From the UHGV virus genome UHGV-2031204: a DNA stretch of 64,000 nt; one strand, 5' to 3'. Positions 1-64,000 of the stretch are shown in pieces. This DNA is from a virus. The translations under genes were made by a program, and so were the position numbers. The notes under the pieces were generated by a model, which searched no databases, was not told where the DNA came from, and was given only the letters and a program-made list of their open reading frames with translations. Within the stretch, counting starts at the first letter, position 1, and each line of letters opens with the position of its first letter.

Positions 1-53
1 GCTTTACCACGAGCGTCACGCCGTAGAATTAGTATAACTATAGAGGGTGATTA

Positions 54-78
54 GGGGACTATACGTCCCCTTTTTTTT
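54..78 (+). terminator. rho-independent terminator
   Basis: Hairpin GGGGAC-tatac-GTCCCC followed by T8 (71..78). Confidence 0.6.
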
Positions 79-119
79 GATTTTTACGGTACTGGTATGT
101 ATTTATAGGAGGTGGTACC

Positions 120-524
120 GTGAACGTCGAAGAACCACATTACGATTTTTATAGTTTGTTAGAGAACAACATCTTTCCAGAACGGATTTTAGTTCGCAGT
201 CGTTTAGACGATTTGATTCTGTATACGCTCTTGCCTATATTGGCAAATCACCCTGAGTTTAAAGCATGGCTTAGTGAAATGAAATCCATTGACGAACCTG
301 CTTTGCTACTAAACGATGAGGTTCCGGTAATACGCACGAATTACCACCTTACGAGAACGGAGGTCCATGCGATTACCCCGAAACTAGTTAATTCGTTTAT
401 GTGTGAATTAGCCAACGGGATAAAACGTCAACAGATACCGTTAGTTGAAGCTTTCTCTGTGTTATTGGATGCGGTATATAGTTTCCAGTACCAGGCAACC
501 AATAAGCTGTCAAATATCCATTGA
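120..524 (+). CDS. hypothetical protein (134 aa)
   Basis: ORF with GTG start 6 nt after AGGAGG (108..113); follows the terminator at 54..78. Confidence 0.55.
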   Translation: MNVEEPHYDFYSLLENNIFPERILVRSRLDDLILYTLLPILANHPEFKAWLSEMKSIDEPALLLNDEVPVIRTNYHLTRTEVHAITPKLVNSFMCELANGIKRQQIPLVEAFSVLLDAVYSFQYQATNKLSNIH

Positions 525-543
525 GTTATAGTGGGAGAGAAAA

Positions 544-924
544 ATGAATACTACACTGCGTCCACTGGACGTGATTTTGGTGCATCCGGACGCATTGAGT
601 AAAATTAAGATTCGGAGCCAGCTCGACGAGAAGCTGCTTTCGTCTCTGGAATGGGGTTTTGTGATGCACCCCGGTGAGTATAAAAACACACGATACAATG
701 ATGTTCCAGAAGGTAGTGTGATTGATTGGTCTGTGCCGGAAGGGTTTGAAGATGTCGTTCAGTACATGGCTGAAATGACGGTGCCCTACACGTTACCGAT
801 TGCGGGACCTGCGGAGAATATCATTAGCCTACGCAGATTGGTGAATGCACAACCTGAAAACATCCGTAATGGGGTGGCGTGGACGACAGGAACGGCATGT
901 CATTTGAAGAATATGTTGCAGTGA
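544..924 (+). CDS. hypothetical protein (126 aa)
   Basis: ATG ORF with GGGAGAG upstream; tightly packed after the previous gene. Confidence 0.55.
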   Translation: MNTTLRPLDVILVHPDALSKIKIRSQLDEKLLSSLEWGFVMHPGEYKNTRYNDVPEGSVIDWSVPEGFEDVVQYMAEMTVPYTLPIAGPAENIISLRRLVNAQPENIRNGVAWTTGTACHLKNMLQ

Positions 925-934
925 AAGAATAGTA

Positions 935-978
935 CCCACTACTCGTTTCTGAGTAGTGGGTAGGTTTTCTTTTTTTTG
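935..978. terminator. terminator hairpin between convergent genes
   Basis: Stem CCCACTACTC / GAGTAGTGGG with loop gtttct, then a T-rich run (965..978); lies between + gene ending 924 and - gene ending 979. Confidence 0.55.
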
Positions 979-1791
979 TTACGATTTGAAACGACCGCCT
1001 GACATGTAGTTGTAACGGTTGCCCGAGTCGTCGTTGTGCACCATCGCGCGTTGTAGACGTGGTAAATTGTCGTTGAACATTTCACCCGCATCGGAATAGC
1101 CTTCGATGACATTTTTAAACGCACCGAACTCCATACCGTTTTCGAGACGACCAGAATCCATATCGAAAATCATTTTGTTGTAGATATACTGTTTTGTGGC
1201 GTAAAGTGCCATATCTGCAACAACCGGATAGAAGGCCGGTTTGATTTCGTTTAAGTCTTCAGACATTTCGAATTTAACCTGGAGTTTGGTCGCATAAACG
1301 AACATGCCAGGGTCTTTGATTTTAATCGTGTTAGGTCCAAGCTTTTTCACCTCAGGTGAAGAAATGCGTGGCATTGCAGATTGACTATCCACAACAAATT
1401 GGGTAGAGGCTAGTACACCGGACGTTGCACCATCTAAATAAGACCCAGCAGGCGGTAAAGTATAGGCTTGCCCTGCTACGGGTGTGACGGCCATATGGAC
1501 ATCAAGTATTGGACGTCCACCAGTTTTCATGTCGTCCAGGTAATAGATGCGTGAGTAGTAATCCTGGGTGTCGTTTTCAAAAGGGAGACCCTGTAAATCG
1601 ATCTCTGTGTACTGACCTAAACGAGAGACTTCAGGAATTAAGTATTCCCGAAAAACCTTTTGAGTGATTTCATTGTCCAGCGAACTGGCAACACCAAAGT
1701 TGCGAAGATTTTGAGGTACAAAAGCCGCACGAAGAATCGGTTCGGGAATTTCGCGACGTATTCTCCGTAGACAGTAGTCGATGACGCTCAT
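979..1791 (-). CDS. hypothetical protein (270 aa)
   Basis: Long minus-strand ORF; AGGAG present upstream of its ATG on the minus strand; isolated minus-strand gene among + genes. Confidence 0.55.
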   Translation of the reverse strand: MSVIDYCLRRIRREIPEPILRAAFVPQNLRNFGVASSLDNEITQKVFREYLIPEVSRLGQYTEIDLQGLPFENDTQDYYSRIYYLDDMKTGGRPILDVHMAVTPVAGQAYTLPPAGSYLDGATSGVLASTQFVVDSQSAMPRISSPEVKKLGPNTIKIKDPGMFVYATKLQVKFEMSEDLNEIKPAFYPVVADMALYATKQYIYNKMIFDMDSGRLENGMEFGAFKNVIEGYSDAGEMFNDNLPRLQRAMVHNDDSGNRYNYMSGGRFKS

Positions 1792-1900
1792 TGCGTGCTC
1801 CTAATAGGCTCTGTAAAACGGTTCATAGGATCGGGTAATAGTCCAACCCTGCCTTACTAAAAAATACACTCTGTGCCCTTCCTGTGCGCACTATACTCGA

Positions 1901-1930
1901 ATAATTTTTGTATAGATATTATCTTAATGA
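1901..1930 (+). promoter_or_regulatory. conserved promoter-like motif, copy 1 (TAGATATTATCTTaATGA)
   Basis: AT-rich stretch plus TAGATATTATCTT core, about 45 nt upstream of the ATG at 1958; one of 7 similar copies in the window. Confidence 0.45.
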
Positions 1931-1957
1931 TGTTCCCTTAAAGGAGTATTAACGTTA

Positions 1958-2281
1958 ATGACGCGCGTGCTATTTGGTTTTCTGCTAGACTCTAGCCATT
2001 CAGTTCGCTATCGTCCTGAGGAGATTTTAGAAGCGATACAAGAACTGATTTTTCCGGGTGTTCACAATTTACCTGGAGATCGGTTGAAGGTGGCAGAAAG
2101 ATATTTTGGTTCGGATGCGTGGTTTATGATCAGTGCGTTGGGTCGTGACCACAGTAGTCCTTTCTCTTATAAAAATGGAGTTGTGCAAACGTGGTCAAAA
2201 TACACTTCAATCCAGCTACAGTTTATCATAACTTCTGGGCAGCGATGGAAAAAACATCCTACGCTTCCGCTTTGCGGATGA
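1958..2281 (+). CDS. hypothetical protein (107 aa)
   Basis: ATG ORF with AAGGAG (1941..1946) upstream. Confidence 0.5.
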   Translation: MTRVLFGFLLDSSHSVRYRPEEILEAIQELIFPGVHNLPGDRLKVAERYFGSDAWFMISALGRDHSSPFSYKNGVVQTWSKYTSIQLQFIITSGQRWKKHPTLPLCG

Positions 2282-2817
2282 CAGTAAAAGAAAAACAGGC
2301 CGTTACTGTACAACTGATACACACAGCATTAGAGGATATTTTTCACTCAATCCCCAGAATGCCGAATAGTCGGCTGCCGGATTTTTTAGACCAGTTCACG
2401 GATGCTTACACCCTAACGAATTTACTGGTTGCAGATGGTCGTGTAAAACCACCTAAAACCATGAAGTGTCGTCAGGTTCTTGTCCATCGTTCAGCGTTTG
2501 GTGAAGTTGCAACAGAACAAGAACGTGAGGTTTGTGTCCTACGTTCGAAGACATATCTCCTGGGGTTGGCGTTTGATGACTGTTACGACGGTTTGTTGTG
2601 TGATGTCGAATCTTTAGTTAGGGAAGGGTTTGAGGCTGTCGGGGAAGTTTTCAATCCTTATTTAACGGTTGAGATTGAACCACACCTTACACCGAGAGGT
2701 CAAATTGCGATGATGGAGCTTCGTCTTGGAGAAGATATCCGATTTATCCACTACCGGAACTGTTTCCCGGATAAAAGATACGATCCGGATTACCTTACTC
2801 GATCACGTGACGTATAA
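2278..2817 (+). CDS. hypothetical protein (about 179 aa)
   Basis: Track ORF 2191..2817 trimmed to the ATG at 2278, which forms an ATGA overlap with the upstream stop (2279..2281). Confidence 0.5.
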   Translation: MTVKEKQAVTVQLIHTALEDIFHSIPRMPNSRLPDFLDQFTDAYTLTNLLVADGRVKPPKTMKCRQVLVHRSAFGEVATEQEREVCVLRSKTYLLGLAFDDCYDGLLCDVESLVREGFEAVGEVFNPYLTVEIEPHLTPRGQIAMMELRLGEDIRFIHYRNCFPDKRYDPDYLTRSRDV

Positions 2818-3157
2818 GGCGTACCAGCGTATACTCGCGGACGAAAGGTTGTCATCGTATTCAGGGACAGATGCTGAACAGTTAAAATATGTCATACTGT
2901 CCCTACTGGAGTATCTCATTCCTAATTTTACGGAATCGGGAATGTGGGATGCTAACTGTGCTGCAACGATAGTACGGTCTTATCGACCTCGGTCTACAGA
3001 GGAAGATGTTCGTCTGATAACATCTTACGTCCGTGGTGCACTATGTGAGGAAATGGGCATTCCTCCCAAAGGGTGGCGTTTTTATTATCGGATAGACGGA
3101 CATTTTCTTCGTTTTATTCCAAAGAAGGTAACGGATGTTTATGACGATCTTTATTGA
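2807..3157 (+). CDS. hypothetical protein, start uncertain
   Basis: Track ORF 2726..3157; no ATG lies after the upstream stop, so an in-frame GTG at 2807 is proposed. Start is uncertain. Confidence 0.4.
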   Translation: MTYKAYQRILADERLSSYSGTDAEQLKYVILSLLEYLIPNFTESGMWDANCAATIVRSYRPRSTEEDVRLITSYVRGALCEEMGIPPKGWRFYYRIDGHFLRFIPKKVTDVYDDLY

Positions 3158-3542
3158 GTTTCCGTGGACAACTGCAGAAATTCTGAAGGTAATAAAACGC
3201 GCCGCGTATCTTCAATACCTGGATGTTTCGGATACAGTAGATTATTACGTAGAACAGCTCGTTAGGCTGGAGGTATTACGTCGAAAGTATTGCATCGACG
3301 AACTTACAGTACGTGAGCTGTTTGCGGACATTATTCGGCGGTATCCGATTGTAGAATCGGAGAGTCCGAACAGTTACTGTATTAATCATGTTATTGAAGT
3401 TGAGCTTCTGAATTCAGTGTCGTTATGGGCGCGACTTGAAGAAGAAGTGGTGGTTTTACCGAATGAAGGTTTTCTTCTGTTCCACACAGGTTCTGGCGTT
3501 TGGCGAATGTTTACAACAGGAGGGGTAGCGTATGGTGCGTGA
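3135..3542 (+). CDS. hypothetical protein (135 aa)
   Basis: ORF in the tightly packed + strand block; short overlap with the upstream gene. Confidence 0.5.
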   Translation: MFMTIFIEFPWTTAEILKVIKRAAYLQYLDVSDTVDYYVEQLVRLEVLRRKYCIDELTVRELFADIIRRYPIVESESPNSYCINHVIEVELLNSVSLWARLEEEVVVLPNEGFLLFHTGSGVWRMFTTGGVAYGA

Positions 3543-4041
3543 GAGTTATTTTATCATACCTGACTATCAATTTATTTGCGGACCGCTGACGGAGTTTGAT
3601 CCGAACGCGATATTGCGCGAAGTCTGTACCGATTTAAATACGGTACTGAATTATGTTTGGGAGTATGCGTTAACGGGGCACTTCCCGAAGTTAAATCGTT
3701 ACGCGTTACAAGGAACGTTTGATTTTATTGGACGGGAACTTAACAGCCACGGCGTCTTGTTGGAGGGTGAGCGTGCGTTAGAGTATGTAAGAGCGACGCA
3801 GGAGGTAGCGAAGGCTTTTGTGACAGCGGTGTCGACAGAGCCGTACTGGTTTACACGATACGGCCAGTGGATAGGTGCACGTTATTGTGCACAAAAGCCT
3901 GGCGCGGTAGAGTTCCTTGTAAGGTACGAAGAGGTGAAGTATCCTGAATACGAGGAACCCGCTTTGTTACAACAACTCACCCCAAAAATACAAACGCTTA
4001 CAGAAATGTTGCTGGGTAATCTGGCTGGGAAGGTCTTATAA
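3532..4041 (+). CDS. hypothetical protein (169 aa)
   Basis: ORF with ATG at 3532, overlapping the upstream stop by 11 nt. Confidence 0.5.
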   Translation: MVRESYFIIPDYQFICGPLTEFDPNAILREVCTDLNTVLNYVWEYALTGHFPKLNRYALQGTFDFIGRELNSHGVLLEGERALEYVRATQEVAKAFVTAVSTEPYWFTRYGQWIGARYCAQKPGAVEFLVRYEEVKYPEYEEPALLQQLTPKIQTLTEMLLGNLAGKVL

Positions 4042-4547
4042 TGCAGTATGTTTATTACGTCGCGCAAGAGGTACAAAGTTACGGTAGAACCCGTTTTTAC
4101 GAAGCAGTACGTGATGTGTTGGTGGACGTTTTAGAAACGAATCGTTTAGACGTTTTCGAACACGATATTCGTCGACTCTATGAAGACTTCGGTACCGCAT
4201 ACATTATCGCGGCGAAGTCCCATAATCCCGAGTTGTTAAAAGAACTGCTTACTGTTACTGCATACGACGAAAATGCTATTCCTGGCGAAACCGTAGAAAG
4301 TATCACCTTCCTTTCTACGATAGGTGATGAAGACAGTCATCTTGCGGCAATTTGTCACGCGGCGGATATTCTACAGCGTGAGCTCCAGTCGCAGACAGGA
4401 TTGGCTGCGTTAATTAATTCTATGTTTCCTGGTTCATTGACGCGTTGGATTGGGGAAACATTCAGCGATCTGGTGTTGGTCTGCTATGAAACTGTTTATG
4501 GAAATTTCGGAAGTGTATCTCCCGGAACGCCTACATTCGCGGGTTGA
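4041..4547 (+). CDS. hypothetical protein (168 aa)
   Basis: TAATG stop/start overlap with the upstream gene, suggesting translational coupling. Confidence 0.55.
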   Translation: MQYVYYVAQEVQSYGRTRFYEAVRDVLVDVLETNRLDVFEHDIRRLYEDFGTAYIIAAKSHNPELLKELLTVTAYDENAIPGETVESITFLSTIGDEDSHLAAICHAADILQRELQSQTGLAALINSMFPGSLTRWIGETFSDLVLVCYETVYGNFGSVSPGTPTFAG

Positions 4548-4917
4548 GAATGCGGATATTGGTTCGGTAGCACCGTATATGGCGTACTGGTTCCTGGCGA
4601 AGTATGCAGAAGAATCTGTACGTTCAGTGGTACGTCGTTTGGGTGAGGGTGAAACGTTTCTGACGTTCATCCCACCCAACCATCAATTTATTTTCACACA
4701 ACTAGCACAACTGTTCTCAGTCGATGAAGTGCGTATATTCTCCCATTCTTTGTTGCAGTTTGAAATAGAAAAGGATGTGGACTATTTTCGTATCCGTAAT
4801 TTGGTGGAAACACTCTGGCGACAGTCTGGGTTAACGCCGGAAGAAGGATCGAAGAAAACCAAAGTATCTTTGTTTATGAATGAGATTGGGAGTGGTTTTA
4901 TTTGCATAGAGGTTTGA
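4486..4917 (+). CDS. hypothetical protein, start uncertain
   Basis: Track ORF 4450..4917; candidate starts are ATG 4486 or ATG 4579, neither with a clear Shine-Dalgarno sequence. Confidence 0.4.
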   Translation: MKLFMEISEVYLPERLHSRVENADIGSVAPYMAYWFLAKYAEESVRSVVRRLGEGETFLTFIPPNHQFIFTQLAQLFSVDEVRIFSHSLLQFEIEKDVDYFRIRNLVETLWRQSGLTPEEGSKKTKVSLFMNEIGSGFICIEV

Positions 4918-5532
4918 ATGTACAAAGTACGGGGTGATCATTTCATCCGTCCGAACTTAGGGTTACTGGAATACGCCACAGGTGGCGATTTCTATAAAGA
5001 TAAGTTAGTAAGAACCCTAATGCGCTTTCGCTGTATGCGAGTGTCTTTTCCTGCAACGATAGAGACGACGGATGAAGCAACGCGATATATCAATACCGCG
5101 ATTAGCGAGTTATCGAAAGCGTGTAACTTTCCTGGCAATAAAAGGGAACTGAAAGAGTTAGACAGTTACCTGAAACGGTTAAACGATGAATACCGGCAGT
5201 GGGAATTTAACTCAATGATGGAAACCAGTTATACGGAAGACATGATTGAGGATATGCGACCCCTCCTGGAAATCTATGAGTTATGTAAAATACAAGGCGG
5301 GTCTTCTTGGGATGTGTTGCGTGAACACGCGATAGAAATTCTTCGCGATAATATTCTCCAGATTTACGAGAATGATTGCGAACCCGTTATCCAGCTCTTT
5401 CGTACCGCACACAAATGTGGTATTGAGGGCCTGTGTTTAAACTTATCGTTACACGATGACTTAGGTACCGTTTCAGGTGTTTACGCTACGTTCCATCTGG
5501 ACATCACAATGTTGAGGAGTGATAATGTTTGA
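4918..5532 (+). CDS. hypothetical protein (204 aa)
   Basis: ATG immediately after the upstream TGA (4915..4917). Confidence 0.55.
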   Translation: MYKVRGDHFIRPNLGLLEYATGGDFYKDKLVRTLMRFRCMRVSFPATIETTDEATRYINTAISELSKACNFPGNKRELKELDSYLKRLNDEYRQWEFNSMMETSYTEDMIEDMRPLLEIYELCKIQGGSSWDVLREHAIEILRDNILQIYENDCEPVIQLFRTAHKCGIEGLCLNLSLHDDLGTVSGVYATFHLDITMLRSDNV

Positions 5533-5938
5533 TTTTAGTAACATTGAACCAGGGTCTATCGTAAATATTGTTTACGATACCCCGTTAAAAGGTAATGAAA
5601 CGCGAGTGCGTGTACTCGCGTCTAAAGTCGGCTATGAGTTTGCAAAAACCGCAGGCGAAGATCTGGCTGCTATCCAGAAGAACATTTATTCGTCGTTAGT
5701 AGCACAACCTTCAAATGACCTCACTGCGTATAACTATATGCTGTTCCGCGATTCTACAGGTAAAGTAGGCGTTGCGGCAGATGCATGGGTACGCGAAGTA
5801 AGGGTAATTACCAGTTTGACAGCACGTTTTGTTGTACAGCTCGATAACAAGCAGGAGAAAGAAGACCTGGAAGCTGCGTTGGCAGCACGTGGGTTTAATG
5901 ATGTGGAAATCGAGATCATTGAAAACGCGGCAGGTTAA
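5519..5938 (+). CDS. hypothetical protein (139 aa)
   Basis: GAGGAG upstream of the ATG; followed by the terminator at 5945..5986. Confidence 0.55.
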   Translation: MIMFDFSNIEPGSIVNIVYDTPLKGNETRVRVLASKVGYEFAKTAGEDLAAIQKNIYSSLVAQPSNDLTAYNYMLFRDSTGKVGVAADAWVREVRVITSLTARFVVQLDNKQEKEDLEAALAARGFNDVEIEIIENAAG

Positions 5939-5944
5939 TCGAAA

Positions 5945-5986
5945 ATGTCCTCTCTTCGGAGAGGACATTCTTCTTTCTTTTTTTTC
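5945..5986 (+). terminator. rho-independent terminator
   Basis: Stem GTCCTCTC / GAGAGGAC with loop ttcg, then a T-rich run ending in T8. Confidence 0.6.
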
Positions 5987-6039
5987 ACGTTACCCACCCT
6001 CCTTATAGCCGAGTTAAACTGCCTTTTTAGAGGACAGCC

Positions 6040-8352
6040 GTGGAATACATTTCTCCTTTTCGTTTAACGGTAGATGAATACCATCGTGATATCGATGTCA
6101 ACGATGCCTACCGCGAACAAGTCGCGTTATACATTCATAACGTGACAGCACAAAAATACCCTTTAGAGTTTTGTCGTCAGGAAGTTGATGCTCTTATTGC
6201 ACCTGGCGGTGAGTTAGCAACTGAATCTCCTGTGTGTAAGATGTGGGTGCGTAATCAGAAAACGGGCGATCGTGAGGAAAAATACACAACCGTCGATAAG
6301 TTATTTAAAACCGTCATTGACAAACAGATTATCTCCGCACCTTCGTTAACTTTTTATTTGCCCGAACACGTCAAACGTTCTAAGTTATCTGAATTCACAG
6401 CAGCTAACGTAGCGAAACGTGCCGCGGTAAAAAAGGAAATGTTTGCTGCTGCAGCAGCAGGCAATGAAGTATTAAAGATCAACAAAAAGAACGAACAGAA
6501 CGCGGTCAAGACGCTGAATAACGGAATGTCGGGTGCATTTTCCTCTCCGTACACGATTATTTTCAACCAGTCTTCACACTCCGTACTAACGTCCACTTGT
6601 CGTACTGCAACTTCGTTCGGCAATGCTGGTAATGAACGTTTATTAGGCGGTAATCGGCATTACGATACCCCGTCGCGTATTATCGATCATTTCTTATCTA
6701 TCGGTACCTTAACCGATTGGAATAGCTTTAAGAAATGTATGGAGACGTATGAGCTTCATTACCCGTCGGTAGAAGAGGTGATGGAAGTTATTCATTATTC
6801 TGCCGATTTCTACTTTAAGAGCGAAGCGGGGATGGAGTTCGTTGAGCATTACGTTAGTAATGTATCGCCGTTGACGCGTGCCGCGTTTGTTTACATGGGT
6901 GATTTTTTCCACCTGGCGAAATACAACGATAAGTTCATGCGCGACTTTATTGGCGCATTGATTACCCCTGATGTGCGTGTTGATACTGAGGGCTGGACTG
7001 ATACGGACTGGGTTGCTGCTGAGAAGACCATCGATGGTGATATGCAGATTATTATCTCACAGTTCCGTACCGACGTAGTACCGATGGGTAAGGCGTTCAG
7101 TGACGTTAAGAAATTTGACGGTAATAAAAAACCCTTGCCGTGGGATCAGCAGGACGGTTATAAAGAACTAATTCGTTCCGCGTTGTTCTTACAGAAAACG
7201 ATCGGTAAATACGCACTACTGATTCGCAATATTCTTACCACGAAAAATTTACCGATCAATATTGCCCGAATGCCGGATGTGGTTCGTCGTGTAGGTGTAG
7301 TGTCTGATACTGACTCTACAATGATGACTGCGCAATGGTGGGCAATCTGGTACACCGGTAAACATTACGGTGAAGTAGCGACCCGTGTTTCCAATGCGAT
7401 GATCTATATTGCGACACAGCACTTACGACATTTGATGGCGAGCATGTCAGCAAACATCGGTGTGGCGAAGGAGCGTTTGTTCCTGTATGCAATGAAGAAC
7501 GAATTTAAGTTTGATTCGTTTGCACTGACTACCAAAGCAAAACATTACTTCTCGTTGATTACCGGACAGGAAGGCCAGCTGAAAAAAGATCCCGAGCTGG
7601 AAGTAAAAGGTGTGTCTTTACGTACATCTAACATTCCTCCGATTATCATGAAGGAGTTTAAGAACACCATCAAAGGGTTATGTGAAGTTGTTGCCCGTGG
7701 TGATCAGATCGAAATCATTCCGTTGCTGGAAAAGGTTGCCCAAATCGAACACACGATTATGGATTCTATTCGTTCTGGGAATCCAGGGTATTTGAAAACG
7801 ACTAACATTAAGGAACGTAGCGCTTATAACGAGAAGGATGAAAAGAACTACCATTACCACCGAATGTATAATGCTATCTTTGGTCCGAAGTTTGGTTATT
7901 TGGAAGAACCGCCCTACGATGCTGTGAAACTTCCGGTAACGTTGGAAAACAAAACGAAGATTAAAGAATGGATTGACAGTATCGAAGATCCGATTATCAA
8001 GAACGGTGCATCGGCGTGGTTTGAGGAGACAAATTTCCGTAAATATAAAACGTTGATTCTACCAGAGCATTTGGTGGAAAACTACGGTATTCCTAAAGAA
8101 CTGATCGATATCGCAGATATCCGTCGTACTGCTTTCTCTACGGTTGAACCGTATTATCACATTCTTGAATGCTTAGGTGTGTTCATGATGGATAAGAATA
8201 GGATGAGACTGTTATCAGATTTCTACGATAGAGTCGAGGAAGAAGACGAGCTGTACAAGGAATTAGCAGAAGTACAATACGTTAAGAAATCGGAGAGGGC
8301 AGGAGATGACGAAGAAGATGAAGACGAAGAAGAGGTTTTTGACGACGAGTGA
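6040..8352 (+). CDS. family-B DNA polymerase, polymerase part (motifs B and C), with acidic C-terminal tail
   Basis: 770 aa; GTG start after AGAGGA. Contains VVSDTDS (resembles motif C YGDTDS) and K-x3-NNG-x-SG (resembles motif B K-x3-NS-x-YG). No exonuclease motifs; C-terminus is ...DDEEDEDEEEVFDDE. Confidence 0.6.
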   Translation: MEYISPFRLTVDEYHRDIDVNDAYREQVALYIHNVTAQKYPLEFCRQEVDALIAPGGELATESPVCKMWVRNQKTGDREEKYTTVDKLFKTVIDKQIISAPSLTFYLPEHVKRSKLSEFTAANVAKRAAVKKEMFAAAAAGNEVLKINKKNEQNAVKTLNNGMSGAFSSPYTIIFNQSSHSVLTSTCRTATSFGNAGNERLLGGNRHYDTPSRIIDHFLSIGTLTDWNSFKKCMETYELHYPSVEEVMEVIHYSADFYFKSEAGMEFVEHYVSNVSPLTRAAFVYMGDFFHLAKYNDKFMRDFIGALITPDVRVDTEGWTDTDWVAAEKTIDGDMQIIISQFRTDVVPMGKAFSDVKKFDGNKKPLPWDQQDGYKELIRSALFLQKTIGKYALLIRNILTTKNLPINIARMPDVVRRVGVVSDTDSTMMTAQWWAIWYTGKHYGEVATRVSNAMIYIATQHLRHLMASMSANIGVAKERLFLYAMKNEFKFDSFALTTKAKHYFSLITGQEGQLKKDPELEVKGVSLRTSNIPPIIMKEFKNTIKGLCEVVARGDQIEIIPLLEKVAQIEHTIMDSIRSGNPGYLKTTNIKERSAYNEKDEKNYHYHRMYNAIFGPKFGYLEEPPYDAVKLPVTLENKTKIKEWIDSIEDPIIKNGASAWFEETNFRKYKTLILPEHLVENYGIPKELIDIADIRRTAFSTVEPYYHILECLGVFMMDKNRMRLLSDFYDRVEEEDELYKELAEVQYVKKSERAGDDEEDEDEEEVFDDE

Positions 8353-8584
8353 GATTAATTCGATCCCGTGTAACGAACGTTGGTTCCGACTAAAGCCTGT
8401 TGTCAGTTTCGAAATCTACTACGACGATCCGTTAAACGGGTGGTTAGCACACGTAACCGGGCAGAATGTTTTTGTCATGGGATACGGATTACGGTAAAAA
8501 GAAAGTAAACGTTGCACCAAAGTGCAACGTTTTAACTCTATTATATGGGGATTCGAAAGAATCCTCAGCGGGGGAGAGTAAGTC

Positions 8585-9646
8585 TTAATTTTCTAATGCC
8601 TGATATAATGGTAAAATTAACTCGTGTCGATAGTAATTTCTAGCCGACCGTGTAAGTTTTTCCAATATCTTCGCATCTTCGAATCTGGCTATACGCACCA
8701 TTAAATTGGATTTGTATTTGCTCATACTCGAGTTGTCGAACTGTAAGCAGAACAACGCCCAATACCAGTTCACGATGTTTCGATGCCAACTACCCTGAAT
8801 GGTTGAGCCTGGGTCTTTAAAAAGGATGCGGTCTACCGCAGTGGTAGGGTGTGCCGGATCATCAAAGAACTGTGGAATGTGTGCCATGACCACACCAGGT
8901 AAAGGTTTACCTGCACGAAGTGCTTTACACACTTGCGTTGCGTGTTTAATTGAAAGTTCACGTAAAGGCGGTGTAGGGACAACACGAAGTGGTGTTTCGG
9001 GTTCGACTTCTTTACCTGTTGCGACAGCGCGATGAATATTTAAAAATGCGATATTCATGTAGCTGGGTAGCATACGGTAAATGATGTGTCGCTGCGCGTA
9101 AACTACACGGTTAATCGGTTCGGATTGCGTTCGGTAATATTGTTCTGCAAGAACGTATTGCCATAGCAGTGCAACCAGATTAATTTCAATAATACTGATG
9201 CCACGGGGTTTGCCGTTCCCGAGACTCCAGTTAAGATTCGTGTACTCGTGATAAAGATAAACTGCAGGTGTGTAGTCACGAAAAGACAGTTCAGGATCAA
9301 TAGGACGTGCGACGAGTGAAATAATCTCATCTTGCCCTTCGATAAAGATCCCATTGAAAACTTGACCATACTCCCCCACAGAAGTTAGGTGTAGTGCATT
9401 ACCGATATCGGAAAGTTTGCGTCGACATGCCCACTCGATCTCTTCGTAGCTGGGTTCACCCGCATATCCGATAGCCGCTAAGATTTTGAGTACCAGATGG
9501 CCTGAAACAACACGGGTTTGAATGGACTCTAAATAGTTGCGAATGCGCTGATTATTATTTTTTACGGCACTGACCAATTGTATAGCGGAAGGGTCTTCGA
9601 ATTTACCCTTTATGGCTGCTTGGTTTAACTCGGCTTGACTGAACAT
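8585..9646 (-). CDS. hypothetical protein (353 aa)
   Basis: Minus-strand ORF with AAGGAG upstream of its ATG; divergent from the 9855 gene. No motif recognised. Confidence 0.55.
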   Translation of the reverse strand: MFSQAELNQAAIKGKFEDPSAIQLVSAVKNNNQRIRNYLESIQTRVVSGHLVLKILAAIGYAGEPSYEEIEWACRRKLSDIGNALHLTSVGEYGQVFNGIFIEGQDEIISLVARPIDPELSFRDYTPAVYLYHEYTNLNWSLGNGKPRGISIIEINLVALLWQYVLAEQYYRTQSEPINRVVYAQRHIIYRMLPSYMNIAFLNIHRAVATGKEVEPETPLRVVPTPPLRELSIKHATQVCKALRAGKPLPGVVMAHIPQFFDDPAHPTTAVDRILFKDPGSTIQGSWHRNIVNWYWALFCLQFDNSSMSKYKSNLMVRIARFEDAKILEKLTRSARNYYRHELILPLYQALEN

Positions 9647-9700
9647 GACTTACTCCTTGGGGTTACACATAGGAAACGGTCACAGTCTCACTCACATTGA

Positions 9701-9731
9701 AAAATATCTGAGAAAGATATTATCTATGTGA
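9701..9731 (+). promoter_or_regulatory. conserved promoter-like motif, copy 2 (AAGATATTATCTATGTGA)
   Basis: One of two tandem copies, 80 bp apart, upstream of the strongly codon-optimised gene at 9855. Confidence 0.5.
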
Positions 9732-9780
9732 TGGTTCGGTAGTTAATCATTTTAAGCTATGTGTGTTTTACGTGTATTCT

Positions 9781-9811
9781 AAAATATCTTAGCTAGATAT
9801 TATCTACGTGA
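9781..9811 (+). promoter_or_regulatory. conserved promoter-like motif, copy 3 (TAGATATTATCTACGTGA)
   Basis: Core ends about 45 nt upstream of the ATG at 9855. Confidence 0.5.
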
Positions 9812-9854
9812 ACCAACACTACAATTGTATTAAACCTTATAAGGATTAAGTAAA

Positions 9855-11702
9855 ATGGCTAAAGAGTTTATTGACAATCAAAACGACGTTGTGACTGGTG
9901 CTGCTGGTTCCGCTGCAGATCCAATTCCGTCTTTCGGTGGCGCGGGAGCTGCTACTGTGGATAATACCAATGCGGCCAACGCTTTTGGTGGGATGTCTAA
10001 AAACATCTCTACTTTCGATAAAGCTTTCGGATACATGTCTTTCGTGTCCACTGCTTCTCAGTTCACCAGCCTGATTGAGAAGATGGCGGAGAAGAATACA
10101 TACCTGCGTAACTTCCGTTGGGGTGTTATTGACGGCATCAACTCTGAAATGGGTTCTGCTGCATACGTGGCTGGTCCGTCTGGCGATAACCATAACGAAT
10201 GGCTCTACGGCATCCTGTTCTTTGAACATGGCCAGTCCATCCGTTTCTACGAAATCAACGGTAAAGAAAACTACTACACCCTGGCGCAGCTGTTCAGCCA
10301 AGAAGGTGTGATGAACAACATCACTAACCAGATTGCAACTCAGCACAACCTGCCAAGCGTACAGTTCATGGTAATGAACTGCGTACCGGAACTGGGTAAA
10401 ACCATGAACGAAGAATGGGCTAACCAGCTCATGGGCCAGATTGCACTGGGTATCTTCGGTCGTCATTCCGGCTACCTGGGCTACCTGAAAATGACCCGTT
10501 CTGATCGCTTCACCGCGCAAGTCAGCGTAGTTGAAGAAGGTTCTGTAACTGATGTTAACGGTTCTGCACAACGTGCTGACCTGATGGTTGTGGTTGACCA
10601 TACTCGCACCGGCAACAACGATAATAACCCGACGCTGTTCTCTTCTGAACGCCTCCAGAATTATCCGAGCGTTGCAGGTGTTGGTTACATCAACCTCCGC
10701 CATAAAGGTAAACCTCAGACCCTGACTAACGGTACTCAGGACCTGCGTCAGCTGGAAGCCGAAGTGGTTGTTTCCCTGATGGATTCTCAGTCCTCTGGGG
10801 CAATGGCACCTATCGAGCGTCAGCTGATTGAACTGGCCGCGTTCGCACAAATCGCCACTATCGGTGGCTGGCGTGAACGTTTCATGCAGTCGCTGAACAA
10901 AACCGATCGCCGCTTCTCCCGCGTTCTGGAGTATGTAGAATGGGGCAGCGAAAAACCTGACCTGAGCAAAATCGACGGTAACCGTGAAGTTATCGAGAAA
11001 TGCCTGGACACCTTCGCTAACCCGACTGCGGCCCTGGTGGTGAACCATCGTGCAGGTAACGGTATCGGTGGTCTGTCTACTCTCCTGAGCGAAATCGGGA
11101 TGGGTAACACCAACGCACTGTACACCCTGTTCAATATCCTGGATAACATGGCCAGCAACGGCGCGACTAAGTTCAGCACTCGCTTCAAAGCACTGCTGGG
11201 CAATGTCACCAACTTCGAGTGCAAACACGTTGTTATTGCCGGTTGCCCGACCATCTCTGGCCAGTATTTCAGCAACAGCCAGAAACGCAGCTTCCAGGAT
11301 ATGGACTTGGTTTCCGCTCTGACTAAAGTGGGTGATAACCAACGCGATGCGATCGACTACATCAGTGCACAGTCCTACTCTCACCGCTATCTGAATGCGC
11401 GTGACCAGCGTCTGTACCTGCTGAAAATGGCTGCGTCCATGTTCGGTAGCAAACAGCCGCAGGTAACGGGTGAAGCGTCTGACCTGGCGATCAATCCGCT
11501 GTTTGGTAAAGCACTGGTGGAATACATTACTGAAAACTGCAACTTCCAGGTGAATGGTGTTACCGCAGCGAACAGCCTCACTCACTCTGTGTTTGTTAAC
11601 ACGGGTAATGAGAACTTCGCGCTGTCTGGTAGCGGTCCTAACGCATTTGGTAGCGATTTCGGTATGTCCTTCGCTGCAACTGACTGGCGTCCGACTTTCT
11701 AA
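9855..11702 (+). CDS. putative phage-nucleus shell protein (chimallin-like); alternatively another very abundant protein
   Basis: 615 aa with AAGGA upstream; strong bias to high-expression codons (CTG, CGT, GGT, AAC); Gly/Ala-rich N-terminal segment. Sits directly upstream of the RNAP beta-prime N gene, as phiKZ gp54/gp55 does (recalled, not searched). Size matches known chimallins (about 600-700 aa). Confidence 0.6.
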   Translation: MAKEFIDNQNDVVTGAAGSAADPIPSFGGAGAATVDNTNAANAFGGMSKNISTFDKAFGYMSFVSTASQFTSLIEKMAEKNTYLRNFRWGVIDGINSEMGSAAYVAGPSGDNHNEWLYGILFFEHGQSIRFYEINGKENYYTLAQLFSQEGVMNNITNQIATQHNLPSVQFMVMNCVPELGKTMNEEWANQLMGQIALGIFGRHSGYLGYLKMTRSDRFTAQVSVVEEGSVTDVNGSAQRADLMVVVDHTRTGNNDNNPTLFSSERLQNYPSVAGVGYINLRHKGKPQTLTNGTQDLRQLEAEVVVSLMDSQSSGAMAPIERQLIELAAFAQIATIGGWRERFMQSLNKTDRRFSRVLEYVEWGSEKPDLSKIDGNREVIEKCLDTFANPTAALVVNHRAGNGIGGLSTLLSEIGMGNTNALYTLFNILDNMASNGATKFSTRFKALLGNVTNFECKHVVIAGCPTISGQYFSNSQKRSFQDMDLVSALTKVGDNQRDAIDYISAQSYSHRYLNARDQRLYLLKMAASMFGSKQPQVTGEASDLAINPLFGKALVEYITENCNFQVNGVTAANSLTHSVFVNTGNENFALSGSGPNAFGSDFGMSFAATDWRPTF

Positions 11703-11731
11703 TAAGTTGGTAAGTAGTAAGCAGTAGTTGA

Positions 11732-11772
11732 GGGACAGGGGAAAACCCCCTGTCCCTTCCCTCTCTTTTTTT
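11732..11772 (+). terminator. rho-independent terminator
   Basis: Stem GGGACAGGGG / CCCCTGTCCC with loop aaaa, then a T-rich run. Confidence 0.65.
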
Positions 11773-11786
11773 GTTGAGGATTCGGC

Positions 11787-13394
11787 GTGGAACATAAACT
11801 AGAATATTACGGGATTTCGGGGCGACTAATTAGTCACGACAAGATGTTACGTGACTGTATACAAGAAGCGGAGGAAAAAGGCTACAAACCACCGATTATT
11901 ATCAATGACGTTGCTGCAACGATGGATACCATCGAAGCGTCGGAGATGATTAACCAAATACTCCAAAACCGAATCGTTGATGAAACACTCAACTCGGCTC
12001 CTATTTGCAGTCTGACCTGCGAATCACCTATTACCCATCGTTATAATCTTGGGCTACGTTGCCCACATTGCGGACATGTTGTTTCTGAACATCGGATTAC
12101 GTCCGATGTCTGGTTACGCGCCCCCGATGAGATGGGTAACTTTATCAATCCACGTTTTTGGTCTCTCTTTAATGCCTTCTTTGGCTCTAAGCTGAAAAAA
12201 TTTAATCGTAACAAAGTGACGGTAGAGCGCGGGTCTGATTTACTGCTGTGGCTAATCGATCCGTACTACCATCCAGAAAAGGACGAAGGAACACGTGCTC
12301 GCGTGGTGAAAAGAATACTCGGCGAACATGGCTTCGAACGGGGAATTCGAAACTTTATCGACCACCATCGAACCGTCTTTAATATCCTTACGTCCCCGGA
12401 AGCTTGGAAGGAGATTTATCCGCCAACGAAAAATAACCGTTATGAGAGTGAGCGCGTACGCTTAGAATGGCGTGAGTTCTTTCAGGAACAATCGTTCTCA
12501 TTCTTTCCAAGACACCTTCCGATTATTTCATCAAAACTGATCGTTACGGAGGAACGTCGACAAGGTATTTTTATCGATCCGGTTTATACCAGCGCTATCG
12601 ACGCAGTAAAAAATGTGGCGTTGTTGTACACGAATGCACGTCGTATCGAACCACGATTTATTATTCGTCGCGCAATCAAAGCGAATCGACAGCTTGCGTA
12701 TTTCTATATTGACCATCGTCAGGAAGTGATGGAAGGTAAACCTGGGTTCTATCGGGCAAAACTCGGGTCAACACACGTACCGTGGGGCGGACGTGTGACT
12801 ATCTCTCCTATCTCTGAACCTCACGATGCGTTGAAAGTTATTGCGCCTTGGCGTTGGTTGGTTCCGTTGGCGAGTGTTCACATCGAGAACAAGTTAGGTC
12901 GTCGTGATTATACACCTCGACAATGTGAGCGCATTATTGCATTTGCGGCAATGCAGTATGTACCGCTGGTACATGAAATTATTAATGAGTTGATTAAAGA
13001 ATCCCCCGGCGGATTCGGCTTAATGTTGGAAGTTCTGCGTAACCCAACATTGGTTCAACTTTCTATTCAGACATTGTTCATCTCAGCGGTACTGACAGAT
13101 GTAACACAATGTTCTCTGCGTATTTCTGATCGTGTCATCAAAGCGCCTAACGCTGATTTCGATGGCGACCAGTTACAATGCAGATTGGCAATCGACCAGA
13201 TTGAAATGGAACTGGGCATGGCTTATCGCCCAGACAACGGGTTTATGTCAAGCACGAATGTGGACGAGGTTTCGAGTTGTATGATTCTCCATAACGAGAA
13301 TATCAGCAACATAAACAGTTTCTTCCAGGATACTGAAGAGGACTTGGAAGCCGGTATCGCGCTTGACTCTGAATTATTAAAATTGGCGGGGTAA
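11787..13394 (+). CDS. multisubunit RNA polymerase beta-prime-like subunit, N-terminal fragment
   Basis: 535 aa; contains NADFDGDQ (the beta-prime catalytic Mg-binding motif) and an N-terminal C-x-x-C ... CPHC zinc-finger-like cluster; GTG start after GAGGA. Confidence 0.8.
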   Translation: MEHKLEYYGISGRLISHDKMLRDCIQEAEEKGYKPPIIINDVAATMDTIEASEMINQILQNRIVDETLNSAPICSLTCESPITHRYNLGLRCPHCGHVVSEHRITSDVWLRAPDEMGNFINPRFWSLFNAFFGSKLKKFNRNKVTVERGSDLLLWLIDPYYHPEKDEGTRARVVKRILGEHGFERGIRNFIDHHRTVFNILTSPEAWKEIYPPTKNNRYESERVRLEWREFFQEQSFSFFPRHLPIISSKLIVTEERRQGIFIDPVYTSAIDAVKNVALLYTNARRIEPRFIIRRAIKANRQLAYFYIDHRQEVMEGKPGFYRAKLGSTHVPWGGRVTISPISEPHDALKVIAPWRWLVPLASVHIENKLGRRDYTPRQCERIIAFAAMQYVPLVHEIINELIKESPGGFGLMLEVLRNPTLVQLSIQTLFISAVLTDVTQCSLRISDRVIKAPNADFDGDQLQCRLAIDQIEMELGMAYRPDNGFMSSTNVDEVSSCMILHNENISNINSFFQDTEEDLEAGIALDSELLKLAG

Positions 13395-13400
13395 TGAAAC

Positions 13401-13988
13401 ATGGGCATGTGGAACTTAGGCGGAACCATCTGGACGCGACAAACTGAAAATAGCGGGATGTATCGCTATTTCAGAGACAATTTCGATATTAACGCCTTTG
13501 CTCCCGACATGATCGAAAGCGTTAAACGAAAATGTAATGAGTTAATTTCATTAGAGCGTTTCCGTGAGATGTATGCAGCCGCACGCAAAGTACAGCACAG
13601 CGATGCGACTGACGTTGTACGACAATTGGAGAAGATAGGACAATTCCAGTTTGCAAACGCAACTTTACAGCCGTTGCTGATGGCATTGCCAGAATATCGA
13701 CAATTGTACAATAACAACATGGCGACCGGTTACGAGAACGGGTATTCGAAAATCGATAACTTCCGTGGTTCGGCGTATATGCATACGGACGATAACTTCC
13801 GCGAAGTAACGTCGGGTATGTCCAACGAGTACGATGAAGATCGTATTTGGAACTGGGTATCCAACGAAGATCGATCCAACAAACTCACGCGTGTAGAGCA
13901 AGTTGACATGCAAATCAACTGGGCACGTATGCGGAGTTTTGATTGGGAAGACGAAGATCCGTGTTCTGAACTCGGCGCTTCGTGTTAA
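13401..13988 (+). CDS. hypothetical protein (195 aa)
   Basis: ORF followed by the terminator at 13994..14026. Confidence 0.55.
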   Translation: MGMWNLGGTIWTRQTENSGMYRYFRDNFDINAFAPDMIESVKRKCNELISLERFREMYAAARKVQHSDATDVVRQLEKIGQFQFANATLQPLLMALPEYRQLYNNNMATGYENGYSKIDNFRGSAYMHTDDNFREVTSGMSNEYDEDRIWNWVSNEDRSNKLTRVEQVDMQINWARMRSFDWEDEDPCSELGASC

Positions 13989-13993
13989 TCGAA

Positions 13994-14026
13994 AAGAAGG
14001 GGATTGGGCACCCCCTTCTTTTTTCT
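13994..14026 (+). terminator. rho-independent terminator
   Basis: GC-rich hairpin (AGAAGGGG ... CCCCCTTCT) followed by a T-run. Confidence 0.55.
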
Positions 14027-14065
14027 TATTTACAGCAGCAGCTATCAATGTGATAGGAGTAGAGA

Positions 14066-14449
14066 ATGGCGATTGCAGTAGGCACGGTTTCTACACGCGG
14101 CTGGGCAAAAACTCCCCGTGAACGTATTCGTGAGATGATGAATCATTACACGGAAGCGGGGTATAGCCAATCGCAAATTTATCAAGGCAATGTCCGGTCA
14201 CTTGCGAAAGCAAAGCAAATGTTTGCTCAAGATCCCGACGGCTTAGCCAATCGGGTGAAAACAGACTTAACCACGCTTTACGAACATATTTTTCCTGAGG
14301 GGGTTGAAGTAGAGACAACCTGGGAATATTTGCCGGATACCGATGTACGCTACCGTATCATCATTCAAGCTCGCGTTATGTCGGGTGGGGTGTGGTATGA
14401 TGTGGAACGTTACGTTGAAACTGAATCATCAGTCATTGAGGATGAGTAA
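14066..14449 (+). CDS. hypothetical protein (127 aa)
   Basis: AGGAG upstream of the ATG. Confidence 0.55.
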   Translation: MAIAVGTVSTRGWAKTPRERIREMMNHYTEAGYSQSQIYQGNVRSLAKAKQMFAQDPDGLANRVKTDLTTLYEHIFPEGVEVETTWEYLPDTDVRYRIIIQARVMSGGVWYDVERYVETESSVIEDE

Positions 14450-14451
14450 GG

Positions 14452-15120
14452 ATGGATCAAGAACCGGGAAAATTTAATGGTGTACCCATTGAAGAACTTT
14501 CTGGCCGTGCTAAGTTTGAGTTTGAGAAACTTCTTGAAATGGAAGAGATGCTTAAACAGGGCCAGGGTGTGTGCAGCGTGTTTACTGAATCGATGTTCCG
14601 TCGACAAGGTTTGCCGTTGTTGTCGGGGATGTTGGACGGTACGTTTAACGAAGATACCTGGACGGATTATGTAGGTAGTGCTTTCGTTCCGTTACAGATT
14701 GTTTCGGATTCGGATAATTCAAAACTACTCTTTACGATCCCGCCTCTGCTTAATACTGGTCGGTCACTCCAACACGTCGATGGCCAACCGTCGCTCACTG
14801 AAGAAACAGAGATGATTCGGCAACAAGCCGATATCATTTCCGAGGTCGGTGAACGGCAGATGTATCAGATGATCGACTATACGTTGGACGGTATCGAACA
14901 GTTGTCGTACGAAGAAAATGCACTTCGTGCGAAACAGACTATCGATCTGTTAAACTGGATCTTCCGTCGTTATAACGTGTCAGGACAATTACCTTATCCT
15001 GAAGGACTTGAAGAATTGTGCAATCGTATCCAGGGACAAAAGAAACCTATAACGGCGGCACAACCTGAACAGTCCTCCCCTGCTAAGGGAAGAAGAATCA
15101 TCGATGAAGAGGATTACTAA
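14452..15120 (+). CDS. hypothetical protein (222 aa)
   Basis: ATG 3 nt after the upstream stop. Confidence 0.55.
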   Translation: MDQEPGKFNGVPIEELSGRAKFEFEKLLEMEEMLKQGQGVCSVFTESMFRRQGLPLLSGMLDGTFNEDTWTDYVGSAFVPLQIVSDSDNSKLLFTIPPLLNTGRSLQHVDGQPSLTEETEMIRQQADIISEVGERQMYQMIDYTLDGIEQLSYEENALRAKQTIDLLNWIFRRYNVSGQLPYPEGLEELCNRIQGQKKPITAAQPEQSSPAKGRRIIDEEDY

Positions 15121-16252
15121 TCCGCCACCGAAACCAGTTGGCGTTAAGCGCATTTTCTCAACGGGCGATGTACATTTATTGCACCGTCGTGTACCGACGT
15201 GGCATATTGTTAACGTGCTCAAGGAAACCTTAGAACGGTTCGATAATACGATTGACGCTATTTATATAGCTGGTGATTTATTTGATGATTCCCGGCATTT
15301 GCGGCAAGAAGATTCTCAGGAAGCCATAGGGTTTTTAACTTGGTTATTGCTCTGGGCCAAACAGACGAATACTGCTATTCGTGTCTTGGAAGGAACACCC
15401 TCCCACGATCACAAACAATCGAAAATCGTCGAAGAGTTAAATCAGGCGGTGGGTGCAGATTGTTTGTATCTGGATAAGATTGGCGTGTTTTACGACGAGG
15501 CGTTAGAAGCGACAGTCGGTTGGGTCCAGGACGAGTATAAAGCCCTGGGTTCCGAATCCATTGATGCTGCCGCAACAGAACAGGAAATGGCTGAATTATT
15601 AGCCACGCGTGGTATACAGCAGATGGATTTCTGCTTTATGCATGGCTGCTTTCAGTTCCAAGTTCCCGTTGAGTCTACCCGCTTTTTCCATACGGATTTT
15701 TGGGAACCGTTAGTCAAGCATTTGATTATCATCCATCACGATCATCGTAGGAAACAATTGGGTAAGATTCGTGTACCAGGCAGCCCTGATCGCCTGGCAA
15801 TGGGTGAAGAAGAGGACAAAGGCTTTGCTATTGTCGATTTCACTCCTGATTTAGCCAGAGATTATTTCTTGGTTAATGAACGCGCTTGCCCGCAGATTAA
15901 AATTGCTGCGGAGGAGGACTATGAATCGCAGTACGCGAAATGTCTCTCTGCGCTTGAGTACATCGATACTCATCCGTCCTCAGTGATAGGACGATTGGAA
16001 ATTGAATATTACCCTGATTCTCCATTGGCGGAAGCCATCACTCGTTGGAAATCACAATATTCATTCCATATTTCAGGTACGCGTATACGTACGCCTGAAG
16101 AGGAGCAAATTCTCGCAGCCGGTTTTGCCATCGACGCAGAGGTCGAGGAAACCATCTCTGAAGAGAATGTTGAAGCGATTTTGTTAGAAGCATTAGTGCC
16201 GTTTAAATACGATGCACAAATTGTCACTGACATTATCAGGAGCATCAAATGA
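15104..16252 (+). CDS. calcineurin-like metallophosphoesterase (possible Mre11/SbcD-type nuclease)
   Basis: 382 aa; N-terminal GDVHL and AGDLFDD fit phosphoesterase motifs I and II (D-x-H, GD-x-x-D). Confidence 0.45.
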   Translation: MKRITNPPPKPVGVKRIFSTGDVHLLHRRVPTWHIVNVLKETLERFDNTIDAIYIAGDLFDDSRHLRQEDSQEAIGFLTWLLLWAKQTNTAIRVLEGTPSHDHKQSKIVEELNQAVGADCLYLDKIGVFYDEALEATVGWVQDEYKALGSESIDAAATEQEMAELLATRGIQQMDFCFMHGCFQFQVPVESTRFFHTDFWEPLVKHLIIIHHDHRRKQLGKIRVPGSPDRLAMGEEEDKGFAIVDFTPDLARDYFLVNERACPQIKIAAEEDYESQYAKCLSALEYIDTHPSSVIGRLEIEYYPDSPLAEAITRWKSQYSFHISGTRIRTPEEEQILAAGFAIDAEVEETISEENVEAILLEALVPFKYDAQIVTDIIRSIK

Positions 16253-17085
16253 CCCCAATCAGTGTTGATCGCACGTTTGGGTTTTATCAAATGTCAATTG
16301 CTACATCGTTGGCTTTTGAAGGGCTTCTCCATGAAGGAGAATATGCCGATTGGAAGGGTCCAGTCCCTATCCACAAGTATCAGGATATTTACCTGAATCT
16401 ACGGACGTTGTTCCGTAACGCGTTTTACGCGTTTGAAACGAATCGTGAACGATTAACACCTGAAGTGTTGCTGGCATCGATTGAAGAAGATATTGCTTCT
16501 ATTAACGCTACCGCGAAAGCGGTAGCGCCTTCGGTGCTATGTGTCCCCTATATCTGTACGTATAAAAGTGCGAACAGAATCTTCCCCGAAGCAGCGTTCC
16601 GTACGATTGCGGGAGGGCAGGAAAAGATGACACCTAACCAGCACCACTTTAATGCGTTAGAACATGATACGTTAAAGTTATACGGTGAAAAATACCCTGA
16701 GCAATTCAAAAGCTTTGATGTGTTTCCGAAAGGGCAGCATGACACATTGATTTTAACCCATTACCCCGCCGATCTGTTGGCCTACAAAGATTTCCCGCTG
16801 TTGAATCTGTTAGAATCACACACGGGCAAGATTAAAGGTCGGTTAGAATGGTACACGAAGCTTTACGGTAAACCCGAACAGATCCCGTTTAACAAGGCGT
16901 TTCTAACGCTATTTGGCGATGGGTATATGTTCTCCCCACTTGACAGAAAGGTTCGTAAGGTGGTGTTGAATACCGCCGAGAAATACCACTGGCGACAAGA
17001 TACGACCATGGATCGTATTTACAGTTGCTTGAAGTTGGTTAACGAGCCCTTTGTCATTGAGTTCCTTCGTAGATTGTCTCGCTAA
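16249..17085 (+). CDS. hypothetical protein (278 aa)
   Basis: ATGA overlap with the upstream gene. Confidence 0.55.
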   Translation: MTPISVDRTFGFYQMSIATSLAFEGLLHEGEYADWKGPVPIHKYQDIYLNLRTLFRNAFYAFETNRERLTPEVLLASIEEDIASINATAKAVAPSVLCVPYICTYKSANRIFPEAAFRTIAGGQEKMTPNQHHFNALEHDTLKLYGEKYPEQFKSFDVFPKGQHDTLILTHYPADLLAYKDFPLLNLLESHTGKIKGRLEWYTKLYGKPEQIPFNKAFLTLFGDGYMFSPLDRKVRKVVLNTAEKYHWRQDTTMDRIYSCLKLVNEPFVIEFLRRLSR

Positions 17086-17143
17086 TTTTACAGATCGTTT
17101 TGTTAGTTTGAGCACTCCGAAAATGTAAAAATAGGATAAGTAA

Positions 17144-17788
17144 ATGGTCAATAAAAACTTCCTTAAAGAGAAATGGCTTTACCCGCAGACTGAGCCGGAT
17201 CAACAGGGCCGTACTCGTAAACTGGGCATTGAATTGAACGAGTTCAATGGTGATGTGGAACTGATGAAATTCCACTATTCCTTTGGTAAAGGCGAAGGTC
17301 TTTATTTCACCGCAGGCTATACTGTCTGTGTTGATATCTTTGAAACCCTGCGTACGGTGATGCAGAAACCCGAAAAAGTTGTTTTCAAATGGGAAGATAC
17401 AAAAGGTAAGAAGGCACCGGTTAGCTTACACGTAGGTCGTGATGAAAATCTGACACCGTTCTTTGCACTGAGCGGTGAGATCCCAGGGGTTGGTGCGCGT
17501 CAGAAGAAATTCTATTTCACCTATCCGAAAGGTTATCGTGTTTTCCGTAATGGACAACTGGTCTCCGATCTGGAACTGGCAGAGCGTCAGCTACGCGCGT
17601 TCCTGAAAAATGCAGATGTATTCCTGGAAGATTTCCGTGACAACTACAAACCGCGTGAGTTTAATAATGCGGCTGGTGGTAGTTACGGTCGCGGCGGTTA
17701 CAATAACGGCGGCAACGGCGGCGGTTATAACAACCAATCTGCCGCAAAAGCCCCAACACCAACTAACGATTTTGACGATATTATCTAA
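17144..17788 (+). CDS. putative ssDNA-binding-like protein with Gly/Asn-rich linker and acidic C-terminal tip
   Basis: 214 aa; strongly codon-optimised; C-terminus GGSYGRGGYNNGGNGGGYNN...NDFDDII resembles the disordered linker and acidic tip of SSB proteins (E. coli SSB ends DFDDDIPF). Confidence 0.4.
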   Translation: MVNKNFLKEKWLYPQTEPDQQGRTRKLGIELNEFNGDVELMKFHYSFGKGEGLYFTAGYTVCVDIFETLRTVMQKPEKVVFKWEDTKGKKAPVSLHVGRDENLTPFFALSGEIPGVGARQKKFYFTYPKGYRVFRNGQLVSDLELAERQLRAFLKNADVFLEDFRDNYKPREFNNAAGGSYGRGGYNNGGNGGGYNNQSAAKAPTPTNDFDDII

Positions 17789-17808
17789 ATAATGTAAAAC
17801 TATAACAT

Positions 17809-17836
17809 AGCCCCAGGATATCCTGGGGCTCTTTAT
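17809..17836 (+). terminator. terminator-like hairpin
   Basis: Stem AGCCCCAGGA / CCTGGGGCT with loop tat, then a weak T-tract. Confidence 0.45.
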
Positions 17837-17860
17837 CGTGTATGTGTGTAGAATACAGTC

Positions 17861-17895
17861 GAAGTTATCTGAGATAGATTTTATCTTAGTGGACG
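17861..17895 (+). promoter_or_regulatory. conserved promoter-like motif, copy 4 (TAGATTTTATCTTAGTGG)
   Basis: Lies inside the 5' end of track ORF 17838..19550, which argues for the later start at 17922. Confidence 0.45.
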
Positions 17896-17921
17896 ACTAT
17901 GTTATTCCTGGAGATTTTAAA

Positions 17922-19550
17922 ATGCGCATTGAAAAGAATCGTGACCGTTTAGTGATAAAGTACGGCGAAAAAGAGGTCGCGTTTAATGGTTTCCGAAATG
18001 GACGTAAAGACGTGAATGTGCCAGACGTACGCGATAGTTTCGGACAGATCGTAACGCACGATAAAATTATGTTCATGGAAATCGAGCGTTATTGGTCAAC
18101 TTTAACACCCGAAGAGAAAAGCGAACTGTTTTCAGTTTACGAAGAATTAGAGTTGTTAGCTAATGAACCCCCAGAAGTTATTCGTGAACACGTCCCCACG
18201 CTCGTCGCGAGAATTGCTAAATTTCATCACGCAGATAGATTCCGCCAGCTTTATCCACACGGTTCGGTGTGGATTCCTCAAAACGTCCACGAAACGTACG
18301 AAGAGATGTCGTCGAATTATCCAAAAGAGATGACGTATATCGTACAAGATTATTACGAATTGGTGATTTTGTCTTTGATGACAAAACCGTTTATTCCCGT
18401 ATTCTTGATTTTGGACGCTTTTCCTGCAACACGTGCTTCTGTTGAGTCGAAGCGCAAAAGTGTTTATAACCTGACCTACTGCATGGAACTGTTGTCCGAT
18501 ACCGAGATTGCTACACTGCCAGCCATTACAAAGTTGCGTGAGTTTTTAGTGTCGGTGATTTCGAAAGTTCAGGACGGGGGGAGTAAAGGACCCAATACTG
18601 CAAACCTTACCGTCCTGGCATCTATCTGTGGCTACGGTACGGATATGGTAGAGGAATACATCATAGCGTTCGCTGTTATCCGATTAATTGCGATGAAGTT
18701 AATCGGTGCCGAACTACCACCAGGTACGATGGTTGAAAACAACATCGTGGCGGGGATGTATTTCAATATTCGACAAGAAATTGAAACGGGCTTCGCGGGA
18801 AAAATTTCCGGTCAAAACGTGATGCTAAAAGCGAATCCTGAGAAAATCATGTTCAACGGCGAGAAGGGGAAAACTTCGTCGATTGACCTGGTTCAAGCTC
18901 GGACTAAAGCACCAATGAAGGAATTCGTTCGTACTCAAGAATTCTTTAATGACTATCGTCGTGCGGTGCGTGCTTTGAATCTCGATATTGCTCCCGCTGA
19001 TGTGAAAGTGTTGATAGATTCCATCAACATTAACCATCAATATCCTTTCTACGAACTCTACGAATGGTTGGTGGCGGCAGTGATGCACCGATTTGCAGAT
19101 CGTCGTACATACAAGGAAATCGACGCAGAAGCGTTTAAGAATGCGATGGGTATATCCCAAGCCGTTTACATCTATTACGGAATGGCTGAGATTGCACAGT
19201 TGTTAAGTTGTGAAATGATCCGGGCACCGCTAAATGGCGGGTATCCCATCGAGCCAATCGATAATGAGATTAAAATAAAAACGGATAGATATTATCCACA
19301 AGCATACCGTAAGCATCGTAATACTTACGAACAATCAACATTGAAGGATTCTCTCAGCTTGTTGGTTCGTGAACATATCGCGCCGTTCAACTTCAATCTC
19401 AGGGCAACACCGGAAGCAGCCAGAATGTTACGGTGTGGGACAGTGATGTTGGACTATTCACCTCATCCGCGACTTCAGAACATGTTAGCAGAATTTCTGT
19501 TAATTCAAAACAGAAAGAAATGCGAAGAAGTAGCATGGTTTAATCAATAA
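17922..19550 (+). CDS. hypothetical protein (542 aa)
   Basis: Track ORF trimmed to the ATG at 17922 (GGAG 8 nt upstream), placing the promoter motif and terminator outside the gene. Confidence 0.55.
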   Translation: MRIEKNRDRLVIKYGEKEVAFNGFRNGRKDVNVPDVRDSFGQIVTHDKIMFMEIERYWSTLTPEEKSELFSVYEELELLANEPPEVIREHVPTLVARIAKFHHADRFRQLYPHGSVWIPQNVHETYEEMSSNYPKEMTYIVQDYYELVILSLMTKPFIPVFLILDAFPATRASVESKRKSVYNLTYCMELLSDTEIATLPAITKLREFLVSVISKVQDGGSKGPNTANLTVLASICGYGTDMVEEYIIAFAVIRLIAMKLIGAELPPGTMVENNIVAGMYFNIRQEIETGFAGKISGQNVMLKANPEKIMFNGEKGKTSSIDLVQARTKAPMKEFVRTQEFFNDYRRAVRALNLDIAPADVKVLIDSININHQYPFYELYEWLVAAVMHRFADRRTYKEIDAEAFKNAMGISQAVYIYYGMAEIAQLLSCEMIRAPLNGGYPIEPIDNEIKIKTDRYYPQAYRKHRNTYEQSTLKDSLSLLVREHIAPFNFNLRATPEAARMLRCGTVMLDYSPHPRLQNMLAEFLLIQNRKKCEEVAWFNQ

Positions 19551-19580
19551 TTTTCGGCTTGACCTAAAGGAGCATTTACA

Positions 19581-21287
19581 ATGGCAATGAAACTTTTGAA
19601 ACTACAAATGTATCCAGTGTACGAAATCCCAGAGCAGATTCGTCGTCGCATTGGGTTCTTTGAATCGCAGCACGCTTTGGATGAGTTAGTGGATGTGGTT
19701 GCAGAACACGGTGATAAAGCAACAGGTTCTCGGGCTTATCAAGAAGCCTTGGGGCAGATTGTGGGTTTCGACAACACCCCAACTGGCATTGAACGTCCAT
19801 TCATTAACGTGAGTGATAACGAATCGCAACCAATCCATTTTGCGTATAATTCTCGCGATACTGGTGTGTATAACTTCGTGGCGATTATTGTTTCGAACTC
19901 GTTAAATGACACACGGACTCAAGAAACACGTTATGTTGTTTCCGGGTATACGTCCCAGGCAGAACGATCCATGTTTAATCACCTGCCGGATGACATGGTT
20001 CTGTATATCAACGAAATATACGGGTTACAATGTACGTATATCACCGATGCGTTTGGTGGACGTCGTATCAACCCGGATTCCTTCCGTTTGATAGACAACT
20101 ATGTGTTGTCCAAGACATTAACCGCAGACAGTTATGTAGAGCACACCATTGACGTTATTTCTACCGCGAAAGCAGCTGATATGGTGCGTAAAGTGGTGAA
20201 AGCTGGTGAGCAGATTGAGCTGGATAACAACACTGTTATCTCTGCTAATTGCCAGCGTGCACCACAGTTGATGTCTAGTCAATTAACACGACCAGAATCT
20301 TTCGTGACAGCTATCTCCAATTCCTTCATTAATACCATGGGGATTGAAACGGAGTTGAGTGCAGTGGACAGTTTCTTCGCAGGAGATCATTCTCTTGGGG
20401 TAGAATCTGAACTTAGCCAGATCGGGGTGATGCGTAATTTCAATAGTTACGAATTGGTGAAGGCTTTTAGAACCGCCATATCCAACGCCACGTCCGATAT
20501 GACTAGCGGTTGGAACGTTGCGAACCGTGCAGCATTCAAACTGTGCGACCTGCGTAACGCGGTGATTAATCCCGAAGACGTAGATGCTGCAATTGCGCAC
20601 TCACTGGCTGTCGCAGCCCGTCGCGGTTTTGGTGAAATTGAACGCACCGATGATTGGGTAGGACGTAACAACTATTCTACTCAGGGTTCGTTGGTGGCAT
20701 TTGATTTAGCCATGTTACTGGGGCCTGTGGTCACTCGTAACCTTATCGGCGAAGTGACTTTCTTCTACGATAACCGTATGGCGGATATTGCAACACCTCC
20801 TCTGCTGCAAGTGTCAAAACACAACGTTGGGGCATTAACTGAAGACGGATTACCGGATGTGTTAGCACGTCGCTTCTTAAGTGACTTACAAGGCGTATTC
20901 TTGCAAGTGACTAAACACAACCGTATTCGTTGTAAGATGACCGTAACGTGTATCGTTGGGGTGGTTTCACGTATTGAAATCGAAATCGATGGTGAGCTGC
21001 CTGAGTATTATACTCATGCGTCGTTCATGAAAGCACGTCTGCATTGTGGTACAACGACTGACCTTCAGTACACGAACCAGTTAGCTGCAGAAACAGCGCA
21101 GCTGATGAACAAAGTGGAAGAAGGGTACCAAGAATTCAACCGTGGTCAGAACCGTTCGAATATCCTGTCGAATATTCCAACTGCCCCTGTGTCTGCACCT
21201 ACGAGCCTGGGTAGCTTCGGTAGCTTTGGTGGTGGCGATATGTCAACCTCTGCGCCAGTGTCTGGCTTTGGTGCATTCGGCGAGTAA
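19581..21287 (+). CDS. hypothetical protein with FG-motif C-terminal tail
   Basis: 568 aa; AAGGAG upstream; C-terminus ...SLGSFGSFGGGDMSTSAPVSGFGAFGE. Confidence 0.6.
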   Translation: MAMKLLKLQMYPVYEIPEQIRRRIGFFESQHALDELVDVVAEHGDKATGSRAYQEALGQIVGFDNTPTGIERPFINVSDNESQPIHFAYNSRDTGVYNFVAIIVSNSLNDTRTQETRYVVSGYTSQAERSMFNHLPDDMVLYINEIYGLQCTYITDAFGGRRINPDSFRLIDNYVLSKTLTADSYVEHTIDVISTAKAADMVRKVVKAGEQIELDNNTVISANCQRAPQLMSSQLTRPESFVTAISNSFINTMGIETELSAVDSFFAGDHSLGVESELSQIGVMRNFNSYELVKAFRTAISNATSDMTSGWNVANRAAFKLCDLRNAVINPEDVDAAIAHSLAVAARRGFGEIERTDDWVGRNNYSTQGSLVAFDLAMLLGPVVTRNLIGEVTFFYDNRMADIATPPLLQVSKHNVGALTEDGLPDVLARRFLSDLQGVFLQVTKHNRIRCKMTVTCIVGVVSRIEIEIDGELPEYYTHASFMKARLHCGTTTDLQYTNQLAAETAQLMNKVEEGYQEFNRGQNRSNILSNIPTAPVSAPTSLGSFGSFGGGDMSTSAPVSGFGAFGE

Positions 21288-21309
21288 AAGATTAATCAAG
21301 GACTCTTAA

Positions 21310-22689
21310 ATGAAAATTATTGAATTCTACAAATCGTTTCTTAAATCACAAGGATTCGATTTTGAAAACGATTTACTCACTCGTGACGGTGGTGAACCGG
21401 CAGAGTTTACGTATAACAAAGTGAAGCGCCGTTTGGCGCTTCCTACCCCAGCGATGATTAAGCGTGGCATGGAAGACGACGATGGTCGTGAATGTCAAGC
21501 ATTTCATCCACTGTGTGAATCGGTACTGGCAGGTGAATCAGGGACAATTCGTTTCCTGAAGAAATCCATTAATGCGAACCTGTTCATTCGTTCCTTTGCA
21601 TTAATCGACGCGATTCTGGAAACGGGGGCAAGTGGTAAAGCAGTACGTTCAGCTTCCTACAAGAAGTTCTTAACAGAACAGATTTGCGAAGGGATGAAAG
21701 ATCCGACGTTCGATGAGCGTTTGGTAAAATCCTGGGAAGCGGTTAAGGCGTTCGTTTACGCACAATTGGAAAAAGATAAAAAGCACAAGATCACCCAGCT
21801 TTTTATCGCATCTGATTTAGTTATCGATGGTGTGAAGTTTAACCGCGTAGCTAATTATCGGAATATGTTCGAAGAAGAATCGTTAGATGGTACCGCAATG
21901 TACTTCTCTGCGAAGCTTCAACGTAAACAAGACAAAATCATTATCCACCGTTTACTGACCACCGTGTTCGGTTGGTATCCGAGCGTAACGGGGTCTAATG
22001 ATTCGCGTCCGTATTTCGGTTGCTTAGCGCGTGGTTGGGCGCAGTACGTTGTGAATTATAACAACGTCGTTAAGGGATTGCGCGACCACACTTCTTTACG
22101 TCCGTTGGAAGATGAATGGATTTCTCAGCTGGACAATATGGATATTTACGATAACGTCATTCAGACCTTACCGTATAACACCGGCCCACGTTCTGACAGC
22201 CCTGAACGTGATACCACGGCGCATGACTTCCGTATTGATCGTGCACAGGCACCGCAGCAGATCCCACAAAAACGTGCATCGGATGCAGATAAAGCAGATA
22301 AGTCCGATCCGATGGAATTCTTCCGCGCTCGTGAACGTAACATGGCCGCGCATAGTCCTTATGGGAATTTGACGCCAGCGATGCAACGTTACGCTGAGCA
22401 GCACGGAACAACTAACCCCGCCAACGGTATGGTAAGTCGAATTTCTGTTGTGGATGCGTTTGGTGGTGAGCGCAAGGTTTCACCTTTCGGTGGTCAGAGT
22501 AACTTCGGTGTAGGGAATACTGGAGGTTCTTTGGCAAGCACCTTTGGCGGAGGGAATAATTCTTTCGGCGGGAATGTAGGGGGGACTAGCGCATTTAGCA
22601 CAAGTTCAGCATTTGCATCGAATAGCAGTTTTGGCGGGCAGCCGCAAAGCAGCTTCGGCGGATTTGCAACTTCGGCATTTACGCGTTAA
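21310..22689 (+). CDS. hypothetical protein with long FG-repeat low-complexity C-terminal tail
   Basis: 459 aa; the last ~80 aa carry at least 8 FG dipeptides (AFGG, PFGG, NFGV, TFGG, SFGG x3, GFAT) spaced by S/T/N/G/Q-rich linkers. Confidence 0.6.
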   Translation: MKIIEFYKSFLKSQGFDFENDLLTRDGGEPAEFTYNKVKRRLALPTPAMIKRGMEDDDGRECQAFHPLCESVLAGESGTIRFLKKSINANLFIRSFALIDAILETGASGKAVRSASYKKFLTEQICEGMKDPTFDERLVKSWEAVKAFVYAQLEKDKKHKITQLFIASDLVIDGVKFNRVANYRNMFEEESLDGTAMYFSAKLQRKQDKIIIHRLLTTVFGWYPSVTGSNDSRPYFGCLARGWAQYVVNYNNVVKGLRDHTSLRPLEDEWISQLDNMDIYDNVIQTLPYNTGPRSDSPERDTTAHDFRIDRAQAPQQIPQKRASDADKADKSDPMEFFRARERNMAAHSPYGNLTPAMQRYAEQHGTTNPANGMVSRISVVDAFGGERKVSPFGGQSNFGVGNTGGSLASTFGGGNNSFGGNVGGTSAFSTSSAFASNSSFGGQPQSSFGGFATSAFTR

Positions 22690-22700
22690 GTGAAGTATAA

Positions 22701-22728
22701 AAGAAGGGACCGTGTCCCTTCTTTTTTT
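22701..22728. terminator. bidirectional terminator hairpin
   Basis: Stem AAGAAGGGAC / GTCCCTTCTT with loop cgt, then T7; between convergent genes. Confidence 0.6.
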
Positions 22729-23050
22729 AATCATTACCGATGGTGCTAATAATCTCACTGACCGTTCCGACGTCGGGTACGATTAGTTGCGTGATTTCAG
22801 GGGTGAAATTCATGGGGTCTTCTAGCCCGTTTAATAGCATCATCGGATAGATAATGATATCGGCGTAACCTTTGAGTTTACAGTAGGCGTAGAAATTGTG
22901 GACCTCAGGCCAACTGTAGCGTGGGTCAACATTTTCTATTTTAGTTTTCGGGTGTTTACGCAGATAGTCTGTGTAATCGTGCATCACTTTCCATGTCGTG
23001 GTGTAAGGCGCAGGTATGAATTCTTCTAGGGTAATAAAATTGTCTAACAT
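22727..23050 (-). CDS. hypothetical protein (107 aa)
   Basis: Small minus-strand ORF between a terminator and a divergent promoter region. Confidence 0.45.
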   Translation of the reverse strand: MLDNFITLEEFIPAPYTTTWKVMHDYTDYLRKHPKTKIENVDPRYSWPEVHNFYAYCKLKGYADIIIYPMMLLNGLEDPMNFTPEITQLIVPDVGTVSEIISTIGND

Positions 23051-23060
23051 AATCGTTCCT

Positions 23061-23093
23061 AAAATAAGTGAGATAGATATTATCCTACTGAAT
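23061..23093 (+). promoter_or_regulatory. conserved promoter-like motif, copy 5 (TAGATATTATCCTACTGA)
   Basis: About 35 nt upstream of the RNAP beta-like gene at 23114. Confidence 0.45.
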
Positions 23094-23113
23094 CAACCTA
23101 AAGGAGCATTAAA

Positions 23114-25351
23114 ATGAAAACGCCAGTAGAGCTAATGAGCAGTGTGGCTGACCGTGAGATTAATATCACCGAAGTATCAGGTGCAAGGGCATCGATGGTA
23201 GGCAACCATATGAAGTCTGCGGTCCCTATCGACAATCCTGAACCATCGCCACATTTTACAGGGGCAGATATAAACTACCACGATTTTCTGTTCAATGACG
23301 TTGTAGAAGATCCCGGTAGCATCTGCCACTATATGACCAAAGACGGTCGTCAGCGCCGCGCGACGTTTACACGTTATGGTCGTCGTGGGGATTCTAAAGC
23401 GTTGGAACATGCTATCTTCTTCCGCCGTGCAGAAATGAAGGGCGGTAAAACCATGATAGATGTGCTGGAGATTAACTTCTATACTAACCACGACAACATC
23501 TTCTCATCTGAGAAACGTGAGTCGATGAAACTGCGTAGTATTTTACGTGGCGAAACCGATCAGTTGGAAAAGGATGAAATCCTTACAACGATGTCGTGTA
23601 TGGTGGAAGGCGAGTACGCCGATAGCGTCGTGTTACCAACCGTTACGATTTCGCATCCTGATATCATCGAGGATTCTTACACCATCTCTGAGTACGCCGC
23701 CCAAAAACTCCACGGTTATGGTTTGAAAATCGTTGAAAAGACGCTACGTGAAGACGAGTTTTTACTGGATACTTACGGTTATATCGATCCGAACGGTAAT
23801 CGCGTCCCACGGTATTTCCCGGATGTGGGGGAGGCTATTCGTGACGATGGGTTGGTCATTGCATCGCGTCGTTTCGATGAGCTTTACGGTGCAATTGATG
23901 CGTCGCTTGGGGAAACCCAACACGTCTCTCCGTTCTTTGATAGTTGCGAATATGTGGATGCCGATCCCGTCCATTATAAAGCACGTCTTGCAGGCGACAA
24001 AGAACTGATGGAACGTAGCGGTACACGTATCGTCGATATCCAGGTGTGGCGTGATGAAACGTCTTGCGCGAATGGTGCTAACAATATTTCTTGTACCGAA
24101 GAGAACAAACGAGAACTGGATAAATACGCATTAGCATTGAAAGACTATTACAATGCCATCGTACGATTCTATTTCTCAATGTCCCGTGACAAAAATATTA
24201 TCTGGTCGCCGAAAGCGTGCGTGTTGTTGGAAAAAGCGTTCGCTTCTGAAACATACGAGGTCTATCACGAGTTTCGTGAAGAGATACGCGTGGTGATTGA
24301 TGAAGCAATTCGTCGTGGTGAATACGGTAAAGAAAATGTCAGTCAGCAGATTCTTTCTAAGTTGACCTCGCCAGTACAACGTGGACTCAGCGATCCCATC
24401 AACACGTATACCATTCGTATTGCTGTTCGTTATCCGATCCCGGTAACGGTGTCGTCTAAGATTACCGACCGCTCGGGTACGAAAGGGATTGTTGGGCGTG
24501 TATTGCCCGTTGAGCAGATGCCGATTAACGAATTCGGTGAACGTGTTCACGTTTTACGTTCGATGAACGCTGTAATTCGTCGCTCGACTTATGCAGCATT
24601 ATTCCACATGTATTGGTCAGCTGCGTCTGAACAGTTGAAAATGCGTCTTAAACCATTGCTGGATGAAGGACGTATCAGCGAGAGCTGGGAAATCCTGATG
24701 GATTATCTATCACGCTATAATCCAGAATGGGCCAATACACTACAGGCAACGCATCCTACGGAGGATTTACAACGCGAACTTTTCAAAGAGATTTACGATT
24801 TTACAATCCGTATTTACTTACCACATGAACTTGACGACACGCCAGTCGATATCAGTGAACGGTTGGGTGAATTTAAACCGCGTAAATCCAAACTCCTGAT
24901 TACTAATTTCGATGGTAAACAGGAATGGACAAAAAATGAGTTTTACGTAGGTGGTGTGGAAACATTACGTCTGGATAAAACAGGTCGTGAGTTTTCCAGC
25001 ATCTCGTCAATGTATCTGAATTATCTGGGTACGATAGATGCGTCTAACCAAGGCCGTGGTTCGTATCCGATAAACTATAAAACGCTAAAATGGGCTGGTC
25101 CTTCGGAAGAACGACTGTTAGCGGGTTATGGTCCAGGTAACTACGAAGAAGTTCACGACAGGGCAAATAACCCTGCGGTGCATCGTGAGATTTTAGTAGG
25201 GCTTTATCGATCTCAAACCCCGTCTAATCCGGGTCCACTGGTAGACCGGAATAAATTCCCGTTAGGGGATTCACAGATTGACAGGATGATGAAAAACATC
25301 CACAGCTGTGAAGGGTTTGAATTGGTGAAAATGAAAAGGGGCGATGAATAA
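23114..25351 (+). CDS. multisubunit RNA polymerase beta-like subunit (C-terminal region)
   Basis: 745 aa; DRSGTKGIVGRVLPVEQMP...RSMN parallels E. coli beta [20 protein letters not shown]...SRMN; AAGGAG upstream. Confidence 0.6.
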   Translation: MKTPVELMSSVADREINITEVSGARASMVGNHMKSAVPIDNPEPSPHFTGADINYHDFLFNDVVEDPGSICHYMTKDGRQRRATFTRYGRRGDSKALEHAIFFRRAEMKGGKTMIDVLEINFYTNHDNIFSSEKRESMKLRSILRGETDQLEKDEILTTMSCMVEGEYADSVVLPTVTISHPDIIEDSYTISEYAAQKLHGYGLKIVEKTLREDEFLLDTYGYIDPNGNRVPRYFPDVGEAIRDDGLVIASRRFDELYGAIDASLGETQHVSPFFDSCEYVDADPVHYKARLAGDKELMERSGTRIVDIQVWRDETSCANGANNISCTEENKRELDKYALALKDYYNAIVRFYFSMSRDKNIIWSPKACVLLEKAFASETYEVYHEFREEIRVVIDEAIRRGEYGKENVSQQILSKLTSPVQRGLSDPINTYTIRIAVRYPIPVTVSSKITDRSGTKGIVGRVLPVEQMPINEFGERVHVLRSMNAVIRRSTYAALFHMYWSAASEQLKMRLKPLLDEGRISESWEILMDYLSRYNPEWANTLQATHPTEDLQRELFKEIYDFTIRIYLPHELDDTPVDISERLGEFKPRKSKLLITNFDGKQEWTKNEFYVGGVETLRLDKTGREFSSISSMYLNYLGTIDASNQGRGSYPINYKTLKWAGPSEERLLAGYGPGNYEEVHDRANNPAVHREILVGLYRSQTPSNPGPLVDRNKFPLGDSQIDRMMKNIHSCEGFELVKMKRGDE

Positions 25352-27450
25352 TGAAGGGCACTCCAGTTCACGTGCGTGATCTGTGTAAACTGAACTCGGA
25401 TCAGGTGTGGCTATTGCGCGGCAGATATGAAGTGACGTTCGATGACGGGATAACCTTAAACATGTCAGGACGCCACATTAAAATCAGTTGGCCTTATTGG
25501 GGGCTAACACGATTTTATCCGCAGATCCCAATCAGTTCGCAAATGGCGTATAAACATGGCGACACCGCTACAGATGACGCACATCTGAAGTTTATGTCAT
25601 TGGCAGCTGTGGCAGCACGTAAAGCGGGTGTGGATTTAGCAGATACCCGCTATTTATTGCAGCAGCACGTCTATGCGGATGCGTTTAACTTATCGGTGAA
25701 AAATCTGTTGTCGTATTGTGTCACGATTGACTACGATACGATGATGGAAATTTACCAACACCGAAATTTTACGCAGATTCATCAGTGGGCACAAATGTAT
25801 CCTACTGGGTACGACGAAGAAGGTCGGGATATGATCGAAGAAGCGTATCTTCTTATCGAAGATATCTTCAAAGACCCACAACTTCGTTTAAACCCTGTGG
25901 TGATGTCGGTCTTGGATAAAACCATCAAAATGAACCAGGTTCTCCAGGCGTATATACGCGGGAAAACGTCAGAGATTGATTCTCGCGTTTATTCTAACCA
26001 GGTATGGGAAGGTTTCTTTACGGGCCTACATTCTGTAATTAGCCGTCTGAAAGAAGCGGGAGCGACGTCACGTTCTCACCTGTATAATACCGATAAAATC
26101 GCCGATGCGGAATATGCGTCACGTAAGCTACAGTTAGCAGCCAACGTGTTAATGTATTTCGAATACGACGATTGCGGTACGCATCATGTTCACCGCCACA
26201 CGTTTACAGAAAGTAAACTGGAGCGTAAGAAGTACGATGCGATGGTAGGGATGCGTTATCGTTTTGAAGGCGTGGGAGGCCCGTGGCTACGATTCGAGAA
26301 AGGGGAGTTTGAGAAAGTCTTAGGTAAACCTATTGAGTTTCGTACCGCGATGTGCTGTAAGGGGATGGCACGTCAAAGCATTTGTGCAACGTGCATGGGT
26401 GATTTGATTTATAACCTTTCGCCGGGAACGTCCCCAGGTCACTTGGCTTCAACCTCGATATCTGAAAAGGGTACGCAGGGGATTCTCTCAACGAAGCACT
26501 TGGACTTCTTACGTTATCTGCTGAATCTGGTACTGACTCCGAGAATGCGGGATTATCTTGGGGAGTATAAACACAACTCCGTAAAAGGGTTGAGTTTACG
26601 GGAGAAACCGCAGTACGGTAATTGGGATGAATACCAACTCGTTATTTCTGATGAAGTCTATTCTGAAATCAGCCAAATCGCGTATCATGACGATTTGGAA
26701 GTGATCGACGAAACGGCATTGCCGGAGATTAACGAACTGACCTTTTTGCGGTTGGATGAAGCTGGGAATGTGTTGGCTGAAGATCCCATTGACGTCCGTA
26801 TGGGGGTTTGTGGTAACTTCTCGAAAGCCTTCTTGCATTTCTTCCTGAAACAGCGCGATAACATTACCTTCCCGTCGAAGAAGCTGGTACGGATTCCCCT
26901 GAAAGGATGGAAACCGAGTTGGCCGATACTAATTTATACGAATCGGTCTGAATCTATGGCGGAGTTTGTAGCAGGGTTAGAATTGAAACTTCGTTCGGTT
27001 GCGTCTGATAAATCGGATACTTTCGAACAGTTCTCTGATGACTCAATGCGTTTGAGCAAGAAGTCGGGTAAGGTAAAACCAACGACTCTGGTTCAGATGC
27101 GCGGTGCTACGGAGAAACAATGTACGCACGCGTTATTTGATGTGTTTAAATATATCCAACGTAAGCTCGGTGGTATTCCGATGACACACATCGCGATTAT
27201 GCTGGCGATATCACGCGTTGAATCACCGACCAATCCTTTCCCGGCGGTTGGGTTTGATAGTGAAGATGCTGATGTGATGGATGGCAAACGTTTCGAGGAT
27301 CACAATACGTTGATTGCGATGCGTTCAGCTGTACCGATGTTGTTATTCGAAGGCCAACAGAAAAACCTGGACAACGTGCGTTTCTACACGTCGCGTAAAC
27401 GTCCGGCGTCGTTATACGACAATACGGTGGCCGCGACTATCATTGAGTAA
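25351..27450 (+). CDS. possible RNA polymerase beta-prime-like subunit, C-terminal part
   Basis: 699 aa; TAATG overlap with the beta-like gene; Cys cluster CCKG...CATC and GTQGILSTKHLD weakly resembling the beta-prime bridge-helix motif SGYLTRRLVD. Weak evidence. Confidence 0.4.
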   Translation: MKGTPVHVRDLCKLNSDQVWLLRGRYEVTFDDGITLNMSGRHIKISWPYWGLTRFYPQIPISSQMAYKHGDTATDDAHLKFMSLAAVAARKAGVDLADTRYLLQQHVYADAFNLSVKNLLSYCVTIDYDTMMEIYQHRNFTQIHQWAQMYPTGYDEEGRDMIEEAYLLIEDIFKDPQLRLNPVVMSVLDKTIKMNQVLQAYIRGKTSEIDSRVYSNQVWEGFFTGLHSVISRLKEAGATSRSHLYNTDKIADAEYASRKLQLAANVLMYFEYDDCGTHHVHRHTFTESKLERKKYDAMVGMRYRFEGVGGPWLRFEKGEFEKVLGKPIEFRTAMCCKGMARQSICATCMGDLIYNLSPGTSPGHLASTSISEKGTQGILSTKHLDFLRYLLNLVLTPRMRDYLGEYKHNSVKGLSLREKPQYGNWDEYQLVISDEVYSEISQIAYHDDLEVIDETALPEINELTFLRLDEAGNVLAEDPIDVRMGVCGNFSKAFLHFFLKQRDNITFPSKKLVRIPLKGWKPSWPILIYTNRSESMAEFVAGLELKLRSVASDKSDTFEQFSDDSMRLSKKSGKVKPTTLVQMRGATEKQCTHALFDVFKYIQRKLGGIPMTHIAIMLAISRVESPTNPFPAVGFDSEDADVMDGKRFEDHNTLIAMRSAVPMLLFEGQQKNLDNVRFYTSRKRPASLYDNTVAATIIE

Positions 27451-27453
27451 ACG

Positions 27454-27480
27454 AGAGGGGCCTGCGCCCCTCTTTTTTTG
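27454..27480 (+). terminator. rho-independent terminator
   Basis: Stem GAGAGGGGC / GCCCCTCT with loop ctgc, then T7. Confidence 0.65.
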
Positions 27481-27492
27481 TAAGAGGGGAGC

Positions 27493-29202
27493 ATGTACGA
27501 ATTCCACATGACCTTTACGAGTATGGGCGTGAGGGTCGAAGTCCCTTGTCGACCTATAGAGTCGGCGATCCTAAAGTGGGCAGAAGAGAATATGCACGCC
27601 CCGAAAATGGGTAAACAATACGGAAGAATCATCACCGAACGTGGCGATCCGTATTACGCGCATATACCTTCTATCCGTACCTTTATATTCCACCGGAATT
27701 TTTCCGAACGTTTACGAATCATTATTAACCGAACTGCCGCTGAGTTTGCGATTGACTTTAAACTCTACGAGCATCACTTAACCCAGGGAACACCTTACCG
27801 CTGTACGTTTGAAAACTACGGCTTTAACATGATAGAAGAAGATGAGTCGTCACGCTTCTTTTATCAGAATGGCGTTGTAGAAACAGCGTGCCAGCCTAAC
27901 CGCTTACAAACCATCTTTGAGATTGGTACAGGGATGGGTAAGTCGAAGACGAACATGAAAGTGATGGTTCGTAAAGGGGTAAGAACGTTATTGATTCATC
28001 GACCCACGTACATCTCTAAATGGTTATTCGACTTAACGGAAGACCCTACTGGACTTCGTGAATCGAAAGAGGACGTCTTGGTTATACAGGGCGTACAAGC
28101 GGTCTACGAAGCGCTAGAAATGGGTGAAAGTGGTGAGTTGGATAAACGTGGCATCAAAGTTATTATCGTCTCTACAGTGACGTTACAGCGGTTTTTGAAA
28201 GAATATATCAACACCGCTGCGACTAACCCGGTGAACATCGATGATTTCTATAACACGCTAGGTGTTGGGTTTTTATCGATGGATGAAGTGCACGAACATT
28301 TCCACTTGGTGTACATGGCTGGAATTATGTTGAATCCGCCGCCCTCTGTTGAAATGTCAGCCACACTCCAACCGGGTGAATCGAAAGCGTTCTTGGCAGA
28401 ACGGTATAAAGAACGTTTCCCACAAGAGGCACGCATCACCATTCCGATTATTCCTGCGGTACACGTGAAAGCGTTGTATTACCGAATTGAGAATAAACGG
28501 TTTGCGTGGTGGGCAACGAAGATGACCCCGTATAACCACAAACTGTTTGAAGGGAAGCTGATTAGCGAAAACCTTCATCAGTCGTACGCGGATATGGTCT
28601 GGGATGTAATAGAACGGACGTATCTGGCAGGTTATCAACCTGGTCAGAAAGTGTTGGTGTTGTTTGCAACCGTCGCAATGTGTGAGTTCTTTACGGATTA
28701 TGTGCGAGAGAAGCTTGCACAATCTGATAAGTTCCACGCTTTGATGGTTGCGAAATATAACGCAGGAGATTCGTATGACGACTTCATTCAAGCGGATTTC
28801 TCTATTTCAACACCAGGGAAAGCGGGTACTGCGGTTGACAAACCGGGGTTGGTTCACATGTACATTACCACCCCTGTGGAAGACCAGCAGTTAAACCGTC
28901 AGATGGCCGGACGCCCACGTAAGATCCTCCACAACGACTGGGGTGAACTCGATCCCGTTGTGTGGTTATTCCATTCTTATTCGATACCGAAGCATTGCAA
29001 TTACTTGAATGCGCGTCAAAAATCACTGAGTGATTCTGTGTTGTCGTTTAAGATAGCCACCTCACCGTATATTGTAAGGAAAGCTGATGTTACTACCGCC
29101 GCAGCCAACAGAGCCAACCGCGCCGTATGCCGGTCTGAACTTAGCAAGTTTTCTCGAAAAAGTTTTAAAGGCGTATCCCGACGTTTTAGACGTCGTAAAT
29201 AA
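27493..29202 (+). CDS. superfamily-2 DExH-box helicase
   Basis: 569 aa; Walker A-like GTGMGKSKT and DEVH (helicase motif II). The C-terminal ~40 aa are basic and low-complexity. Confidence 0.55.
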   Translation: MYEFHMTFTSMGVRVEVPCRPIESAILKWAEENMHAPKMGKQYGRIITERGDPYYAHIPSIRTFIFHRNFSERLRIIINRTAAEFAIDFKLYEHHLTQGTPYRCTFENYGFNMIEEDESSRFFYQNGVVETACQPNRLQTIFEIGTGMGKSKTNMKVMVRKGVRTLLIHRPTYISKWLFDLTEDPTGLRESKEDVLVIQGVQAVYEALEMGESGELDKRGIKVIIVSTVTLQRFLKEYINTAATNPVNIDDFYNTLGVGFLSMDEVHEHFHLVYMAGIMLNPPPSVEMSATLQPGESKAFLAERYKERFPQEARITIPIIPAVHVKALYYRIENKRFAWWATKMTPYNHKLFEGKLISENLHQSYADMVWDVIERTYLAGYQPGQKVLVLFATVAMCEFFTDYVREKLAQSDKFHALMVAKYNAGDSYDDFIQADFSISTPGKAGTAVDKPGLVHMYITTPVEDQQLNRQMAGRPRKILHNDWGELDPVVWLFHSYSIPKHCNYLNARQKSLSDSVLSFKIATSPYIVRKADVTTAAANRANRAVCRSELSKFSRKSFKGVSRRFRRRK

Positions 29203-29470
29203 ACTCTGTACCGATCCTGTGATGGGCGTTGCATTTCACTATTACATGGTGAATGAACACTATGCAGGAATGCAGATTTTCCAACGTGGTAAATGCTATT
29301 ATATCACACGTAACTCCAGTATTCGTAATACTTCGTCTTATGAATTGTACAGTTGGGTTCTGTGGTCTGAAAACCCCGCAGGTAATGTAGACCAAAACCC
29401 GAAAGTGGCCTATCGGTTATACTCCGAGAAATGGCACAGTTGGGTAACCGTTCCTCATGATAACGGTTAA
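29087..29470 (+). CDS. hypothetical protein overlapping the helicase 3' end in another frame
   Basis: 127-aa ORF; ATG at 29087 with AGGAAAG upstream; overlaps 27493..29202 by 116 nt. Could be real or a sign of a frameshift. Confidence 0.3.
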   Translation: MLLPPQPTEPTAPYAGLNLASFLEKVLKAYPDVLDVVNKLCTDPVMGVAFHYYMVNEHYAGMQIFQRGKCYYITRNSSIRNTSSYELYSWVLWSENPAGNVDQNPKVAYRLYSEKWHSWVTVPHDNG

Positions 29471-29482
29471 AAAGAACAGAAC

Positions 29483-29515
29483 GGGTGTATATTGTGTACA
29501 CCCTTTCTTTTTTTG
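29483..29515 (+). terminator. rho-independent terminator
   Basis: Stem GGGTGTA / TACACCC followed by a T-rich run. Confidence 0.55.
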
Positions 29516-29531
29516 CTAAAGGAATATAAAA

Positions 29532-30104
29532 ATGTCACGTCGTAAAAAGAAACCCGCTTATAATCCACGTGCTCTGGCGAAGAAAACCCTTCGTGATAGC
29601 GTGAAGAACGTGTATAAACTGGTCATTCTGTTCGAAGACCAAATGAAGATTTTGGCTGAGCGTATCGACAAAGAACGCGAGATTCTGGACGCGCTGCAAG
29701 AACCAGAATACAAAGAGTTTGCCATTAACGCGTTAGACGAAGCGAAAGCGGCTTTCGTGGGACTGATGGCAGAGGGGAAAGAAAAGCTGGGTGCTAAATT
29801 GATTGCGATCGATGAAGTGGCAACCAAAACCAAAACGATGTTGGAAAGCACAAATTGGGCCAATGTCAAAGAGCAATACGAGCTGGATACTCTGCTGGTG
29901 ACTAACCTGGAAACCGATGCGATCTTCCTGGGCAAAGATATTCAGGGTGCCGCGATTGAAATCTTGTCATTGTACAATAGTCGCGCGGATTTTGTAAAAC
30001 GTGCAATGCAGCAAGGCAGCACGTTCGCCGAAGCGTACGAACTTCTACAGCAGGCTGAGCAGGCTGTAAAACAACCAGACACCGTCGTTGAAGCAGAGGG
30101 TTAA
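29532..30104 (+). CDS. hypothetical protein (190 aa), basic N-terminus
   Basis: ATG ORF with AAAGGA upstream; N-terminus MSRRKKKP. Confidence 0.55.
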   Translation: MSRRKKKPAYNPRALAKKTLRDSVKNVYKLVILFEDQMKILAERIDKEREILDALQEPEYKEFAINALDEAKAAFVGLMAEGKEKLGAKLIAIDEVATKTKTMLESTNWANVKEQYELDTLLVTNLETDAIFLGKDIQGAAIEILSLYNSRADFVKRAMQQGSTFAEAYELLQQAEQAVKQPDTVVEAEG

Positions 30105-30107
30105 TTA

Positions 30108-32066
30108 ATGTCAGATACTTTAGACCAACGCCCAGGCAATGGGCGTCGTCGGGTTCAGGAAGACACACCTCATGTCGTCGTGCCTGAGGCTGACTTGTCT
30201 ACGATGTCCGCCGACGATGGGATTATGGCAATCAAACGCAGTAATCCCCATTTTTCATTTGCTCAAGCAGAAGAGATGTATCACAACCTCGTAAAAGCGA
30301 AACCTGCTGAAGAACCCGTTTTACCTAAACCGGTTTATGAGGAAGAACCTGCTCCGGTAGTAACGATTGCTGAGCCAGAACCCGTTGTCGTTGAGCCGGT
30401 TATTCAGCAACCTGATCCTGCCCCTGTCGCAGACAAACCTGCGCCGGTGGTAGAGAAGAAAGCCGAAGAACCTTACGTTCCTCAAGCGATCGAAGGTTCA
30501 CAGATTGCCGCTGATCATGAACCTGAAGCATCCCCGGCAGTGAAAGAACAACCAGCTGAGCACCATGTGAATTTTGGTACGCAAGCACCACATGAGGAAA
30601 TCAGCGAATTGCCCGAAGACGATCCAGGTCGAGTTCTGACGGAGTTCAACACACTGATTGGTTTACGTGAAGACCCGAACCTCATTGGTAGCGAACTGAA
30701 GAAATTCTTTTCCAGTGTTCCGCGCGGTAGTGACGGTCGGCTCCTGTTTAAATCGGAAGAACAGCGTGACCTGTACGAGCGTTTGTATCGTGCCCTGAAC
30801 ATGATGCCACCGCGTTTACAAAACCAGCAGCAAGCATTCGATGGTGCATTGTCTCGTGAAGATACCGCCTGGGAACAGCGTGTACAGTTGCCGGGAATGT
30901 CTAAGCCGGTTGGCTTCATTACACCACGTAACAGTCAGCACACCGGTGCTATTGCGGCACTTCGTCGTCGCCGTAAGTCAGGTATCCCTAACTGGGTATG
31001 GTTACCCGCAACGGGTATCTTTGTAGGCTTCCGTGCACCGTTAGAACGCGAAATCTGTGATTTTGATATTCAGCTGACCCTGGAAACTGCAAAAATCGGT
31101 ATGCAGACCTACGGTCTGATGTTATCCGCATCTTCGGGTATCTATTTAAGCCATATGGTTGAATTTGCGTTACGCTTCGTTACTGACTGCACGTTGGATT
31201 GCGAAGGGAACGACATGAAGACCGTGCTGTTGGATACTATCGATCTTGCGGATTATTGGCTGTTGCTGATTGGTGTGATGCAAGCGAAATATCCCGGCGG
31301 TTTGCCGTGGACGTTAATCTGTGGCCATGAGGGATGTGGTTATCAAGAAGATATTCGTCTGAACCTGGCCCGTTGTATCCGTATGGGGACGTCACTTTAC
31401 ACCGATATGCAGCGTAGCCTGTGGGCTCAGCAGCGTGGTAAAGAAGACGTTACGATCAGTCGTTTGGAACAACGTAAGTTTGTTGAAGAACACCTGAAAG
31501 ATCCGTCTGCGACATTCGTAAGCGACGGGATTACCGTTAAATTCGGTCGTTCGACGTTAGGTAAGTTCTTTGATAATACAGAACGTTGGGTGGAAGAGAA
31601 CAACACCGCGTCTACATCTGCGTTGGCTGAGAAAGGCACCGAGCGGGAGCGTGAAGATCACCTTCGTCTCATTACCGAAGCACGTCGCTTAACACGTTAT
31701 GCGTATATGGTGGAATCCATTACGGTAACTGAAGAAGTTATGCAGGACGATGAAATTCGTGAGGTAAGCACCACAGAAACGGATACCGATAAGATTATCC
31801 AGATTCTGGAGGAGCTGTCTTCCGATCGTCACTATGTGTACGAGTTTGAGGCGGCTGCGGCGAACTATAACGAACGTAGTCGTTTGGCGGTGTTCGGATA
31901 TATGGGTCAGAAATGTCCGTCTTGCGGTAAAACCCATGAGGGCGAAAAAGAAGGTACTTACCGTGGTATCGTGACGATCTCACCGGACCGCGTTTTTTTC
32001 GAGCTATCTCGAGTGGTGTCCGAGATTCAGCGGTATCTGAGGGATCAATACGCCGTTATTGGCTAG
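30108..32066 (+). CDS. hypothetical protein with Pro/Val/Glu-rich N-terminal region and C-terminal CxxC motif
   Basis: 652 aa; residues ~65-125 are PAEEPVLPKPVYEEEPAPVV...; near the C-terminus GQKCPSCGKTHEGE. Confidence 0.55.
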   Translation: MSDTLDQRPGNGRRRVQEDTPHVVVPEADLSTMSADDGIMAIKRSNPHFSFAQAEEMYHNLVKAKPAEEPVLPKPVYEEEPAPVVTIAEPEPVVVEPVIQQPDPAPVADKPAPVVEKKAEEPYVPQAIEGSQIAADHEPEASPAVKEQPAEHHVNFGTQAPHEEISELPEDDPGRVLTEFNTLIGLREDPNLIGSELKKFFSSVPRGSDGRLLFKSEEQRDLYERLYRALNMMPPRLQNQQQAFDGALSREDTAWEQRVQLPGMSKPVGFITPRNSQHTGAIAALRRRRKSGIPNWVWLPATGIFVGFRAPLEREICDFDIQLTLETAKIGMQTYGLMLSASSGIYLSHMVEFALRFVTDCTLDCEGNDMKTVLLDTIDLADYWLLLIGVMQAKYPGGLPWTLICGHEGCGYQEDIRLNLARCIRMGTSLYTDMQRSLWAQQRGKEDVTISRLEQRKFVEEHLKDPSATFVSDGITVKFGRSTLGKFFDNTERWVEENNTASTSALAEKGTEREREDHLRLITEARRLTRYAYMVESITVTEEVMQDDEIREVSTTETDTDKIIQILEELSSDRHYVYEFEAAAANYNERSRLAVFGYMGQKCPSCGKTHEGEKEGTYRGIVTISPDRVFFELSRVVSEIQRYLRDQYAVIG

Positions 32067-32182
32067 ACCCGAACGAGATCCCTTCGGATCATGTCATTAA
32101 TACGCTTAAGCTTGATACCACCTCTCTGTTCAAACAACGTAGCACGCGCCCGATAACTTATCAGGAAGCTCACGATGAGCTT

Positions 32183-32488
32183 TTGGGTGCGTACGATTTA
32201 TCGGTCGGTCTAGACACCGGGACGAGACATGTTGGCTTATCAGATTTCGAAAACCCCGAATATGGGAGTCTGTATGAAATCTGGATGGAAGTGTATCTGC
32301 GTGAGCAGATAGGCGAGCATTTCAGAATGACCTTCGACGAGTGGTTAAATCGACCACGGTGGGAGATTATGATGATGCTCCGTGTGCTTAATCGTCGTAA
32401 AGCTGCGATTAAGAAAGTCATGAGTGATGTTACTTCCGGTGACCCAGAGCTACAAGGTTTGGAGAAAGAACTTAAGCTGAAAAATTAA
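32183..32488 (+). CDS. hypothetical small protein, start uncertain (TTG 32183 or ATG near 32285)
   Basis: Frame open from 31940; first canonical start is TTG at 32183; followed by the terminator at 32493..32535. Confidence 0.3.
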   Translation: MGAYDLSVGLDTGTRHVGLSDFENPEYGSLYEIWMEVYLREQIGEHFRMTFDEWLNRPRWEIMMMLRVLNRRKAAIKKVMSDVTSGDPELQGLEKELKLKN

Positions 32489-32492
32489 GTGT

Positions 32493-32535
32493 AAGGGAGT
32501 CGTAAAGACTCCCTTAGCTTTTTTCTTTTTTTTTC
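32493..32535 (+). terminator. rho-independent terminator
   Basis: Stem AAGGGAGTC / GACTCCCTT with loop gtaaa, then a long T-rich run. Confidence 0.65.
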
Positions 32536-32569
32536 GCTTTGGTATGAACCCCCTGTATTGGAAAAGGCT

Positions 32570-33424
32570 ATGATTGACATTTATACCGATTACGCCGCCG
32601 TTCTTACCGTCAATCGTGCGGAAGAACGTGCTGCGCCTTTCCTGGACTTAGTAACGCTGTGCATGGATTACGGTTACGATGTTGCGTTAAGCGATGTGTA
32701 TTGGCAACCGTCGTCTGATCCTGCCGACGAAACAGTAAGACTGGAAGGGATTATTGTAAAATGCGCCGTGGCGTTAGGCAACCGTTTAGGCGTTGCTTTA
32801 AACCCACAAGAAGTTTTCCGTAAACCGAAAGAGACCGTACGTATTCTAGATGGTATTACGTCTAAATTCGAAGAGTTCGAAGACACTGATACGTTATACG
32901 GTCTCGTGATGTCTGGAGAAACGCCAGAGTTTATCCTGGAAAGTATCTGCCGTTACGTATACGGTGATGACAATATCCATTTTGAAGATTTGGTCATTCG
33001 TGTTTCACCCCGTGTAATGACGGTGATGCGCAACTATCTTTCAGCTATGGTTGTGGATGAACAGCTTGCTGTAGGTAACGATGCGCGTCTGACGCGTATT
33101 GCAGAATACTTGCGTCTTTATCCGCAAAACCCTTCTGCGTTCGTATTCCTAAACCTACCTGAAGATCCCGATTTGACGGTTGTCCAACAATCGTTAGTGT
33201 TTGACGTCGAAGATTACAGCGAAACAGAATTACTCGAGATGTATACGGTAGGGCTTTCGATTATCGATAACGATGACTTCGATGACGCGTATGCCGATCT
33301 TTCGACGAACTTAGAGAAACTTAATAATGATGGGTTACAACCCATTACTGTTTTACAACCTGCATTAAAAAGCCTACGGCTGATTTATCAGGTTGAGGAG
33401 GCAGAGCACGATGACGAGGTTTGA
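32570..33424 (+). CDS. hypothetical protein (about 284 aa)
   Basis: Track ORF trimmed to the ATG at 32570 (AAAGG upstream). Confidence 0.55.
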   Translation: MIDIYTDYAAVLTVNRAEERAAPFLDLVTLCMDYGYDVALSDVYWQPSSDPADETVRLEGIIVKCAVALGNRLGVALNPQEVFRKPKETVRILDGITSKFEEFEDTDTLYGLVMSGETPEFILESICRYVYGDDNIHFEDLVIRVSPRVMTVMRNYLSAMVVDEQLAVGNDARLTRIAEYLRLYPQNPSAFVFLNLPEDPDLTVVQQSLVFDVEDYSETELLEMYTVGLSIIDNDDFDDAYADLSTNLEKLNNDGLQPITVLQPALKSLRLIYQVEEAEHDDEV

Positions 33425-34712
33425 GTTCTTAGTAGCGGCATGTAAAGCAGAGGCATGGCGACGTCTGGTCTGGCGCATTGCTATTTTTAACATGTCGGTA
33501 TTTCCAACAGGGCGCGAAGAACCCGAAGCGTTTGATATAACGTATATCGACGGCTTACCGCATTATTACGCTGTAGAAGACGGCAAGGGCAGTTGGGAAC
33601 CGATTACTGACGGCGTAAAGGACCAGGAGCTGTTTGTCCCTGAAGAACAGTTCGAGCTACGCCCTGACGATTATCCCGGTTTAGACGGTCCTATTCCCAC
33701 GACAGTAGGACGATACGTTTTTAACTGGATTGTTATCTGGTATGCATTTGGTACACGCTTACCCTATCTGGCGATTTCACAAAACCCGTTGGAATATCGC
33801 AAAGAGATGCATCGGCGTTGTTTAGACCATGAAACCGATGAGCCAGAAAACGAAGGTGCAATTCGACCGAGTATGATTGAGCGCTTTGTAAGCGGTTTAC
33901 ACGAACTCGCGCCACTTACGTCAGGGATTGCACCAACCGGTACGTTACGAAGTCTCACAGTGCATCCTGATGCGTATAAAATCCGCGATGCGTTACTGTT
34001 GAAGCACAAAGACGAGTTAGACGATCCTGCCGTTATCGTTAAGATTGAAAAAGCGTTGGATGAGTTAGACAAAGAATGGTTGTCGGGTGACCAATCTATT
34101 GAGTTTTATAACTCGCCGAAATCGCGGATGCGTCGACGTAAATTAATGCTGATGTACGGTATCGAATCGTCTTTTCAGGAAGGGGGTCATTACACGCTCA
34201 TTCCGAACGCGTTAGTTGAAGTTGATAAGGCGGGGATGGAAAACCTGGTTGCGAAATTCAACTCTATCCGTGAAGGTTCATTCTCTCGTGGTGCGGAAAC
34301 AGCGAAAGGGGGTGAGCAGGTACGTATTATCCAGATGATTTTCCAGAACCACCGAATCGTCCCTGGTGACTGCGGAACGAAACTAACGTACCCGGTTGTG
34401 ATTACCGAAGATAACGTAAAACGTTACGTTGGGATGAATGCGATGGTTAATGGTAAACTGACACCATTGACTGAGGAATATTTAAAACAACAGTTAGGTA
34501 AGGTGGTGCGGTTACGCCGACCCATCTTATGTCAGTATGGCCACATCGACACCTGCACAGCGTGTTCGTCTGCGAATAAAGGGGAAGAACCTCGCGCAAT
34601 CGCTGCGGATATATCCTCGGCGTTCTCTAACGTTATGTCCGTGGCAATGGCCGCGATGCATGGTAAAGAGACAGTGGTACACGAATTTAATCCATCGATC
34701 CACATTACGTAA
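33411..34712 (+). CDS. hypothetical protein (about 433 aa)
   Basis: Track ORF trimmed to the ATG at 33411 (GGAGG upstream); C-terminal Cys cluster CQYGHIDTCTACSS. Confidence 0.55.
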   Translation: MTRFEFLVAACKAEAWRRLVWRIAIFNMSVFPTGREEPEAFDITYIDGLPHYYAVEDGKGSWEPITDGVKDQELFVPEEQFELRPDDYPGLDGPIPTTVGRYVFNWIVIWYAFGTRLPYLAISQNPLEYRKEMHRRCLDHETDEPENEGAIRPSMIERFVSGLHELAPLTSGIAPTGTLRSLTVHPDAYKIRDALLLKHKDELDDPAVIVKIEKALDELDKEWLSGDQSIEFYNSPKSRMRRRKLMLMYGIESSFQEGGHYTLIPNALVEVDKAGMENLVAKFNSIREGSFSRGAETAKGGEQVRIIQMIFQNHRIVPGDCGTKLTYPVVITEDNVKRYVGMNAMVNGKLTPLTEEYLKQQLGKVVRLRRPILCQYGHIDTCTACSSANKGEEPRAIAADISSAFSNVMSVAMAAMHGKETVVHEFNPSIHIT

Positions 34713-34725
34713 GGATTATTAGCCA

Positions 34726-35235
34726 ATGGCAACTAAAGATATTTCGACACAAGATGAGCGCCCGGCAGCTGTAAGACGCGCTGAGGAAAATGCGGTAAAT
34801 TACAGCCAAGATGACGCGTACCAGGTGCGACTTATTGCTACTCAGCTCGATGAGGCTGGCGGGGCAATTAGCCAAAATAAACCGAAAGATACCCCAGAAG
34901 CTGACGACGCTTTCCGTAAGTTACATCAATCGTTCCGTACGTTGTTTGAACTTCGTGGTCAGGCATTCATTGATGCGTTCAATGTGTTCGTTGAGGCTGC
35001 AATTAAACACAAGCGTGGTATCTTCTACTATCCTAATGTGAACTACCATTTAGATTGGTTTTACGATTCTGCTGAACGTGAAACATATGTCGTGTTTATC
35101 AACATGTTAGTACGCTTCGCAAATTCTCAGGATAAAGCAAACTTTGCTCAGCGTGACAACGTTGGACGTTTGGTACAACGTGTGACCGATCCAGAGCTGC
35201 AACACTTGCTGGCTTACTGCTTCAACGCGGCATAA
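34726..35235 (+). CDS. hypothetical protein (169 aa)
   Basis: ORF followed by the terminator at 35241..35281. Confidence 0.55.
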   Translation: MATKDISTQDERPAAVRRAEENAVNYSQDDAYQVRLIATQLDEAGGAISQNKPKDTPEADDAFRKLHQSFRTLFELRGQAFIDAFNVFVEAAIKHKRGIFYYPNVNYHLDWFYDSAERETYVVFINMLVRFANSQDKANFAQRDNVGRLVQRVTDPELQHLLAYCFNAA

Positions 35236-35240
35236 AAGTA

Positions 35241-35281
35241 TTACCCTACTCCCGAAGGAGTAGGGTAACGTTTATTTTTTT
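35241..35281. terminator. bidirectional terminator hairpin, near-identical to 40599..40642
   Basis: Stem TTACCCTACTCC / GGAGTAGGGTAA with loop cgaa, then a T-run; between convergent genes. Confidence 0.65.
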
Positions 35282-37061
35282 ACCGTGCAGCTTTGATGTA
35301 TTCAAAAGGATCGGTAATCGTTTCTCCTTGTCTACGTAGAAAAGCTTCTAAGACGACATTTTTATCGGGCAATAGGAAGAAATCTGTCGCGATTTCCATT
35401 GCATTGACGCGCCCCGCAGTAAGGTTAATACCGACACGACGCCGTACCTCTTCAGGAACACCGTGAATGCTCAGTAGCTCGATTAACGTTGTTTCACGAG
35501 ACTGGTTCATCATGTTCGTTGCAGATGGGTATGCCTGGGTTAAGTCAGCATCCGCAGTTTGCCCACGGAAAGCCGTGTAGAAATCATCAACTTCTTTGAT
35601 GATGTTTCGTAGCCCATTCTCTGCGTTCATACACGCAGTCAATGTAACAATCCAACCATCCGTCCCAATGACTTCATTGTCGAAATCGTTACGCATCGCG
35701 CTACCCACACAACCGATAACCAGGCCCTGTTCATAGAGGTAATACGTGTATGCAATACAGATTCGCTTCGGCAGAGAAGGGAAAATATCATACATCGAAT
35801 AACCCGCCAAAACTGAAATAGCAGAAGACAGATCGTTCGTCTTTTTATCGAGCAGAACAATCATCAAGTTATCGAAGATGTTATAAACGCAGTATTCTAA
35901 CGGGAAATCTTTCTGCGCCTTTAAGTGCCATTCCAACTTCTCCTCGTAGGGCAGTTCCGGTAAGTCCAACTTGTTTAAACCCAACTCGGTTTCCAGTATC
36001 GCGTTAAGTTTGTAAGAGGGGCGTTGTCCCTCGTGTACACGCAATGAACGGAATAGACACATTGCATCTACACAGTAGAATGACGCCGTACAATAAAGAA
36101 TGTGCCACTGTTGCGAAGGCGCTTTTGTTAATGACTTTGATTCCGTTTTCTTCGATGCTTCGTCTTTCTTAAAGTAGACACGACGGTACTGTTTTGGCAC
36201 GTCAGGATGACAGAAGACGTCTTCCGGTGGAATCCCCGCAGCTTCTAAAGCTTCCAACATACGTGAAATATCGAACTCGTGGTTCCATGCGACGAGTAAG
36301 TCAGGAAGCCGAGGATGGATTTCCTCAAACATCCGTTGAATGCAACAACCTGAATTGAGGCATTCGTAAACGAAGATTTTGTAACCATCGATAACGTTTT
36401 TGTATTTAACGATAGGATTGTCGTTCTCGTCTTTTCCACGAAAAGCGATTTTAGAAAGCAATTCCTGAGCACGTTTGACGAGTCGCGCTTCAAAGTTTTC
36501 ACGCCCACAACGGGTGACGTAGTCTTTCGTAGCAAAGAAATGAATTTCGTCGTCTAAAACAAAACTCATAATCCAGGGGTCTCGAGACTTGTCTTCTTCT
36601 CGAGTTTCCACGTCGTATACACAGATGCGGTTAGGTGAAACAGCATTAGGCCATTTACGTATGTACTTTTCTTTAATCCAGCTAGTAATGGGCAAATCAG
36701 CCCAGTAAACATACGGTGAAGTACAAACCTGACGGAGTGGTTTCTTTTTATCGGGAAAACGAATCCCCAGACCCATCTGTATGGTTGAGGACATCATTAC
36801 GTCCGTTGTTAAATATTCCTGGCACTTACTACGTTCTTCGTATTCTTTCTTTTCCTTGTGATTACGATGTTGTGGTAAAGTAATGTAGATGGGCCGTTTC
36901 AGATTTTCACGCATGACAATTCGTGGGATATATCTGCCATCTTTAGTATGGACGACCTCCTTTATGAGCACGAAGTCGTTTTCTTTCTGCTGATCGGTTG
37001 CGTAAGAAACAAACTTGCACTCCTTGGCAATAACGTCTTCCGGTGCGTAATAGTTATTCAT
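35280..37061 (-). CDS. family-B DNA polymerase, N-terminal part (3'-5' exonuclease domain plus motif A)
   Basis: Minus-strand ORF, start trimmed to the ATG at 37061 (594 aa). Contains VYDVETRE (Exo I, D-x-E), WNHEFD (Exo II), YNIFD (Exo III-like) and DADLTQAYPS (resembles motif A D-x-x-SLYPS). Confidence 0.55.
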   Translation of the reverse strand: MNNYYAPEDVIAKECKFVSYATDQQKENDFVLIKEVVHTKDGRYIPRIVMRENLKRPIYITLPQHRNHKEKKEYEERSKCQEYLTTDVMMSSTIQMGLGIRFPDKKKPLRQVCTSPYVYWADLPITSWIKEKYIRKWPNAVSPNRICVYDVETREEDKSRDPWIMSFVLDDEIHFFATKDYVTRCGRENFEARLVKRAQELLSKIAFRGKDENDNPIVKYKNVIDGYKIFVYECLNSGCCIQRMFEEIHPRLPDLLVAWNHEFDISRMLEALEAAGIPPEDVFCHPDVPKQYRRVYFKKDEASKKTESKSLTKAPSQQWHILYCTASFYCVDAMCLFRSLRVHEGQRPSYKLNAILETELGLNKLDLPELPYEEKLEWHLKAQKDFPLEYCVYNIFDNLMIVLLDKKTNDLSSAISVLAGYSMYDIFPSLPKRICIAYTYYLYEQGLVIGCVGSAMRNDFDNEVIGTDGWIVTLTACMNAENGLRNIIKEVDDFYTAFRGQTADADLTQAYPSATNMMNQSRETTLIELLSIHGVPEEVRRRVGINLTAGRVNAMEIATDFFLLPDKNVVLEAFLRRQGETITDPFEYIKAAR

Positions 37062-37132
37062 GATTTCACTCTCAAATCTAGCGGCTGCTATACTGATTTG
37101 TGGGTAATGTAATTTCTCAAAAGGAAACACAA

Positions 37133-38467
37133 ATGGGATATTGGCAAAATCACATTGCATCAGTTGCGGATGCAAAGGTTGTAGCCGCAGAATCGATTAA
37201 ATTCCAAGACAAAAAGAAGCTGGCAGAATTGGCTGATATTATTGCTAAGTTTCGTGGAGCAGGCGATTTCAGTCCTGCTGGCTACGAAAGTGCCGGGGTT
37301 TCGGATTGGGTATTTAAGAATATCGGCATTACGATTCACTTTAAGAACGGTGGTGAACTGGGTCTTGCTGACGTTGCTTTTGCAGGTGTGGAACCACCGA
37401 AATTGGATGCAAACAGTCCAATCATCGCATCGATGACTCGTGCGCTGTACGCAGGTAACAAAGACCTGGATATGTACAGTAAGTTCATCAAAGAAAACGA
37501 GCTAAACTCAACAATCGATGACAGCAGTGCAAAAATCAGTGGCGATCTGAGCAAAGTGGGTTCTCCGCTTTATCTTACCCCGGTGCTGTTGGAAAAATTA
37601 AATTTGACCGATCTGGAAATCGCCTCGGTGATTCTTCACGAAGTCGGGCACATCTACTATTATTTCCGCACTCTGATGCGCACTGTGGTGACTGATTTGC
37701 TGGCGGATGCTGCGGCTAACCGCATCATGGAAACGGAAGACCAGAATGTCCGCTTGCGTATCGTTAAAGACGTAGAGAAGATGCTGAACACGAAAGTGAA
37801 TCAGCCAGAAACGATTTGTACTGAGTACAAAAAAGAAAACGTCTACATGCACTTGGTCACACAGCTGTTATTAGATCGTCCGTTTATTAGTGGCAGTCAA
37901 GGCTTTGCTAACAGAACGTGGGAACGTGCTGCGGACGATTTTGCTTCCCGTTTCGGAGGCGCTCCTTATCTGGCTTCCGCACTGTATAAAATGGAAACCA
38001 GTTCGTTCTATTTGCTGCGGAACTCAGCGTATATGAACATGGGTGTCCATTTGACAGTAGAACTTTTCCGCGTGACTGCGCTGATAGTCTCTTCTACGAT
38101 TCCAATCATTCCGGTGATCTCCGTGACGTTCGGAATGATCTTAAATGACCCGGATAACACCATTTACGATCCGCCACAGCAGCGTTTTGAGGCAATGCGA
38201 CGTACACTCGTTGAAGAACTCAATACGATTAAAGACAAAAATACGAAAGCTGCTAACGAGCAACGTAAACGTATTTTAGATGGTATTGCGGTTATCGACA
38301 AGTTATTAGAAACCGTAAAAGATAAAGATAACTTGTACCAGTTTATCTGGAATACTTTAACGCCGAAGGGTCGTCGCTCACGTGCTGCAGTTGATTACCA
38401 GCGCGCGATTGGGAAGTATATGTCGAACGATCTTCGTATTGCTTCAGCCATGTTTAATGTCGAATAA
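37133..38467 (+). CDS. HExxH-motif protein (possible zinc metallopeptidase) with hydrophobic segment
   Basis: Track ORF trimmed to the ATG at 37133 (AAGGA upstream); contains VILHEVGHIYY and a likely membrane helix VTALIVSSTIPIIPVISVTFGMIL. Confidence 0.45.
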   Translation: MGYWQNHIASVADAKVVAAESIKFQDKKKLAELADIIAKFRGAGDFSPAGYESAGVSDWVFKNIGITIHFKNGGELGLADVAFAGVEPPKLDANSPIIASMTRALYAGNKDLDMYSKFIKENELNSTIDDSSAKISGDLSKVGSPLYLTPVLLEKLNLTDLEIASVILHEVGHIYYYFRTLMRTVVTDLLADAAANRIMETEDQNVRLRIVKDVEKMLNTKVNQPETICTEYKKENVYMHLVTQLLLDRPFISGSQGFANRTWERAADDFASRFGGAPYLASALYKMETSSFYLLRNSAYMNMGVHLTVELFRVTALIVSSTIPIIPVISVTFGMILNDPDNTIYDPPQQRFEAMRRTLVEELNTIKDKNTKAANEQRKRILDGIAVIDKLLETVKDKDNLYQFIWNTLTPKGRRSRAAVDYQRAIGKYMSNDLRIASAMFNVE

Positions 38468-38481
38468 GTAAAGGTAAAATC

Positions 38482-38925
38482 ATGACGCATAAAGTTTCTT
38501 TAAATTCCCTGGTTCTGGACTTTAAACGTACGAACGAGGGTAAAGGTGTACAGGCACAACGCGCACTGACTGGCCTGGTCGCATTCGCATTGGCTTATAA
38601 TACCGATATGCCCGATAATGGTCCGTTTGGGTCGAATGAAGTGTCGCAGCTAAAGCTTCGCCCGCTGATGAAAAATGTTGTTTCGGACGTAAACGAGCTT
38701 TATTGTGTCGATCTGGGCAGTATTGAAGATTTGACAGTGGCACTGTTTTGTAACCGCTACGATAGCGCTTGGGGTGGTCGTCGCGCTATTGAAAACTTCT
38801 CTGTCCGTGAGATTTTCAATGAAGCCTTGGGCGACGATGTATGGGATACCGTTAATCTGTGGCTGGAACGTTTCATGGAAACGGTGAAATTCTATATGGA
38901 AGAAACGCGAGGCGAGCTGGTATGA
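38482..38925 (+). CDS. hypothetical protein (147 aa)
   Basis: ATG ORF 14 nt after the upstream stop. Confidence 0.5.
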   Translation: MTHKVSLNSLVLDFKRTNEGKGVQAQRALTGLVAFALAYNTDMPDNGPFGSNEVSQLKLRPLMKNVVSDVNELYCVDLGSIEDLTVALFCNRYDSAWGGRRAIENFSVREIFNEALGDDVWDTVNLWLERFMETVKFYMEETRGELV

Positions 38926-40592
38926 GTATGGAGATGACAGCAAACATTGCGCAACCGCAGTGGAAACTCGATGAACTTCCTGCACTGTTAGAACAGCGTA
39001 TGGAAGAACGCATCGATTCTGTTAGCCAACTCAATCTCTACATGCAACGTAATGAAGCAGACCTGATTTACGGTTCTCGCCTTATCGCGCAAATTGAAGC
39101 GATCTTACGGGAAATACGTAATGCAGGGTTGAACCGTGATGTTGCTGTGGCGACTGAATCGTTGCGTCCTGGCACAATCCCGAAGGCGGTACAAAGTGTT
39201 CTGACGTCGAATTATTCCAAAACACACCAGAAAGAAACGGTGGTGGCATTAGAGTCTTACGCTAATTTTGGTAAGATTAGCCTTATCGTGATGGTGATGA
39301 TGGGGATAATGAAAATCCTCAGTTGGATTATCAGCAACGCCGTTCCTTTTGCAGGTGCTGCGAATATTGACGGGAACGACTATCGTGAGAAACTGGAAGA
39401 GAAGTTGGCCGATGTTCCTTTCACAGAGCGCCTGAAAACAACCGTACTGAAAGAAGTTTATCTGGTACTGTCAAAAGGTTTGAAAGACAGCGAGTTAAGC
39501 AACCTGGAGTTATCTCTTTCGCTGGCCGACGACGTTTTCGTGAACATGGAAGCTGAAGAGTTTCTAAATAAACTCGCCGCTGCGTTAGGTAAATCACCGT
39601 TTATCGATACGTTTAAGAACCATCTTAAACGTCGGCAGAATGAGTTGCAGGTTATTCAGGATCTGCTCGATACGCTGCTTCGGACGAATATCGGTTACGG
39701 TGTATTTGACTTCGGGGTTGCTGAGGAAGTCTATAACGGTTTGCCGCCTGATGTGAAACGTGCTGGAGTGAACATTCCGTCAGATATTCAGTTCAACTTA
39801 ATGAGCACGCTTCTTGACAGTTTTGCCGGTGCGCTTCAGGACTTAGACCAGTCGCTGAAAGACATCAAAACGTATTACCTGTCGAATAATCCGAAGGTAG
39901 GCACATCGCAAGAGAACCAAGTCGCCGCTGTGCATCTGGTTCGTGCGTTAGGCGAGATCAATGGCCGAATTGAATATACTGCCACGGAATTTGGACGACA
40001 GAAAGGTAGCCCGGGTCCAATTTTGCGTGTAAAAGACAAGGTTGAGCTTCTCGGCTATACCACACGTGAATTAGACAACGGTTGGATGATTGCGTCGATC
40101 GGTGCTAACTCTTTCTTTGGCTCCACAACAAATCTGGAGATGATGCGCCAGGAGTTGAGCTTAAGTAACGGGGATTACCGTGAGCTGTTGGCATGTCTGA
40201 TTACACTGGCACGTAGTGGTATCTCGGATGGTGTGGCGAACACCGCACTAGACAAGTATAAGGTGTTGGAGAAACGTGTCGATCAGGTTGTAAAAACCTT
40301 GAAAGATATGGCGCGCCAATCACGTTCTGGCGTCGACAGTCAGAAATGGCAGGCGATGGAACAGGCGTTTAAAGACCAGGTGACGCGAGGGGAGAACTTT
40401 AACCTTCATGGTCGTGAGCTGACCACGATGATGGTGTTAAACCCTGACCGTAATGTCTGGGATTCTGTTGCGCACAGTGCAAACATGATTAACATGTGGT
40501 GCAAGGCCGCAGGGTCTATGGCAACGGTGTTGAAGCGTGCCAAGTCCAACCCACTTGTGAAAGGCGGGAAGTTCAATAAATTGATTGATTAA
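38922..40592 (+). CDS. hypothetical protein with one hydrophobic helix (about 556 aa)
   Basis: Track ORF trimmed to the ATG at 38922 (ATGA overlap with the upstream stop); segment ISLIVMVMMGIMKILSWIISNAVPF. Confidence 0.55.
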   Translation: MSMEMTANIAQPQWKLDELPALLEQRMEERIDSVSQLNLYMQRNEADLIYGSRLIAQIEAILREIRNAGLNRDVAVATESLRPGTIPKAVQSVLTSNYSKTHQKETVVALESYANFGKISLIVMVMMGIMKILSWIISNAVPFAGAANIDGNDYREKLEEKLADVPFTERLKTTVLKEVYLVLSKGLKDSELSNLELSLSLADDVFVNMEAEEFLNKLAAALGKSPFIDTFKNHLKRRQNELQVIQDLLDTLLRTNIGYGVFDFGVAEEVYNGLPPDVKRAGVNIPSDIQFNLMSTLLDSFAGALQDLDQSLKDIKTYYLSNNPKVGTSQENQVAAVHLVRALGEINGRIEYTATEFGRQKGSPGPILRVKDKVELLGYTTRELDNGWMIASIGANSFFGSTTNLEMMRQELSLSNGDYRELLACLITLARSGISDGVANTALDKYKVLEKRVDQVVKTLKDMARQSRSGVDSQKWQAMEQAFKDQVTRGENFNLHGRELTTMMVLNPDRNVWDSVAHSANMINMWCKAAGSMATVLKRAKSNPLVKGGKFNKLID

Positions 40593-40598
40593 AAAAGA

Positions 40599-40642
40599 TT
40601 ACCCTACTCCCGGAGGAGTAGGGTAACTTTTATTATTTTTTC
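40599..40642. terminator. bidirectional terminator hairpin, near-identical to 35241..35281
   Basis: Stem TTACCCTACTCC / GGAGTAGGGTAA with loop cgga, then a T-run; between convergent genes. Confidence 0.65.
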
Positions 40643-43597
40643 TTAATCGGCGGTAGTATCGTGACGGTTATAGACAATAACGATATCGTCTTTAAGTCCG
40701 ATGTCACCGCTGGCCTCAATGTCCAGCTTTTTACCTATAGTTGCTCTTGATGCTTCCGAAACAACGGTAAAGAGACGCATGTCTTTATCTGGTCCCATAG
40801 CATCGAGTTCAACACCGATAATAGACGCATCGAGGGTTTCACTCAACGCATTACCGATTTCTGTTGCAGAGATTGTTAGATGACTACCCAAGTAATCATT
40901 GATAACCTGAGACGTTTTCTTACGAATCTGCGTTAAGAGCTCGGTGTTATTACGGTTAGCAGCTGTTAGGTAATAACGCACGGTGAACTGGTTTTCCGCA
41001 GGGACAGGCGTCACTACCCCGTCCTCGGTACGGGCGTCGATATACCCCATTGTTGTAATCGGCACAAAGTAACCTTCGGTACGTTCTAACAACATAGGCT
41101 TCAAAGTTGGCAATATTACCGTAACGTAGTTAACGATGTTTTCGATAACTTCATTCAGATACGATTTTGCAGAAGGTGTCGTCGCGAATTTATATCGCGC
41201 ATCGAATACCGCCATCTCACTACGGAATTTGATAGAACGCGATTTCGCAATCTTCGGATTGCCGAATTCGTCTTTAACTAAGTCTCCTTCACGATGTAGG
41301 ACGATCTGTTGTCCAGCCTCGTCGAGTTTTGGATCACCTTTACGATGCTCGTACGTAATCTGAAGTGGTGGCGTGCGACCTGCGTCGTAGGTGTAGATTG
41401 GTACACCGTTCTCATCGCGTTTAACCACATCGATTTCCCACGTTGCCATCACGTCTTTTTCGTAATACTGGTAGTTAATGCTGTCAGTAACAGCACGCGC
41501 TTTACGCCAGTAGTACGTCATTGCTTTACCCAATTCGATTTTGAAAATCTCGTGAGTAATACCAATCGCATCGCGTGACGGGGCAGTGATTAACGCATCC
41601 ATTTCCGCACGTTCGTAATTACCAGGATAATAACCGGTGCAGCCGTAGAACAGGTTGAAGTCCGTCATCAACGGTACAGGCGTTTCCGTGGGTGTGCTAC
41701 TACTAATGCGTGTATTCGTTAGCATTAATTCGTCGTTACGGTCAACGTCTAGGTTGGTTTCCAGCAGGAATTCCCATACGCGCTCACTACCCTGTTTACC
41801 GACTAACGTACCGTTGATATACGCTAAAGTGTTGTCTGCGTTACGTGGACGGAACGATAGCTGTGCAAAAACTTGATCGTCAGTCAGTGCTTGATAAGGT
41901 GCCTCTGACTTCGTTACGGTACGCAATACATAACCGGCCTCGGTCTTTTCGATAGTGTAGTCGGCTGTTACCACACTGAGTTCCGTGCTTACGTTAGTGG
42001 CAATAAAGCGTTTGGAGTTTAACGTCGGTTTATCTAATTGATAAATACGAACGTCAATGGCTTTATTGTTGATATCCACAACGTAATGGAATGGTGTAAA
42101 GAGATAACGATTAGCGTTGGCCGCGTTAATCAAATCTTCTTTACGCATGGTTTTTGCCAAGACCGTCATCTCCGCATCAACCGTCAGGCTGGTGTCGGTG
42201 AACCGATAAAGTGTGTCAGGAAGAATCGTCAGGCGATTACCGTTAACCTTTACCGTCGGTAGATTAACCAATTCATTCCAGGAGAAATAGAACGGTGCCG
42301 TGATCGTCCCGATGGGAGAACTGACATTGGGAATTGTCGATTCGAGCATCGGTGCCGTTAAGAAGTATGTACGGCTAGTAACATAGTCGTTTGGCTTCGA
42401 CAACGTTAGACCGTAATCAGAAACCGTTGCTTCTAATTGTTTCTCCGTTACAGGGAGTTTTCGTGCACCTACAGCGTTATTGACTACACGTGTACGCAAA
42501 TCTTCGAACGTGAGCTGGCTACGACCACCTGACAACATTTTACCTGCTTTTGCAGCCATCTGTTTGATGGAAAAACTCTTAATCGGGTTAACGTAGTTTT
42601 CGTCGTATTCACCGTTTAAATCACGCAATGTAAACGTGTATTCGTCAGACGGATAAGCCGAGATATCGACACTTAAAGGTCCTAAGGTCGTGTAGATATC
42701 CATACGAATTTCACCACTGACCAAATTCTTCGCCATGTAGATCGAGGGGATAGTACACCGTATAACACCGTCACCGACCTGGATTAACGCGGTTGGGGTG
42801 TTGGGGTCGTAAACGTCACGACTGTGCGTATGCTGAATTTCAACCCACTTGTTATCGTTGGTTGATTTCATCCACACCCTTACGTAGAAAAATTTGTTAG
42901 TGTAATGGCGGGTCATGACAAAGGTATTTTTCCCTGCAACGGTGTCACTTTCGTTCTTCACCGCATACTGCATGACCGGGATATGGATTGCCAGTAGTTG
43001 CGAGGCCGTGGTGTTAGACGACGTCAACTCCCAATCCAGCGCATTCGTCGACACAGGAGAAATCGGTGACTGTGTTTCGGTAATCCAAAGAACTTGAAAC
43101 GCTGGGTTTTCATTGGTACCGTAAGGAAGTACCCTGATTTCAATCGGGTACTGGATGGCAAAGGTGTAACCTGACACCGTGAAAACTGTGTCACGTGGGA
43201 TAACAACCTTACGCACACCCGCAATCTGTAAAGGGTACGCCTTGGAGATTAAACTATCAACATCGATTAATAACAACAACTCGGTGGTTGAAGGTTGGGC
43301 GAACACATCAACGTAGTCCACATCGGACATATGTCGGAACAGGTCATCGTACGTTTGCGCCATCGATGGAAATGTCTTTGGCACTGATTCTTGCAACCCC
43401 ATAAGCGTTGCATGGCCCAACATTGTCCCCATTTCCGCCAAATAAACAACAGGGTCTGTTGGGTCACGTAACACTATTTGGCCTTCGGCGTCTTCTACAT
43501 CCAGAAGCTGATTCAAGAGCAGTGTTTGCATCGCTGCCGGATGGTGGGCAAACAACAATATGTTCTTTGCCAAAGTATCGTAAGTCGTAGAACTCAT
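40643..43597 (-). CDS. large hypothetical protein (984 aa), possibly structural
   Basis: Long minus-strand ORF; 1-nt stop/start overlap with the upstream minus gene. No motif recognised. Confidence 0.6.
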   Translation of the reverse strand: MSSTTYDTLAKNILLFAHHPAAMQTLLLNQLLDVEDAEGQIVLRDPTDPVVYLAEMGTMLGHATLMGLQESVPKTFPSMAQTYDDLFRHMSDVDYVDVFAQPSTTELLLLIDVDSLISKAYPLQIAGVRKVVIPRDTVFTVSGYTFAIQYPIEIRVLPYGTNENPAFQVLWITETQSPISPVSTNALDWELTSSNTTASQLLAIHIPVMQYAVKNESDTVAGKNTFVMTRHYTNKFFYVRVWMKSTNDNKWVEIQHTHSRDVYDPNTPTALIQVGDGVIRCTIPSIYMAKNLVSGEIRMDIYTTLGPLSVDISAYPSDEYTFTLRDLNGEYDENYVNPIKSFSIKQMAAKAGKMLSGGRSQLTFEDLRTRVVNNAVGARKLPVTEKQLEATVSDYGLTLSKPNDYVTSRTYFLTAPMLESTIPNVSSPIGTITAPFYFSWNELVNLPTVKVNGNRLTILPDTLYRFTDTSLTVDAEMTVLAKTMRKEDLINAANANRYLFTPFHYVVDINNKAIDVRIYQLDKPTLNSKRFIATNVSTELSVVTADYTIEKTEAGYVLRTVTKSEAPYQALTDDQVFAQLSFRPRNADNTLAYINGTLVGKQGSERVWEFLLETNLDVDRNDELMLTNTRISSSTPTETPVPLMTDFNLFYGCTGYYPGNYERAEMDALITAPSRDAIGITHEIFKIELGKAMTYYWRKARAVTDSINYQYYEKDVMATWEIDVVKRDENGVPIYTYDAGRTPPLQITYEHRKGDPKLDEAGQQIVLHREGDLVKDEFGNPKIAKSRSIKFRSEMAVFDARYKFATTPSAKSYLNEVIENIVNYVTVILPTLKPMLLERTEGYFVPITTMGYIDARTEDGVVTPVPAENQFTVRYYLTAANRNNTELLTQIRKKTSQVINDYLGSHLTISATEIGNALSETLDASIIGVELDAMGPDKDMRLFTVVSEASRATIGKKLDIEASGDIGLKDDIVIVYNRHDTTAD

Positions 43598-44895
43598 CAG
43601 TTATTACCTGTCGGTAGTGAAGCGGCATTAGCGTTATCCAGTAATCCCGCTTTCTTGAGAATATGTTGGTAGTCTGCCTGGTAAACATACCAGGTAAGTT
43701 TGCGTCGTACGGAATCGATGTGTGGATAACCGTAATAGTTAAACAACGGTAGCAATTGTGGCGCGATGGGTACTAATTGGTCACTAGCAATCGGGATGAA
43801 GTTGCCCGATTGAATAGAGCCTGGTTGCGGGAGCATATCGGGATTAAAAATGGAAACGGTGCGGTTAAACATTTCCATGTATAATGGATCGTTAAACCGC
43901 GCACCGATAGCTTGCCAGTTAATAGTAATCGTAACATCGTCGTTTAACTGCGGTTTGGAGTTATCAACGTTCGCCATTTGTCCCGCGTTATCGTTCATCG
44001 GCCATGCGACACAAATCGTCCAGAAACGGGTGATGTTCCCTAAGGCATCGTAACGCATCCCGTAGATTCGCGATTGATAATCGATTCTGCGTTGAATGGA
44101 GTTACGCATTTTCGGACGGAACTTACCCATCTTCACACCAGACATATACTCCAGCCACACCCCCATCATTTTCATTAATGGGTCGCCATAGGGGTTGTTT
44201 AATGACATGCTGATGGAAAAGCTGTTGTTAACTTCATGGGTAGAGTCAACCATCCCCCACTGTTCACGCATTAAACCTTCACTTGCCATCCAGTTATCAA
44301 TAGATTGATCGGGTGCACCACTAAGGCTAATCAGCTGCGTACTGAGTATTGGTATGAACGCTTGTAGATTATCGAATTTTACTTGAGGCATAAACGGCGT
44401 ACCTAAGCGATTCTTCCGCCTACCGTTTTCCATAGGTGCGTCTGTAAACCCGAGTTCAAAATCAGGGTCAAGCGCAGCTAAAATCGAATAATCTATAGAG
44501 TCCTTTGGCTGCATTGCCATGTTCGACATTTTACGAGACTTAGCAATGTTGTCGTAACACAGGTTAAAATCGGGCCGGGTAATAAAAGTTAGTCCACCGT
44601 ATTCTCGGTTGATTGGCGTGGGGTTAGACGCCATCATATGGTTGAACCCCATGTAGGGGTTGGTCAAACGCTGCGCAGCAAGACCCAAACCTACAGTAAG
44701 ACGGATACGATCGTTCCATGCCGTAAGTTCAGTATTAGCGTCGTAAGGTGTCGGGGGGTTAGCATTACTAATCCGTCCGTCGAAATACCCTGCGACCGAA
44801 GGCACTGCGTCCGCATTATTCGGATTGTGGAGAGAATCGTCGTAATCAGTATTCGGGTCATACCCCGGATCGTTCTTATCTGTCTCGTCACTCAT
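43597..44895 (-). CDS. hypothetical protein (432 aa)
   Basis: Minus-strand ORF with GGAG 6 nt upstream of its ATG; acidic N-terminus. Confidence 0.6.
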   Translation of the reverse strand: MSDETDKNDPGYDPNTDYDDSLHNPNNADAVPSVAGYFDGRISNANPPTPYDANTELTAWNDRIRLTVGLGLAAQRLTNPYMGFNHMMASNPTPINREYGGLTFITRPDFNLCYDNIAKSRKMSNMAMQPKDSIDYSILAALDPDFELGFTDAPMENGRRKNRLGTPFMPQVKFDNLQAFIPILSTQLISLSGAPDQSIDNWMASEGLMREQWGMVDSTHEVNNSFSISMSLNNPYGDPLMKMMGVWLEYMSGVKMGKFRPKMRNSIQRRIDYQSRIYGMRYDALGNITRFWTICVAWPMNDNAGQMANVDNSKPQLNDDVTITINWQAIGARFNDPLYMEMFNRTVSIFNPDMLPQPGSIQSGNFIPIASDQLVPIAPQLLPLFNYYGYPHIDSVRRKLTWYVYQADYQHILKKAGLLDNANAASLPTGNN

Positions 44896-44921
44896 CTTTA
44901 ACTCCGGAGTTCATTAGGAAA

Positions 44922-46028
44922 ATGTTAGAAAAAACGTTTGAGACAAGCGTTGTCTCTTTCCTCTCCAGACTTCCCATGCTGTTTCGTTCGCGTGCGGAGT
45001 CGATGGAGGAATTTAACTCAGTGCTCTATAACGAGCACATTACCTTAGTCGAACAAAGCCTGCTGGGTTTAGATTACCTTCCGGGAATTCTGGAGAAAAT
45101 CCAAATTTTGCTGGCAGGAAACCAATTAACGGCTATCTCACTGTTAACCGGTGTACCGGATGTTGACATTATCGGTACCCTGGATCAGGTCAGCACACGT
45201 CGTAGTGCGCTTGATAACGCAGTCCGCACCGGTTCCCGCTTAGCAGCGCTTGCAGTCGGCGAATCTGCCCGTTATGGTTTACCATCATACGATAAAATCG
45301 GCATTGCAGTCGGCGAATCTGCCCGACGGGTCGCCCAGGAATCAAAAGGTTCGGTCAGTGGCGGGAAAGGTGATCCGATTAAACAGCTTTTCGATCAAGA
45401 AGGGTTGTCCAACGGGAAAATGTTCTCAGTAACATTCGAACGTGACGGTAATAAAGTCGAACTCCCAATGCGTTTACGTTTGGATGTGAAATCCTTACCG
45501 ACCGAACAAATTGAAACACTGATTGCGTTCAGTGACCAGACGAAAACATTCTGGGAACGTTGGCTGCGTGCACGCGTTGGCGCGTTGAGTTACGTAAAAG
45601 ACATTGCGTTCTGTAACGACCTGGTAGAAGAATATCGTAAGAACCGTTATCGCGATAAGTCCGGTTATTACCGTAAGATGATGGAGAAGAAGAACGGTAA
45701 CTGGTTGTCTGGCCTGCTGTCTTTGGCACCGTCTATCAATAACGCCTCTTCCGTTATGGTGGTTTCTCAAGACACCATTGACGGCTTGACCGCACAACTA
45801 GGTGGTGAATTTGACGATTTCAATATCCGTCAGCGTGTGTTCAAAGACACCTTGACTGTCTACTATGTTGTTGTGGACACCACCTGGAATCGTGTCACTA
45901 TTTATACCCGTGGTCAGAACGGCTCTCAGGAACTCGATAAATCTGACTTTAGTAAATCGAAGTCTGGTAGCGCCGATGTAAATAAAATCATCGAAGCGTA
46001 TCGCTCTGGCGCTCAGCCAGTTCTTTAA
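44922..46028 (+). CDS. hypothetical protein (368 aa), start uncertain
   Basis: + ORF starting 26 nt from the divergent minus gene; poor RBS spacing at 44922. Confidence 0.45.
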   Translation: MLEKTFETSVVSFLSRLPMLFRSRAESMEEFNSVLYNEHITLVEQSLLGLDYLPGILEKIQILLAGNQLTAISLLTGVPDVDIIGTLDQVSTRRSALDNAVRTGSRLAALAVGESARYGLPSYDKIGIAVGESARRVAQESKGSVSGGKGDPIKQLFDQEGLSNGKMFSVTFERDGNKVELPMRLRLDVKSLPTEQIETLIAFSDQTKTFWERWLRARVGALSYVKDIAFCNDLVEEYRKNRYRDKSGYYRKMMEKKNGNWLSGLLSLAPSINNASSVMVVSQDTIDGLTAQLGGEFDDFNIRQRVFKDTLTVYYVVVDTTWNRVTIYTRGQNGSQELDKSDFSKSKSGSADVNKIIEAYRSGAQPVL

Positions 46029-46038
46029 GGGGTAAGGC

Positions 46039-46974
46039 ATGGCAATCCCGAATATGCTCGCTATGTTGTTGCCGAGCTTTGAAGCAACAAACTTGAAAAA
46101 CCAACTCTCATCAAACTGCGATGCGATTGGTGAACAACTTTTACCGCGTTTCCAGTCTCTGCAAGAGCTGGTAGCGTCGAAAGAAGGCAAGCCGTTTAAA
46201 TCGAAAACGGTGCAGGACATGTCGGATGATTTGGTTAAATACCTGCGGAATTCCGGTCTGGAAGCCAAAGGTCTCCGTAATCCTTCGATGCTGGAATACA
46301 TCGTTGCCTCGATGGAAAACACGCTACAATTGCGTTCTTTCTTAGACCAATGTATTACGCGTGACATTGGTAAAGCGTTAGTCACGTCTTCAATGACGTT
46401 TAATAAATTAACGGTGCTCAGACTGCTTGACCTGATTGACTTCTTTACAGGTTACAGTGCCACCTTACTTAACTACGTAACCGCAGAAGAAATAGCCGCC
46501 GTAGAAGGCTCGAATATTGAAGTAAAAGGCGTCGGTCCGAATGACCTTCAATACCTCAATACTCGTTCTATTTCTTACTGCATTGCTGTCCGTGTGCTGG
46601 CAACGCCGCTGAATAAACTGAAAGCGGATTATGCGGAAATTCCTGAAGCGATCTTTAACGACGAAACTTACGGTGAGTTGGCGCAACAGTTCGGTTCGAG
46701 CTCCGTTGACCCACTGGGAATGAGCAGTGTACCGTTCCCAATCTCACTGATATTGCGCGTACGTTTGAATATCGCTGAACGGCAGATGGATAAGTACGAC
46801 GAGTGTGTAGAAGCGGCGAAAGCGGCGGAACTGCGTATCTTACTTTACAAAAAGCAAGTCGCAGAAGGTAAGGGTGATGCCCACATTGAGAAACTGATTG
46901 AAATCAGTGAAAAGCATCTGATGGAACTCAAGCACAAGCGTGAGCGTCTTGAAAAGAAATACGGTTTAGCGTAA
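46039..46974 (+). CDS. hypothetical protein (311 aa)
   Basis: ATG ORF with AAGG upstream. Confidence 0.55.
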   Translation: MAIPNMLAMLLPSFEATNLKNQLSSNCDAIGEQLLPRFQSLQELVASKEGKPFKSKTVQDMSDDLVKYLRNSGLEAKGLRNPSMLEYIVASMENTLQLRSFLDQCITRDIGKALVTSSMTFNKLTVLRLLDLIDFFTGYSATLLNYVTAEEIAAVEGSNIEVKGVGPNDLQYLNTRSISYCIAVRVLATPLNKLKADYAEIPEAIFNDETYGELAQQFGSSSVDPLGMSSVPFPISLILRVRLNIAERQMDKYDECVEAAKAAELRILLYKKQVAEGKGDAHIEKLIEISEKHLMELKHKRERLEKKYGLA

Positions 46975-46991
46975 ACCGTTAGGAGAGGCGA

Positions 46992-47552
46992 ATGTTTGAG
47001 CACGATAGTCCTGAATTTAATGTTGCTGTAGAGCGCATTAAATCCTACATGTCGATTTTATCGAAAAACCCAATCGACACACACGATGACGAGGTTATTC
47101 ACAAAACACTGGAAGCCGCCGCCGTTATTTTACCGTACTTTCGTCTGATGGCTGCGGATTCTTTGCAGCAAGTATTATATGACGAATATCCGCAGGTCGG
47201 ATTTACCTTTAATACGTTTTATAACGAAAGTGTAGATTTCTTGCTGGATGGTAAGCGACGTAATGTGACGTTAGGGCAGTGGTCGACTTTGCTGTCGTCG
47301 TATATGAACGATGTTCGTAACACGAAGAATGTTGAACAGACGGGTGCATTAGGCTCGCGTCTATTAGCTGCTGCGTTTGGTCGCCGAGGTACTGTACGTA
47401 ATATGGGCTCTGCTCACCAATCCGTTGAGTGTAGCAAACGTCTTTTATCTTATGCAGACCATGAACTGCTGGCACGCTGGATGACGCGCCCGAACGGGTT
47501 GTCCGACATGATCTCGTCGTTAGCAGTGTTTTTGAAAATCGCACGTCCCTAA
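46992..47552 (+). CDS. hypothetical protein (186 aa)
   Basis: ATG ORF with AGGAGAGG upstream. Confidence 0.55.
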   Translation: MFEHDSPEFNVAVERIKSYMSILSKNPIDTHDDEVIHKTLEAAAVILPYFRLMAADSLQQVLYDEYPQVGFTFNTFYNESVDFLLDGKRRNVTLGQWSTLLSSYMNDVRNTKNVEQTGALGSRLLAAAFGRRGTVRNMGSAHQSVECSKRLLSYADHELLARWMTRPNGLSDMISSLAVFLKIARP

Positions 47553-47611
47553 GGGGGCCCCTCATTCTAGGGGCGTGTAATTGGGTTATATAACCAAAGG
47601 AAATAAACGAA

Positions 47612-48883
47612 ATGGCAAATTTCGCAAAAACTCGCGCCGCTCGTGAATCGATGGAAGCGGCCGATGAAGTAATCGACGGTATCAGCAACGTTGAACCGGC
47701 AGAAGAGAACCTGGACGTCCAACTTGCGGACGTAGCATCTATCGACGGTCAGCTCGATCAGCTGGAAACCGACGGTGAAACCCTGGCTGCCGATACCGAG
47801 CGTACTGAAGACGCTATCGAACAGGCGGAAGAAGCCGTTGCTAACGGTGAAGAAATGCCGGAAGAAGCGGTTGCCCTGCACGAAGTGGCACAGGAATCCA
47901 TCGCACGTCGTTGGTGCCTGGAACGTACTAAACTGGCACGCGAATCCTATCGCCGTGGTCGTGGTATGACTGCTGCTGCCCAGGAAGGTTGGAAAGAAAC
48001 CCTGAAAGATCTTTACGATCGTTTCATTCAGTTCTGTAAAGAAGTGATTGCGAAGATCAAAGACCTGAAACTGAAATATTTCAACGTCGGTAAGACCGCA
48101 CAGAAACGTGCGAAGAAATATCAGGAAATGCTGCGTAAGCTGGGCAAACAGAAGAAAGATGAGATCTCTGGTGGCTTTATCACCAAGCTGTCTATCGAAG
48201 GTAAATTCGATGCCGCTGGCTCTATCGCTATTGCGAAAGAAGTTACCGCAGGTAAAGCTAAAGGTTCCATCGCTGTTCTGGAAAAACAAGCTGGTGAAGC
48301 TGTGACTGCCGTTACCAAAGGTGACGATGACGCATTCAAAGCAATGCGTGGCGATCAGCCGGTAGAACTGTTTGGTAAAGCTGCTTCTAAACTGCACACT
48401 CTGCCGAACTTTGAAAAAGGTGATGCGTCTAAACTCCTGGCTCTGCCGGGCAACGCTTACGTTCAGGCTGGTACTAAAGAACTGGCTGGCGGCCACAAGT
48501 TCACCGCAATTGCTTTCATGAGCACCGGTGACGCTTCTGACGATAAAGACGTGAAAACTCCGTCTGTTTCTGAAATGGCTGGTGCTGCTTCTGCTCTGGA
48601 AGCGATCGGTAAAGGTTTCGAAGCCGTACTGAAAGATTTCCGTGCTTACGATTCTGAAATCGTGAAGCTGCAACAGGCTGCTGAGAATGCTGCTAAGGCG
48701 CTGAACAACGAAAAAGACGATAGCAAGTGGGATGGCCTGCGTAACGCACGTCAAGCTGCCGATTGGTCTGTTAAGAACTACCAGACCCTGAACCGCGCAG
48801 TTAGCTATGTTGCTAACACCGTTATTAGCGGTCTGAATGGCTACCTGGGTGCTGGTATCGGTGCTTACGAAAAATCTAAATAA
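47612..48883 (+). CDS. highly expressed protein, tandem paralog A (possible head internal protein)
   Basis: 423 aa; strongly codon-optimised; starts MANFAKTRAARESME, acidic N-terminal region, ends GYLGAGIGAYEKSK; paralogous to 48966..50231. Confidence 0.8.
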   Translation: MANFAKTRAARESMEAADEVIDGISNVEPAEENLDVQLADVASIDGQLDQLETDGETLAADTERTEDAIEQAEEAVANGEEMPEEAVALHEVAQESIARRWCLERTKLARESYRRGRGMTAAAQEGWKETLKDLYDRFIQFCKEVIAKIKDLKLKYFNVGKTAQKRAKKYQEMLRKLGKQKKDEISGGFITKLSIEGKFDAAGSIAIAKEVTAGKAKGSIAVLEKQAGEAVTAVTKGDDDAFKAMRGDQPVELFGKAASKLHTLPNFEKGDASKLLALPGNAYVQAGTKELAGGHKFTAIAFMSTGDASDDKDVKTPSVSEMAGAASALEAIGKGFEAVLKDFRAYDSEIVKLQQAAENAAKALNNEKDDSKWDGLRNARQAADWSVKNYQTLNRAVSYVANTVISGLNGYLGAGIGAYEKSK

Positions 48884-48965
48884 TCATTTAGATTCGTAGT
48901 TCCGTACAGTTCTTGAAATAAATCATCAGGGGAACAATACGTTCCCCTTAGAGGAAAAGCTTAAA

Positions 48966-50231
48966 ATGGCGAATTTCTACAAAAACAAAATTGCTCGTGA
49001 GTCTATGGAGTCTACTTCTACTGTAGTTCCAGACGGCATCGAACTGCCAGCAGAATCCGTAGAAGGCACTCTGGCCGATATCGAGCATGACACCAAACCG
49101 ATCGAAGCTCTGGACGCTGACGCTGAACTGCTGGCAGAAGACGGCGACGAAACTGACGCTCAGCTGGATGTTCTGGATGAAGCTCAGGCTGCTGCTGACG
49201 GTGAAGGTGCAGGCGAAGACGGTGAAGAACCGATGGATGCCGAAGAAGATATGCCGGACGACGCTGCGACTGCGCTGGACGTTGCTCAGGAATCTATCCG
49301 TTCTCGTTGGAACTTCGAACACCGTTCTTCTGTTGCACACGAATCCTACGGTTCTCGTAACCGTCGTCAGGTTGCTCGTGAATCCCTGTGGGAAGACATC
49401 AAAGCCTTCCTGGGCCGTATTCTCGATTGGCTGAAAGAACAAGGCCGCAAACTGAAAGATCGCTGGCTGAAATTCCACAACCAGGGTAAATCTATTCAGG
49501 CACGTGCTAAGAAATACGATGAAGTTATTCGTAAGCTTGGCAAACAGAAGAAAGATGAGATCTCTGGTGGCTTTATCAAGTCTCTGTCTATCGACGGCAA
49601 GTTCGTCGGTGATAATATTCCGAAACTGAAAGGTATCCTTAACCAGGTCTCCTCGTTCTATAGCGCTAAGATGCCTGCCATGGCCGCTAAAGCTGCTGAA
49701 GTGGTTTCCGATGTTACCAAAGGTAATGGCGTTAAAGTTGAAAAACTGAAAGCCGACTTTACCGAACTGTCCAAACAAGACAGTCTCCAAAACTTCAAGC
49801 TCGGTAACATGGCGGTGAAAACCGAGTATGACAACGAAGGCGGCTTCAGCTCCACCTTTGTTGAAGCTGAAAACAGCGTTGAAACTAGCGTGAAAACTCC
49901 GTCTGTTGGCGAACTGGCCAAAATCAATGCTCTCTTCAACGAAGTGGGTAAACAGATTGAGAAGAACGTTCAGGATTATCGTAAAGTCGAAAGCGCGCGG
50001 AAAACCTTTGAAGATAATATCGATAAGCTCCTGAAAGAAGTCGATAAAGTTAAGATCGACGAAAAACCGGAACTGACCGAAGGTGTACGTGCTGCCCGTC
50101 GTTTCATCACCAGCGTTAACCAGGGTCTGTCTCTGGGTGAGAAGGTTATTGCTTCTACTCAGAAACACCTGGCCGGTGGTCTGAACGGTTACCTGAGTGC
50201 CGGTATCGGCGCTTACGAAAAATCTAAATAA
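48966..50231 (+). CDS. highly expressed protein, tandem paralog B (possible head internal protein)
   Basis: 421 aa; starts MANFYKNKIARESME, ends GYLSAGIGAYEKSK; shared central block RKLGKQKKDEISGGFI and about 80-90% DNA identity to paralog A in conserved stretches. Confidence 0.8.
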   Translation: MANFYKNKIARESMESTSTVVPDGIELPAESVEGTLADIEHDTKPIEALDADAELLAEDGDETDAQLDVLDEAQAAADGEGAGEDGEEPMDAEEDMPDDAATALDVAQESIRSRWNFEHRSSVAHESYGSRNRRQVARESLWEDIKAFLGRILDWLKEQGRKLKDRWLKFHNQGKSIQARAKKYDEVIRKLGKQKKDEISGGFIKSLSIDGKFVGDNIPKLKGILNQVSSFYSAKMPAMAAKAAEVVSDVTKGNGVKVEKLKADFTELSKQDSLQNFKLGNMAVKTEYDNEGGFSSTFVEAENSVETSVKTPSVGELAKINALFNEVGKQIEKNVQDYRKVESARKTFEDNIDKLLKEVDKVKIDEKPELTEGVRAARRFITSVNQGLSLGEKVIASTQKHLAGGLNGYLSAGIGAYEKSK

Positions 50232-50249
50232 TCCCTGATTGTTTAGTAA

Positions 50250-50295
50250 GAGAACCACCCTGTAATGGGGTGGTTCTCTCTTTTCTTTTTTTTTC
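50250..50295 (+). terminator. strong rho-independent terminator
   Basis: Stem GAGAACCACCC / GGGGTGGTTCTC with loop tgtaat, then a long T-rich run ending in T9. Confidence 0.7.
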
Positions 50296-50300
50296 GATTA

Positions 50301-50336
50301 AAATAATTTTCAGATATATATTACCTAGGTGAGATT
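50301..50336 (+). promoter_or_regulatory. conserved promoter-like motif, copy 6 (TTCAGATATATATTACCTAGGTGAGA)
   Basis: 26-nt stretch identical to the copy at 58563..58588; about 50 nt upstream of the ATG at 50385. Confidence 0.5.
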
Positions 50337-50384
50337 ACACAGTAATCTCTTTACGACTTGTTTATTACGTTTAGGAGAAATATC

Positions 50385-51026
50385 ATGAGCCGCATTAATT
50401 TAACTGATTTTGTTGATGGTGTTGTGTCTACGGATAAAGGTGTTGTTACGATGGTGGCACCGAATAGTAAAGTTGTTACTTTAAATCCGGTAGAACTGAT
50501 TTCTATTTCTACCTGGTTGCGCTTACTTTCTGGTAAGAAACCTAAAGACCAAGCGAAGGGTGGCCTATTAGTTGGTACACGTGAGTTTGTTTTCAAAGAC
50601 ATAACCCAAGATAAACTGGACAGCATTGCTAAAGAACTGAACGGCAAGCATAAAACTCGCGACATCGGGTGTGCCGAATATGACGGAGTAACGTACCATG
50701 CGTTTCTTGATAGTCACGTAGCATTGCGTGAAAAAGAAAATGGGATGTACGATTCAGTTTGTTTCTTTCACTTAATCGCACCAACAGAAAACGAAGCTGT
50801 GTATGAAACCGTTGAAAAATCGGCGGAAGCTGTTATGGAAACGGTGTCAGAACTTATAGAAGGGATGAAAAGAATCCCACGTGTGTTGAAAGTTACTGAT
50901 GGGGCTTTCGATTGTTTTAAATTATTACCCCTAATAGCTAGTAAAGAATACGAAGATGAGAACACCTTCGGACTATTCGAAATTAGTCTTTCGGAAGCAG
51001 TTGTTACTTTCTTTGAAGATTTATGA
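50385..51026 (+). CDS. hypothetical protein (about 213 aa)
   Basis: Track ORF trimmed to the ATG at 50385 (AGGAG upstream), placing the promoter motif outside the gene. Confidence 0.55.
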   Translation: MSRINLTDFVDGVVSTDKGVVTMVAPNSKVVTLNPVELISISTWLRLLSGKKPKDQAKGGLLVGTREFVFKDITQDKLDSIAKELNGKHKTRDIGCAEYDGVTYHAFLDSHVALREKENGMYDSVCFFHLIAPTENEAVYETVEKSAEAVMETVSELIEGMKRIPRVLKVTDGAFDCFKLLPLIASKEYEDENTFGLFEISLSEAVVTFFEDL

Positions 51027-51032
51027 GATAAA

Positions 51033-51061
51033 AAACCCTCTACGGAGGGTTTTATTTTTTC
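51033..51061 (+). terminator. rho-independent terminator
   Basis: Stem AAACCCTC / GAGGGTTT with loop tacg, then a T-run. Confidence 0.65.
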
Positions 51062-51080
51062 GACCTTTAGGAGAATAGAA

Positions 51081-51632
51081 ATGAATAAATTTAATATCTT
51101 AGACGCTGAAGTCGTATCTGAAACCAGTTTACAGCAGGAAATCTTTCGTATTCAGTTTGGCGATAAAACCATTATCGTCCCACGTCCGGTAATGATTGGA
51201 CTGGCTATTTTTATTAACTGTGCGCATTGTAATGGTTCTCAACTCTCCACGCTCACTTACAACAATTACGAATTCTATATTCCAGAACACCTGGAATACG
51301 ATCGCTTCATTGCTTCACGTCCGTTCTACAAGTTTATGTTAGACGCAGGTTATTCTACGCTGACGAAAACGTACATTCGTGATTATTCGAAGCTGGAAAC
51401 CTTTTACCGTCGTCGTGGTTATCGCGTTCCTGAGCCTATTGACGGTTTTCAAACCCGCGTTGTATTACTTAAACCGCTAGAAAAAGAACTGGCTTGTTAT
51501 AAACTTGATATCGAGCAGAAGTTACTGCGTGAAGATTTGTTGAATTTATACAACCAGCTTTCAGTTGTACCGAAAAACACAGTAGAAAACATTCTACCTG
51601 ATTACGGAATTAGACAATACCAGGAAGGTTAA
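51081..51632 (+). CDS. hypothetical protein (183 aa)
   Basis: ATG ORF with TAGGAGA upstream. Confidence 0.55.
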   Translation: MNKFNILDAEVVSETSLQQEIFRIQFGDKTIIVPRPVMIGLAIFINCAHCNGSQLSTLTYNNYEFYIPEHLEYDRFIASRPFYKFMLDAGYSTLTKTYIRDYSKLETFYRRRGYRVPEPIDGFQTRVVLLKPLEKELACYKLDIEQKLLREDLLNLYNQLSVVPKNTVENILPDYGIRQYQEG

Positions 51633-51634
51633 AA

Positions 51635-51940
51635 ATGAAACTCAAAGCCGATGCGATATGTGTTGTTAAGTTGCCGGAAAGTAATGTGGTGTACTGCGTA
51701 AAACGGCTAGACATTCGATTACTGATACCGAGACTTAATGAACCTGGTTGGAATGGGGATTTGATGATTCCTCTGATCAGACCACTCCCTACGAACGATG
51801 GCAATATAACGCATTTGCATATGGAAGCCAAAGGGCGGTACGTTACCGTTTACCATTTAGCCGATCAGTACAAAACGAGTCGGTATACCCGAAAAGATTT
51901 TATACGCCATTTAAGAGGCTCACTGGAGATAAAGAAATGA
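51635..51940 (+). CDS. hypothetical protein (101 aa)
   Basis: ATG 2 nt after the upstream stop; its TGA overlaps the DHFR start (ATGA). Confidence 0.5.
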   Translation: MKLKADAICVVKLPESNVVYCVKRLDIRLLIPRLNEPGWNGDLMIPLIRPLPTNDGNITHLHMEAKGRYVTVYHLADQYKTSRYTRKDFIRHLRGSLEIKK

Positions 51941-52473
51941 CAATTACAGTTTCGATGATAGCTGCTGCTGGGTTGAATAACGAAATTGGGAAAGACAATA
52001 AACTACCGTGGCGTATTCCTGATGACTTAAAGAATTTTAAGGCACTTACATCAGGTAAGGTTATCGTGATGGGAAGCAAGACATGGGAATCGTTAGGGTA
52101 TAAACCCCTGCCTAATCGTCACCATGTCGTGTTGACGAGAAGACCTGGCGGTGTGCCCGAAATCGATGGGGTGCTTAACCTTAAGGGTGAAATGGGGTCG
52201 ATTATTGAGTTCCTCAAAACTGAGGTTGAGAAAAAGGGTTATCCTAAAGAAATCTTTATTATCGGTGGTGCAGAAATTTACCATCAGGCGTTACCTTACG
52301 TGGATAAGATTTACTTGTCACGCGTAGAAGTTAAAGTCGATGGTGCAGATGCGTTCTTTCCTGAAATCGATCGTAACAAGTTTAGACTGGTTTATAACTT
52401 AACGCACGCTTCCAAACCGGATAGTGATGTTCCACGTTGGCATTATCAAATTTGGAAAAGAGATGGGCACTGA
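51937..52473 (+). CDS. dihydrofolate reductase
   Basis: 178 aa from the ATG at 51937: MIAAAGLNNEIGKDNKLPWRIPDDLKNFKALTSGKVIVMGSKTWESLG...PLPNRHHVVLTR...IFIIGGAEIY matches the conserved DHFR pattern. The track ORF 51748.. is the same frame with an earlier, less likely start. Confidence 0.9.
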   Translation: MTITVSMIAAAGLNNEIGKDNKLPWRIPDDLKNFKALTSGKVIVMGSKTWESLGYKPLPNRHHVVLTRRPGGVPEIDGVLNLKGEMGSIIEFLKTEVEKKGYPKEIFIIGGAEIYHQALPYVDKIYLSRVEVKVDGADAFFPEIDRNKFRLVYNLTHASKPDSDVPRWHYQIWKRDGH

Positions 52474-52759
52474 GTTTGTAACCTTAGAAAAGCTCTTTTT
52501 AGGTAGAGTTGCGAAAGGGAAAATAGCGCGCTTCACCTGGTGTCCTTCCCCTGTAAAGCACGCGTTTATACGCCGTTTACATCAAGAGAAAAGCGTCAGG
52601 TTGGTCTTGATAGTGTTGTTCGAAAACGACCGTGGGCTGTTGATTAACAATCAGCGTTTTGCGGCAGAGATTTGGGCAACCACATCTGGGGGTGAGGAAG
52701 CGTCTGTTGGCTTCGCTAACGATGAGATTATCTTTGAAGGTATACCTTATCTGTTATAG
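52463..52759 (+). CDS. hypothetical small protein, start uncertain
   Basis: Track ORF 52424..52759 trimmed to the ATG at 52463; followed by the terminator at 52775..52812. Confidence 0.35.
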   Translation: MGTEFVTLEKLFLGRVAKGKIARFTWCPSPVKHAFIRRLHQEKSVRLVLIVLFENDRGLLINNQRFAAEIWATTSGGEEASVGFANDEIIFEGIPYLL

Positions 52760-52774
52760 GTAGGTTAAACGTAA

Positions 52775-52812
52775 AAGGGGACTTCGGTTCCCTTTTATTT
52801 TTTTTTCATTTC
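52775..52812 (+). terminator. rho-independent terminator
   Basis: Hairpin GGGGAC-ttcg-GTTCCC followed by a T-rich run ending in T9. Confidence 0.6.
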
Positions 52813-52848
52813 GCGCCTGTGATATGACTATAACGAAGGAACAAGCCA

Positions 52849-54357
52849 ATGCAACAGTATTTTGAAATTCCGTCGTTAGACGCGACCATTCGCAAACCAA
52901 TAATCGATGGCGTTATACAACGTGTACTTAATGAGTCCGGTATTGATACAGCAGCGGTTGTTTTCCTCGATGAATTCAATAGCGCCCATCAACCGGATTC
53001 TACTCTAGGTGACGGTACTGAAGTAGAGTACAGTTCACCTGAAAAGGTTTACGTTGAAGTAGAAGAAGAACGTGATGAGTGGGCAAGAATCAACCGTCAG
53101 GTTGGTCAGCAGGCTGAACCGTACTTCTTTGAAAACTCCGTCGATCAGGTACGCGCCTGGCCCGTTAGAACGATGTATAACGTAACAGTAACGTTACGAC
53201 GTACCAGTGCCTCACGTGATGAGTTATTGCGCTGGACGAACCGTTTAGACTCATTAGTGGACATGGGCCGTTATTCGACCATGACAGAGTCAGAAGCGTT
53301 CTATTATATCCCTAAACCCGCGTTAAAGTTGTTGAATGCCTGCTACGTTGCTGCAGGAACACGAGTACCAACGTTTGACGATTTTAAAGCCTATTTGAAA
53401 GCGTATTTTACGCCCGACGTATTTCGTGCAGCCAATGTTGCCGGGGGGCAGGAAACCATTGCGGTACGTTACGCACCTACGCGTTTAGAAACGGTATATG
53501 ACGTTCAAACACCGGCCTGGGATAAAGATGAAAACCACTGGGAGGCAACGTTCGTTATCCGTTTCTCTTATCAGCGCCCTGAAGAGATTGTGGTTTCGTA
53601 TCCGTATATCATCAATCAGACACCACTGCCTGATGAATATTGGCCGGAGATAGACCCACCGTGGGTATCTAACGAGGAGTTAGTTTACCGCCACCCACAA
53701 CAGAAGAATCTCGATTCAACCTGGTGGATTAACGAAACTCGTCAGTATATTCGTCTCCCGTATTTGTTATCTCCCACGGAACAGTTCCATCGTACGCACT
53801 CCCCGCTTAAAGATAAGCTCTTACCGATTTTCGGTACAGATGTTGTTTTTGAACCGGACAACATGTTATCGCCGAAGGTGATGTCTACGGAAGATTTACC
53901 TTACGAATGGAACGAAGCGTTGCTACCGTATATCGAACATTGTCGTGCGATTGACCCGACAGGACAGACGGGTGTTTTCCGTATCGAGTTGTTCGAAGAG
54001 GGACAGATTATCGAACCGCGTTTCTACCATTGGGAAGGAAATACGTTTTCGCTTAAAGGTCGTGACCTGAAAGTAAATAAGGGTTATTACTTAACCGAAT
54101 CGGTCATGTTTGACTGGCGTGGAATGAACCTCTGGCCATTACAGTTATATCCACAGGCAGCGAAAGTATTAATTGAGTGGTTGTTCCCGAAATGGGACGT
54201 TCCTGATTGGTGGTGGGATAAGCCGGTGTTACCGCCGAGTGTTATCGATGACATTAATAAACTGATTCCGAACGTAGAAGCCCGTGTGTTATTGACGGTG
54301 CTGAACTCGACCATTATTACCATGCGAGGAACAGAGAATGCTCAAAGCGAAGCGTGA
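52849..54357 (+). CDS. hypothetical protein (502 aa), possibly structural
   Basis: ATG ORF with AAGGA upstream. Confidence 0.6.
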   Translation: MQQYFEIPSLDATIRKPIIDGVIQRVLNESGIDTAAVVFLDEFNSAHQPDSTLGDGTEVEYSSPEKVYVEVEEERDEWARINRQVGQQAEPYFFENSVDQVRAWPVRTMYNVTVTLRRTSASRDELLRWTNRLDSLVDMGRYSTMTESEAFYYIPKPALKLLNACYVAAGTRVPTFDDFKAYLKAYFTPDVFRAANVAGGQETIAVRYAPTRLETVYDVQTPAWDKDENHWEATFVIRFSYQRPEEIVVSYPYIINQTPLPDEYWPEIDPPWVSNEELVYRHPQQKNLDSTWWINETRQYIRLPYLLSPTEQFHRTHSPLKDKLLPIFGTDVVFEPDNMLSPKVMSTEDLPYEWNEALLPYIEHCRAIDPTGQTGVFRIELFEEGQIIEPRFYHWEGNTFSLKGRDLKVNKGYYLTESVMFDWRGMNLWPLQLYPQAAKVLIEWLFPKWDVPDWWWDKPVLPPSVIDDINKLIPNVEARVLLTVLNSTIITMRGTENAQSEA

Positions 54358-55708
54358 TAAACCGTCTTCTTTCGAACCGGTGGAACGCCCGATACCTGAG
54401 TTGAATAAACCGCAAGACGGTGTGAAGGAAACCACGAACGTGGTGACACAACCGACACGTACAACGGTGACGGATTTAGAACGTATACCGAAACAGTACC
54501 TGATGAAATACCTGGAAGGGTCTTCCTGGACAGTGGATTTCTTTAATTTCCTGAAAGGGCGTAACGACGCGAAGAAATTCTTCGATTCGAAGGTACTTAC
54601 GCCTGACCAGCAAGTAGAGAAAATCATCGGGTTAGAATTGCGGGTTACCACACCGCTAGATCGTTCTCAGGATACAACGAACAAAACATTCACCATGTCC
54701 GGTGCCGCAACAATGGCGAACTCGGTGATTCCCAACGAAGGGTGTTTTTTCGTTGCCCCGATTGGAGACGGACGGTTCGCGTTGTTCAATGTCACGAACG
54801 TCGTACGGATGTCCAATAACAAAATTGCAACGTATAACATTGAATATACGCTGTTGTTTGAAGTTGATCCAGAAGTTGCAGAAACCATTCGCCGGTGTAC
54901 GGTCCGTGAGTATTATTACGTTTCTGAACGTGCCTGGACGGGCGGTGATACGTTACTGACACCGAAAGAATACCGTGCGTTTTTGAAGGTTGTTGATGCG
55001 ATTGCCGACATTGAACAGACTTACGTAAAACGGTTTTACGATGGGGAAACGGCAACGTTGCTTTTCCCGCACGATCGGCACAGCGATGGGCTGCGTAGTC
55101 GCGCGTACTACGACGTGTTCTTAGCACAGTTCGTACGCTCTGTAGGCTTACGGACCGTCGGCAAAGATATTCAAATCTATCCGCACCCACCAACGCGTGT
55201 GGAAGATATTGAAACGGTCTGGACAGCGTTGTTAAATCAATCGCCAACGTTCTTAGCGGATTACAAACGCGATTCCAGTGTCTGGCAGGTAAAAACCTTC
55301 CGTACGATGCAGCATCGGAATTCTGTGACCTGGTCATTAATTTCGGATACCCGTTTCTTTACCGATGAATTAAAACCGGGCTATGGGATGGCGCAACGTT
55401 TCCCTGGACAGTGGCCGAAGTGGACGGAGTTTGAACCGGTTGAAGTGGAGAACTATCGGGGTAATGAAGGTGAATCTATCCCTGCATTTCTACCACTGAC
55501 CTACGAACCGTATTTGTTAAGCCCAACGTTCTACGAGGGCTCGTACAGTTCGTTATTAGAATACGGTTTATATCTCTATCTGAATAAACGCCCACTGTCA
55601 ACGGTAATTGCATTACGGTTGTTTGAAGAAGTTTACCGTTTACCGAAGGATGCGCAATTCTATTATATTCCGATGGTGTATTTGTTGTTACGGTATGCGA
55701 GGGATTAA
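54338..55708 (+). CDS. hypothetical protein (456 aa), possibly structural
   Basis: Overlaps the upstream gene by 20 nt. Confidence 0.6.
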   Translation: MLKAKRDKPSSFEPVERPIPELNKPQDGVKETTNVVTQPTRTTVTDLERIPKQYLMKYLEGSSWTVDFFNFLKGRNDAKKFFDSKVLTPDQQVEKIIGLELRVTTPLDRSQDTTNKTFTMSGAATMANSVIPNEGCFFVAPIGDGRFALFNVTNVVRMSNNKIATYNIEYTLLFEVDPEVAETIRRCTVREYYYVSERAWTGGDTLLTPKEYRAFLKVVDAIADIEQTYVKRFYDGETATLLFPHDRHSDGLRSRAYYDVFLAQFVRSVGLRTVGKDIQIYPHPPTRVEDIETVWTALLNQSPTFLADYKRDSSVWQVKTFRTMQHRNSVTWSLISDTRFFTDELKPGYGMAQRFPGQWPKWTEFEPVEVENYRGNEGESIPAFLPLTYEPYLLSPTFYEGSYSSLLEYGLYLYLNKRPLSTVIALRLFEEVYRLPKDAQFYYIPMVYLLLRYARD

Positions 55709-56249
55709 CGTGGCTGAAAAACGTAGCGCAGCATTTATGCTGTTTCACAAGTGGGTGGGATGGCGTGTTCCTGAATGGACGACGATTTCAACGTACATGT
55801 CCCAGGAACATGGGCTGTTCTTACCGGAAGACGAGAAAAAAGCACGCGCGATACTACTCAATAAAAAGACTGTATACATGCGACCTTTCGAAGTTGCGGT
55901 TTATGCAGAATCGGGCGCGGCGTTAGACGTCCACGACCCACATGACGGGATCATTGTGTACGGGTATATCATGGAACACTTAGCTGATTGGCTAAATTAC
56001 ATGCAGACCCCACACCTGACAACACGTAAAGTCCCTATGGAGGGCTTGCGTCAGTTTAATGCGTTAGCGCGTAAACTGTTCCCGGTAGCGAACCGTTACG
56101 GTTACTTTAAGAAACCCGAAGTAACAATGGCGGTTTCCGTACAAGCGTTATTTGGCGAAGTTCGATTGGAAACAGAACGGCATCAGTTCAACGATACGAT
56201 TATGCACCGTATTGAACAGATATACCGTAGACGTGGAGGAATTCTGTAA
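55695..56249 (+). CDS. hypothetical protein (about 184 aa)
   Basis: Track ORF 55608..56249 trimmed to the ATG at 55695; a GTG at 55710 is an alternative start. Confidence 0.5.
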   Translation: MRGINVAEKRSAAFMLFHKWVGWRVPEWTTISTYMSQEHGLFLPEDEKKARAILLNKKTVYMRPFEVAVYAESGAALDVHDPHDGIIVYGYIMEHLADWLNYMQTPHLTTRKVPMEGLRQFNALARKLFPVANRYGYFKKPEVTMAVSVQALFGEVRLETERHQFNDTIMHRIEQIYRRRGGIL

Positions 56250-57568
56250 TGTCGTTTGGTCGGTTACAGAACATAGCAAACGTGCACATTGCACAGGCGG
56301 CGGGATTACCGGCCATCGACTACGTACCCCTTATCACGGTTCGTGGGGTGACGATTGACGTTTACAAAACCATGTCGATAATCCATGCCAGTAATTTCGC
56401 TCAGGATTTAACGACCATCACGCACCTCAGTGTGGTGATTCCACTGAGCCAGCAACGTATTCTTACGTCGTCGGCAGAAGGGGATTTATCAGTTAAAATC
56501 CTGATGCGGACAATGAACAAGAAAACCATTGCGCAACTGAACTACCGAGGAATTGTGGTTAACAACCACGATCCTGATATGGAATCACCTACAATGTTTT
56601 TGGGTGAATCTGACCAAAAAGGGTTGGGTGTGGTAACGTTGGAACTGATGGACGAATCGATGTGGTTCCTTCGTTGTCGCCAGGTAGGCGGGATTTACCA
56701 CGAAACTGACGGGTTAAGTGTCGTTCGTGCATTACTTGCTGACACATTACCTACCGGGGATGCACCAGAAGGTCAGTTGGTTGGTGTTGAATACGAGGAA
56801 GAGGAACAACAACCTTATCGCGACATTTTGATTCCCGATTCGCAAAGTTTTCTTTCGGTTTTCGATTTCATTCAGAACCGCTACGGTGTGTATAGCCAAG
56901 GATTAGGTGTCTTCTTGTATAAACACCGTTGGCATATCTTTCAACCGTGGGATTCTAAGAAATTCTCTACGGCAAAAAAGAAACTGGTGGTAATTAACCT
57001 TCCAAGAGAGAAAGTTGCCTATTTAGATAAAACGTGTCACATTGCAGGTGACGTCATTTATCTGATTTGTGGTGGCGATGTTCACACCTTCGAAGACAAA
57101 GACGCTCTTGCGCTAAATCAGGGAACGGGTTACCGCGTGGGTTCAATCCGTGCCTTAGATGGACGTGCAAGTTCTTTCTCTCCAGGCGACGTTTCAGCAA
57201 CGACGTCAGATTCGTTTGTTTCGGCAGCAGACCCTACACAGTACCCCGGCGGTGTTGTTAATGCACCTATTGATCCAAACGAGCACTTCAGCGACACGGA
57301 TAAGCCTCGTCGTTCTAAGTTGGCTGCCGCCAGAGGGACACTGACCGCAACGACCTGGAACCGTTCAGCGTACGGTTTATTGCAGCCGGGTATGGCAGTA
57401 AAATATCTGTATGCGAATAATTACGGTGTATACACTCGTTATGGGACGTTGGTTGGTGAAGTTTTCCAAGCTGCCGTTGACGGTGGTTCGATGGCGTCCC
57501 CACAATTTAATACCATTAGTCAATTGACGTTGTGGTTGACTAATGAAAAATTTACAACCGCTACGTAA
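56249..57568 (+). CDS. hypothetical protein (439 aa)
   Basis: TAATG overlap with the upstream gene. Confidence 0.6.
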   Translation: MSFGRLQNIANVHIAQAAGLPAIDYVPLITVRGVTIDVYKTMSIIHASNFAQDLTTITHLSVVIPLSQQRILTSSAEGDLSVKILMRTMNKKTIAQLNYRGIVVNNHDPDMESPTMFLGESDQKGLGVVTLELMDESMWFLRCRQVGGIYHETDGLSVVRALLADTLPTGDAPEGQLVGVEYEEEEQQPYRDILIPDSQSFLSVFDFIQNRYGVYSQGLGVFLYKHRWHIFQPWDSKKFSTAKKKLVVINLPREKVAYLDKTCHIAGDVIYLICGGDVHTFEDKDALALNQGTGYRVGSIRALDGRASSFSPGDVSATTSDSFVSAADPTQYPGGVVNAPIDPNEHFSDTDKPRRSKLAAARGTLTATTWNRSAYGLLQPGMAVKYLYANNYGVYTRYGTLVGEVFQAAVDGGSMASPQFNTISQLTLWLTNEKFTTAT

Positions 57569-57600
57569 ATTATGTCGTCCGTAACCTAAAGGATTTGTTA

Positions 57601-58401
57601 ATGAGTAATCTACTTACTTTCAGAATGTCTGGTCAAACGTTAATCCAAATCGACAAGTTCGAAGAAGAGAATTTTTCGAAACCGTCGAAGTTGTTAGAAC
57701 GTTGCCTTAATGTTATTCCTGGTGGCGAACAACGCCAGTTGGACTACATCATGGCGTCCAGTGCTGACAAAACGATTTCTGTTATCTATACCGTAGACGG
57801 TGTACAGAATTGTCGCTTATTACCAATCGAAGAAAAAGGGACGTTAGGTCATTTGTTGTTCCTGCACGCGATCACAACCGCCGTGGTGTCTGGTGCTTTA
57901 GAAGCGCAATACGGCTTTGCTTATTGTTACTTCTATGCTCAGAAATTAGCTGCAGCGGTTGTTCCAGGGCAACAAGAAACCTATCCTCAGTATATTGAAC
58001 GTATTCTCCCTTCACACTTTAGTGAGTCGGAAGACTACGACTTCAATGCGTTTCGTTTTACCGTGGTGGGTGAAGCCCGCGATCCTGAATACACAACAGC
58101 GGTTCGTGCGGTGGTGCGCTATTCTGTTATTTCTACAGACAGCGGTACATCAAATAACTTTAATGAAGTGTATCCGGTCTTGCAGTTAGGTCCTTATGTG
58201 ACTTTCAACAGCTATGTGCCATTCAGTTGCCAGCTTGTGGGTCCGCAGGATAACGATTCTATTCTCCCTGTTGCGGAAGAAAAGTCATTGTTTATTCGCG
58301 AATCTGTAGAAGCTATTAGCGATAAGCGCTTTATGATTTCTTCGAAGACGGGCATTAACGATCCTGAAATCGCTGTAATGGATAAGATGCAAGGTCTGTA
58401 A
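57601..58401 (+). CDS. hypothetical protein (about 266 aa)
   Basis: Track ORF trimmed from its TTG to the ATG at 57601 (AAAGGA upstream). Confidence 0.55.
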   Translation: MSNLLTFRMSGQTLIQIDKFEEENFSKPSKLLERCLNVIPGGEQRQLDYIMASSADKTISVIYTVDGVQNCRLLPIEEKGTLGHLLFLHAITTAVVSGALEAQYGFAYCYFYAQKLAAAVVPGQQETYPQYIERILPSHFSESEDYDFNAFRFTVVGEARDPEYTTAVRAVVRYSVISTDSGTSNNFNEVYPVLQLGPYVTFNSYVPFSCQLVGPQDNDSILPVAEEKSLFIRESVEAISDKRFMISSKTGINDPEIAVMDKMQGL

Positions 58402-58560
58402 AAACTTCCCGTTACCTCTATGGGTAACGGGAATACCTTTTATTTATTCCTAAACGACACGCAGAAGTCATTTAACCGTTAAGACGACTAATTACCCTTT
58501 AAAAAGAAAATTGCGTCAGAATGCGTTTTAGAGCGTTCTAGAGGGTATATGGATTCAAAA

Positions 58561-58590
58561 AGATTTCAGATATATATTACCTAGGTGAGA
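58561..58590 (+). promoter_or_regulatory. conserved promoter-like motif, copy 7 (TTCAGATATATATTACCTAGGTGAGA)
   Basis: Identical over 26 nt to the copy at 50311..50336; about 50 nt upstream of the small gene at 58637. Confidence 0.5.
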
Positions 58591-58636
58591 GTTTACGTAA
58601 TACTCATTTATCGAATACCTAATTAGGAGTTATATC

Positions 58637-58780
58637 ATGATTTCTGTAAAACACAAAAAAGCTATCTTCGCTGTTGTTATCGCTGTTGTTCTGGGTTGCC
58701 TGTATCTGGACATCGACAAAGGCTACGACACTTGCATCGACAACGGTAATTCCGTTGCACAGTGCACTGGTCGTGGTTAA
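58637..58780 (+). CDS. small (47 aa) highly expressed membrane or lipoprotein-like protein
   Basis: Not in the ORF track (under 60 aa). ATG after AGGAG; MISVKHKKAIFAVVIAVVLGCLYLDIDKGYDTCIDNGNSVAQCTGRG has a signal-like hydrophobic core, a lipobox-like VLGC and 3 Cys; strongly codon-optimised; own promoter motif and terminator. Confidence 0.55.
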   Translation: MISVKHKKAIFAVVIAVVLGCLYLDIDKGYDTCIDNGNSVAQCTGRG

Positions 58781-58787
58781 TGTATAA

Positions 58788-58815
58788 GGCACCTTCGGGT
58801 GCCCTTAATTTTTTT
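58788..58815 (+). terminator. rho-independent terminator
   Basis: Hairpin GGCACC-ttcg-GGTGCC followed by a T-run. Confidence 0.65.
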
Positions 58816-58834
58816 ATTAATTGGAGCATAAAAG

Positions 58835-59650
58835 ATGATTACCATTAAAGATTATTTTCCGCGTGGACTGAGCAATGAAAACTTCGTTCCAACTGAAGAC
58901 ATTGCCATCGTAACAGAGTCTAGTGATAAGTCTTTTAAACTCTACTTGAGTACGGCAGCAGGAAAATCCACTCTTATCCTTCGCGAACCTGAAGTGATAA
59001 GCATCTGCTCGTTTGGGGGTGGTGTAGAAGGAACGATTAATTGGTTGAAATCCAGAATGCATCGTTTGCTTATCGTGAACACCGATCCTGTGATTCGTTT
59101 ACAGCAATTGAAATCGTTGAATGAAGTTATCGTCGGATTATTGGAACATGAAACGTTCGGTAATGCAGCGATTGCGGAAGAGATTAAATCTGTAGAACTA
59201 ATCGAGTGGAGTGATATCGAATACGAACGTGCTGCGTTATTCGCAATGTACGGTGACGATAATCCTGTTGTGTTTGCACAAACATTAGATAACGTTACAG
59301 TAACAGCGCGCGTATTGTTTGGCTTACAGCGTGTTGAGTTTGAACTGAAACACGTTTATGTAAGTAATACTCCAGAGATGGTGGAAACGTTGACTCGTGC
59401 GTTCGCTTACCCGTTAGACGGAGAATGGGAACAGCAGATTAATGAAGCGTTAGGCGCGATGCTGTTCTTAGCAGGCACACTAAGGAAAGAAGAGAAATTA
59501 GAAGGTCGTGTTTATCCAGAATACGATTTTGTTTGTGAAGAATGTGGAGCACAGTATCAAATACGTGTTCCTTTAACCGGCCTGACAATCCCGAAAGCCA
59601 ACGTGCAATGTAAGGAATGTGGCCATGTTCAATACGTAGCGACTAAATAA
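58835..59650 (+). CDS. hypothetical protein with C-terminal zinc-ribbon-like motif
   Basis: 271 aa; GGAG upstream; C-terminus CEECG...(21 aa)...CKECG. Confidence 0.55.
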   Translation: MITIKDYFPRGLSNENFVPTEDIAIVTESSDKSFKLYLSTAAGKSTLILREPEVISICSFGGGVEGTINWLKSRMHRLLIVNTDPVIRLQQLKSLNEVIVGLLEHETFGNAAIAEEIKSVELIEWSDIEYERAALFAMYGDDNPVVFAQTLDNVTVTARVLFGLQRVEFELKHVYVSNTPEMVETLTRAFAYPLDGEWEQQINEALGAMLFLAGTLRKEEKLEGRVYPEYDFVCEECGAQYQIRVPLTGLTIPKANVQCKECGHVQYVATK

Positions 59651-59656
59651 AAGCAA

Positions 59657-59700
59657 CCCCTAATCCCGAAAAGGATTAGGGGTACACTTTATTTATTTTC
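59657..59700 (+). terminator. rho-independent terminator
   Basis: Stem CCCCTAATCC / GGATTAGGGG with loop cgaaaa, then a T-rich run. Confidence 0.6.
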
Positions 59701-59707
59701 GCAAATT

Positions 59708-59791
59708 CAACAACTTGGATTAAATAAAAGGCTTAAAGCCACTAACAATCATCGAGTACAGATCTTCACCGAAAGGAGAAGTAACTACTAA
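59708..59791 (+). pseudogene. 5'-truncated remnant of the small-ORF family
   Basis: Reads in frame as QQLGLNKRLKATNNHRVQIFTERRSNY*, clearly related to the C-terminus of the 59948 ORF (SQLGMDKRLKPSTNRFTQIFTEKRSEHY*), but has no start codon and runs in frame straight from the upstream gene's stop. Confidence 0.35.
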
Positions 59792-59947
59792 ATAAAATAA
59801 AGGGGTGTGACAGCACCCCTTATCAAAGCTTTAACTTTTCGAAAAGAGAAGTTAAAGCAGGGTACGCTGTAGCACCAGCGTACCCTTTACAGCACCACCA
59901 CGTTTCCGTAGTGGATTTCTTTAATCACCCTACAAAGAGGGCTTACC

Positions 59948-60121
59948 ATGAACAATGGTTACTACTTTACTGACAAAATGCTTGCAGAACAGAGTGCAGC
60001 AAAGACCAATTTACAGCAACGTATCTACAAGTATAGTCAGCTCGGCATGGATAAACGGTTAAAACCGTCTACCAACCGTTTCACGCAGATATTCACCGAA
60101 AAGAGGAGTGAACACTACTAA
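59948..60121 (+). CDS. small hypothetical protein (57 aa), repeat-family member
   Basis: MNNGYYFTDKMLAEQSAAKTNLQQRIYKYSQLGMDKRLKPSTNRFTQIFTEKRSEHY; paralogous to the 60346 ORF and the remnant at 59708. Confidence 0.4.
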   Translation: MNNGYYFTDKMLAEQSAAKTNLQQRIYKYSQLGMDKRLKPSTNRFTQIFTEKRSEHY

Positions 60122-60345
60122 CAAATAAAGAGGAGGCGTGTCAGCGCCTCCCCTCCTCGTACAGTAACCTGCCGAGATGGTGGTCGTAGGTATAATAAAA
60201 AGGGGTGCACCACCACCCCTTTTCTTAGCTTTAACTTTTCCGAAGAGAAGTTAAAGCAGTAGAGACTGTTCCATCAGTCTCTACTGTACGGTGACAACGC
60301 ATAAAGTTGTTGACGTTTTTACAACATTACAAAAGGTAATGAAAA

Positions 60346-60507
60346 ATGAACGAATATCAAATACAGATGTTCAATACCGCGATGCGAAATCGTGAAAAAC
60401 AAATTCAGTTTAACCAACGCATGGACGAATATGTTCGTCTCGGCCTCGTTGCGGCACCGAAAACGGTTAACAATCACAATGTTCACCAACCACCTGTAAG
60501 GAGATAA
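60346..60507 (+). CDS. small hypothetical protein (53 aa), repeat-family member
   Basis: MNEYQIQMFNTAMRNREKQIQFNQRMDEYVRLGLVAAPKTVNNHNVHQPPVRR; the stop appears premature relative to the family 3' end (GATAAG versus GAAG). Confidence 0.4.
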   Translation: MNEYQIQMFNTAMRNREKQIQFNQRMDEYVRLGLVAAPKTVNNHNVHQPPVRR

Positions 60508-60650
60508 GTTACTAACTAATAAAGGGGGTGGCAGCAACACCCCCTACTTAGTTCAGTAGTTGTTTCCCGTTCATAATTAATAGCCTTCTGTTTTTTTTTG
60601 TTTTTCGAGACGCATAAGGGGTCATAAGGGGGAGCCGAAGCTCCCCAGAC

Positions 60651-62213
60651 TCAAAAGAGTTCGTCACCCATGCCGCCGGTAAATACGTTAATCGACGAGG
60701 CTGTTACAGTTTCTTCTTTATCACAATCCCATGGCAAAATGCCAACATCACGGAAAGGTATTACAGTATAATGATAAGCTTCTTTGGTATCAATAATGGT
60801 ACGGTGTTTACCGCGTTGTACTTCTAAATAGCTGTGTCCGCTGACGACACGTTTGTTAAAATACATCTCACCGTCAGCTTCGTTGTCTAAGCTAGAGCAG
60901 TTGTCGTAAAGACCACGACCAGGTAAGCTCTTACAGAAACTTGCTGGGTCGAGTGCTTTTAATTTTTTGCCTTCTGGTGAGATTTGGTGTGGTGCTAAGA
61001 GGAAACCACGATTACGTACCACTTGGATGTTTCGCGCGATACGATAAATTTCTTTAATGTCACTACCCGCAATACCGTTACCGTGCCCTGCTTTGCTGAT
61101 AGTACCGAAATAGTCTCCGCGTATTCCAGCTACATGATAACCTCGACGTTTTAGATCTAAAATCAAATCATTCAAATAGTGAATTTTAAAATCGGAGTTT
61201 GTGTGTTTTTGGAAAATATACTCCCAACCGTTTGCCCGCATTTTACTACAGAGGTAATCTGACATTTGTGCATTGTGTAGCGCTTTTTCTTCGTCAGTTG
61301 CCGTTTCAGGTGCAACCATTACCGGAGCTGTACCTTCAAAGTGTCCGTAAAGTGCTTGATACGCGTAAGCCAAGTTAACATCTAATTCGTTTTCTAAACT
61401 TAAATCCAGAATAACCGGTTGTAAGTCACCTTTAACATTTGCCATCACCTTTTCTGGGGTGTTGAATACAGGAATGCTAATAGAGAGCAATAAACTGAAT
61501 AATGACTTACAGTTAAAGGGTAGTGCGGGCATTAGCCAGAGTTCTTCGGTGATCCCTTTGTTACAGCCAAGCATTTGGTTAATTGCTTTCCACCCCGTAC
61601 GTAACCCATTACCTGCCGCTTTCTTACTGATAGAGTCGAATACATGTACGAAGGGTGCTTTATTGTCAGTAATCAATTCCCCTACCAGAGAAGGAATCTT
61701 ATTATGAGAGCGTTCACTGAACGTGGATAAGGTATCCTTAAGGTCGTTGAGCGCCGTTTGTAAATCAACACGCGTTTCAGTGCCGTTCAGTGCGCCTAAC
61801 GTACGACCCAATTTTTGTTTCAGTTGTACGCCTTGAATAGCTTGACGTAACTGAAAGTAGTATTGTGCTACTTGGCGATTAAGATGCTCGATGCGTGCTT
61901 CTGGTTCTTCTGGAATATCATCTTCCAGGAATTTGGTAATCGTATCGTATAGAGGACGTATTTGCGTAGTGGCCAGTTTCAAACGTTTCATGACGTTTGT
62001 GTGGTCGTAAGGCATACCGCCGTCTATGATGGATGTGATGATATCCTTGATTTCGACGAGGGCGGCACGTTCGTCACCTTCTTCTGCGTAATCAGGAAGC
62101 TTAGCCTCTAACAGCACTTTTCTTATGATGTCGTGGTCCTTTTCAGGATCGGTCAGAAGACTTTCAGCGTATAATGTGGCTAAGGCGGTTATCAACATCA
62201 TTTTGTTATTCAT
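60651..62213 (-). CDS. hypothetical protein (520 aa)
   Basis: Minus-strand ORF with AAGGA 6 nt upstream of its ATG; no motif recognised. Confidence 0.6.
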   Translation of the reverse strand: MNNKMMLITALATLYAESLLTDPEKDHDIIRKVLLEAKLPDYAEEGDERAALVEIKDIITSIIDGGMPYDHTNVMKRLKLATTQIRPLYDTITKFLEDDIPEEPEARIEHLNRQVAQYYFQLRQAIQGVQLKQKLGRTLGALNGTETRVDLQTALNDLKDTLSTFSERSHNKIPSLVGELITDNKAPFVHVFDSISKKAAGNGLRTGWKAINQMLGCNKGITEELWLMPALPFNCKSLFSLLLSISIPVFNTPEKVMANVKGDLQPVILDLSLENELDVNLAYAYQALYGHFEGTAPVMVAPETATDEEKALHNAQMSDYLCSKMRANGWEYIFQKHTNSDFKIHYLNDLILDLKRRGYHVAGIRGDYFGTISKAGHGNGIAGSDIKEIYRIARNIQVVRNRGFLLAPHQISPEGKKLKALDPASFCKSLPGRGLYDNCSSLDNEADGEMYFNKRVVSGHSYLEVQRGKHRTIIDTKEAYHYTVIPFRDVGILPWDCDKEETVTASSINVFTGGMGDELF

Positions 62214-62226
62214 GGAGCATCCTTAA

Positions 62227-62751
62227 ATGCAAATTCGTTTTAGTCCACCGTGGGAAGTTCAACCTAACATAGATAAAGGCGCTGCCGTTAAAAGTATAGA
62301 ATTGCTCCAGGCAGGGTTCTTTAACTGGTTATATGACTGTCCGAATGGTTTCAGTTCTATTATCTTACCTGAAGTAAGTCGTTCTGCTATTTATAAAGCG
62401 TTAATGGCTCCGCCTGTGCTTCCAGGTAAATATTATGATCAGGTGTTACGTCTGGTCGAATCAGGCGAAAAGGTTTCCCTTGACGATTTATATGGGGAAA
62501 CAATTCCTTGTCGCGTACGTTGGGTGTTTACTCAACGTGGTGATACGATTGTGGCGTCATTTGCAGAAGCGAAGTCCGGTTCGGGTTTTTCTTCGGGTGA
62601 AGACCACGCTGCGAAAAAGATGTTCTGCGCAGAACTTTTTAAATATATGCGTACCAAGACTCGCGTCGTGGATGACTGCTTCAGTACCTCAACGCAGTTT
62701 GCCGCTAACGAAGTGCTGACGCAATTATACGCATGTCATTTATCTCATTAA
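62227..62751 (+). CDS. hypothetical protein (174 aa)
   Basis: + ORF whose start lies only 13 nt from the start of the divergent minus gene. Confidence 0.5.
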   Translation: MQIRFSPPWEVQPNIDKGAAVKSIELLQAGFFNWLYDCPNGFSSIILPEVSRSAIYKALMAPPVLPGKYYDQVLRLVESGEKVSLDDLYGETIPCRVRWVFTQRGDTIVASFAEAKSGSGFSSGEDHAAKKMFCAELFKYMRTKTRVVDDCFSTSTQFAANEVLTQLYACHLSH

Positions 62752-62763
62752 GGTATTAAACAA

Positions 62764-64000
62764 ATGAAAGATACCCGAATCTCTAATCTGGAGAAACTCG
62801 TACAAGCTGGTAACTCGCTGGTACAAAGCGTCATTAGTAACAACAGTGCTGGCGAAATGTGGAACACCATCGTTGCTGGTGAGTCTGTACGTAGCAACAC
62901 GAAAGTTTTTGGTACCCTGCGTGACGATGCTGCACAGCACTACGCAAACGCGTTTGCTGGCGGTAAGAAAATGTCCCACGCTGCGGAAGTTGCTTCTGCA
63001 ATGATTCTGGGTGCTGCTGGTCACGGTATGGACCTGCAAGAAAAAGTAGCGCAAGAATACGCTAAGCCAGAATTCCATAGCCGTTTTAACCTGGACGTTG
63101 CGATTCCTGGTTCCCAAGCTGGTAACGGCGACTGGGGCAAAGAGCGTATGGTTGTTGCTCAGGAATACTACACCAACAAAGATTACGACAAAAACCTGGG
63201 TCTGACCTGGACGCTGAACGTACGTGCTCTGGAAACTCAGTCTCGTTTTGCTGAGACTCTGTTCCCGACCATCACCGTTGACACCAACGATGTTGGTATT
63301 ACCGTACGTACCAAAGTGACCACCGTTTCTCGTGGTGTCATGCACGCGTTACTGACCAAAGACGTTGTTGAAGATCATCGTCGTAACCTGCACGAAGCGC
63401 TGACTGACCACACCGTTCTTCAGGACGAAGCGATCAACATCGTTCCTTACGTAATGGAAACCGGTGAAAACGCTGAATACTTCGTAAGCGAAGATCTGGT
63501 ACCGAACGAATCTGTTCGTCTGGGCCGCGTACCTCCGTACCCGACTAACTACCTGAGCTTTGCTAAAGACACTCTGAACCTGTTCCAGCTGTCTGCGCAT
63601 CCGGGTATCGTTCAGGAAGGTTACGACGAAACTGATGAAATCGCACCGGGTTGTGCTCTGGGCAGCCTGCTGATTTCCGTACGTAAACCGACCGAAGAAG
63701 CGAAAGCAGGTAAATTCATCAAACTGCACGTTCGTGACATGCAGTTCGCAACCTTCCAGCGTCCTGCTGAAGGTGATGGTCGTGAGCTGGTACTGCAATT
63801 CCGTCGTACTGCGTTCTCTCTGAATGCGAAAACTACCGACTGGAAAGGCGAAGCTATTCCGGCACTGAAATCACTGGAACAGAACTCCTACACCCTGCGT
63901 TATGTGATCACCATCAACATGTCTCTGTTCACTACCGGTCAGTTCGGTGGCAAAGTTGACATCGCTGGTCACAAACTGGAAATCGAAGGTCTGTACGACG
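62764..64000 (+). CDS. highly expressed protein, 3'-truncated by the window end; candidate major virion structural protein
   Basis: ATG at 62764 (AAGG upstream); frame open for over 412 codons to the window edge, so absent from the ORF track; very strong bias to high-expression codons. The track's minus ORFs 62740..63345 and 63349..63798 are its antisense shadow. Confidence 0.75.
   Translation, partial: MKDTRISNLEKLVQAGNSLVQSVISNNSAGEMWNTIVAGESVRSNTKVFGTLRDDAAQHYANAFAGGKKMSHAAEVASAMILGAAGHGMDLQEKVAQEYAKPEFHSRFNLDVAIPGSQAGNGDWGKERMVVAQEYYTNKDYDKNLGLTWTLNVRALETQSRFAETLFPTITVDTNDVGITVRTKVTTVSRGVMHALLTKDVVEDHRRNLHEALTDHTVLQDEAINIVPYVMETGENAEYFVSEDLVPNESVRLGRVPPYPTNYLSFAKDTLNLFQLSAHPGIVQEGYDETDEIAPGCALGSLLISVRKPTEEAKAGKFIKLHVRDMQFATFQRPAEGDGRELVLQFRRTAFSLNAKTTDWKGEAIPALKSLEQNSYTLRYVITINMSLFTTGQFGGKVDIAGHKLEIEGLYD

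Follow-up and report, generated by a model that had tools for sequence, protein, structure and literature searches.

Disordered hydrophobic-glycine tails on the PicA/Imp1 and gp70/gp64 family proteins of a chimallivirus

The chimallin lattice that surrounds the phage nucleus is held together by the docking of chimallin's own N- and C-terminal segments (NTS, CTS1 and CTS2) into neighbouring protomers. The N-terminal tail of the chimallin of phage 201phi2-1 (residues 1-47) is unresolved and dispensable for assembly, and is therefore free for other contacts. PicA/Imp1 is essential for selective protein import into this compartment and forms a punctum on the shell, as seen for the orthologs from phiKZ, PhiPA3 and Goslar, and it belongs to the core genes of chimallin-encoding phages. 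Published work on this protein assigns cargo selection to surfaces of the folded part and is silent on any disordered tail. In PhiPA3, gp61, gp63 and gp64 are early-expressed proteins that are located at the nuclear shell and missing from virions, and ChmB co-purifies with both gp63 and gp64. Purification of Imp1 from E. coli did not bring down phiKZ gp70, which has been classed as a nuclear (lumenal) protein. Reviews up to June 2026 assign neither a function nor a name to the gp70/gp64 family. Of two other proteins encoded nearby, ChmC/Imp6 binds RNA and Imp1, and gp68 has been assigned to nvRNAP, the non-virion RNA polymerase. FG tails on phage-nucleus proteins have no prior description in the searchable literature: among the studies of PicA, the Imp proteins, ChmC and the interactome, and the reviews, only the ChmC tail is described.

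A conserved gene block of a nucleus-forming phage

The window, that is, the whole 64-kb stretch of the viral genome UHGV-2031204 that was analyzed, comes from a chimallivirus (Chimalliviridae), a nucleus-forming jumbo phage whose nearest cultured relatives are the Erwinia phages phiEaH2 and Asesino. The gene order ChmC, gp68, PicA, gp70, nvRNAP beta/beta' is common to the window, phiKZ, PhiPA3, Goslar, RAY and seven enterobacterial phages, and the window block is syntenic with phiKZ gp66-74 and PhiPA3 gp60-67 as well as with Goslar and RAY (Table 1). The gp70-family gene is encoded inside the nvRNAP gene block. A terminator-like hairpin directly after it closes the ChmC, gp68, PicA and gp70 block and faces a convergent gene (22727-23050, minus strand); a simple consensus terminator scan missed this hairpin, but fold prediction confirms it.

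The protein encoded after gp68 (hereafter protein A) matches phrog_3141 over aa 1-536 (E=1.5e-127), a profile that is also matched by phiKZ gp69 (2.7e-179), PhiPA3 gp63 (4.2e-170), RAY gp244 (7.8e-171) and Goslar gp174 (1.2e-46). Direct pairwise comparison is weak: BLASTP against PhiPA3 gp63 (PicA) yields E=0.014, and hhalign against phiKZ gp69 (Imp1) yields a probability of 2.4% for an alignment that is collinear over 426 columns. Protein A is nevertheless assigned to PicA/Imp1 because it shares the PHROG profile and the synteny, and it also agrees with the published members in size and in its position between gp68-like and gp70-like genes. On this evidence, protein A is an ortholog of PicA/Imp1, the phage-nucleus protein importer.

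The product of the following gene (protein B) matches phrog_3520 (E=3.3e-124), as do phiKZ gp70, Goslar gp173 and RAY gp245, and BLASTP against PhiPA3 gp64 (E=1e-18) delineates homology over the N-terminal ~290 aa. The gene also occupies the same position as those for phiKZ gp70 and PhiPA3 gp64, being the last before the nvRNAP beta genes. Judging from the profile match and the gene order, protein B is an ortholog of these two proteins, which represent a core protein reported at the nuclear shell. The family is large: a profile search with a limit of E<=1e-10 retrieved 512 clusters, whose alignments span about residues 1-300, so that it comprises at least 512 clusters at 50% identity. The fold of the N-terminal domain has no close solved relative. 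The first-pass annotation had guessed at a link of both proteins to the phage nucleus, and the guess proves right, the link being stronger than the letters alone could show, given the placement of protein A in the PicA/Imp1 family and of protein B in a family that is shell-localised in PhiPA3.

The chimallin (ChmA) of this phage belongs to a diverged group. SPN3US gp244, to which it is 51% identical (Table 1), was named as a diverged chimallin by Laughlin et al., and the chimallins of the clade are reported to be only about 10% identical to that of 201phi2-1. The gene position corresponds to that of phiKZ gp54, between a minus-strand head gene and an nvRNAP gp55-like gene. A precomputed match to PF25677 (Chimallin_Phikzvirus) is present on the ChmA orthologs of two related genomes (L022 and L029), whereas neither this nor any other Pfam family matched the ChmA of the window, SPN3US or CR5 at E<=0.01. 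A search of the PDB with window ChmA, as a single sequence or as an 8-sequence profile, yielded no sequence match, and neither protein A, protein B nor ChmA matched the sequence of any solved structure.

Table 1. Features of the window that are relevant to the tail-bearing proteins
Feature	Position (nt)	Strand	Residues and basis
Chimallin (ChmA), major nuclear-shell protein	9855..11702	+	51% identity to SPN3US RefSeq gp244; synteny
ChmA N-terminal flexible tail	9855..10013	+	aa 1-53; carries PSFGG and NAFGG
ChmA NTS-like motif FDKAFGY		+	starts at aa 54; follows the N-tail
ChmA C-terminal tail	11631..11699	+	aa 593-615: SGPNAFGSDFGMSFAATDWRPTF
ChmC/Imp6 ortholog	17144..17788	+	phrog_3284, in common with phiKZ gp67; first gene of the block
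phiKZ gp68-like non-virion RNA polymerase subunit	17838..19550	+	BLASTP to phiKZ gp68, E=3e-11 over ~400 aa; phrog_3209; synteny
PicA/Imp1 ortholog (protein A)	19581..21287	+	568 aa; folded body aa 1-530; phrog_3141; synteny
PicA/Imp1 disordered FG tail	21180..21284	+	aa 534-568; 4 FG (SFGSFG ... GFGAFGE)
gp70/gp64-family protein (protein B)	21310..22689	+	459 aa; phrog_3520
gp70-family conserved N-terminal domain	21310..22173	+	aa 1-288
gp70-family disordered C-terminal region	22174..22686	+	aa 289-459; FG tail proper aa 380-459 (nt 22447-22686)
Intrinsic-terminator-like hairpin	22699..22731	+	12-bp stem, then T-run; predicted fold dG -19.0 kcal/mol

The FG tails of protein A, protein B and chimallin

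The first-pass annotation described two adjacent proteins with nucleoporin-like FG tails. Both open reading frames are present where it had placed them, the end of protein A that it quoted (...SLGSFGSFGGGDMSTSAPVSGFGAFGE) matches the reading frame exactly, and the coordinate at which it began, 21180, is the first codon of the protein A tail. Four FG dipeptides fall within the last 25 aa of this protein, and Gly follows each of the four Phe in the tail; shuffled versions of the last 45 aa contain 0.7 FG on average (p=3e-4). In the AlphaFold2 model (mean pLDDT 80.6), the body is confidently folded and pLDDT drops below 50 for residues 535-568. Comparison with a relative of 81% identity shows 83% identity in the body and 56% in the tail, with the number of FG going from 4 to 5.

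For protein B, the low-complexity FG tail was likewise recovered, but the earlier count of at least 8 FG has to be lowered to 7 in the last ~76 aa (residues 384, 393, 399, 412, 419, 441 and 449), with 9 in the whole protein; four more Phe of the tail lack a following Gly. Shuffles of the last 90 aa contain 2.4 FG on average, against the 7 observed (p=0.002). The last 80 aa consist to 70% of G/S/T/N/Q/A and to 6% of charged residues, the FG are spaced by 6-22 residues, and the tail segment has the lowest sequence entropy among all open reading frames of the window. Here, too, the body is confidently folded in the AlphaFold2 model, with pLDDT below 50 for residues 385-459. The suggested check of composition and predicted disorder confirms the description for both tails. 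A relative of 85% identity has 9 FG instead of 7, although its body is 86% identical to that of protein B and its tail only 37.5%.

Within the 64-kb window, FG-dense termini are confined to PicA, the gp70-family protein and ChmA. The flexible N- and C-terminal tails of ChmA carry 1-3 copies of a hydrophobic-Gly motif of the same type as the PicA and gp70 tails of the same genome; the PSFGG of window ChmA corresponds in position to an APLGG in SPN3US and phiEaH2. The extreme C-terminal tips of the three window proteins are mutually unlike (ChmA ...DWRPTF, PicA ...GAFGE, gp70 ...SAFTR). The disordered tail of window ChmC is G/N/Y/R-rich and ends in an acidic-hydrophobic tip, NDFDDII. A search of Pfam for nucleoporin homology, the FG models included, gave no match to any family even at E<=10.

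DNA slippage or gene conversion was considered as a source of the repeats and rejected: the DNA of the A and B tails shares only motif-level matches of 14-22 nt, and Tandem Repeats Finder reported only a 9-nt array of 2.3 copies in the A tail and no DNA tandem array in the B tail. Both the Phe and the Gly codons of the FG motifs are mixed, so that the repetition is at the protein level rather than the DNA level.

Motif variation and co-variation among related phages

Disordered tails on PicA and gp70 are present throughout the enterobacterial clade, where PicA carries a hydrophobic-Gly tail of 25-55 aa as in the window, in contrast to the published descriptions of the family. The FG motif itself is kept only at an identity of at least about 80% (P0001, P0002, P0050-52, L021 and L031-33); the conservation of the FG tails that the first-pass annotation proposed to check thus holds for the tails but not for the dipeptide beyond the closest relatives. 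LG is found in phiEaH2, Asesino and SPN3US, the Caitlin/ChrisDB clade has SLL(G/D), CR5 and Phobos have NPF, and the tails of more distant relatives contain NPF, LFG, MFG or GFG. The PicA proteins of Goslar and RAY have no such tail, and that of phiKZ is weak.

The type of hydrophobic-Gly motif switches together in the PicA, gp70 and chimallin tails. In the window, L021 and L032, FG occurs 2-3 times in the ChmA N-tail, 4-5 times in PicA and 7-9 times in gp70, and in phiEaH2, L038, SPN3US and L025 the corresponding counts of LG are 2, 4-7 and 8-10. Co-variation was assessed by counting shared hydrophobic-containing 3-mers within the same and between different genomes, with label permutation over 15 genomes or 11 clade representatives. 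With this permutation, which ignores phylogeny and draws on few independent motif switches (about 4-6), 3-mer sharing is significant for the PicA and gp70 tails (p=0.0014 for the 15 genomes and 0.003 for the 11 representatives), for the ChmA N-tail and the PicA tail (p=5e-5 and 0.002, a signal based on only 1-3 motifs per ChmA protein), and for the ChmA C-tail and the gp70 tail (p=0.03 and 0.035). The ChmC tail, used as a negative control in the same test, showed no co-variation of 3-mers with the PicA or gp70 tails. A scan of IMG/VR for further genomes returned only 18 loci, mostly from phages already included, which limits the statistics.

Several further observations are in line with concerted change. 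The Leu fractions of the PicA and gp70 tails are correlated (Spearman rho 0.80, p=3.5e-5), and the Phe fraction is constant in the folded bodies, with no F/L shift. A family-wide search identified two further FG-type gp70 lineages, L029 (MFG) and L030 (GFG), in which the PicA tails are also F-type; in L029, the ChmA C-tail is FG-type as well. In some genomes, the C-terminal tips are near-identical: those of ChmA, PicA and gp70 are LGGTSSFNF, LGGGSDSFNF and GGNGGFSF in L023 and HFTF, PFSF and NFTF in L046, and in PhiPA3 PicA ends in DLGLL and gp70 in GLGLL.

In the gp70 family at large, the long C-terminal region is low-complexity or disordered in all representatives inspected, with a widely varying composition that also includes P/Q/M-rich, YG and R/D-repeat forms; the tails of the Pseudomonas phage proteins gp70 and gp64 are M/Q/P-rich with MG and PGMM motifs, whereas the window tail is G/S/N-rich with FG. 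At least three FG are present in 11 of 147 family representatives, and FG-type tails recur independently in other lineages, in some as tandem repeats (SNMFGAPQQA x5 in P0089, STGFG x5 in P0197 and SMFGNN x5 in P0088).

Possible roles of the tails

We favor, with about even confidence, a sticker-and-spacer model in which the FG tails would hold PicA and the gp70-family protein on the chimallin lattice and gather them into clusters there. The tails would represent the local version of a faster-evolving, predicted disordered tail, with short hydrophobic-Gly motifs embedded in uncharged G/S/N/T/Q spacers. Through weak, multivalent hydrophobic contacts, such motifs could bind one another, the chimallin tails, or the grooves into which segments of the chimallin tails normally dock, and this would keep the two proteins together on the lattice at the site of protein import. 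We infer that the motif is under selection from the excess of Phe-Gly pairing over shuffled sequences and from the retention of FG number while the spacers drift. The docking of chimallin tails similarly involves short hydrophobic segments on flexible tails, and the window ChmA tails share their motif type with the PicA and gp70 tails; unlike the docking segments, however, the shared motifs are mostly found in the ChmA N-tail upstream of the NTS, and it is by analogy that accessory tails are suggested to dock in the chimallin grooves. PicA is shell-associated also in phages in which it has no tail, and therefore the tail cannot be the sole anchor. In view of the variety of the gp70-family tails, what is generally required may be less specific than hydrophobic-Gly binding, namely a tail that is disordered and cohesive.

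The tails could instead be neutral or generic low-complexity appendages (entropic spacers, solubility tags or flexible linkers), with the shared motifs reflecting genome-wide compositional drift. Tails that evolve much faster than the bodies, the enormous variation of tail composition in the gp70 family, the existence of tail-less PicA and the unaffected assembly of 201phi2-1 chimallin after deletion of its N-tail would all fit, but we consider this unlikely, as Phe-Gly pairs are far more frequent than composition predicts, the number of motifs is kept despite the change of the spacers, the folded bodies show no F/L shift, and the search at the DNA level found no repeat or gene conversion that would spread the motif. 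The ChmC tail, equally low in complexity and encoded in the same operon, does not co-vary, and the gp70-family representatives inspected keep a low-complexity or disordered C-terminal region even though its composition varies widely. ChmC also underlies a different proposal, in which the gp70-family protein would use its tail to enter condensates with ChmC, nvRNAP and mRNA at export hubs, a role already established for the tail of ChmC. ChmC resembles PicA and gp70 in belonging to the same gene block, in being shell-associated and in having a disordered low-complexity C-terminal tail, which in its case has a demonstrated role in condensation; the composition of this tail (rich in N/G/Y/R, acidic at the tip) is different, and no co-variation is seen with the tails of PicA, gp70 or chimallin. 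We regard an RNA or transcription condensate of this kind as quite improbable. Phage structural proteins often contain Gly-rich low-complexity segments, and the first-pass annotation had allowed for virion proteins with Gly-rich linkers that are unrelated to the nucleus. That possibility is already contradicted and hardly credible, because the two families are those of the shell importer and of a shell-localised protein that is absent from virions, as in the case of PhiPA3 gp64: the orthologs are early proteins of the shell that virion proteomes did not include, both genes lie within the chimallin/nvRNAP early block, and PHROG carries no structural annotation for either protein.

The most far-reaching alternative follows the comparison with the nuclear pore. 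The pores of the chimallin lattice are too small for folded proteins and therefore a dedicated gate must exist; in this scenario, an import channel of the shell would be filled by many copies of the tails of PicA, the gp70-family protein and chimallin, which would form a cohesive FG meshwork, or more generally a hydrophobic-Gly phase with a co-evolving sticker (F, L or M), that keeps out most proteins and admits PicA-licensed cargo, as a convergently evolved, membrane-free analogue of the FG-nucleoporin barrier. Like FG-nucleoporins, the window tails are predicted to be disordered, repeat FG between polar spacers without charge and keep the motif while the spacers drift; in both cases, too, the proteins belong to a site of selective transport into or out of a compartment that contains DNA, as the literature on the localisation of the orthologs indicates for the phage proteins. 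In composition, the B tail resembles the cohesive GLFG/SxFG-type domains (uncharged, G/S/N/T/Q-rich, predicted disordered, FG 6-22 aa apart), FG-type tandem repeats arise independently in the gp70 family, and import occurs at a discrete punctum that contains PicA. The nucleoporin-like reading of the first-pass annotation accordingly survives with respect to disorder and spaced FG, but not with respect to conservation of FG in orthologs or to homology with nucleoporins, which is not detectable. Moreover, FG-nucleoporins contain tens of FG, whereas window-type tails are far shorter, with 4-9 FG; with 4 and 7 FG per chain, the window proteins would rank low among nucleoporins by number of repeats. 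Unlike in FG-nucleoporins, the aromatic residue swaps with Leu or Met in close relatives, FG being replaced by LG or SLL there and by P/Q/M, YG or R/D tails elsewhere, and Goslar and RAY have a PicA without a tail. No analogue of a transport receptor is known in the phage-nucleus literature, and cargo selection is reported to depend on folded PicA surfaces rather than on a receptor-FG cycle. In addition, the wall of the phage nucleus is a protein lattice, as opposed to the membrane with a pore scaffold at the nuclear pore. Taken together, a barrier of this kind appears very improbable.

The passage of proteins across the chimallin shell is the main question on the phage nucleus, and PicA/Imp1 is genetically required for it. 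The shared tail motif points to an undescribed mode of attachment or gating at the phage nucleus, and the notion that the importer, a second conserved shell protein and chimallin are connected through hydrophobic-Gly motifs on their disordered tails is a hypothesis that can be tested cheaply, with the natural F/L/M motif swaps between related phages serving as ready-made specificity variants. For the large gp70/gp64 family, it is also the first lead to a function. If the tails form a selective phase, this would be a striking convergence with the eukaryotic nuclear pore.

Gene block and identity of the two proteins

The window belongs to a chimallivirus, in agreement with the first-pass annotation, which had surmised a phage that builds a proteinaceous nucleus: it carries genes for the shell protein chimallin (ChmA), for ChmC (Imp6), for PicA (Imp1) and for a protein of the phiKZ gp70/PhiPA3 gp64 family (the latter two hereafter A and B), and its gene order is that of phiKZ gp66-74, PhiPA3 gp60-67 and the equivalent regions of Goslar and RAY. 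Nucleotide similarity tops out at about 77%, to Erwinia phage phiEaH2, and A and B are 62-72% identical to the proteins of phiEaH2 and Asesino, the latter a phage for which a 2026 review describes a phage nucleus, and share 56-63% identity with their SPN3US counterparts. Because the INPHARED collection of August 2025 contains nothing above 77% nucleotide identity to the window, the phage is a relative, as yet uncultured, of the Erskinevirus group. Over the PicA region, the IMG/VR contig IMGVR_UViG_3300045988_113438 (220.8 kb) matches the window at 99% identity. The cluster of the database homolog P0001 has 121 member sequences, and many Logan and ENA assemblies encode near-identical proteins.

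Both proteins are members of known families. A matches the phrog_3141 profile over residues 1-536 (E=1.5e-127), as do phiKZ gp69 (2.7e-179), PhiPA3 gp63, RAY gp244 and Goslar gp174; since direct comparison with the Pseudomonas-phage proteins by BLASTP and hhalign is weak, if collinear, A is assigned as PicA/Imp1 on synteny and membership of the common profile family. B matches phrog_3520 (3.3e-124), to which phiKZ gp70, Goslar gp173 and RAY gp245 also belong, and aligns with PhiPA3 gp64 at 1e-18. Selective protein import cannot proceed without the phiKZ PicA/Imp1, gp69, which localises to the shell as a punctum and selects cargo via a folded surface. PhiPA3 gp63 and gp64 co-purify with ChmB; phiKZ gp70, counted among the nuclear proteins, was not recovered with Imp1 in co-purification from E. 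coli. No function is assigned to gp70/gp64 in reviews dating up to June 2026.

Coordinates of features in the window and in loci of related phages (L handles)
Sequence	Feature	Coordinates	Strand	Family or basis
Window	DNA polymerase	6040-8352		phrog_2927
Window	649-aa ORF antisense to chimallin gene	9846-11795	-	
Window	ChmA	9855-11702	+	
Window	phiKZ gp66-like gene	16249-17085		synteny
Window	ChmC/Imp6	17144-17788	+	phrog_3284, in common with phiKZ gp67
Window	G+C-rich hairpin	17809-17830		
Window	phiKZ gp68-like nvRNAP subunit	17838-19550		BLASTP 3e-11
Window	A, PicA/Imp1	19581-21287	+	phrog_3141
Window	B, phiKZ gp70/PhiPA3 gp64 family	21310-22689	+	phrog_3520
Window	terminator-like hairpin	22699-22731		
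Window	small convergent gene	22727-23050	-	
Window	nvRNAP beta	23114-25351		
Window	nvRNAP beta'	25351-27450		
Window	internal head protein	47612-48883		phrog_2497
Window	internal head protein	48966-50231		phrog_2497
L001 (PhiPA3)	ChmC	2881-3639		
L003	ChmC	2098-2868		
L004	ChmC	7160-7900		
L030	ChmC	4520-5200		
L022	helicase-position gene	17932-20664		
L026	helicase-position gene	17903-20653		

The strong hairpin between the ChmC and gp68-like genes has a 9-bp stem with a T-rich stretch behind it, and may act as an attenuator that keeps ChmC expression higher than expression of the genes downstream. In L022 and L026, the helicase-position gene downstream of nvRNAP beta' encodes 910-916 aa and has LAGLIDADG and Hint-domain matches; the length in the remaining relatives examined is about 568 aa, a sign that an intein or a homing endonuclease has been inserted in some lineages. 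Near the N-terminus, each of the two adjacent, paralogous internal head proteins has a low-complexity segment that is acidic and rich in E/D/A, and the DNA polymerase has a strongly acidic C-terminal tail (...DDEEDEDEEEVFDDE).

Composition and evolution of the FG tails

The ORFs of A (568 aa) and B (459 aa) both end in FG-rich tails, as the first-pass annotation had observed. A terminates in ...SLGSFGSFGGGDMSTSAPVSGFGAFGE, with 4 FG within the final 25 residues and every tail Phe preceding a Gly, and B has FG at residues 384, 393, 399, 412, 419, 441 and 449, i.e., 7 in the last ~76 residues (9 over the entire protein) rather than the at least 8 originally counted. Composition-preserving shuffles give expectations of only 0.7 FG for the last 45 aa of A (p=3e-4) and 2.4 for the last 90 aa of B (p=0.002). 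The last 80 residues of B, with FG spacings of 6-22 residues, consist of G/S/T/N/Q/A to 70% and of charged residues to 6%, and are the lowest-entropy segment among all window ORFs. AlphaFold2 models based on family alignments predict folded bodies for residues 1-530 of A and 1-288 of B (the latter with pLDDT >90), with pLDDT <50 for residues 535-568 and 385-459, respectively, so that both tails are predicted to be disordered. A DNA repeat as the source of the repetition was ruled out: the sole array detected by Tandem Repeats Finder is a 9-nt unit in 2.3 copies in the A tail, codon use for Phe and Gly is mixed, and the A and B tails have in common only motif-level DNA matches of 14-22 nt.

Low-complexity G/S/N-rich tails are present in all 43 B homologs and all 34 A homologs from a large protein database, with a hydrophobic residue that varies by clade, FG being confined to the close relatives of the window (P0001, P0050-51, 97-99% identical; P0002, P0052, 81-85%). 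Among these homologs, the tail as such is conserved and FG itself is not. The tails read GGLGGGLGG or LLGG in phiEaH2, Asesino and SPN3US, GNS(L/I)L(D/G) in the clade of Caitlin, ChrisDB and Huxley, and SLFG and GLFG in one metagenomic lineage; in CR5, Phobos and Derbicus, the gp70 homolog carries NPF repeats and PicA carries GFS or GFxL; in the Pseudomonas phages and RAY, MG and PGMM motifs stand in a gp70 tail rich in M/Q/P, and the PicA proteins of Goslar and RAY have no low-complexity tail. Between B and its 85% relative, identity is 86% in the body and 37.5% in the tail, with FG rising from 7 to 9. The corresponding values for A are 83% and 56%, with FG going from 4 to 5. The FG motif is retained as the spacers diverge.

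Across 1.84 billion representatives, a profile search (E<=1e-10) recovered 512 clusters of the gp70 family, with conservation only within the first ~300 residues. The tails are P/Q/M-rich, G/L-rich, YG-dominated (16/147), made of R/D repeats, or carry at least 3 copies of FG (11/147), and the last group includes true tandem repeats: SNMFGAPQQA x5 in P0089, STGFG x5 in P0197, SMFGNN x5 in P0088 and NNPFGNS in P0090. In three distant representatives (P0094, P0110 and P0113), the place of the hydrophobic-Gly tail is taken by extended runs of the Arg/Asp dipeptide (RDRDRD...), with charged residues at 56-71%; these runs recall the RS/RD-type domains of eukaryotic RNA-processing proteins.

Chimallin tails and three-way co-variation

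When all window ORFs are ranked by FG density, B and A are followed by the product of the ChmA gene; the one remaining candidate, an ORF antisense to a gene for an internal head protein, is likely spurious. The ChmA gene occupies the place of phiKZ gp54, and its product, which has no Pfam match and no PDB sequence match, is 51% identical to SPN3US RefSeq gp244, a diverged chimallin according to Laughlin et al.; PF25677 is present in the ChmA orthologs of L022 and L029. The 649-aa ORF antisense to the whole gene is probably spurious, and the G+C content of the region (0.50 vs ~0.45 elsewhere) is consistent with the distinct codon usage of a very highly expressed gene. The flexible N-tail of the window ChmA, upstream of an invariant NTS-like FDxAF(G)W motif, is ...PIPSFGGAGAATVDNTNAANAFGG, and its C-tail is ...GPNAFGSDFGMSFAATDWRPTF; the corresponding place in the N-tail reads TAPLGGLGN in SPN3US, QAPLGG...SSLGN in phiEaH2 and SGFSVG in CR5 and Phobos. 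In the 201phi2-1 lattice, the NTS, CTS1 and CTS2 tail segments dock into neighbouring protomers, and the N-tail (residues 1-47) is not needed for assembly.

The motif switches jointly in the three proteins. The window, L021 and L032 have 2-3 FG in the ChmA N-tail, 4-5 in the PicA tail and 7-9 in the gp70 tail; phiEaH2, L038, SPN3US and L025 have LG in the same places (2, 4-7 and 8-10, respectively). With genome labels permuted across 15 genomes or 11 clade representatives, in tests that ignore phylogeny and span only about 4-6 independent motif switches, 3-mers with a hydrophobic residue are shared more often between tails of one genome than across genomes for PicA and gp70 (p=0.0014 and 0.003), the ChmA N-tail and PicA (p=5e-5 and 0.002) and the ChmA C-tail and gp70 (p=0.03 and 0.035). 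The ChmC tail, a useful negative control because it is equally low-complexity and encoded in the same operon, gives no such signal with PicA or gp70 in either set. Leu fractions of the PicA and gp70 tails correlate (Spearman rho 0.80, p=3.5e-5), as do Phe fractions (rho 0.52, p=0.02), the Phe fraction of the folded bodies being constant. Two more FG-type gp70 lineages pair with F-type PicA tails: L029 has MFG repeats in gp70, the PicA tail SGLFGGGTDNLFS and an FG-type ChmA C-tail (NSGFGTFGVQSGLTF), and L030 has GFG repeats and the C-terminus NSRFGF in gp70 and NNAFGQQ...SNRFNFGV in PicA.

In some genomes, the last 4-9 residues of these proteins are nearly the same: LGGTSSFNF (ChmA), LGGGSDSFNF (PicA) and GGNGGFSF (gp70) in L023 and L041; HFTF, PFSF and NFTF in L046; TFNY (PicA) and SFNY (gp70) in L028; and DLGLL (PicA) and GLGLL (gp70) in PhiPA3. 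This resemblance suggests mimicry of the chimallin C-terminal docking segment; the tips of the three window proteins do not match one another.

In ChmC itself, a disordered linker rich in G/N/Q/Y joins a nucleic-acid-binding domain to a conserved C-terminal tip of acidic-hydrophobic character (NDFDDII in the window, GFDDEIPNF in PhiPA3, DFADDLPF in RAY, AFDEDMPSF in phiKZ, YDDDDLPF in L030). The architecture and tip of ChmC resemble those of bacterial SSB, the tail of which ends in ...DFDDDIPF and docks partner proteins. SSB goes unmentioned in the ChmC paper. The ChmC tip could serve to bind Imp1, or it could mimic the tip of the host SSB.

A possible role of the tails at the shell

The families are known; the tails, and the three-way co-variation that links them with chimallin, are new. 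In literature available without subscription, the ChmC disordered tail is the only one described for these proteins: PicA, Imp and interactome publications and reviews do not mention disordered tails on PicA or gp70/gp64, and we found no account joining the phage nucleus with FG repeats, or chimallin with nucleoporins.

The first-pass annotation had likened the tails to nucleoporins. They do resemble cohesive FG-nucleoporins in composition and evolutionary behaviour but differ in that there is no sequence homology and FG is not conserved in orthologs. The observation of the first-pass annotation is confirmed and its interpretation partly supported; a convergent FG-type gate of the phage nucleus, forming a nuclear-pore-like selective phase, appears rather improbable. 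That A and B are virion structural proteins, the outcome the annotation had set against its own reading, is scarcely credible, being contradicted by PhiPA3 gp63 and gp64, which, like gp61 (ChmC), are located at the nuclear shell, expressed early and absent from virion proteomes. The joint change of the sticker residue (the F, L or M of the hydrophobic-Gly motif) in three proteins, and not in ChmC, is hard to explain unless they share an interaction; tails that are generic or neutral low-complexity appendages seem unlikely, and a role in an RNA or transcription condensate is doubtful.

The reading that we favor, to which we give about an even chance, is that sticker-and-spacer tails would anchor PicA and the gp70-family protein to the lattice and gather them there via hydrophobic-Gly contacts. 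The tail-less PicA of Goslar and RAY and the variety of tail types in the wider family count against the tails as the sole anchor. In the tethering model, the hydrophobic-Gly motifs would make multivalent weak contacts with each other, with the flexible tails of chimallin, or with grooves that accept chimallin tail segments, and as a result PicA and the gp70-family protein would be clustered on the lattice at the import site.

Follow-up and report, generated by a model that had tools for sequence, protein, structure and literature searches.

The two adjacent plus-strand genes at positions 23114..25351 and 25351..27450 of UHGV-2031204 (here a stretch of 64,000 nucleotides, referred to as the window) almost certainly encode, as judged from their sequences, the C-terminal halves of the β and β′ subunits of the non-virion RNA polymerase (nvRNAP) in a jumbo phage of the nucleus-forming Chimalliviridae. 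The nvRNAP is the second RNA polymerase of nucleus-forming jumbo phages and serves the middle and late genes; split-subunit nvRNAPs are a core chimallivirus feature and their structures have been solved. The pair is an ordinary, already known system, and the interpretation in an earlier note was essentially correct. The orthology of the pair, its conserved catalytic and structural residues, the order of the genes and the anatomy of the operon could all be read directly.

Identity of the gene pair

Both open reading frames (ORFs) were confirmed at these positions. The first product (β-C; 745 residues) is an orthologue of phiKZ gp71-73 and Asesino gp51 (76.9% amino-acid identity to the latter). 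It matches the phiKZ nvRNAP chain 7ogp_C near full length (E = 4.2e-29), the AR9 nvRNAP chain 7s00_C (E = 4e-14) and phrog_3295 (E = 1.7e-251). The second product (β′-C; 699 residues) is an orthologue of phiKZ gp74 and Asesino gp52 (74.9% identity) and matches 7ogp_D across residues 8-684 (E = 8.7e-32), the AR9 chain 7s00_D (E = 2.8e-4) and phrog_3015 (E = 1.1e-223). The two and the ORF at 11787..13394 correspond to 7OGP chains C, D and A, respectively, and all three match PHROGs that carry the annotation RNA polymerase beta subunit (E of 1e-163 to 1e-251). The earlier note had proposed a β-like and β′-like pair which, with 11787..13394, would make up a multisubunit RNAP with its subunits divided into N and C fragments; the 7OGP chains, the PHROG families and the phiKZ gene order bear out both proposals, as does the profile comparison with phiKZ nvRNAP and bacterial RpoB/RpoC that it had suggested as a check (E of about 2e-5 between β-C and bacterial β).

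Similarity to cellular β and β′ is weak in Pfam: β-C scores 24.3 bits against RNA_pol_Rpb2_6 (PF00562), exceeding the cut-off of 23.4, and the score for Rpb1_5 is 15.8 bits against a cut-off of 28.5. On these comparisons the pair is homologous to cellular RpoB and RpoC but, taken as a whole, appears to stand outside the curated cellular Pfam families.

Both jumbo-phage RNAPs are built of split β and β′ homologues, the PHROG annotations do not separate the two enzymes, and 25351..27450 cross-matches the virion family phrog_2962 (E = 1e-6), all of which would fit a pair belonging to the virion-packaged RNAP (vRNAP), the enzyme for early genes. That assignment is nevertheless extremely improbable. 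The best matches are nvRNAP chains, the gene order is that of phiKZ gp68-gp75, the phiKZ vRNAP protein gp149 has no match in the window, and a neighbouring gene has an Asesino counterpart, gp040, that localizes to the nucleus as an nvRNAP subunit (PMC11724907). Moreover, a far better vRNAP β′ orthologue lies at 33393..34712 (plus strand), a β′-like fragment of the virion enzyme, outside the nvRNAP, that is homologous to phiKZ gp80 (phmmer E = 2.1e-45) and matches phrog_2962 with E = 3.4e-169. In phiKZ, gp80 carries a structural head protein annotation, and PMC8287921 counts it among the vRNAP subunits. Because solved nvRNAP chains are matched near full length, we regard the choice between the two enzymes as settled, and from this orthology we infer the non-virion status of the pair.

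Catalytic and structural sites

Residues 444-515 of β-C align with residues 1060-1131 of Escherichia coli β (RpoB). Lys449 corresponds to E. coli Lys1065, Lys457 in GTKG to Lys1073 in GNKG, and PVEQMP to PIEDMP; the two lysines, which belong to the β-side double-psi β-barrel (DPBB; nucleotides 24458-24484), also align with phiKZ Lys386 and Lys394. The β C-terminal motif noticed earlier therein is partly real: its GxKG and P.E.MP elements are upheld by the RpoB alignment, but its 'RSMN' is a chance look-alike of the canonical SRMN. 'RSMN' aligns with E. coli 'NPLG', and the equivalent of SRMN is 'IRRST', seven residues downstream (MRRSN in phiKZ).

The Cys cluster and the weak bridge-helix-like motif that had been picked out in 25351..27450 both proved to be real and homologous to phiKZ gp74 and E. 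coli β′. The zinc ligands Cys275, Cys336, Cys345 and Cys348 align with Cys288, Cys341, Cys350 and Cys353 of gp74 and with Cys814, Cys888, Cys895 and Cys898 of E. coli β′. The bridge helix spans residues 229-266 (nucleotides 26035-26148), Val229-Val266 aligning with phiKZ Leu242-Tyr279; residues Thr360-Ile378 align with the trigger helix, and His383 aligns with E. coli His936 (nucleotides 26428-26499 for helix and histidine). Residue numbers of the phiKZ functional sites were taken from PMC8287921. The long start at 25351 finds support in the alignment with gp74, which runs onward from residue 8 of both proteins; some automatic annotations take a downstream ATG, giving 635-residue forms.

The 24-bit score to bacterial β and the sub-threshold Rpb1_5 score could also be expected of degenerate, catalytically inactive RNAP derivatives co-opted for another role. 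Against this, every residue checked is kept (the DPBB lysines, EQMP, the zinc cysteines, the bridge helix and the trigger-helix His), the partner β′ N-half keeps NADFDGD, protein conservation among relatives is 75-92%, and the phiKZ orthologues are similarly far from bacterial RNAPs and yet form an active, structurally solved enzyme (PMC8287921). We consider loss of activity scarcely credible and treat the pair as subunits of a working nvRNAP.

Other RNA polymerase subunits and the nuclear shell protein

The β′ N-half is carried on a separate gene, split after the DPBB, at 11787..13394 (plus strand; 535 residues from a GTG start). The product is an orthologue of phiKZ gp55 and Asesino gp40, matches 7ogp_A (E = 1.5e-38) and phrog_2987 (E = 1.9e-163), and aligns with E. 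coli RpoC residues 329-495; its catalytic NADFDGD (residues 455-461, nucleotides 13149-13169) aligns with RpoC 458-464. GFP-tagged Asesino gp040, the orthologous nvRNAP subunit, was found in the phage nucleus (PMC11724907).

A fifth subunit, which the earlier note had not identified in the window, is in fact present at 17922..19550 (plus strand; 542 residues). It is a homologue of phiKZ gp68, a sigma-like integral subunit (phmmer E = 2.7e-13), matches 7ogp_B across residues 70-481 (E = 4.6e-10) and phrog_3209 (E = 1e-153), and lies in the conserved order gp67-gp68-gp69-gp70. The ORF list stretches this gene mechanically to a GTG at 17838; the alignment with Asesino gp47 begins at the ATG at 17922, and a Shine-Dalgarno sequence and a promoter-like motif are visible for this gene. 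The following ORF, 19581..21287, was considered for the same role and rejected: it has no PDB match, and it is the preceding ORF that is homologous to gp68.

The β N-half was not found in the window with phiKZ gp123 or Asesino gp94 as queries or in PHROG scans that covered gene-like ORFs of at least 400 residues and some smaller ones, in agreement with the earlier note. In Asesino the gene (gp94) comes two genes after that of the major capsid protein, the gene within which the window stops; by synteny, the β N-half is expected about 3 kb past the right end.

Directly upstream of the β′ N-half gene, 9855..11702 (plus strand) encodes a homologue of chimallin, the nuclear shell protein. It shares 50% identity over its full length with Asesino gp39, which is the experimentally shown ChmA (PMC11724907), and occupies the position of phiKZ gp54. 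A phmmer search with gp54 and a PDB search with the ORF gave no match, so the assignment as chimallin is based on Asesino gp39 and synteny. On this homology the context is that of a nucleus-forming phage, and the window encodes both the chimallin homologue and a gene of the second (virion) split RNAP.

Relatives and annotation

Judged by gene content, the window belongs to a Chimalliviridae jumbo phage and is syntenic with phiKZ, being collinear with phiKZ gp55-gp90 (including gp65-66-67-68-70-71/73-74-75) and with Asesino gp35-gp67. A megablast search of the pair against phage records (August 2025 collection) gave no DNA-level match, and protein-level searches were therefore needed. The orthologues in Asesino (Erwinia phage, Erskinevirus; 77% and 75% amino-acid identity for gp51 and gp52) and in SPN3US (Salmonella phage, Seoulvirus; about 70%) are arranged identically, with the same overlap, the same motif upstream and the same terminator downstream; both phages belong to a different genus from that of the window. 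Closer are 222-kb circular elements from E. coli 98232 (NZ_CP173450.1) and Enterobacter ludwigii (NZ_CP134650.1), to which the pair is about 80% identical in nucleotide sequence and 88-92% identical in protein sequence. In assemblies of Salmonella, Shigella and E. coli, proteins identical to those of the window are encoded on over 100 contigs, each about 220-226 kb long; the description of the proposed genus 'Bapsvirus' (PMC12768965) fits these contigs, and the window phage probably belongs to this recently proposed group.

The exact proteins of the pair are already in public databases, with some copies named RNA polymerase. In the Salmonella, Shigella and E. coli records the genes are labelled 'hypothetical protein' and the β′-C start is often shortened. 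The pair has little value as a discovery; its practical use lies in correcting these labels and truncated starts, and the window supplies operon boundaries for an uncultivated jumbo-phage lineage.

Putative transcription and translation signals

The pair is a conserved two-gene unit: an AT-rich motif resembling a promoter precedes it, the two genes overlap by 1 nt (TAATG), and a hairpin terminator follows; all three features are kept in two relatives with 75-92% protein identity. The phiKZ-like octamer TATATTAC, an early-promoter core, is not enriched in the window (two copies against 2.06 expected), and a sigma-70 promoter scan performed no better than shuffles (26 against 28 expected). The window's own motif was detected by inspection of intergenic regions. 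It reads CCTAAAATAAGTGAGATAGATATTATCCTAC at 23058..23088 (plus strand), 26-56 nt upstream of the β-C ATG, and is conserved ahead of gp51 in Asesino and likewise in the E. coli 98232 element. Its core, AGATATTATC, occurs exactly five times on the plus strand (at 1914, 9715, 9795, 19287 and 23075), each time shortly upstream of a gene start and in four cases in an intergenic gap, the copy at 19287 falling within the 3′-terminal part of the ORF before it. With one mismatch allowed there are 16 matches against 3.7 expected, a number reached in none of 100 shuffles. By analogy with the early-promoter motifs described in PMC7598289, 23058..23088 is a putative early (virion-RNAP) promoter, and the window gives a clean candidate motif of the form AAAATA-N7-8-TAGATATTATC. 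A Shine-Dalgarno sequence, AAGGAG (23101..23106, plus strand), is read 7 nt before the ATG at 23114; its context, CCTAAAGGAGCATT, repeats ahead of other genes, for example that at 19581.

At the gene junction (25327..25353, plus strand) the last A of the β-C stop TAA (25349-25351) is also the first base of the ATG at 25351 (GAATAATGAAG), and the TAATG overlap reported earlier is accordingly a single nucleotide, base 25351 being common to stop and start. The overlap suggests that translation of the two genes is coupled. Less probably, the overlap reflects mere genome compaction and each cistron is initiated independently: the second ATG is preceded, at 17-24 nt, by an SD-like AAAAGGGG (25327-25334), and phiKZ has a 30-nt spacer with its own Shine-Dalgarno sequence between the same two genes. 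Compaction fits less well with two observations: although the proteins have diverged by about 25%, Asesino and the E. coli 98232 element retain the exact GAATAATG junction with its 1-nt overlap, and the products are 1:1 partners in one complex. Coupling remains our preferred reading, but it is not essential to the system, because phiKZ separates the genes.

Downstream of the pair, the terminator scan found an intrinsic-terminator-like hairpin at 27453..27481 (plus strand; GAGAGGGGCC-TGCG-CCCCTCT then T7), with a folding energy of -16.8 kcal/mol (z = -3.7) reached in none of 200 shuffles; it is kept in Asesino and the E. coli element. A further hairpin with a T-run (22699..22732; -16 kcal/mol, z = -5.6), also present in Asesino, lies between the plus-strand gene 21310..22689 and the minus-strand ORF 22727..23050 and is predicted to insulate the pair from upstream transcription. 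An Rfam scan of 11000-35500 found no group I intron and no other family.

Proposed mode of action

By analogy with phiKZ, AR9 and Asesino, the injected virion RNAP would transcribe the pair early from the motif at 23058-23088, ending at the hairpin at 27453-27481, and the 1-nt overlap would couple translation to give similar amounts of both polypeptides. These would assemble with 11787..13394, the β N-half encoded outside the window and 17922..19550 into a five-subunit enzyme without α or ω, which would be imported into the chimallin-bounded phage nucleus to transcribe middle and late genes there. Within the complex, β-C would contribute one DPBB (Lys449 and Lys457), the flap and a contact surface for the fifth subunit, β′-C the bridge helix, trigger loop and zinc domain, and the β′ N-half the Mg-binding DFDGD. 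A bolder idea, to which we give very little credence, is that the promoter, overlap and terminator unit is an Erskinevirus/'Bapsvirus' adaptation that forces co-translational pairing of the C-halves, with only pre-assembled subcomplexes licensed for the nucleus; if true, tuning of this step could contribute to carrier-like phage persistence in bacterial isolates.

Comparison with known RNA polymerases

The phiKZ nvRNAP proteins gp71-73 and gp74 (PDB entries 7OGP, 7OGR, 8QUE and 9RJS) have the same fold-defining motifs and the same domain content per polypeptide as the pair. The neighbours are also the same (gp68, gp69 and gp70 upstream and the gp75 helicase downstream), and the five-subunit composition is probably shared, since the window encodes homologues of gp55 and gp68. 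To our knowledge, the phage enzymes have no α or ω subunit. In sequence, the pair resembles the phiKZ proteins only weakly (E of 1e-29 to 1e-32 over the full length), and there are several differences in gene structure. The β-C and β′ N-half genes, interrupted in phiKZ (gp71/gp72/gp73 and gp55/gp56 HNH/gp56.1, respectively), are continuous in the window; the 30-nt spacer between β-C and β′-C in phiKZ is replaced by the 1-nt overlap; and β-C is about 45 residues longer, with insertions around residues 280-300 and 360-395.

The nvRNAP of the Bacillus phage AR9 (PDB entries 7S00 and 7S01) likewise has split β and β′ subunits and a promoter-specificity subunit, and homology to the pair is detectable (E = 4e-14 for β-C and 3e-4 for β′-C). 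AR9 differs in using uracil-containing template-strand promoters, in having no nucleus and in being without the N-terminal β′ zinc domain (PMC7618050). Compared with bacterial RpoB and RpoC, the phage subunits are split into halves and overall sequence similarity is marginal, but the catalytic core elements align residue for residue with those of the window proteins.

Identity of the pair

The earlier note proposed that two adjacent + strand ORFs, 23114..25351 (beta-C; 745 aa, ATG start) and 25351..27450 (beta-prime-C; 699 aa, ATG start), encode an RNA polymerase (RNAP) beta-like and possible beta-prime-like pair. This holds with minor corrections. In PHROGs, beta-C belongs to phrog_3295 (E = 1.7e-251) and beta-prime-C to phrog_3015 (E = 1.1e-223), both annotated 'RNA polymerase beta subunit'. 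Pfam detects only the cores of the two proteins: beta-C narrowly exceeds the cut-off for RNA_pol_Rpb2_6 (24.3 against 23.4 bits) and beta-prime-C falls under that for RNA_pol_Rpb1_5 (15.8 against 28.5 bits). When all PDB sequences were searched, both proteins matched chains of the non-virion RNAP (nvRNAP) of jumbo phages. Residues 21-737 of beta-C match 7ogp_C (PHIKZ071, i.e. gp71-73; E = 4.2e-29), and beta-C also matches chain 7s00_C of the Bacillus phage AR9 nvRNAP (E = 4e-14) and numerous bacterial beta subunits (E of ~2e-5). Residues 8-684 of beta-prime-C match 7ogp_D (PHIKZ074; E = 8.7e-32), with AR9 7s00_D at E = 2.8e-4. In the phiKZ nvRNAP, gp71-73 and gp123 serve as beta-like subunits and gp55 and gp74 as beta-prime-like ones, and gp68 is a sigma-like fifth subunit integral to the enzyme (PMC8287921).

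Public start calls vary: beta-prime-C is often annotated as 635 aa, from a downstream ATG at 25543 rather than 25351, and the beta-prime N-terminal subunit (beta-prime-N, 11787..13394, +) as 499 aa. The homology to phiKZ gp74 begins at residue 8, which supports the long 699-aa form of beta-prime-C.

Conservation of catalytic residues

The window proteins were aligned with those of phiKZ, the Erwinia phage Asesino and Escherichia coli RpoB/RpoC; every catalytic or structural residue that was checked is retained. The beta C-terminal motif read in the earlier note stands in part. Lys449 and Lys457 of beta-C align with phiKZ Lys386/Lys394 and E. coli beta Lys1065/Lys1073, and PVEQMP lies opposite E. 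coli PIEDMP, but the 'RSMN' of the note sits on NPLG and not on SRMN, because the canonical LNPLGVPSRMNIG aligns with LRSMNAVIRRSTY in beta-C. The genuine SRMN counterpart is IRRST (MRRSN in phiKZ). Both features noted for beta-prime-C are borne out. The weak bridge-helix-like motif (Val229-Val266) aligns with the phiKZ bridge helix Leu242-Tyr279 and E. coli beta-prime ~778-805. The Cys cluster aligns with E. coli beta-prime cysteines: DDC275GT lies opposite DDC814GT, and Cys336/Cys345/Cys348 correspond to E. coli Cys888/Cys895/Cys898 and phiKZ Cys341/Cys350/Cys353. The trigger-helix counterpart is Thr360-Ile378 with His383 (E. coli ...GEPGTQLTMRTFH936). In beta-prime-N, NADFDGD occupies residues 455-461.

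Gene order and the other subunits

The phiKZ proteins were run by phmmer against all window ORFs, giving an ordered series of matches. On the + strand these are gp55 (ORF start 11787), gp65 (15104), gp66 (16249), gp67 (17144), gp68 (17838, or 17922), gp70 (21310), gp71 and gp73 (both 23114), gp74 (25351), the helicase gp75 (27493), gp77 (30108), gp80 (33393), gp84 (37100), gp89 (44922) and gp90 (46039), and on the - strand gp82 (35280), gp87 (40643) and gp88 (43597). This series identifies the pair as orthologous to the phiKZ nvRNAP genes and not paralogous. The virion RNAP (vRNAP) beta-prime fragment has a separate orthologue at 33393..34712 (gp80, E = 2.1e-45 with phmmer; phrog_2962, E = 3.4e-169). 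With tblastn, beta-C matches 277 jumbo-phage records, the closest being Erwinia phages Asesino and phiEaH2 (~77%), with SPN3US-like Salmonella phages at ~70%. Asesino gp35-gp67 are collinear with the window. Across its full length, the ORF 9855..11702 (+) shares 50% identity with Asesino gp39, which is chimallin by experiment; Asesino gp040, the orthologue of 11787..13394, is an nvRNAP subunit that localises to the phage nucleus (PMC11724907).

The - strand has a 649-aa ORF, 9846..11795, which overlaps the whole chimallin gene and is most likely a non-coding shadow of this strongly conserved gene. The GC content is raised locally (0.50 at 10001-12000, against ~0.45). Long antisense ORFs (47567..48754 and 48948..50258) likewise shadow two paralogous genes for internal head proteins that lie in tandem (phrog_2497; 47612..48883 and 48966..50231).

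The earlier note found neither a fifth subunit nor a beta N-terminal fragment in the window. The former is present: residues 70-481 of ORF 17838..19550 match PHIKZ068 (7ogp_B; E = 4.6e-10). Alignment with Asesino gp47, a Shine-Dalgarno sequence and a promoter-like motif indicate that this gp68-like gene most likely starts at ATG 17922 and not at the GTG 17838 of the ORF list. The beta N-terminal fragment (beta-N) is indeed missing; six-frame searches of the window with phiKZ gp123 and Asesino gp94 gave only noise, and no further RNAP PHROG members were found among the other ORFs scanned. Asesino gp94 lies two genes beyond the major capsid gene, and the window stops within its capsid gene (62764..64000); beta-N is therefore expected ~3 kb past the right end.

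Two-gene unit and promoter-like motif

The beta-C/beta-prime-C junction is GAATAATGAAG, in which the final A of the TAA stop doubles as the first base of ATG, the TAATG overlap previously noted. A Shine-Dalgarno sequence, AAGGAG, lies 7 nt upstream of the beta-C ATG, and a AAAAGGGG stretch 17-24 nt upstream of the beta-prime-C ATG. A hairpin with a T-run follows the preceding + strand gene (22699-22732; -16 kcal/mol, z = -5.6), and a conserved GC-rich hairpin with T7 lies directly 3' of the beta-prime-C stop (27453-27481). The flanking hairpins and upstream motif thus mark the pair, on sequence anatomy, as a self-contained bicistronic unit. Between the gp70-like gene and beta-C, divergent from the beta-C promoter region, lies a conserved 107-aa ORF (22727..23050, -; phrog_3455; Asesino gp50), the sole - strand gene within a long + strand block.

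In nearly every intergenic gap of the window, a T-run follows a GC-rich hairpin (925-978, 5939-5990, 13989-14025, 17809-17830, 22699-22732, 27453-27481, 29483-29515, 32492-32530, 35241-35279, 40593-40642, 51027-51060 and 52775-52805). Several are bidirectional between convergent genes (for example 35241-35268), and a near-identical stem, TTACCCTACTCC...GGAGTAGGGTAA, occurs at 35241-35268 and 40597-40625. Gene starts often lie within 10-20 nt of a T-run (the helicase at 27493, beta-prime-N at 11787), which implies read-through or very compact promoters.

The 63-nt gap upstream of 23114 holds CCTAAAATAAGTGAGATAGATATTATCCTAC. Its core AGATATTATC has exactly five + strand copies, all shortly upstream of genes (1914, 9715, 9795, 19287 and 23075, of which 9715 and 9795 precede chimallin), and a one-mismatch copy precedes the gp68-like gene. 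Allowing one mismatch, 16 matches were found against 3.7 expected, a number reached in 0 of 100 shuffles. The motif also precedes Asesino gp51 and occurs in the E. coli 98232 element. A fuller form, AAAATA-N7-8-(T)AGATATTATC(C/T), recurs upstream of + strand genes (1914, 9715, 9795, 17776/17876, 19287 and 23075), including beta-C, the gp69-like and gp68-like genes, and chimallin, which has two copies. Ahead of 50358 and 58835 there is another variant, CAGATATATATTACCTAGGTGAG (50311-50332 and 58567-58588). According to a review, jumbo phages that encode RNAPs each possess a distinct conserved early-promoter motif, AT-rich and ~10 nt long, which the virion RNAP reads (PMC7598289). By analogy, the sites in the window are probably early promoters, putatively read by the vRNAP.

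Proposed role

The analysis shows homology, residues, synteny and sequence anatomy, and from orthology we infer a scheme for timing, coupling, localisation and activity (PMC8287921; PMC7598289; PMC11724907). In this scheme the pair would be expressed early, with cytoplasmic translation that is probably coupled. It would then join beta-prime-N, beta-N and the gp68-like subunit in a five-subunit enzyme without alpha and omega, which would be imported into the chimallin shell and there transcribe middle and late genes. Assembly-dependent import is described in a preprint (bioRxiv 10.64898/2026.09.21.753271).

Comparison with known systems

Identical copies of beta-C, beta-prime-C and beta-prime-N were each found on 59-121 contigs, of which the longest reach ~225 kb. 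The sources of these contigs are NCBI assemblies under the names Shigella flexneri, Salmonella enterica and E. coli, together with a human-gut Caudoviricetes MAG; beta-prime-C already bears the name 'DNA-directed RNA polymerase subunit beta-prime' there. In assemblies of Salmonella, Shigella and E. coli isolates, more than 100 contigs of ~220-226 kb carry exact copies of window proteins. The complete genomes of E. coli 98232 (NZ_CP173450.1) and Enterobacter ludwigii (NZ_CP134650.1) include relatives with 80% nucleotide identity, deposited as 222-kb circular 'plasmids'. These records match the proposed genus 'Bapsvirus' (~220-226 kb, Chimalliviridae, no PhuZ; PMC12768965) and the reported carrier-state or persistent-lytic-phage phenomenon (PMC12768965; bioRxiv 10.1101/2024.12.31.630880). 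The earlier note thus correctly read a system that is already known, in a phage lineage that has been described but not cultivated.

An Rfam search of 11000-35500 found no introns or other Rfam families. The phiKZ regions 2923-5761 and 18275-21595 were compared with 11787..13394 and 23114..25351, respectively. The phiKZ interruptions adjoin catalytic motifs, before DFDGD in beta-prime-N and between GGKG and MPIDE in beta-C, and the intervening ORFs are the HNH endonuclease gp56 and the unannotated gp72. Whereas phiKZ beta-prime-N (gp55/gp56 HNH/gp56.1) and beta-C (gp71/gp72/gp73) are interrupted, both are continuous in the window, and the 30 nt that separate the beta-C and beta-prime-C genes in phiKZ are replaced by a single shared base.

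Follow-up and report, generated by a model that had tools for sequence, protein, structure and literature searches.

The paralogous gene pair and its family

Two adjacent open reading frames, gene A (47612..48883, 423 aa) and gene B (48966..50231, 421 aa), lie on the + strand of the 64,000-nucleotide stretch of viral DNA that was analyzed, which we refer to as the window. Both were assigned to the PF12699 internal head/ejection proteins. An earlier sequence-only reading had described two neighbouring genes of about 420 aa here, tandem paralogs that share some blocks and diverge elsewhere, and this description was confirmed. BLASTP aligned A with B over the full length at 36% identity (E 8e-56), which identifies them as tandem paralogs, and their codon-aligned nucleotide identity is only 53% overall. 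The blocks common to both are N-terminal, central and C-terminal. The N-terminus is MANFAKTRAARESME in A and MANFYKNKIARESME in B. The central block, RKLGKQKKDEISGGFI, has the same protein sequence in both genes and its DNA is identical at 47 of 48 nt, including an exact run of 40 nt, which bears out the near-identical block of high DNA identity noticed before. At the C-terminus, the identical ending GAGIGAYEKSK proposed earlier holds for the last 10 residues (AGIGAYEKSK) and fails at the leading one, which is G in A and S in B. A profile search through all six-frame ORFs of the window found no further PF12699 paralogs besides these two.

We observed that both proteins match PF12699 (phiKZ_IP, phiKZ-like phage internal head proteins; A, 242.9 bits, E 8.7e-72; B, 195.0 bits, E 3.1e-57; cut-off 27) over positions 2–387 of the 387 in the model, and also PHROG 2497, 'internal head protein' (E 2e-147 for A and 9e-120 for B). 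Gene A is the ortholog of gp53 of Salmonella phage SPN3US (68% identity, compared with 34% to gp54) and gene B that of gp54 (60%, compared with 34% to gp53). All 16 sequences from 8 genomes sorted by paralog type, the identity being at least 0.51 within a type and at most 0.36 between types. A recent duplication was ruled out by this clean sorting of the paralog types across four genera; the A/B duplication is old, because it is older than the split of these genera.

The gene order around the pair also matches that of SPN3US and six Erwinia phages (7 annotated genomes): a tail-tube-like gene on the opposite strand, gp50-like, gp51-like and gp52-like (PhiKZ_gp91 family) genes, paralog 1, paralog 2 and a terminator. 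The gene directly upstream of A is a match to the phiKZ gp91 vertex-binding family. The nearest GenBank phage is Erwinia phage Asesino, with ∼73% protein identity, and relatives at 95–98% are metagenomic contigs only.

The suggestion that A and B are internal head proteins of the jumbo-phage type was upheld by homology, namely by the PF12699 and PHROG 2497 matches and the gp53/gp54 orthology. What is said of their presence in virions, their copy number, their cleavage and their ejection is likewise carried over by homology from SPN3US, phiKZ and Goslar, whose orthologs were detected in virions by mass spectrometry. On these grounds A and B are very probably the two members of 'Paralog family A' of SPN3US-like jumbo phages, which are very abundant intracapsid proteins. 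They are a further case of the already described gp53/gp54 protein pair, in a different phage lineage.

Both genes had also been called strongly codon-optimised, and they indeed rank first and second in codon bias among the 56 window genes. The window medians are 0.49 for Fop and 50.5 for Nc; gene A has values of 0.786 (z +3.7) and 31.5, and gene B of 0.759 (z +3.4) and 36.4. Codon bias is only a proxy for the expression level. In SPN3US, gp53 and gp54 are present at >600 copies each per virion (PMC5694885, PMC10052503).

Cleavage motifs and the acidic and basic parts of the proteins

Each protein consists of an acidic N-terminal pro-region and a predicted basic mature domain. In gene A, the pro-region (47612..47986, + strand) comprises aa 1–125 (13.7 kDa, pI 4.2, net charge −19) and contains the A-x-E sites ARE-12 (47639-47647), AQE-95 (47888-47896), ARE-111 (47936-47944) and AQE-125 (47978-47986). 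The predicted mature domain (47987..48880, + strand; aa 126–423, 32.1 kDa, pI 9.3) starts with GWKETLKDLYDR. In gene B, the pro-region (48966..49382, + strand) comprises aa 1–139 (15.1 kDa, pI 4.1, net charge −27), with the sites ARE-12 (48993-49001), AQE-109 (49284-49292), AHE-126 (49335-49343) and ARE-139 (49374-49382), and is followed by a predicted mature domain of 31.3 kDa and pI 9.4 (49383..50228, + strand; aa 140–421). The predicted mature domains carry net charges of +10 and +11.

The presence of A-x-E motifs of the ARE|S and AQE|S type had been noted from the letters alone, and their frequency is far above that in shuffled sequences: A[RQH]E[SG] occurs four times per N-terminal region against 0.05 expected, and 0 of 20,000 shuffles reached four. 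The motif has zero occurrences in the mature parts of A and B. The resemblance to jumbo-phage prohead-protease sites was also correct, as the motifs coincide with sites mapped by mass spectrometry in SPN3US. Cleavage by gp245 was established there by virion mass spectrometry and in vitro at ARE-12, AQE-95 and AQE-125 of gp53 and at AQE-124 and ARE-137 of gp54 (PMC5694885, PMC10052503). In our alignment, all five mapped sites are conserved as A-x-E in A and B, and four A-x-E columns are kept in 16 of 16 sequences from 8 genomes, with Q, R, H or G at the x position. AHE-126 of B aligns with AQE-124 of gp54, and ARE-139|SLWEDIK of B with ARE-137|SLWDDIK. The His at x in AHE-126 counts against cleavage at this site, since no mapped SPN3US site listed has His there. 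Three other substrates, gp45, gp47 and gp50, also have orthologs in the window, and all of their mapped cleavage sites are conserved there.

The predicted main maturation cuts are AQE-125|GWKETLKDL in A and ARE-139|SLWEDIK in B, which the sequence-only reading had not singled out. For comparison, the mature N-terminus of SPN3US gp53 is (E)GWKETLKDLFER, and the published masses are 31.5 and 30.3 kDa against the 32.1 and 31.3 kDa predicted here. Cleavage at these positions would free a helix-rich, basic domain of ∼31–32 kDa (pI ∼9.4) from the acidic N-terminal part (pI ∼4).

No match to the prohead protease, gp243 or gp244 was found in the 64-kb window. An ortholog of the protease (81% identity) is encoded on the IMG/VR contigs 3300045988_113438 and _078609, which also carry copies of gene A that are 98% and 97% identical. 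In SPN3US, gp243 was shown genetically to be needed for the incorporation of the family A proteins into the head.

Gene conversion between the copies and the intergenic stem-loop

The central block of gene A (48134..48181, + strand) holds a B-to-A conversion tract of at least 37 nt (48136-48172). Its 47 shared nucleotides include non-preferred codons (AAG, GAT, GAG, GGC and TTT), and such identity had a probability of 0.002 in simulations drawn from each gene's own codon usage. In L010, a 95% relative, paralog 1 still has a central block of the paralog-1 type. There are nine differences between L010 and the window gene A in this block; all nine make the window A equal to B, and five of them are synonymous. 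Nine of the 31 conversion-type sites fall within these 48 nt (P = 1.5e-6). L010 has its own instance, as the first 47 nt of its paralog 2 are the same as those of paralog 1. At the N-terminus, the identity is 0.87 within a genome against 0.71 between genomes, for orthologs and paralogs alike.

It could be argued that the likeness of the blocks reflects purifying selection on the protein together with a strong shared codon bias, with no exchange of DNA. Over the whole gene pair, the codon is the same for 105 of the 150 identical amino acids, so a high DNA identity in conserved peptide blocks is partly expected, and all genomes and both paralog types conserve the AQE-95 and C-terminal blocks. 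However, this explanation leaves unaccounted for the non-preferred codons of the central block, the clustered and partly synonymous differences from L010 that make A equal to B, the shared start of the two L010 paralogs and the higher N-terminal identity within genomes, and we regard it as very unlikely. A recent short-tract gene conversion between the copies is the well-supported origin of the near-identical central block. It is also well supported that the shared blocks have been repeatedly re-homogenised in this manner despite the old duplication. We have seen no earlier description of the A/B gene conversion, nor of the hairpin covariation reported below.

The non-coding segments of the pair were also analyzed. 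The leader of gene A (47553..47611, + strand) contains G+C-rich inverted repeats, the palindrome GGTTATATAACC (47584) and the Shine-Dalgarno sequence AAGGAA. It is nearly invariant in 11 genomes of four genera, against a difference of ∼25–30% in the coding DNA. A stem-loop of 8 bp with a 5-nt loop lies between A and B (48928..48948, + strand; −14.1 kcal/mol, z −3.6) and ends 1 nt ahead of the Shine-Dalgarno sequence AGAGGA of gene B (48950..48955, + strand), which is located 10 nt before the ATG and is invariant in 10 of 10 aligned genomes. Downstream of gene B, a strong intrinsic terminator with a 14-bp stem and a T-run (50249..50296, + strand) closes the A–B unit, and an equivalent is present 3′ of gene 2 in every relative examined. 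No sigma-70-like promoter was detected in 44800-51200, against 6.8 expected, which fits transcription by phage RNA polymerases. TATG, the phiKZ-type late promoter motif, was not visible in either leader.

The stem-loop between the copies is conserved across four genera. In the alignment, 93.8% of the cells are paired against 37–57% when the partners are slid, and four of the eight pairs show compensatory changes. A hairpin lacking a T-run had been reported between the copies; the hairpin is real and indeed has no T-run on the + strand, the stem being followed by TAGAGGAAAAG, but its position is 48928-48948, ∼10 nt upstream of the 48938..48958 given earlier. The missing T-run led us to reject it as an intrinsic terminator. 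In a wider sense, the hairpin, given its stability and its conservation at the 3′ end of gene A, might still terminate transcription, and gene A would then form a unit of its own with higher expression; RNA polymerases encoded by phages do not have to rely on canonical terminators. This is unlikely, however: every genome has a canonical terminator downstream of gene B, no promoter is recognisable between the hairpin and gene B with only 1 nt separating the stem from the Shine-Dalgarno sequence, and the abundance of SPN3US gp53 and gp54 is about equal (SC/M 21.0 and 20.2), fitting co-transcription. The hairpin is more likely to be an element of mRNA stability or processing, or to keep the ribosome-binding site of gene B accessible.

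Probable packaging and ejection, and related phage systems

Based on SPN3US and phiKZ, A and B would be made late and in very large amounts as precursors of ∼45 kDa. Entry of the precursor into the prohead, a step that is gp243-dependent in SPN3US, may be directed by the conserved N-terminus (MANF...ARE|S) together with the acidic pro-region (∼125–140 residues). The prohead protease (gp245 ortholog, MEROPS S80) would then cut after Glu at the four A-x-E sites and release the basic helix-rich domain of ∼31–32 kDa, which would stay among the packaged DNA and be ejected with the genome into the host. The fragments of the pro-region may exit the head, or some of them may be retained by the inner capsid wall, which happens in phiKZ.

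The AF2 model for gene A (pLDDT 84.8, pTM 0.83) has long helices and a beta subdomain, with the helices of the pro-region packed against the mature domain; by itself it is silent on the mode of targeting. A search of BFVD with this model returned 104 models of virion or internal head proteins from jumbo phages at E ≤ 0.001, the highest TM score being 0.81. A single-sequence search against solved structures returned nothing meaningful. Profile searches gave only marginal matches, to Snf7/ESCRT-III (E 0.013) and STENOFOLIA; these involved the acidic pro-region, were compositionally biased and were set aside as coiled-coil noise.

Two other functions were weighed against packaging followed by ejection. 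A and B may act mainly inside the capsid, either as a DNA-organising or charge-neutralising core (the 'inner body') or as a cement of the capsid wall, so that injection would be incidental. The basic mature domains (pI 9.3–9.4, net +10 and +11) suit contact with DNA, two PF12699 proteins of phiKZ, gp93 and gp162, have N-terminal fragments that are resolved on the inner capsid wall and cement capsomers there (PMC11297242), peptides of the gp53 propeptide persist in SPN3US heads, and the gene upstream of A belongs with the vertex-binding gp91. However, phiKZ and Goslar are seen to deliver their PF12699 proteins into the host, where these co-localise with the early infection vesicles, recent high-resolution maps of both phages are without an inner body, and several of the phiKZ paralogs tolerate transposon insertion. 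The label 'inner body' is now disputed, and the current literature speaks of ejection (E) or injected proteins. A role mainly inside the capsid is a real but lesser possibility. Far less credible is a mature domain that acts as a membrane-active alpha-pore-forming toxin of the ClyA/Hbl/Nhe type, building or perforating the early infection vesicle after injection. The predicted topology has long helices into one end of which a beta element is inserted, relatives of A and B are injected into a lipid vesicle, and the weakest Foldseek matches in the PDB are mostly ClyA-family toxins (HblL1, MakA, SmhA/B, NheA, ClyA, Hbl-B and AhlB). None of these Foldseek matches to the ClyA-type helical tail and beta-tongue head is significant, however (best toxin E 0.57, TM ≤ 0.18), sequence-level searches gave no toxin match, and ClyA is unmentioned in the phiKZ and Goslar papers of our literature search.

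Within the preferred scheme of packaging and ejection, we tentatively speculate that the three shared blocks (the N-terminal 15 residues, the central KQKKDEISGGFI and the C-terminal tail) are address or docking labels for partners that both proteins share; candidates are the protease, the prohead core or gp243, and some partner of the mature domain. These labels would be kept matched in each genome by recurrent conversion, and the covarying hairpin would be an RNA element that balances the output of A and B from one transcript.

The closest known system is the gp53/gp54 pair of SPN3US, described as high-abundance ejection proteins (PMC5694885, PMC10052503), which shares with A and B the two-gene tandem, the neighbours, the lengths, the N-terminal MANF..K..ARES.E tag, the positions of the cleavage sites, the predicted mature masses and the nearly identical mature N-termini (GWKETLKDL and SLW[ED]DIK). 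The two systems differ in their blocks: the N-terminal 15 residues are identical between the SPN3US paralogs and differ at four positions between A and B, whereas the central block is identical between A and B and not between the SPN3US paralogs. They also differ in the x residue of one site (AHE-126 in B, AQE-124 in gp54). The present work is mainly a correct annotation: A and B are probably the major head proteins that an uncharacterised SPN3US-like jumbo phage packages and ejects, and their maturation sites are predicted to the residue.

In nucleus-forming jumbo phages, PF12699 accounts for thousands of protein copies per virion that are injected with the DNA, and its role has been called 'a key unsolved mystery' (Goslar preprint). 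Three results could guide work on recognition by the assembly machinery: the conservation of the sites across genera, the acidic/basic split, and the matching by conversion of only three short blocks. The proteins gp92-97, gp162 and gp163 of phiKZ and gp53-58 of Goslar share PF12699 and a helix-rich predicted fold with A and B, and their genes, like A and B, adjoin those of the vertex-binding complex. The phiKZ and Goslar proteins have a high virion copy number, are cut after Glu by an S80 prohead protease (gp175 in phiKZ) and are injected, as is predicted for A and B. The similarity to A and B is detectable with profiles only, the paralogs number 8–9 in phiKZ and 6 in Goslar compared with 2 here, and the phiKZ motif is S/A/G-x-E, in contrast to the strict A-x-E of SPN3US-like phages.

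The scheme proposed for A and B is the same as that of the internal proteins IPI, IPII and IPIII of T4, in which an N-terminal targeting peptide leads into the prohead and is removed after Glu by the prohead protease, and the basic product is packaged with the DNA and ejected into the host. The T4 proteins are not homologous to A and B (Pfam gives only PF12699), their copy numbers and sizes differ, and their targeting peptides have 10–20 residues compared with 125–139 here. phiKZ gp86, a component of the vertex-binding complex (PDB 8y6v chain G), has no detectable sequence similarity to A and B and is fixed to the capsid wall, not a high-copy ejected protein; it nevertheless resembles what is predicted for them in being an elongated helical bundle that is processed by the protease, and it is encoded in the same head-gene neighbourhood.

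Two adjacent internal head protein genes

The sequence-only reading had placed two adjacent genes of about 420 aa here, and we observed ORFs at exactly those coordinates on the + strand: gene A (47612..48883, 423 aa) and gene B (48966..50231, 421 aa). They are paralogous over their full length (36% identity, E 8e-56, BLASTP), and no third paralog turned up in the window when the ORFs of all six frames were searched with a profile. Both match PF12699 (phiKZ-like phage internal head proteins; Pfam, E 8.7e-72 for A and 3.1e-57 for B) as well as PHROG 2497, ‘internal head protein’. The source of the window is an SPN3US/Asesino-like jumbo phage. The top GenBank phage matches of protein A are in Erwinia phage Asesino (72.7%) and SPN3US (68.4%), and IMG/VR contigs carry copies of A at 95-98% identity.

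The SPN3US orthologs are gp53 for A (68% identity) and gp54 for B (60%), with 34% identity across types. Gene order around the pair is the same in SPN3US and six Erwinia phages (genera compared: Seoulvirus, Erskinevirus, Machinavirus and Wellingtonvirus). Because same-type (at least 0.51) and other-type (at most 0.36) identities separate in all eight genomes, the duplication is older than these genera.

In SPN3US, gp53 and gp54 form ‘Paralog family A’, rank among the most abundant proteins of the virion (>600 copies each), lie inside the head, require gp243 for incorporation and are regarded as ejection proteins (PMC5694885). The PF12699 proteins of phiKZ and Goslar are present in high copy number, undergo proteolysis and, once injected into the host, co-localise with early infection vesicles. 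In phiKZ, transposon insertion is tolerated in several of the paralogs, and the function of the phiKZ and Goslar proteins has been called a key unsolved mystery in the literature. Strong homology to such experimentally characterised proteins supports the internal head protein reading, and as judged by this homology the pair is a further example of an already described kind, the gp53/gp54 type.

The strong codon optimisation reported earlier was borne out, A ranking first and B second among the 56 window genes (E. coli-optimal codon fraction 0.786 and 0.759, median 0.49; effective number of codons 31.5 and 36.4, median 50.5).

The gene directly 5′ of A (46992-47552) matches PF25618 (phiKZ gp91 vertex-binding protein; Pfam, E 6.6e-07), so that the cluster mirrors the phiKZ/Goslar region, where vertex-binding-complex genes adjoin PF12699 genes. 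An ORF at 43597-44895 (− strand) matches PF23971, ‘putative phage tail tube protein’ (Pfam, E 4e-176); it is divergent from the head-protein cluster, the start codons lying 26 nt apart. Close relatives of both paralogs (P0002, P0062, P0066, P0068, P0077 and others) were seen on many ∼220-227-kb contigs from assemblies whose labels name Salmonella enterica, Shigella or E. coli isolates, and jumbo phages of this lineage may therefore be frequent passengers in cultures of bacterial isolates.

Cleavage sites and predicted mature proteins

The SPN3US prohead protease gp245 cuts gp53 and gp54 after Glu in A-x-E: gp53 at ARE-12, AQE-95 and AQE-125 (mature N-terminus GWKETLKDLFER), also in vitro, and gp54 at AQE-124 and ARE-137 (mature N-terminus SLWDDIK) (PMC10052503). 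By alignment, all these sites, mapped by mass spectrometry, are found at aligned positions in A and B. In A, ARE-12, AQE-95 and AQE-125, the last followed by GWKETLKDLYDR, correspond to mapped gp53 sites of the same numbers, AQE-125 being the maturation site; ARE-111 corresponds to gp53 ARE-111, a motif present and not mapped. In B, AHE-126 and ARE-139, the latter followed by SLWEDIK, correspond to mapped gp54 AQE-124 and the maturation site ARE-137, while ARE-12 and AQE-109 have as counterparts the motifs ARE-12 and AQE-107, present and not mapped. Four A-x-E columns are kept in 16/16 sequences from eight genomes with Q, R, H or G as x; a fixed A-x-E with varying x is the pattern expected of a protease motif. 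Each pro-region (the part before the last mapped cut) has four matches to A[RQH]E[SG], where 0.05 would be expected, and the mature parts have none. Other A-x-E triplets that lie in the mature parts, among them AYE close to the C-terminus, are not kept across genomes. The proposal that the A-x-E motifs are prohead-protease sites is thus supported, every mapped SPN3US site being conserved at its aligned position, and they may be regarded as probable cleavage sites.

Mapped sites are also kept in orthologs of three other gp245 substrates: gp45 (37133-38449; AAE-20), gp47 (38922-40589; ATE-79 and ALE-111) and gp50 (44922-46028; AQE-140, the sole A-x-E in the protein). The protease gene was not found within the 64-kb window; a gp245 ortholog (81%) lies on the same IMG/VR contigs as 97-98% copies of gene A.

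The predicted pro-regions are acidic (A 1-125, pI 4.2, net charge −19; B 1-139, pI 4.1, net charge −27) and the predicted mature domains basic (A 32.1 kDa, pI 9.3; B 31.3 kDa, pI 9.4), with masses agreeing with the published 31.5 and 30.3 kDa of gp53 and gp54. A confident AF2 model of A (72-sequence alignment; pLDDT 84.8, pTM 0.83) predicts long helices and, around residues 276-315, a beta subdomain. In structure searches the model resembled 104 predicted structures of virion or internal head proteins from jumbo phages, and Foldseek gave no significant match among solved structures. The capsid structure of phiKZ has N-terminal pieces of gp93 and gp162 still on the inner capsid wall, and cleavage frees the helix-rich C-terminal domains (PMC11297242). 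We infer that A and B would be produced late, as precursors and in very large amounts, and targeted to the prohead by the N-terminal tag and acidic pro-region. The prohead protease would then cleave each precursor at four A-x-E sites, and the basic helical domain would be retained among the DNA and ejected along with it.

Gene conversion between the copies

Sharing of N-terminal (MANFAKTRAARESME in A, MANFYKNKIARESME in B), central and C-terminal blocks, with divergence elsewhere, had been described from sequence. This held, except that the tail GAGIGAYEKSK is not identical: its first G is S in B, and the final ten residues, AGIGAYEKSK, are the same. Codon-aligned nucleotide identity is just 53% overall. 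The central block, RKLGKQKKDEISGGFI, is identical at the protein level and at 47/48 nt (exact run 40 nt), and the C-terminal 14 codons at 38/42 nt.

Protein conservation and codon bias alone do not explain the near-identity of the central block. Within it A and B use the same non-preferred codons (simulation P=0.002), and in the other seven genomes the paralogs show only 46-68% identity there. The 95% relative L010 (IMGVR_UViG_3300045988_095954) retains a paralog-1-type block, KQDKDNISGGFI; it differs from A of the window at nine nucleotides, five of them synonymous, all making A identical to B. The gene has 31 such sites, nine of which lie inside these 48 nt (binomial P=1.5e-6). The L010 block and this clustering indicate that at least 37 nt (48136-48172) were converted from B to A in the lineage of the window and its close relatives L008 and L009.

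In L010 itself, paralog 2 opens with the same 47 nt as paralog 1 (4349-4395 and 3001-3047), a 5′ gene-conversion event in the opposite direction. Identity of the N-terminal 15 residues is 0.87 within genomes vs 0.71 between them (eight genomes), the latter alike for orthologs and paralogs (Mann-Whitney P=0.005, nucleotide level), and the C-terminal tails co-vary within genomes as well. Identical SPN3US N-termini were previously noted by Ali et al.; we found no published description of conversion between the copies.

Gene B of L009 (IMGVR_UViG_3300045988_078609; 4355-5620) differs from that of the window at 169 nt (43 aa), and its gene A (3001-4272) at just 68 nt (13 aa). This contrast suggests that alleles of gene B have passed between phage lineages by mosaic exchange.

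Flanking signals and the intergenic hairpin

A strong terminator lies 3′ of B (50249-50296), with an equivalent 3′ of gene 2 in every relative examined, an arrangement that points to A and B as the last genes of one transcription unit. A search of 44800-51200 gave no sigma-70-like promoters, where shuffles set the expectation at 6.8 ± 2.6. Such an absence would suit a phage that is transcribed without the host RNA polymerase.

The hairpin noted between the copies exists and lacks a T-run on the + strand; its position is 48928-48948, ∼10 nt upstream of that first assigned. It has 8 bp, a 5-nt loop, −14.1 kcal/mol and a z of −3.6, is present in 10/10 aligned genomes, and ends just 5′ of the gene 2 Shine-Dalgarno AGAGGA, which is invariant. 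The stems of the hairpin vary in sequence, with compensatory changes in 4/8 pairs; 93.8% of cells are paired vs 37-57% with slid partners, all unpaired cells coming from one mis-registered row. The hairpin might plausibly affect mRNA stability or processing, or ensure access to the ribosome-binding site. We rejected an intrinsic terminator, as the + strand has no T-run, and found no published description of this hairpin.

The 59-nt leader before A (47553-47611) is nearly invariant across four genera. Within it are inverted repeats, nested and rich in G+C (CACGTCCCT...AGGGGCGTG and GCCCCT...AGGGGC), as well as the palindrome GGTTATATAACC; as the leader sequence does not vary, covariation is absent. 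The sole two copies of GATATATATTAC in the window are at 50313-50324 and 58569-58580 (+ strand), the first just 3′ of the B terminator in a motif, TCAGATA[TG]ATATTACCT..GTGA, kept in all relatives. In sequence, GATATATATTAC looks like the AT-rich, ∼10-nt early-promoter motif of jumbo-phage virion RNA polymerases.
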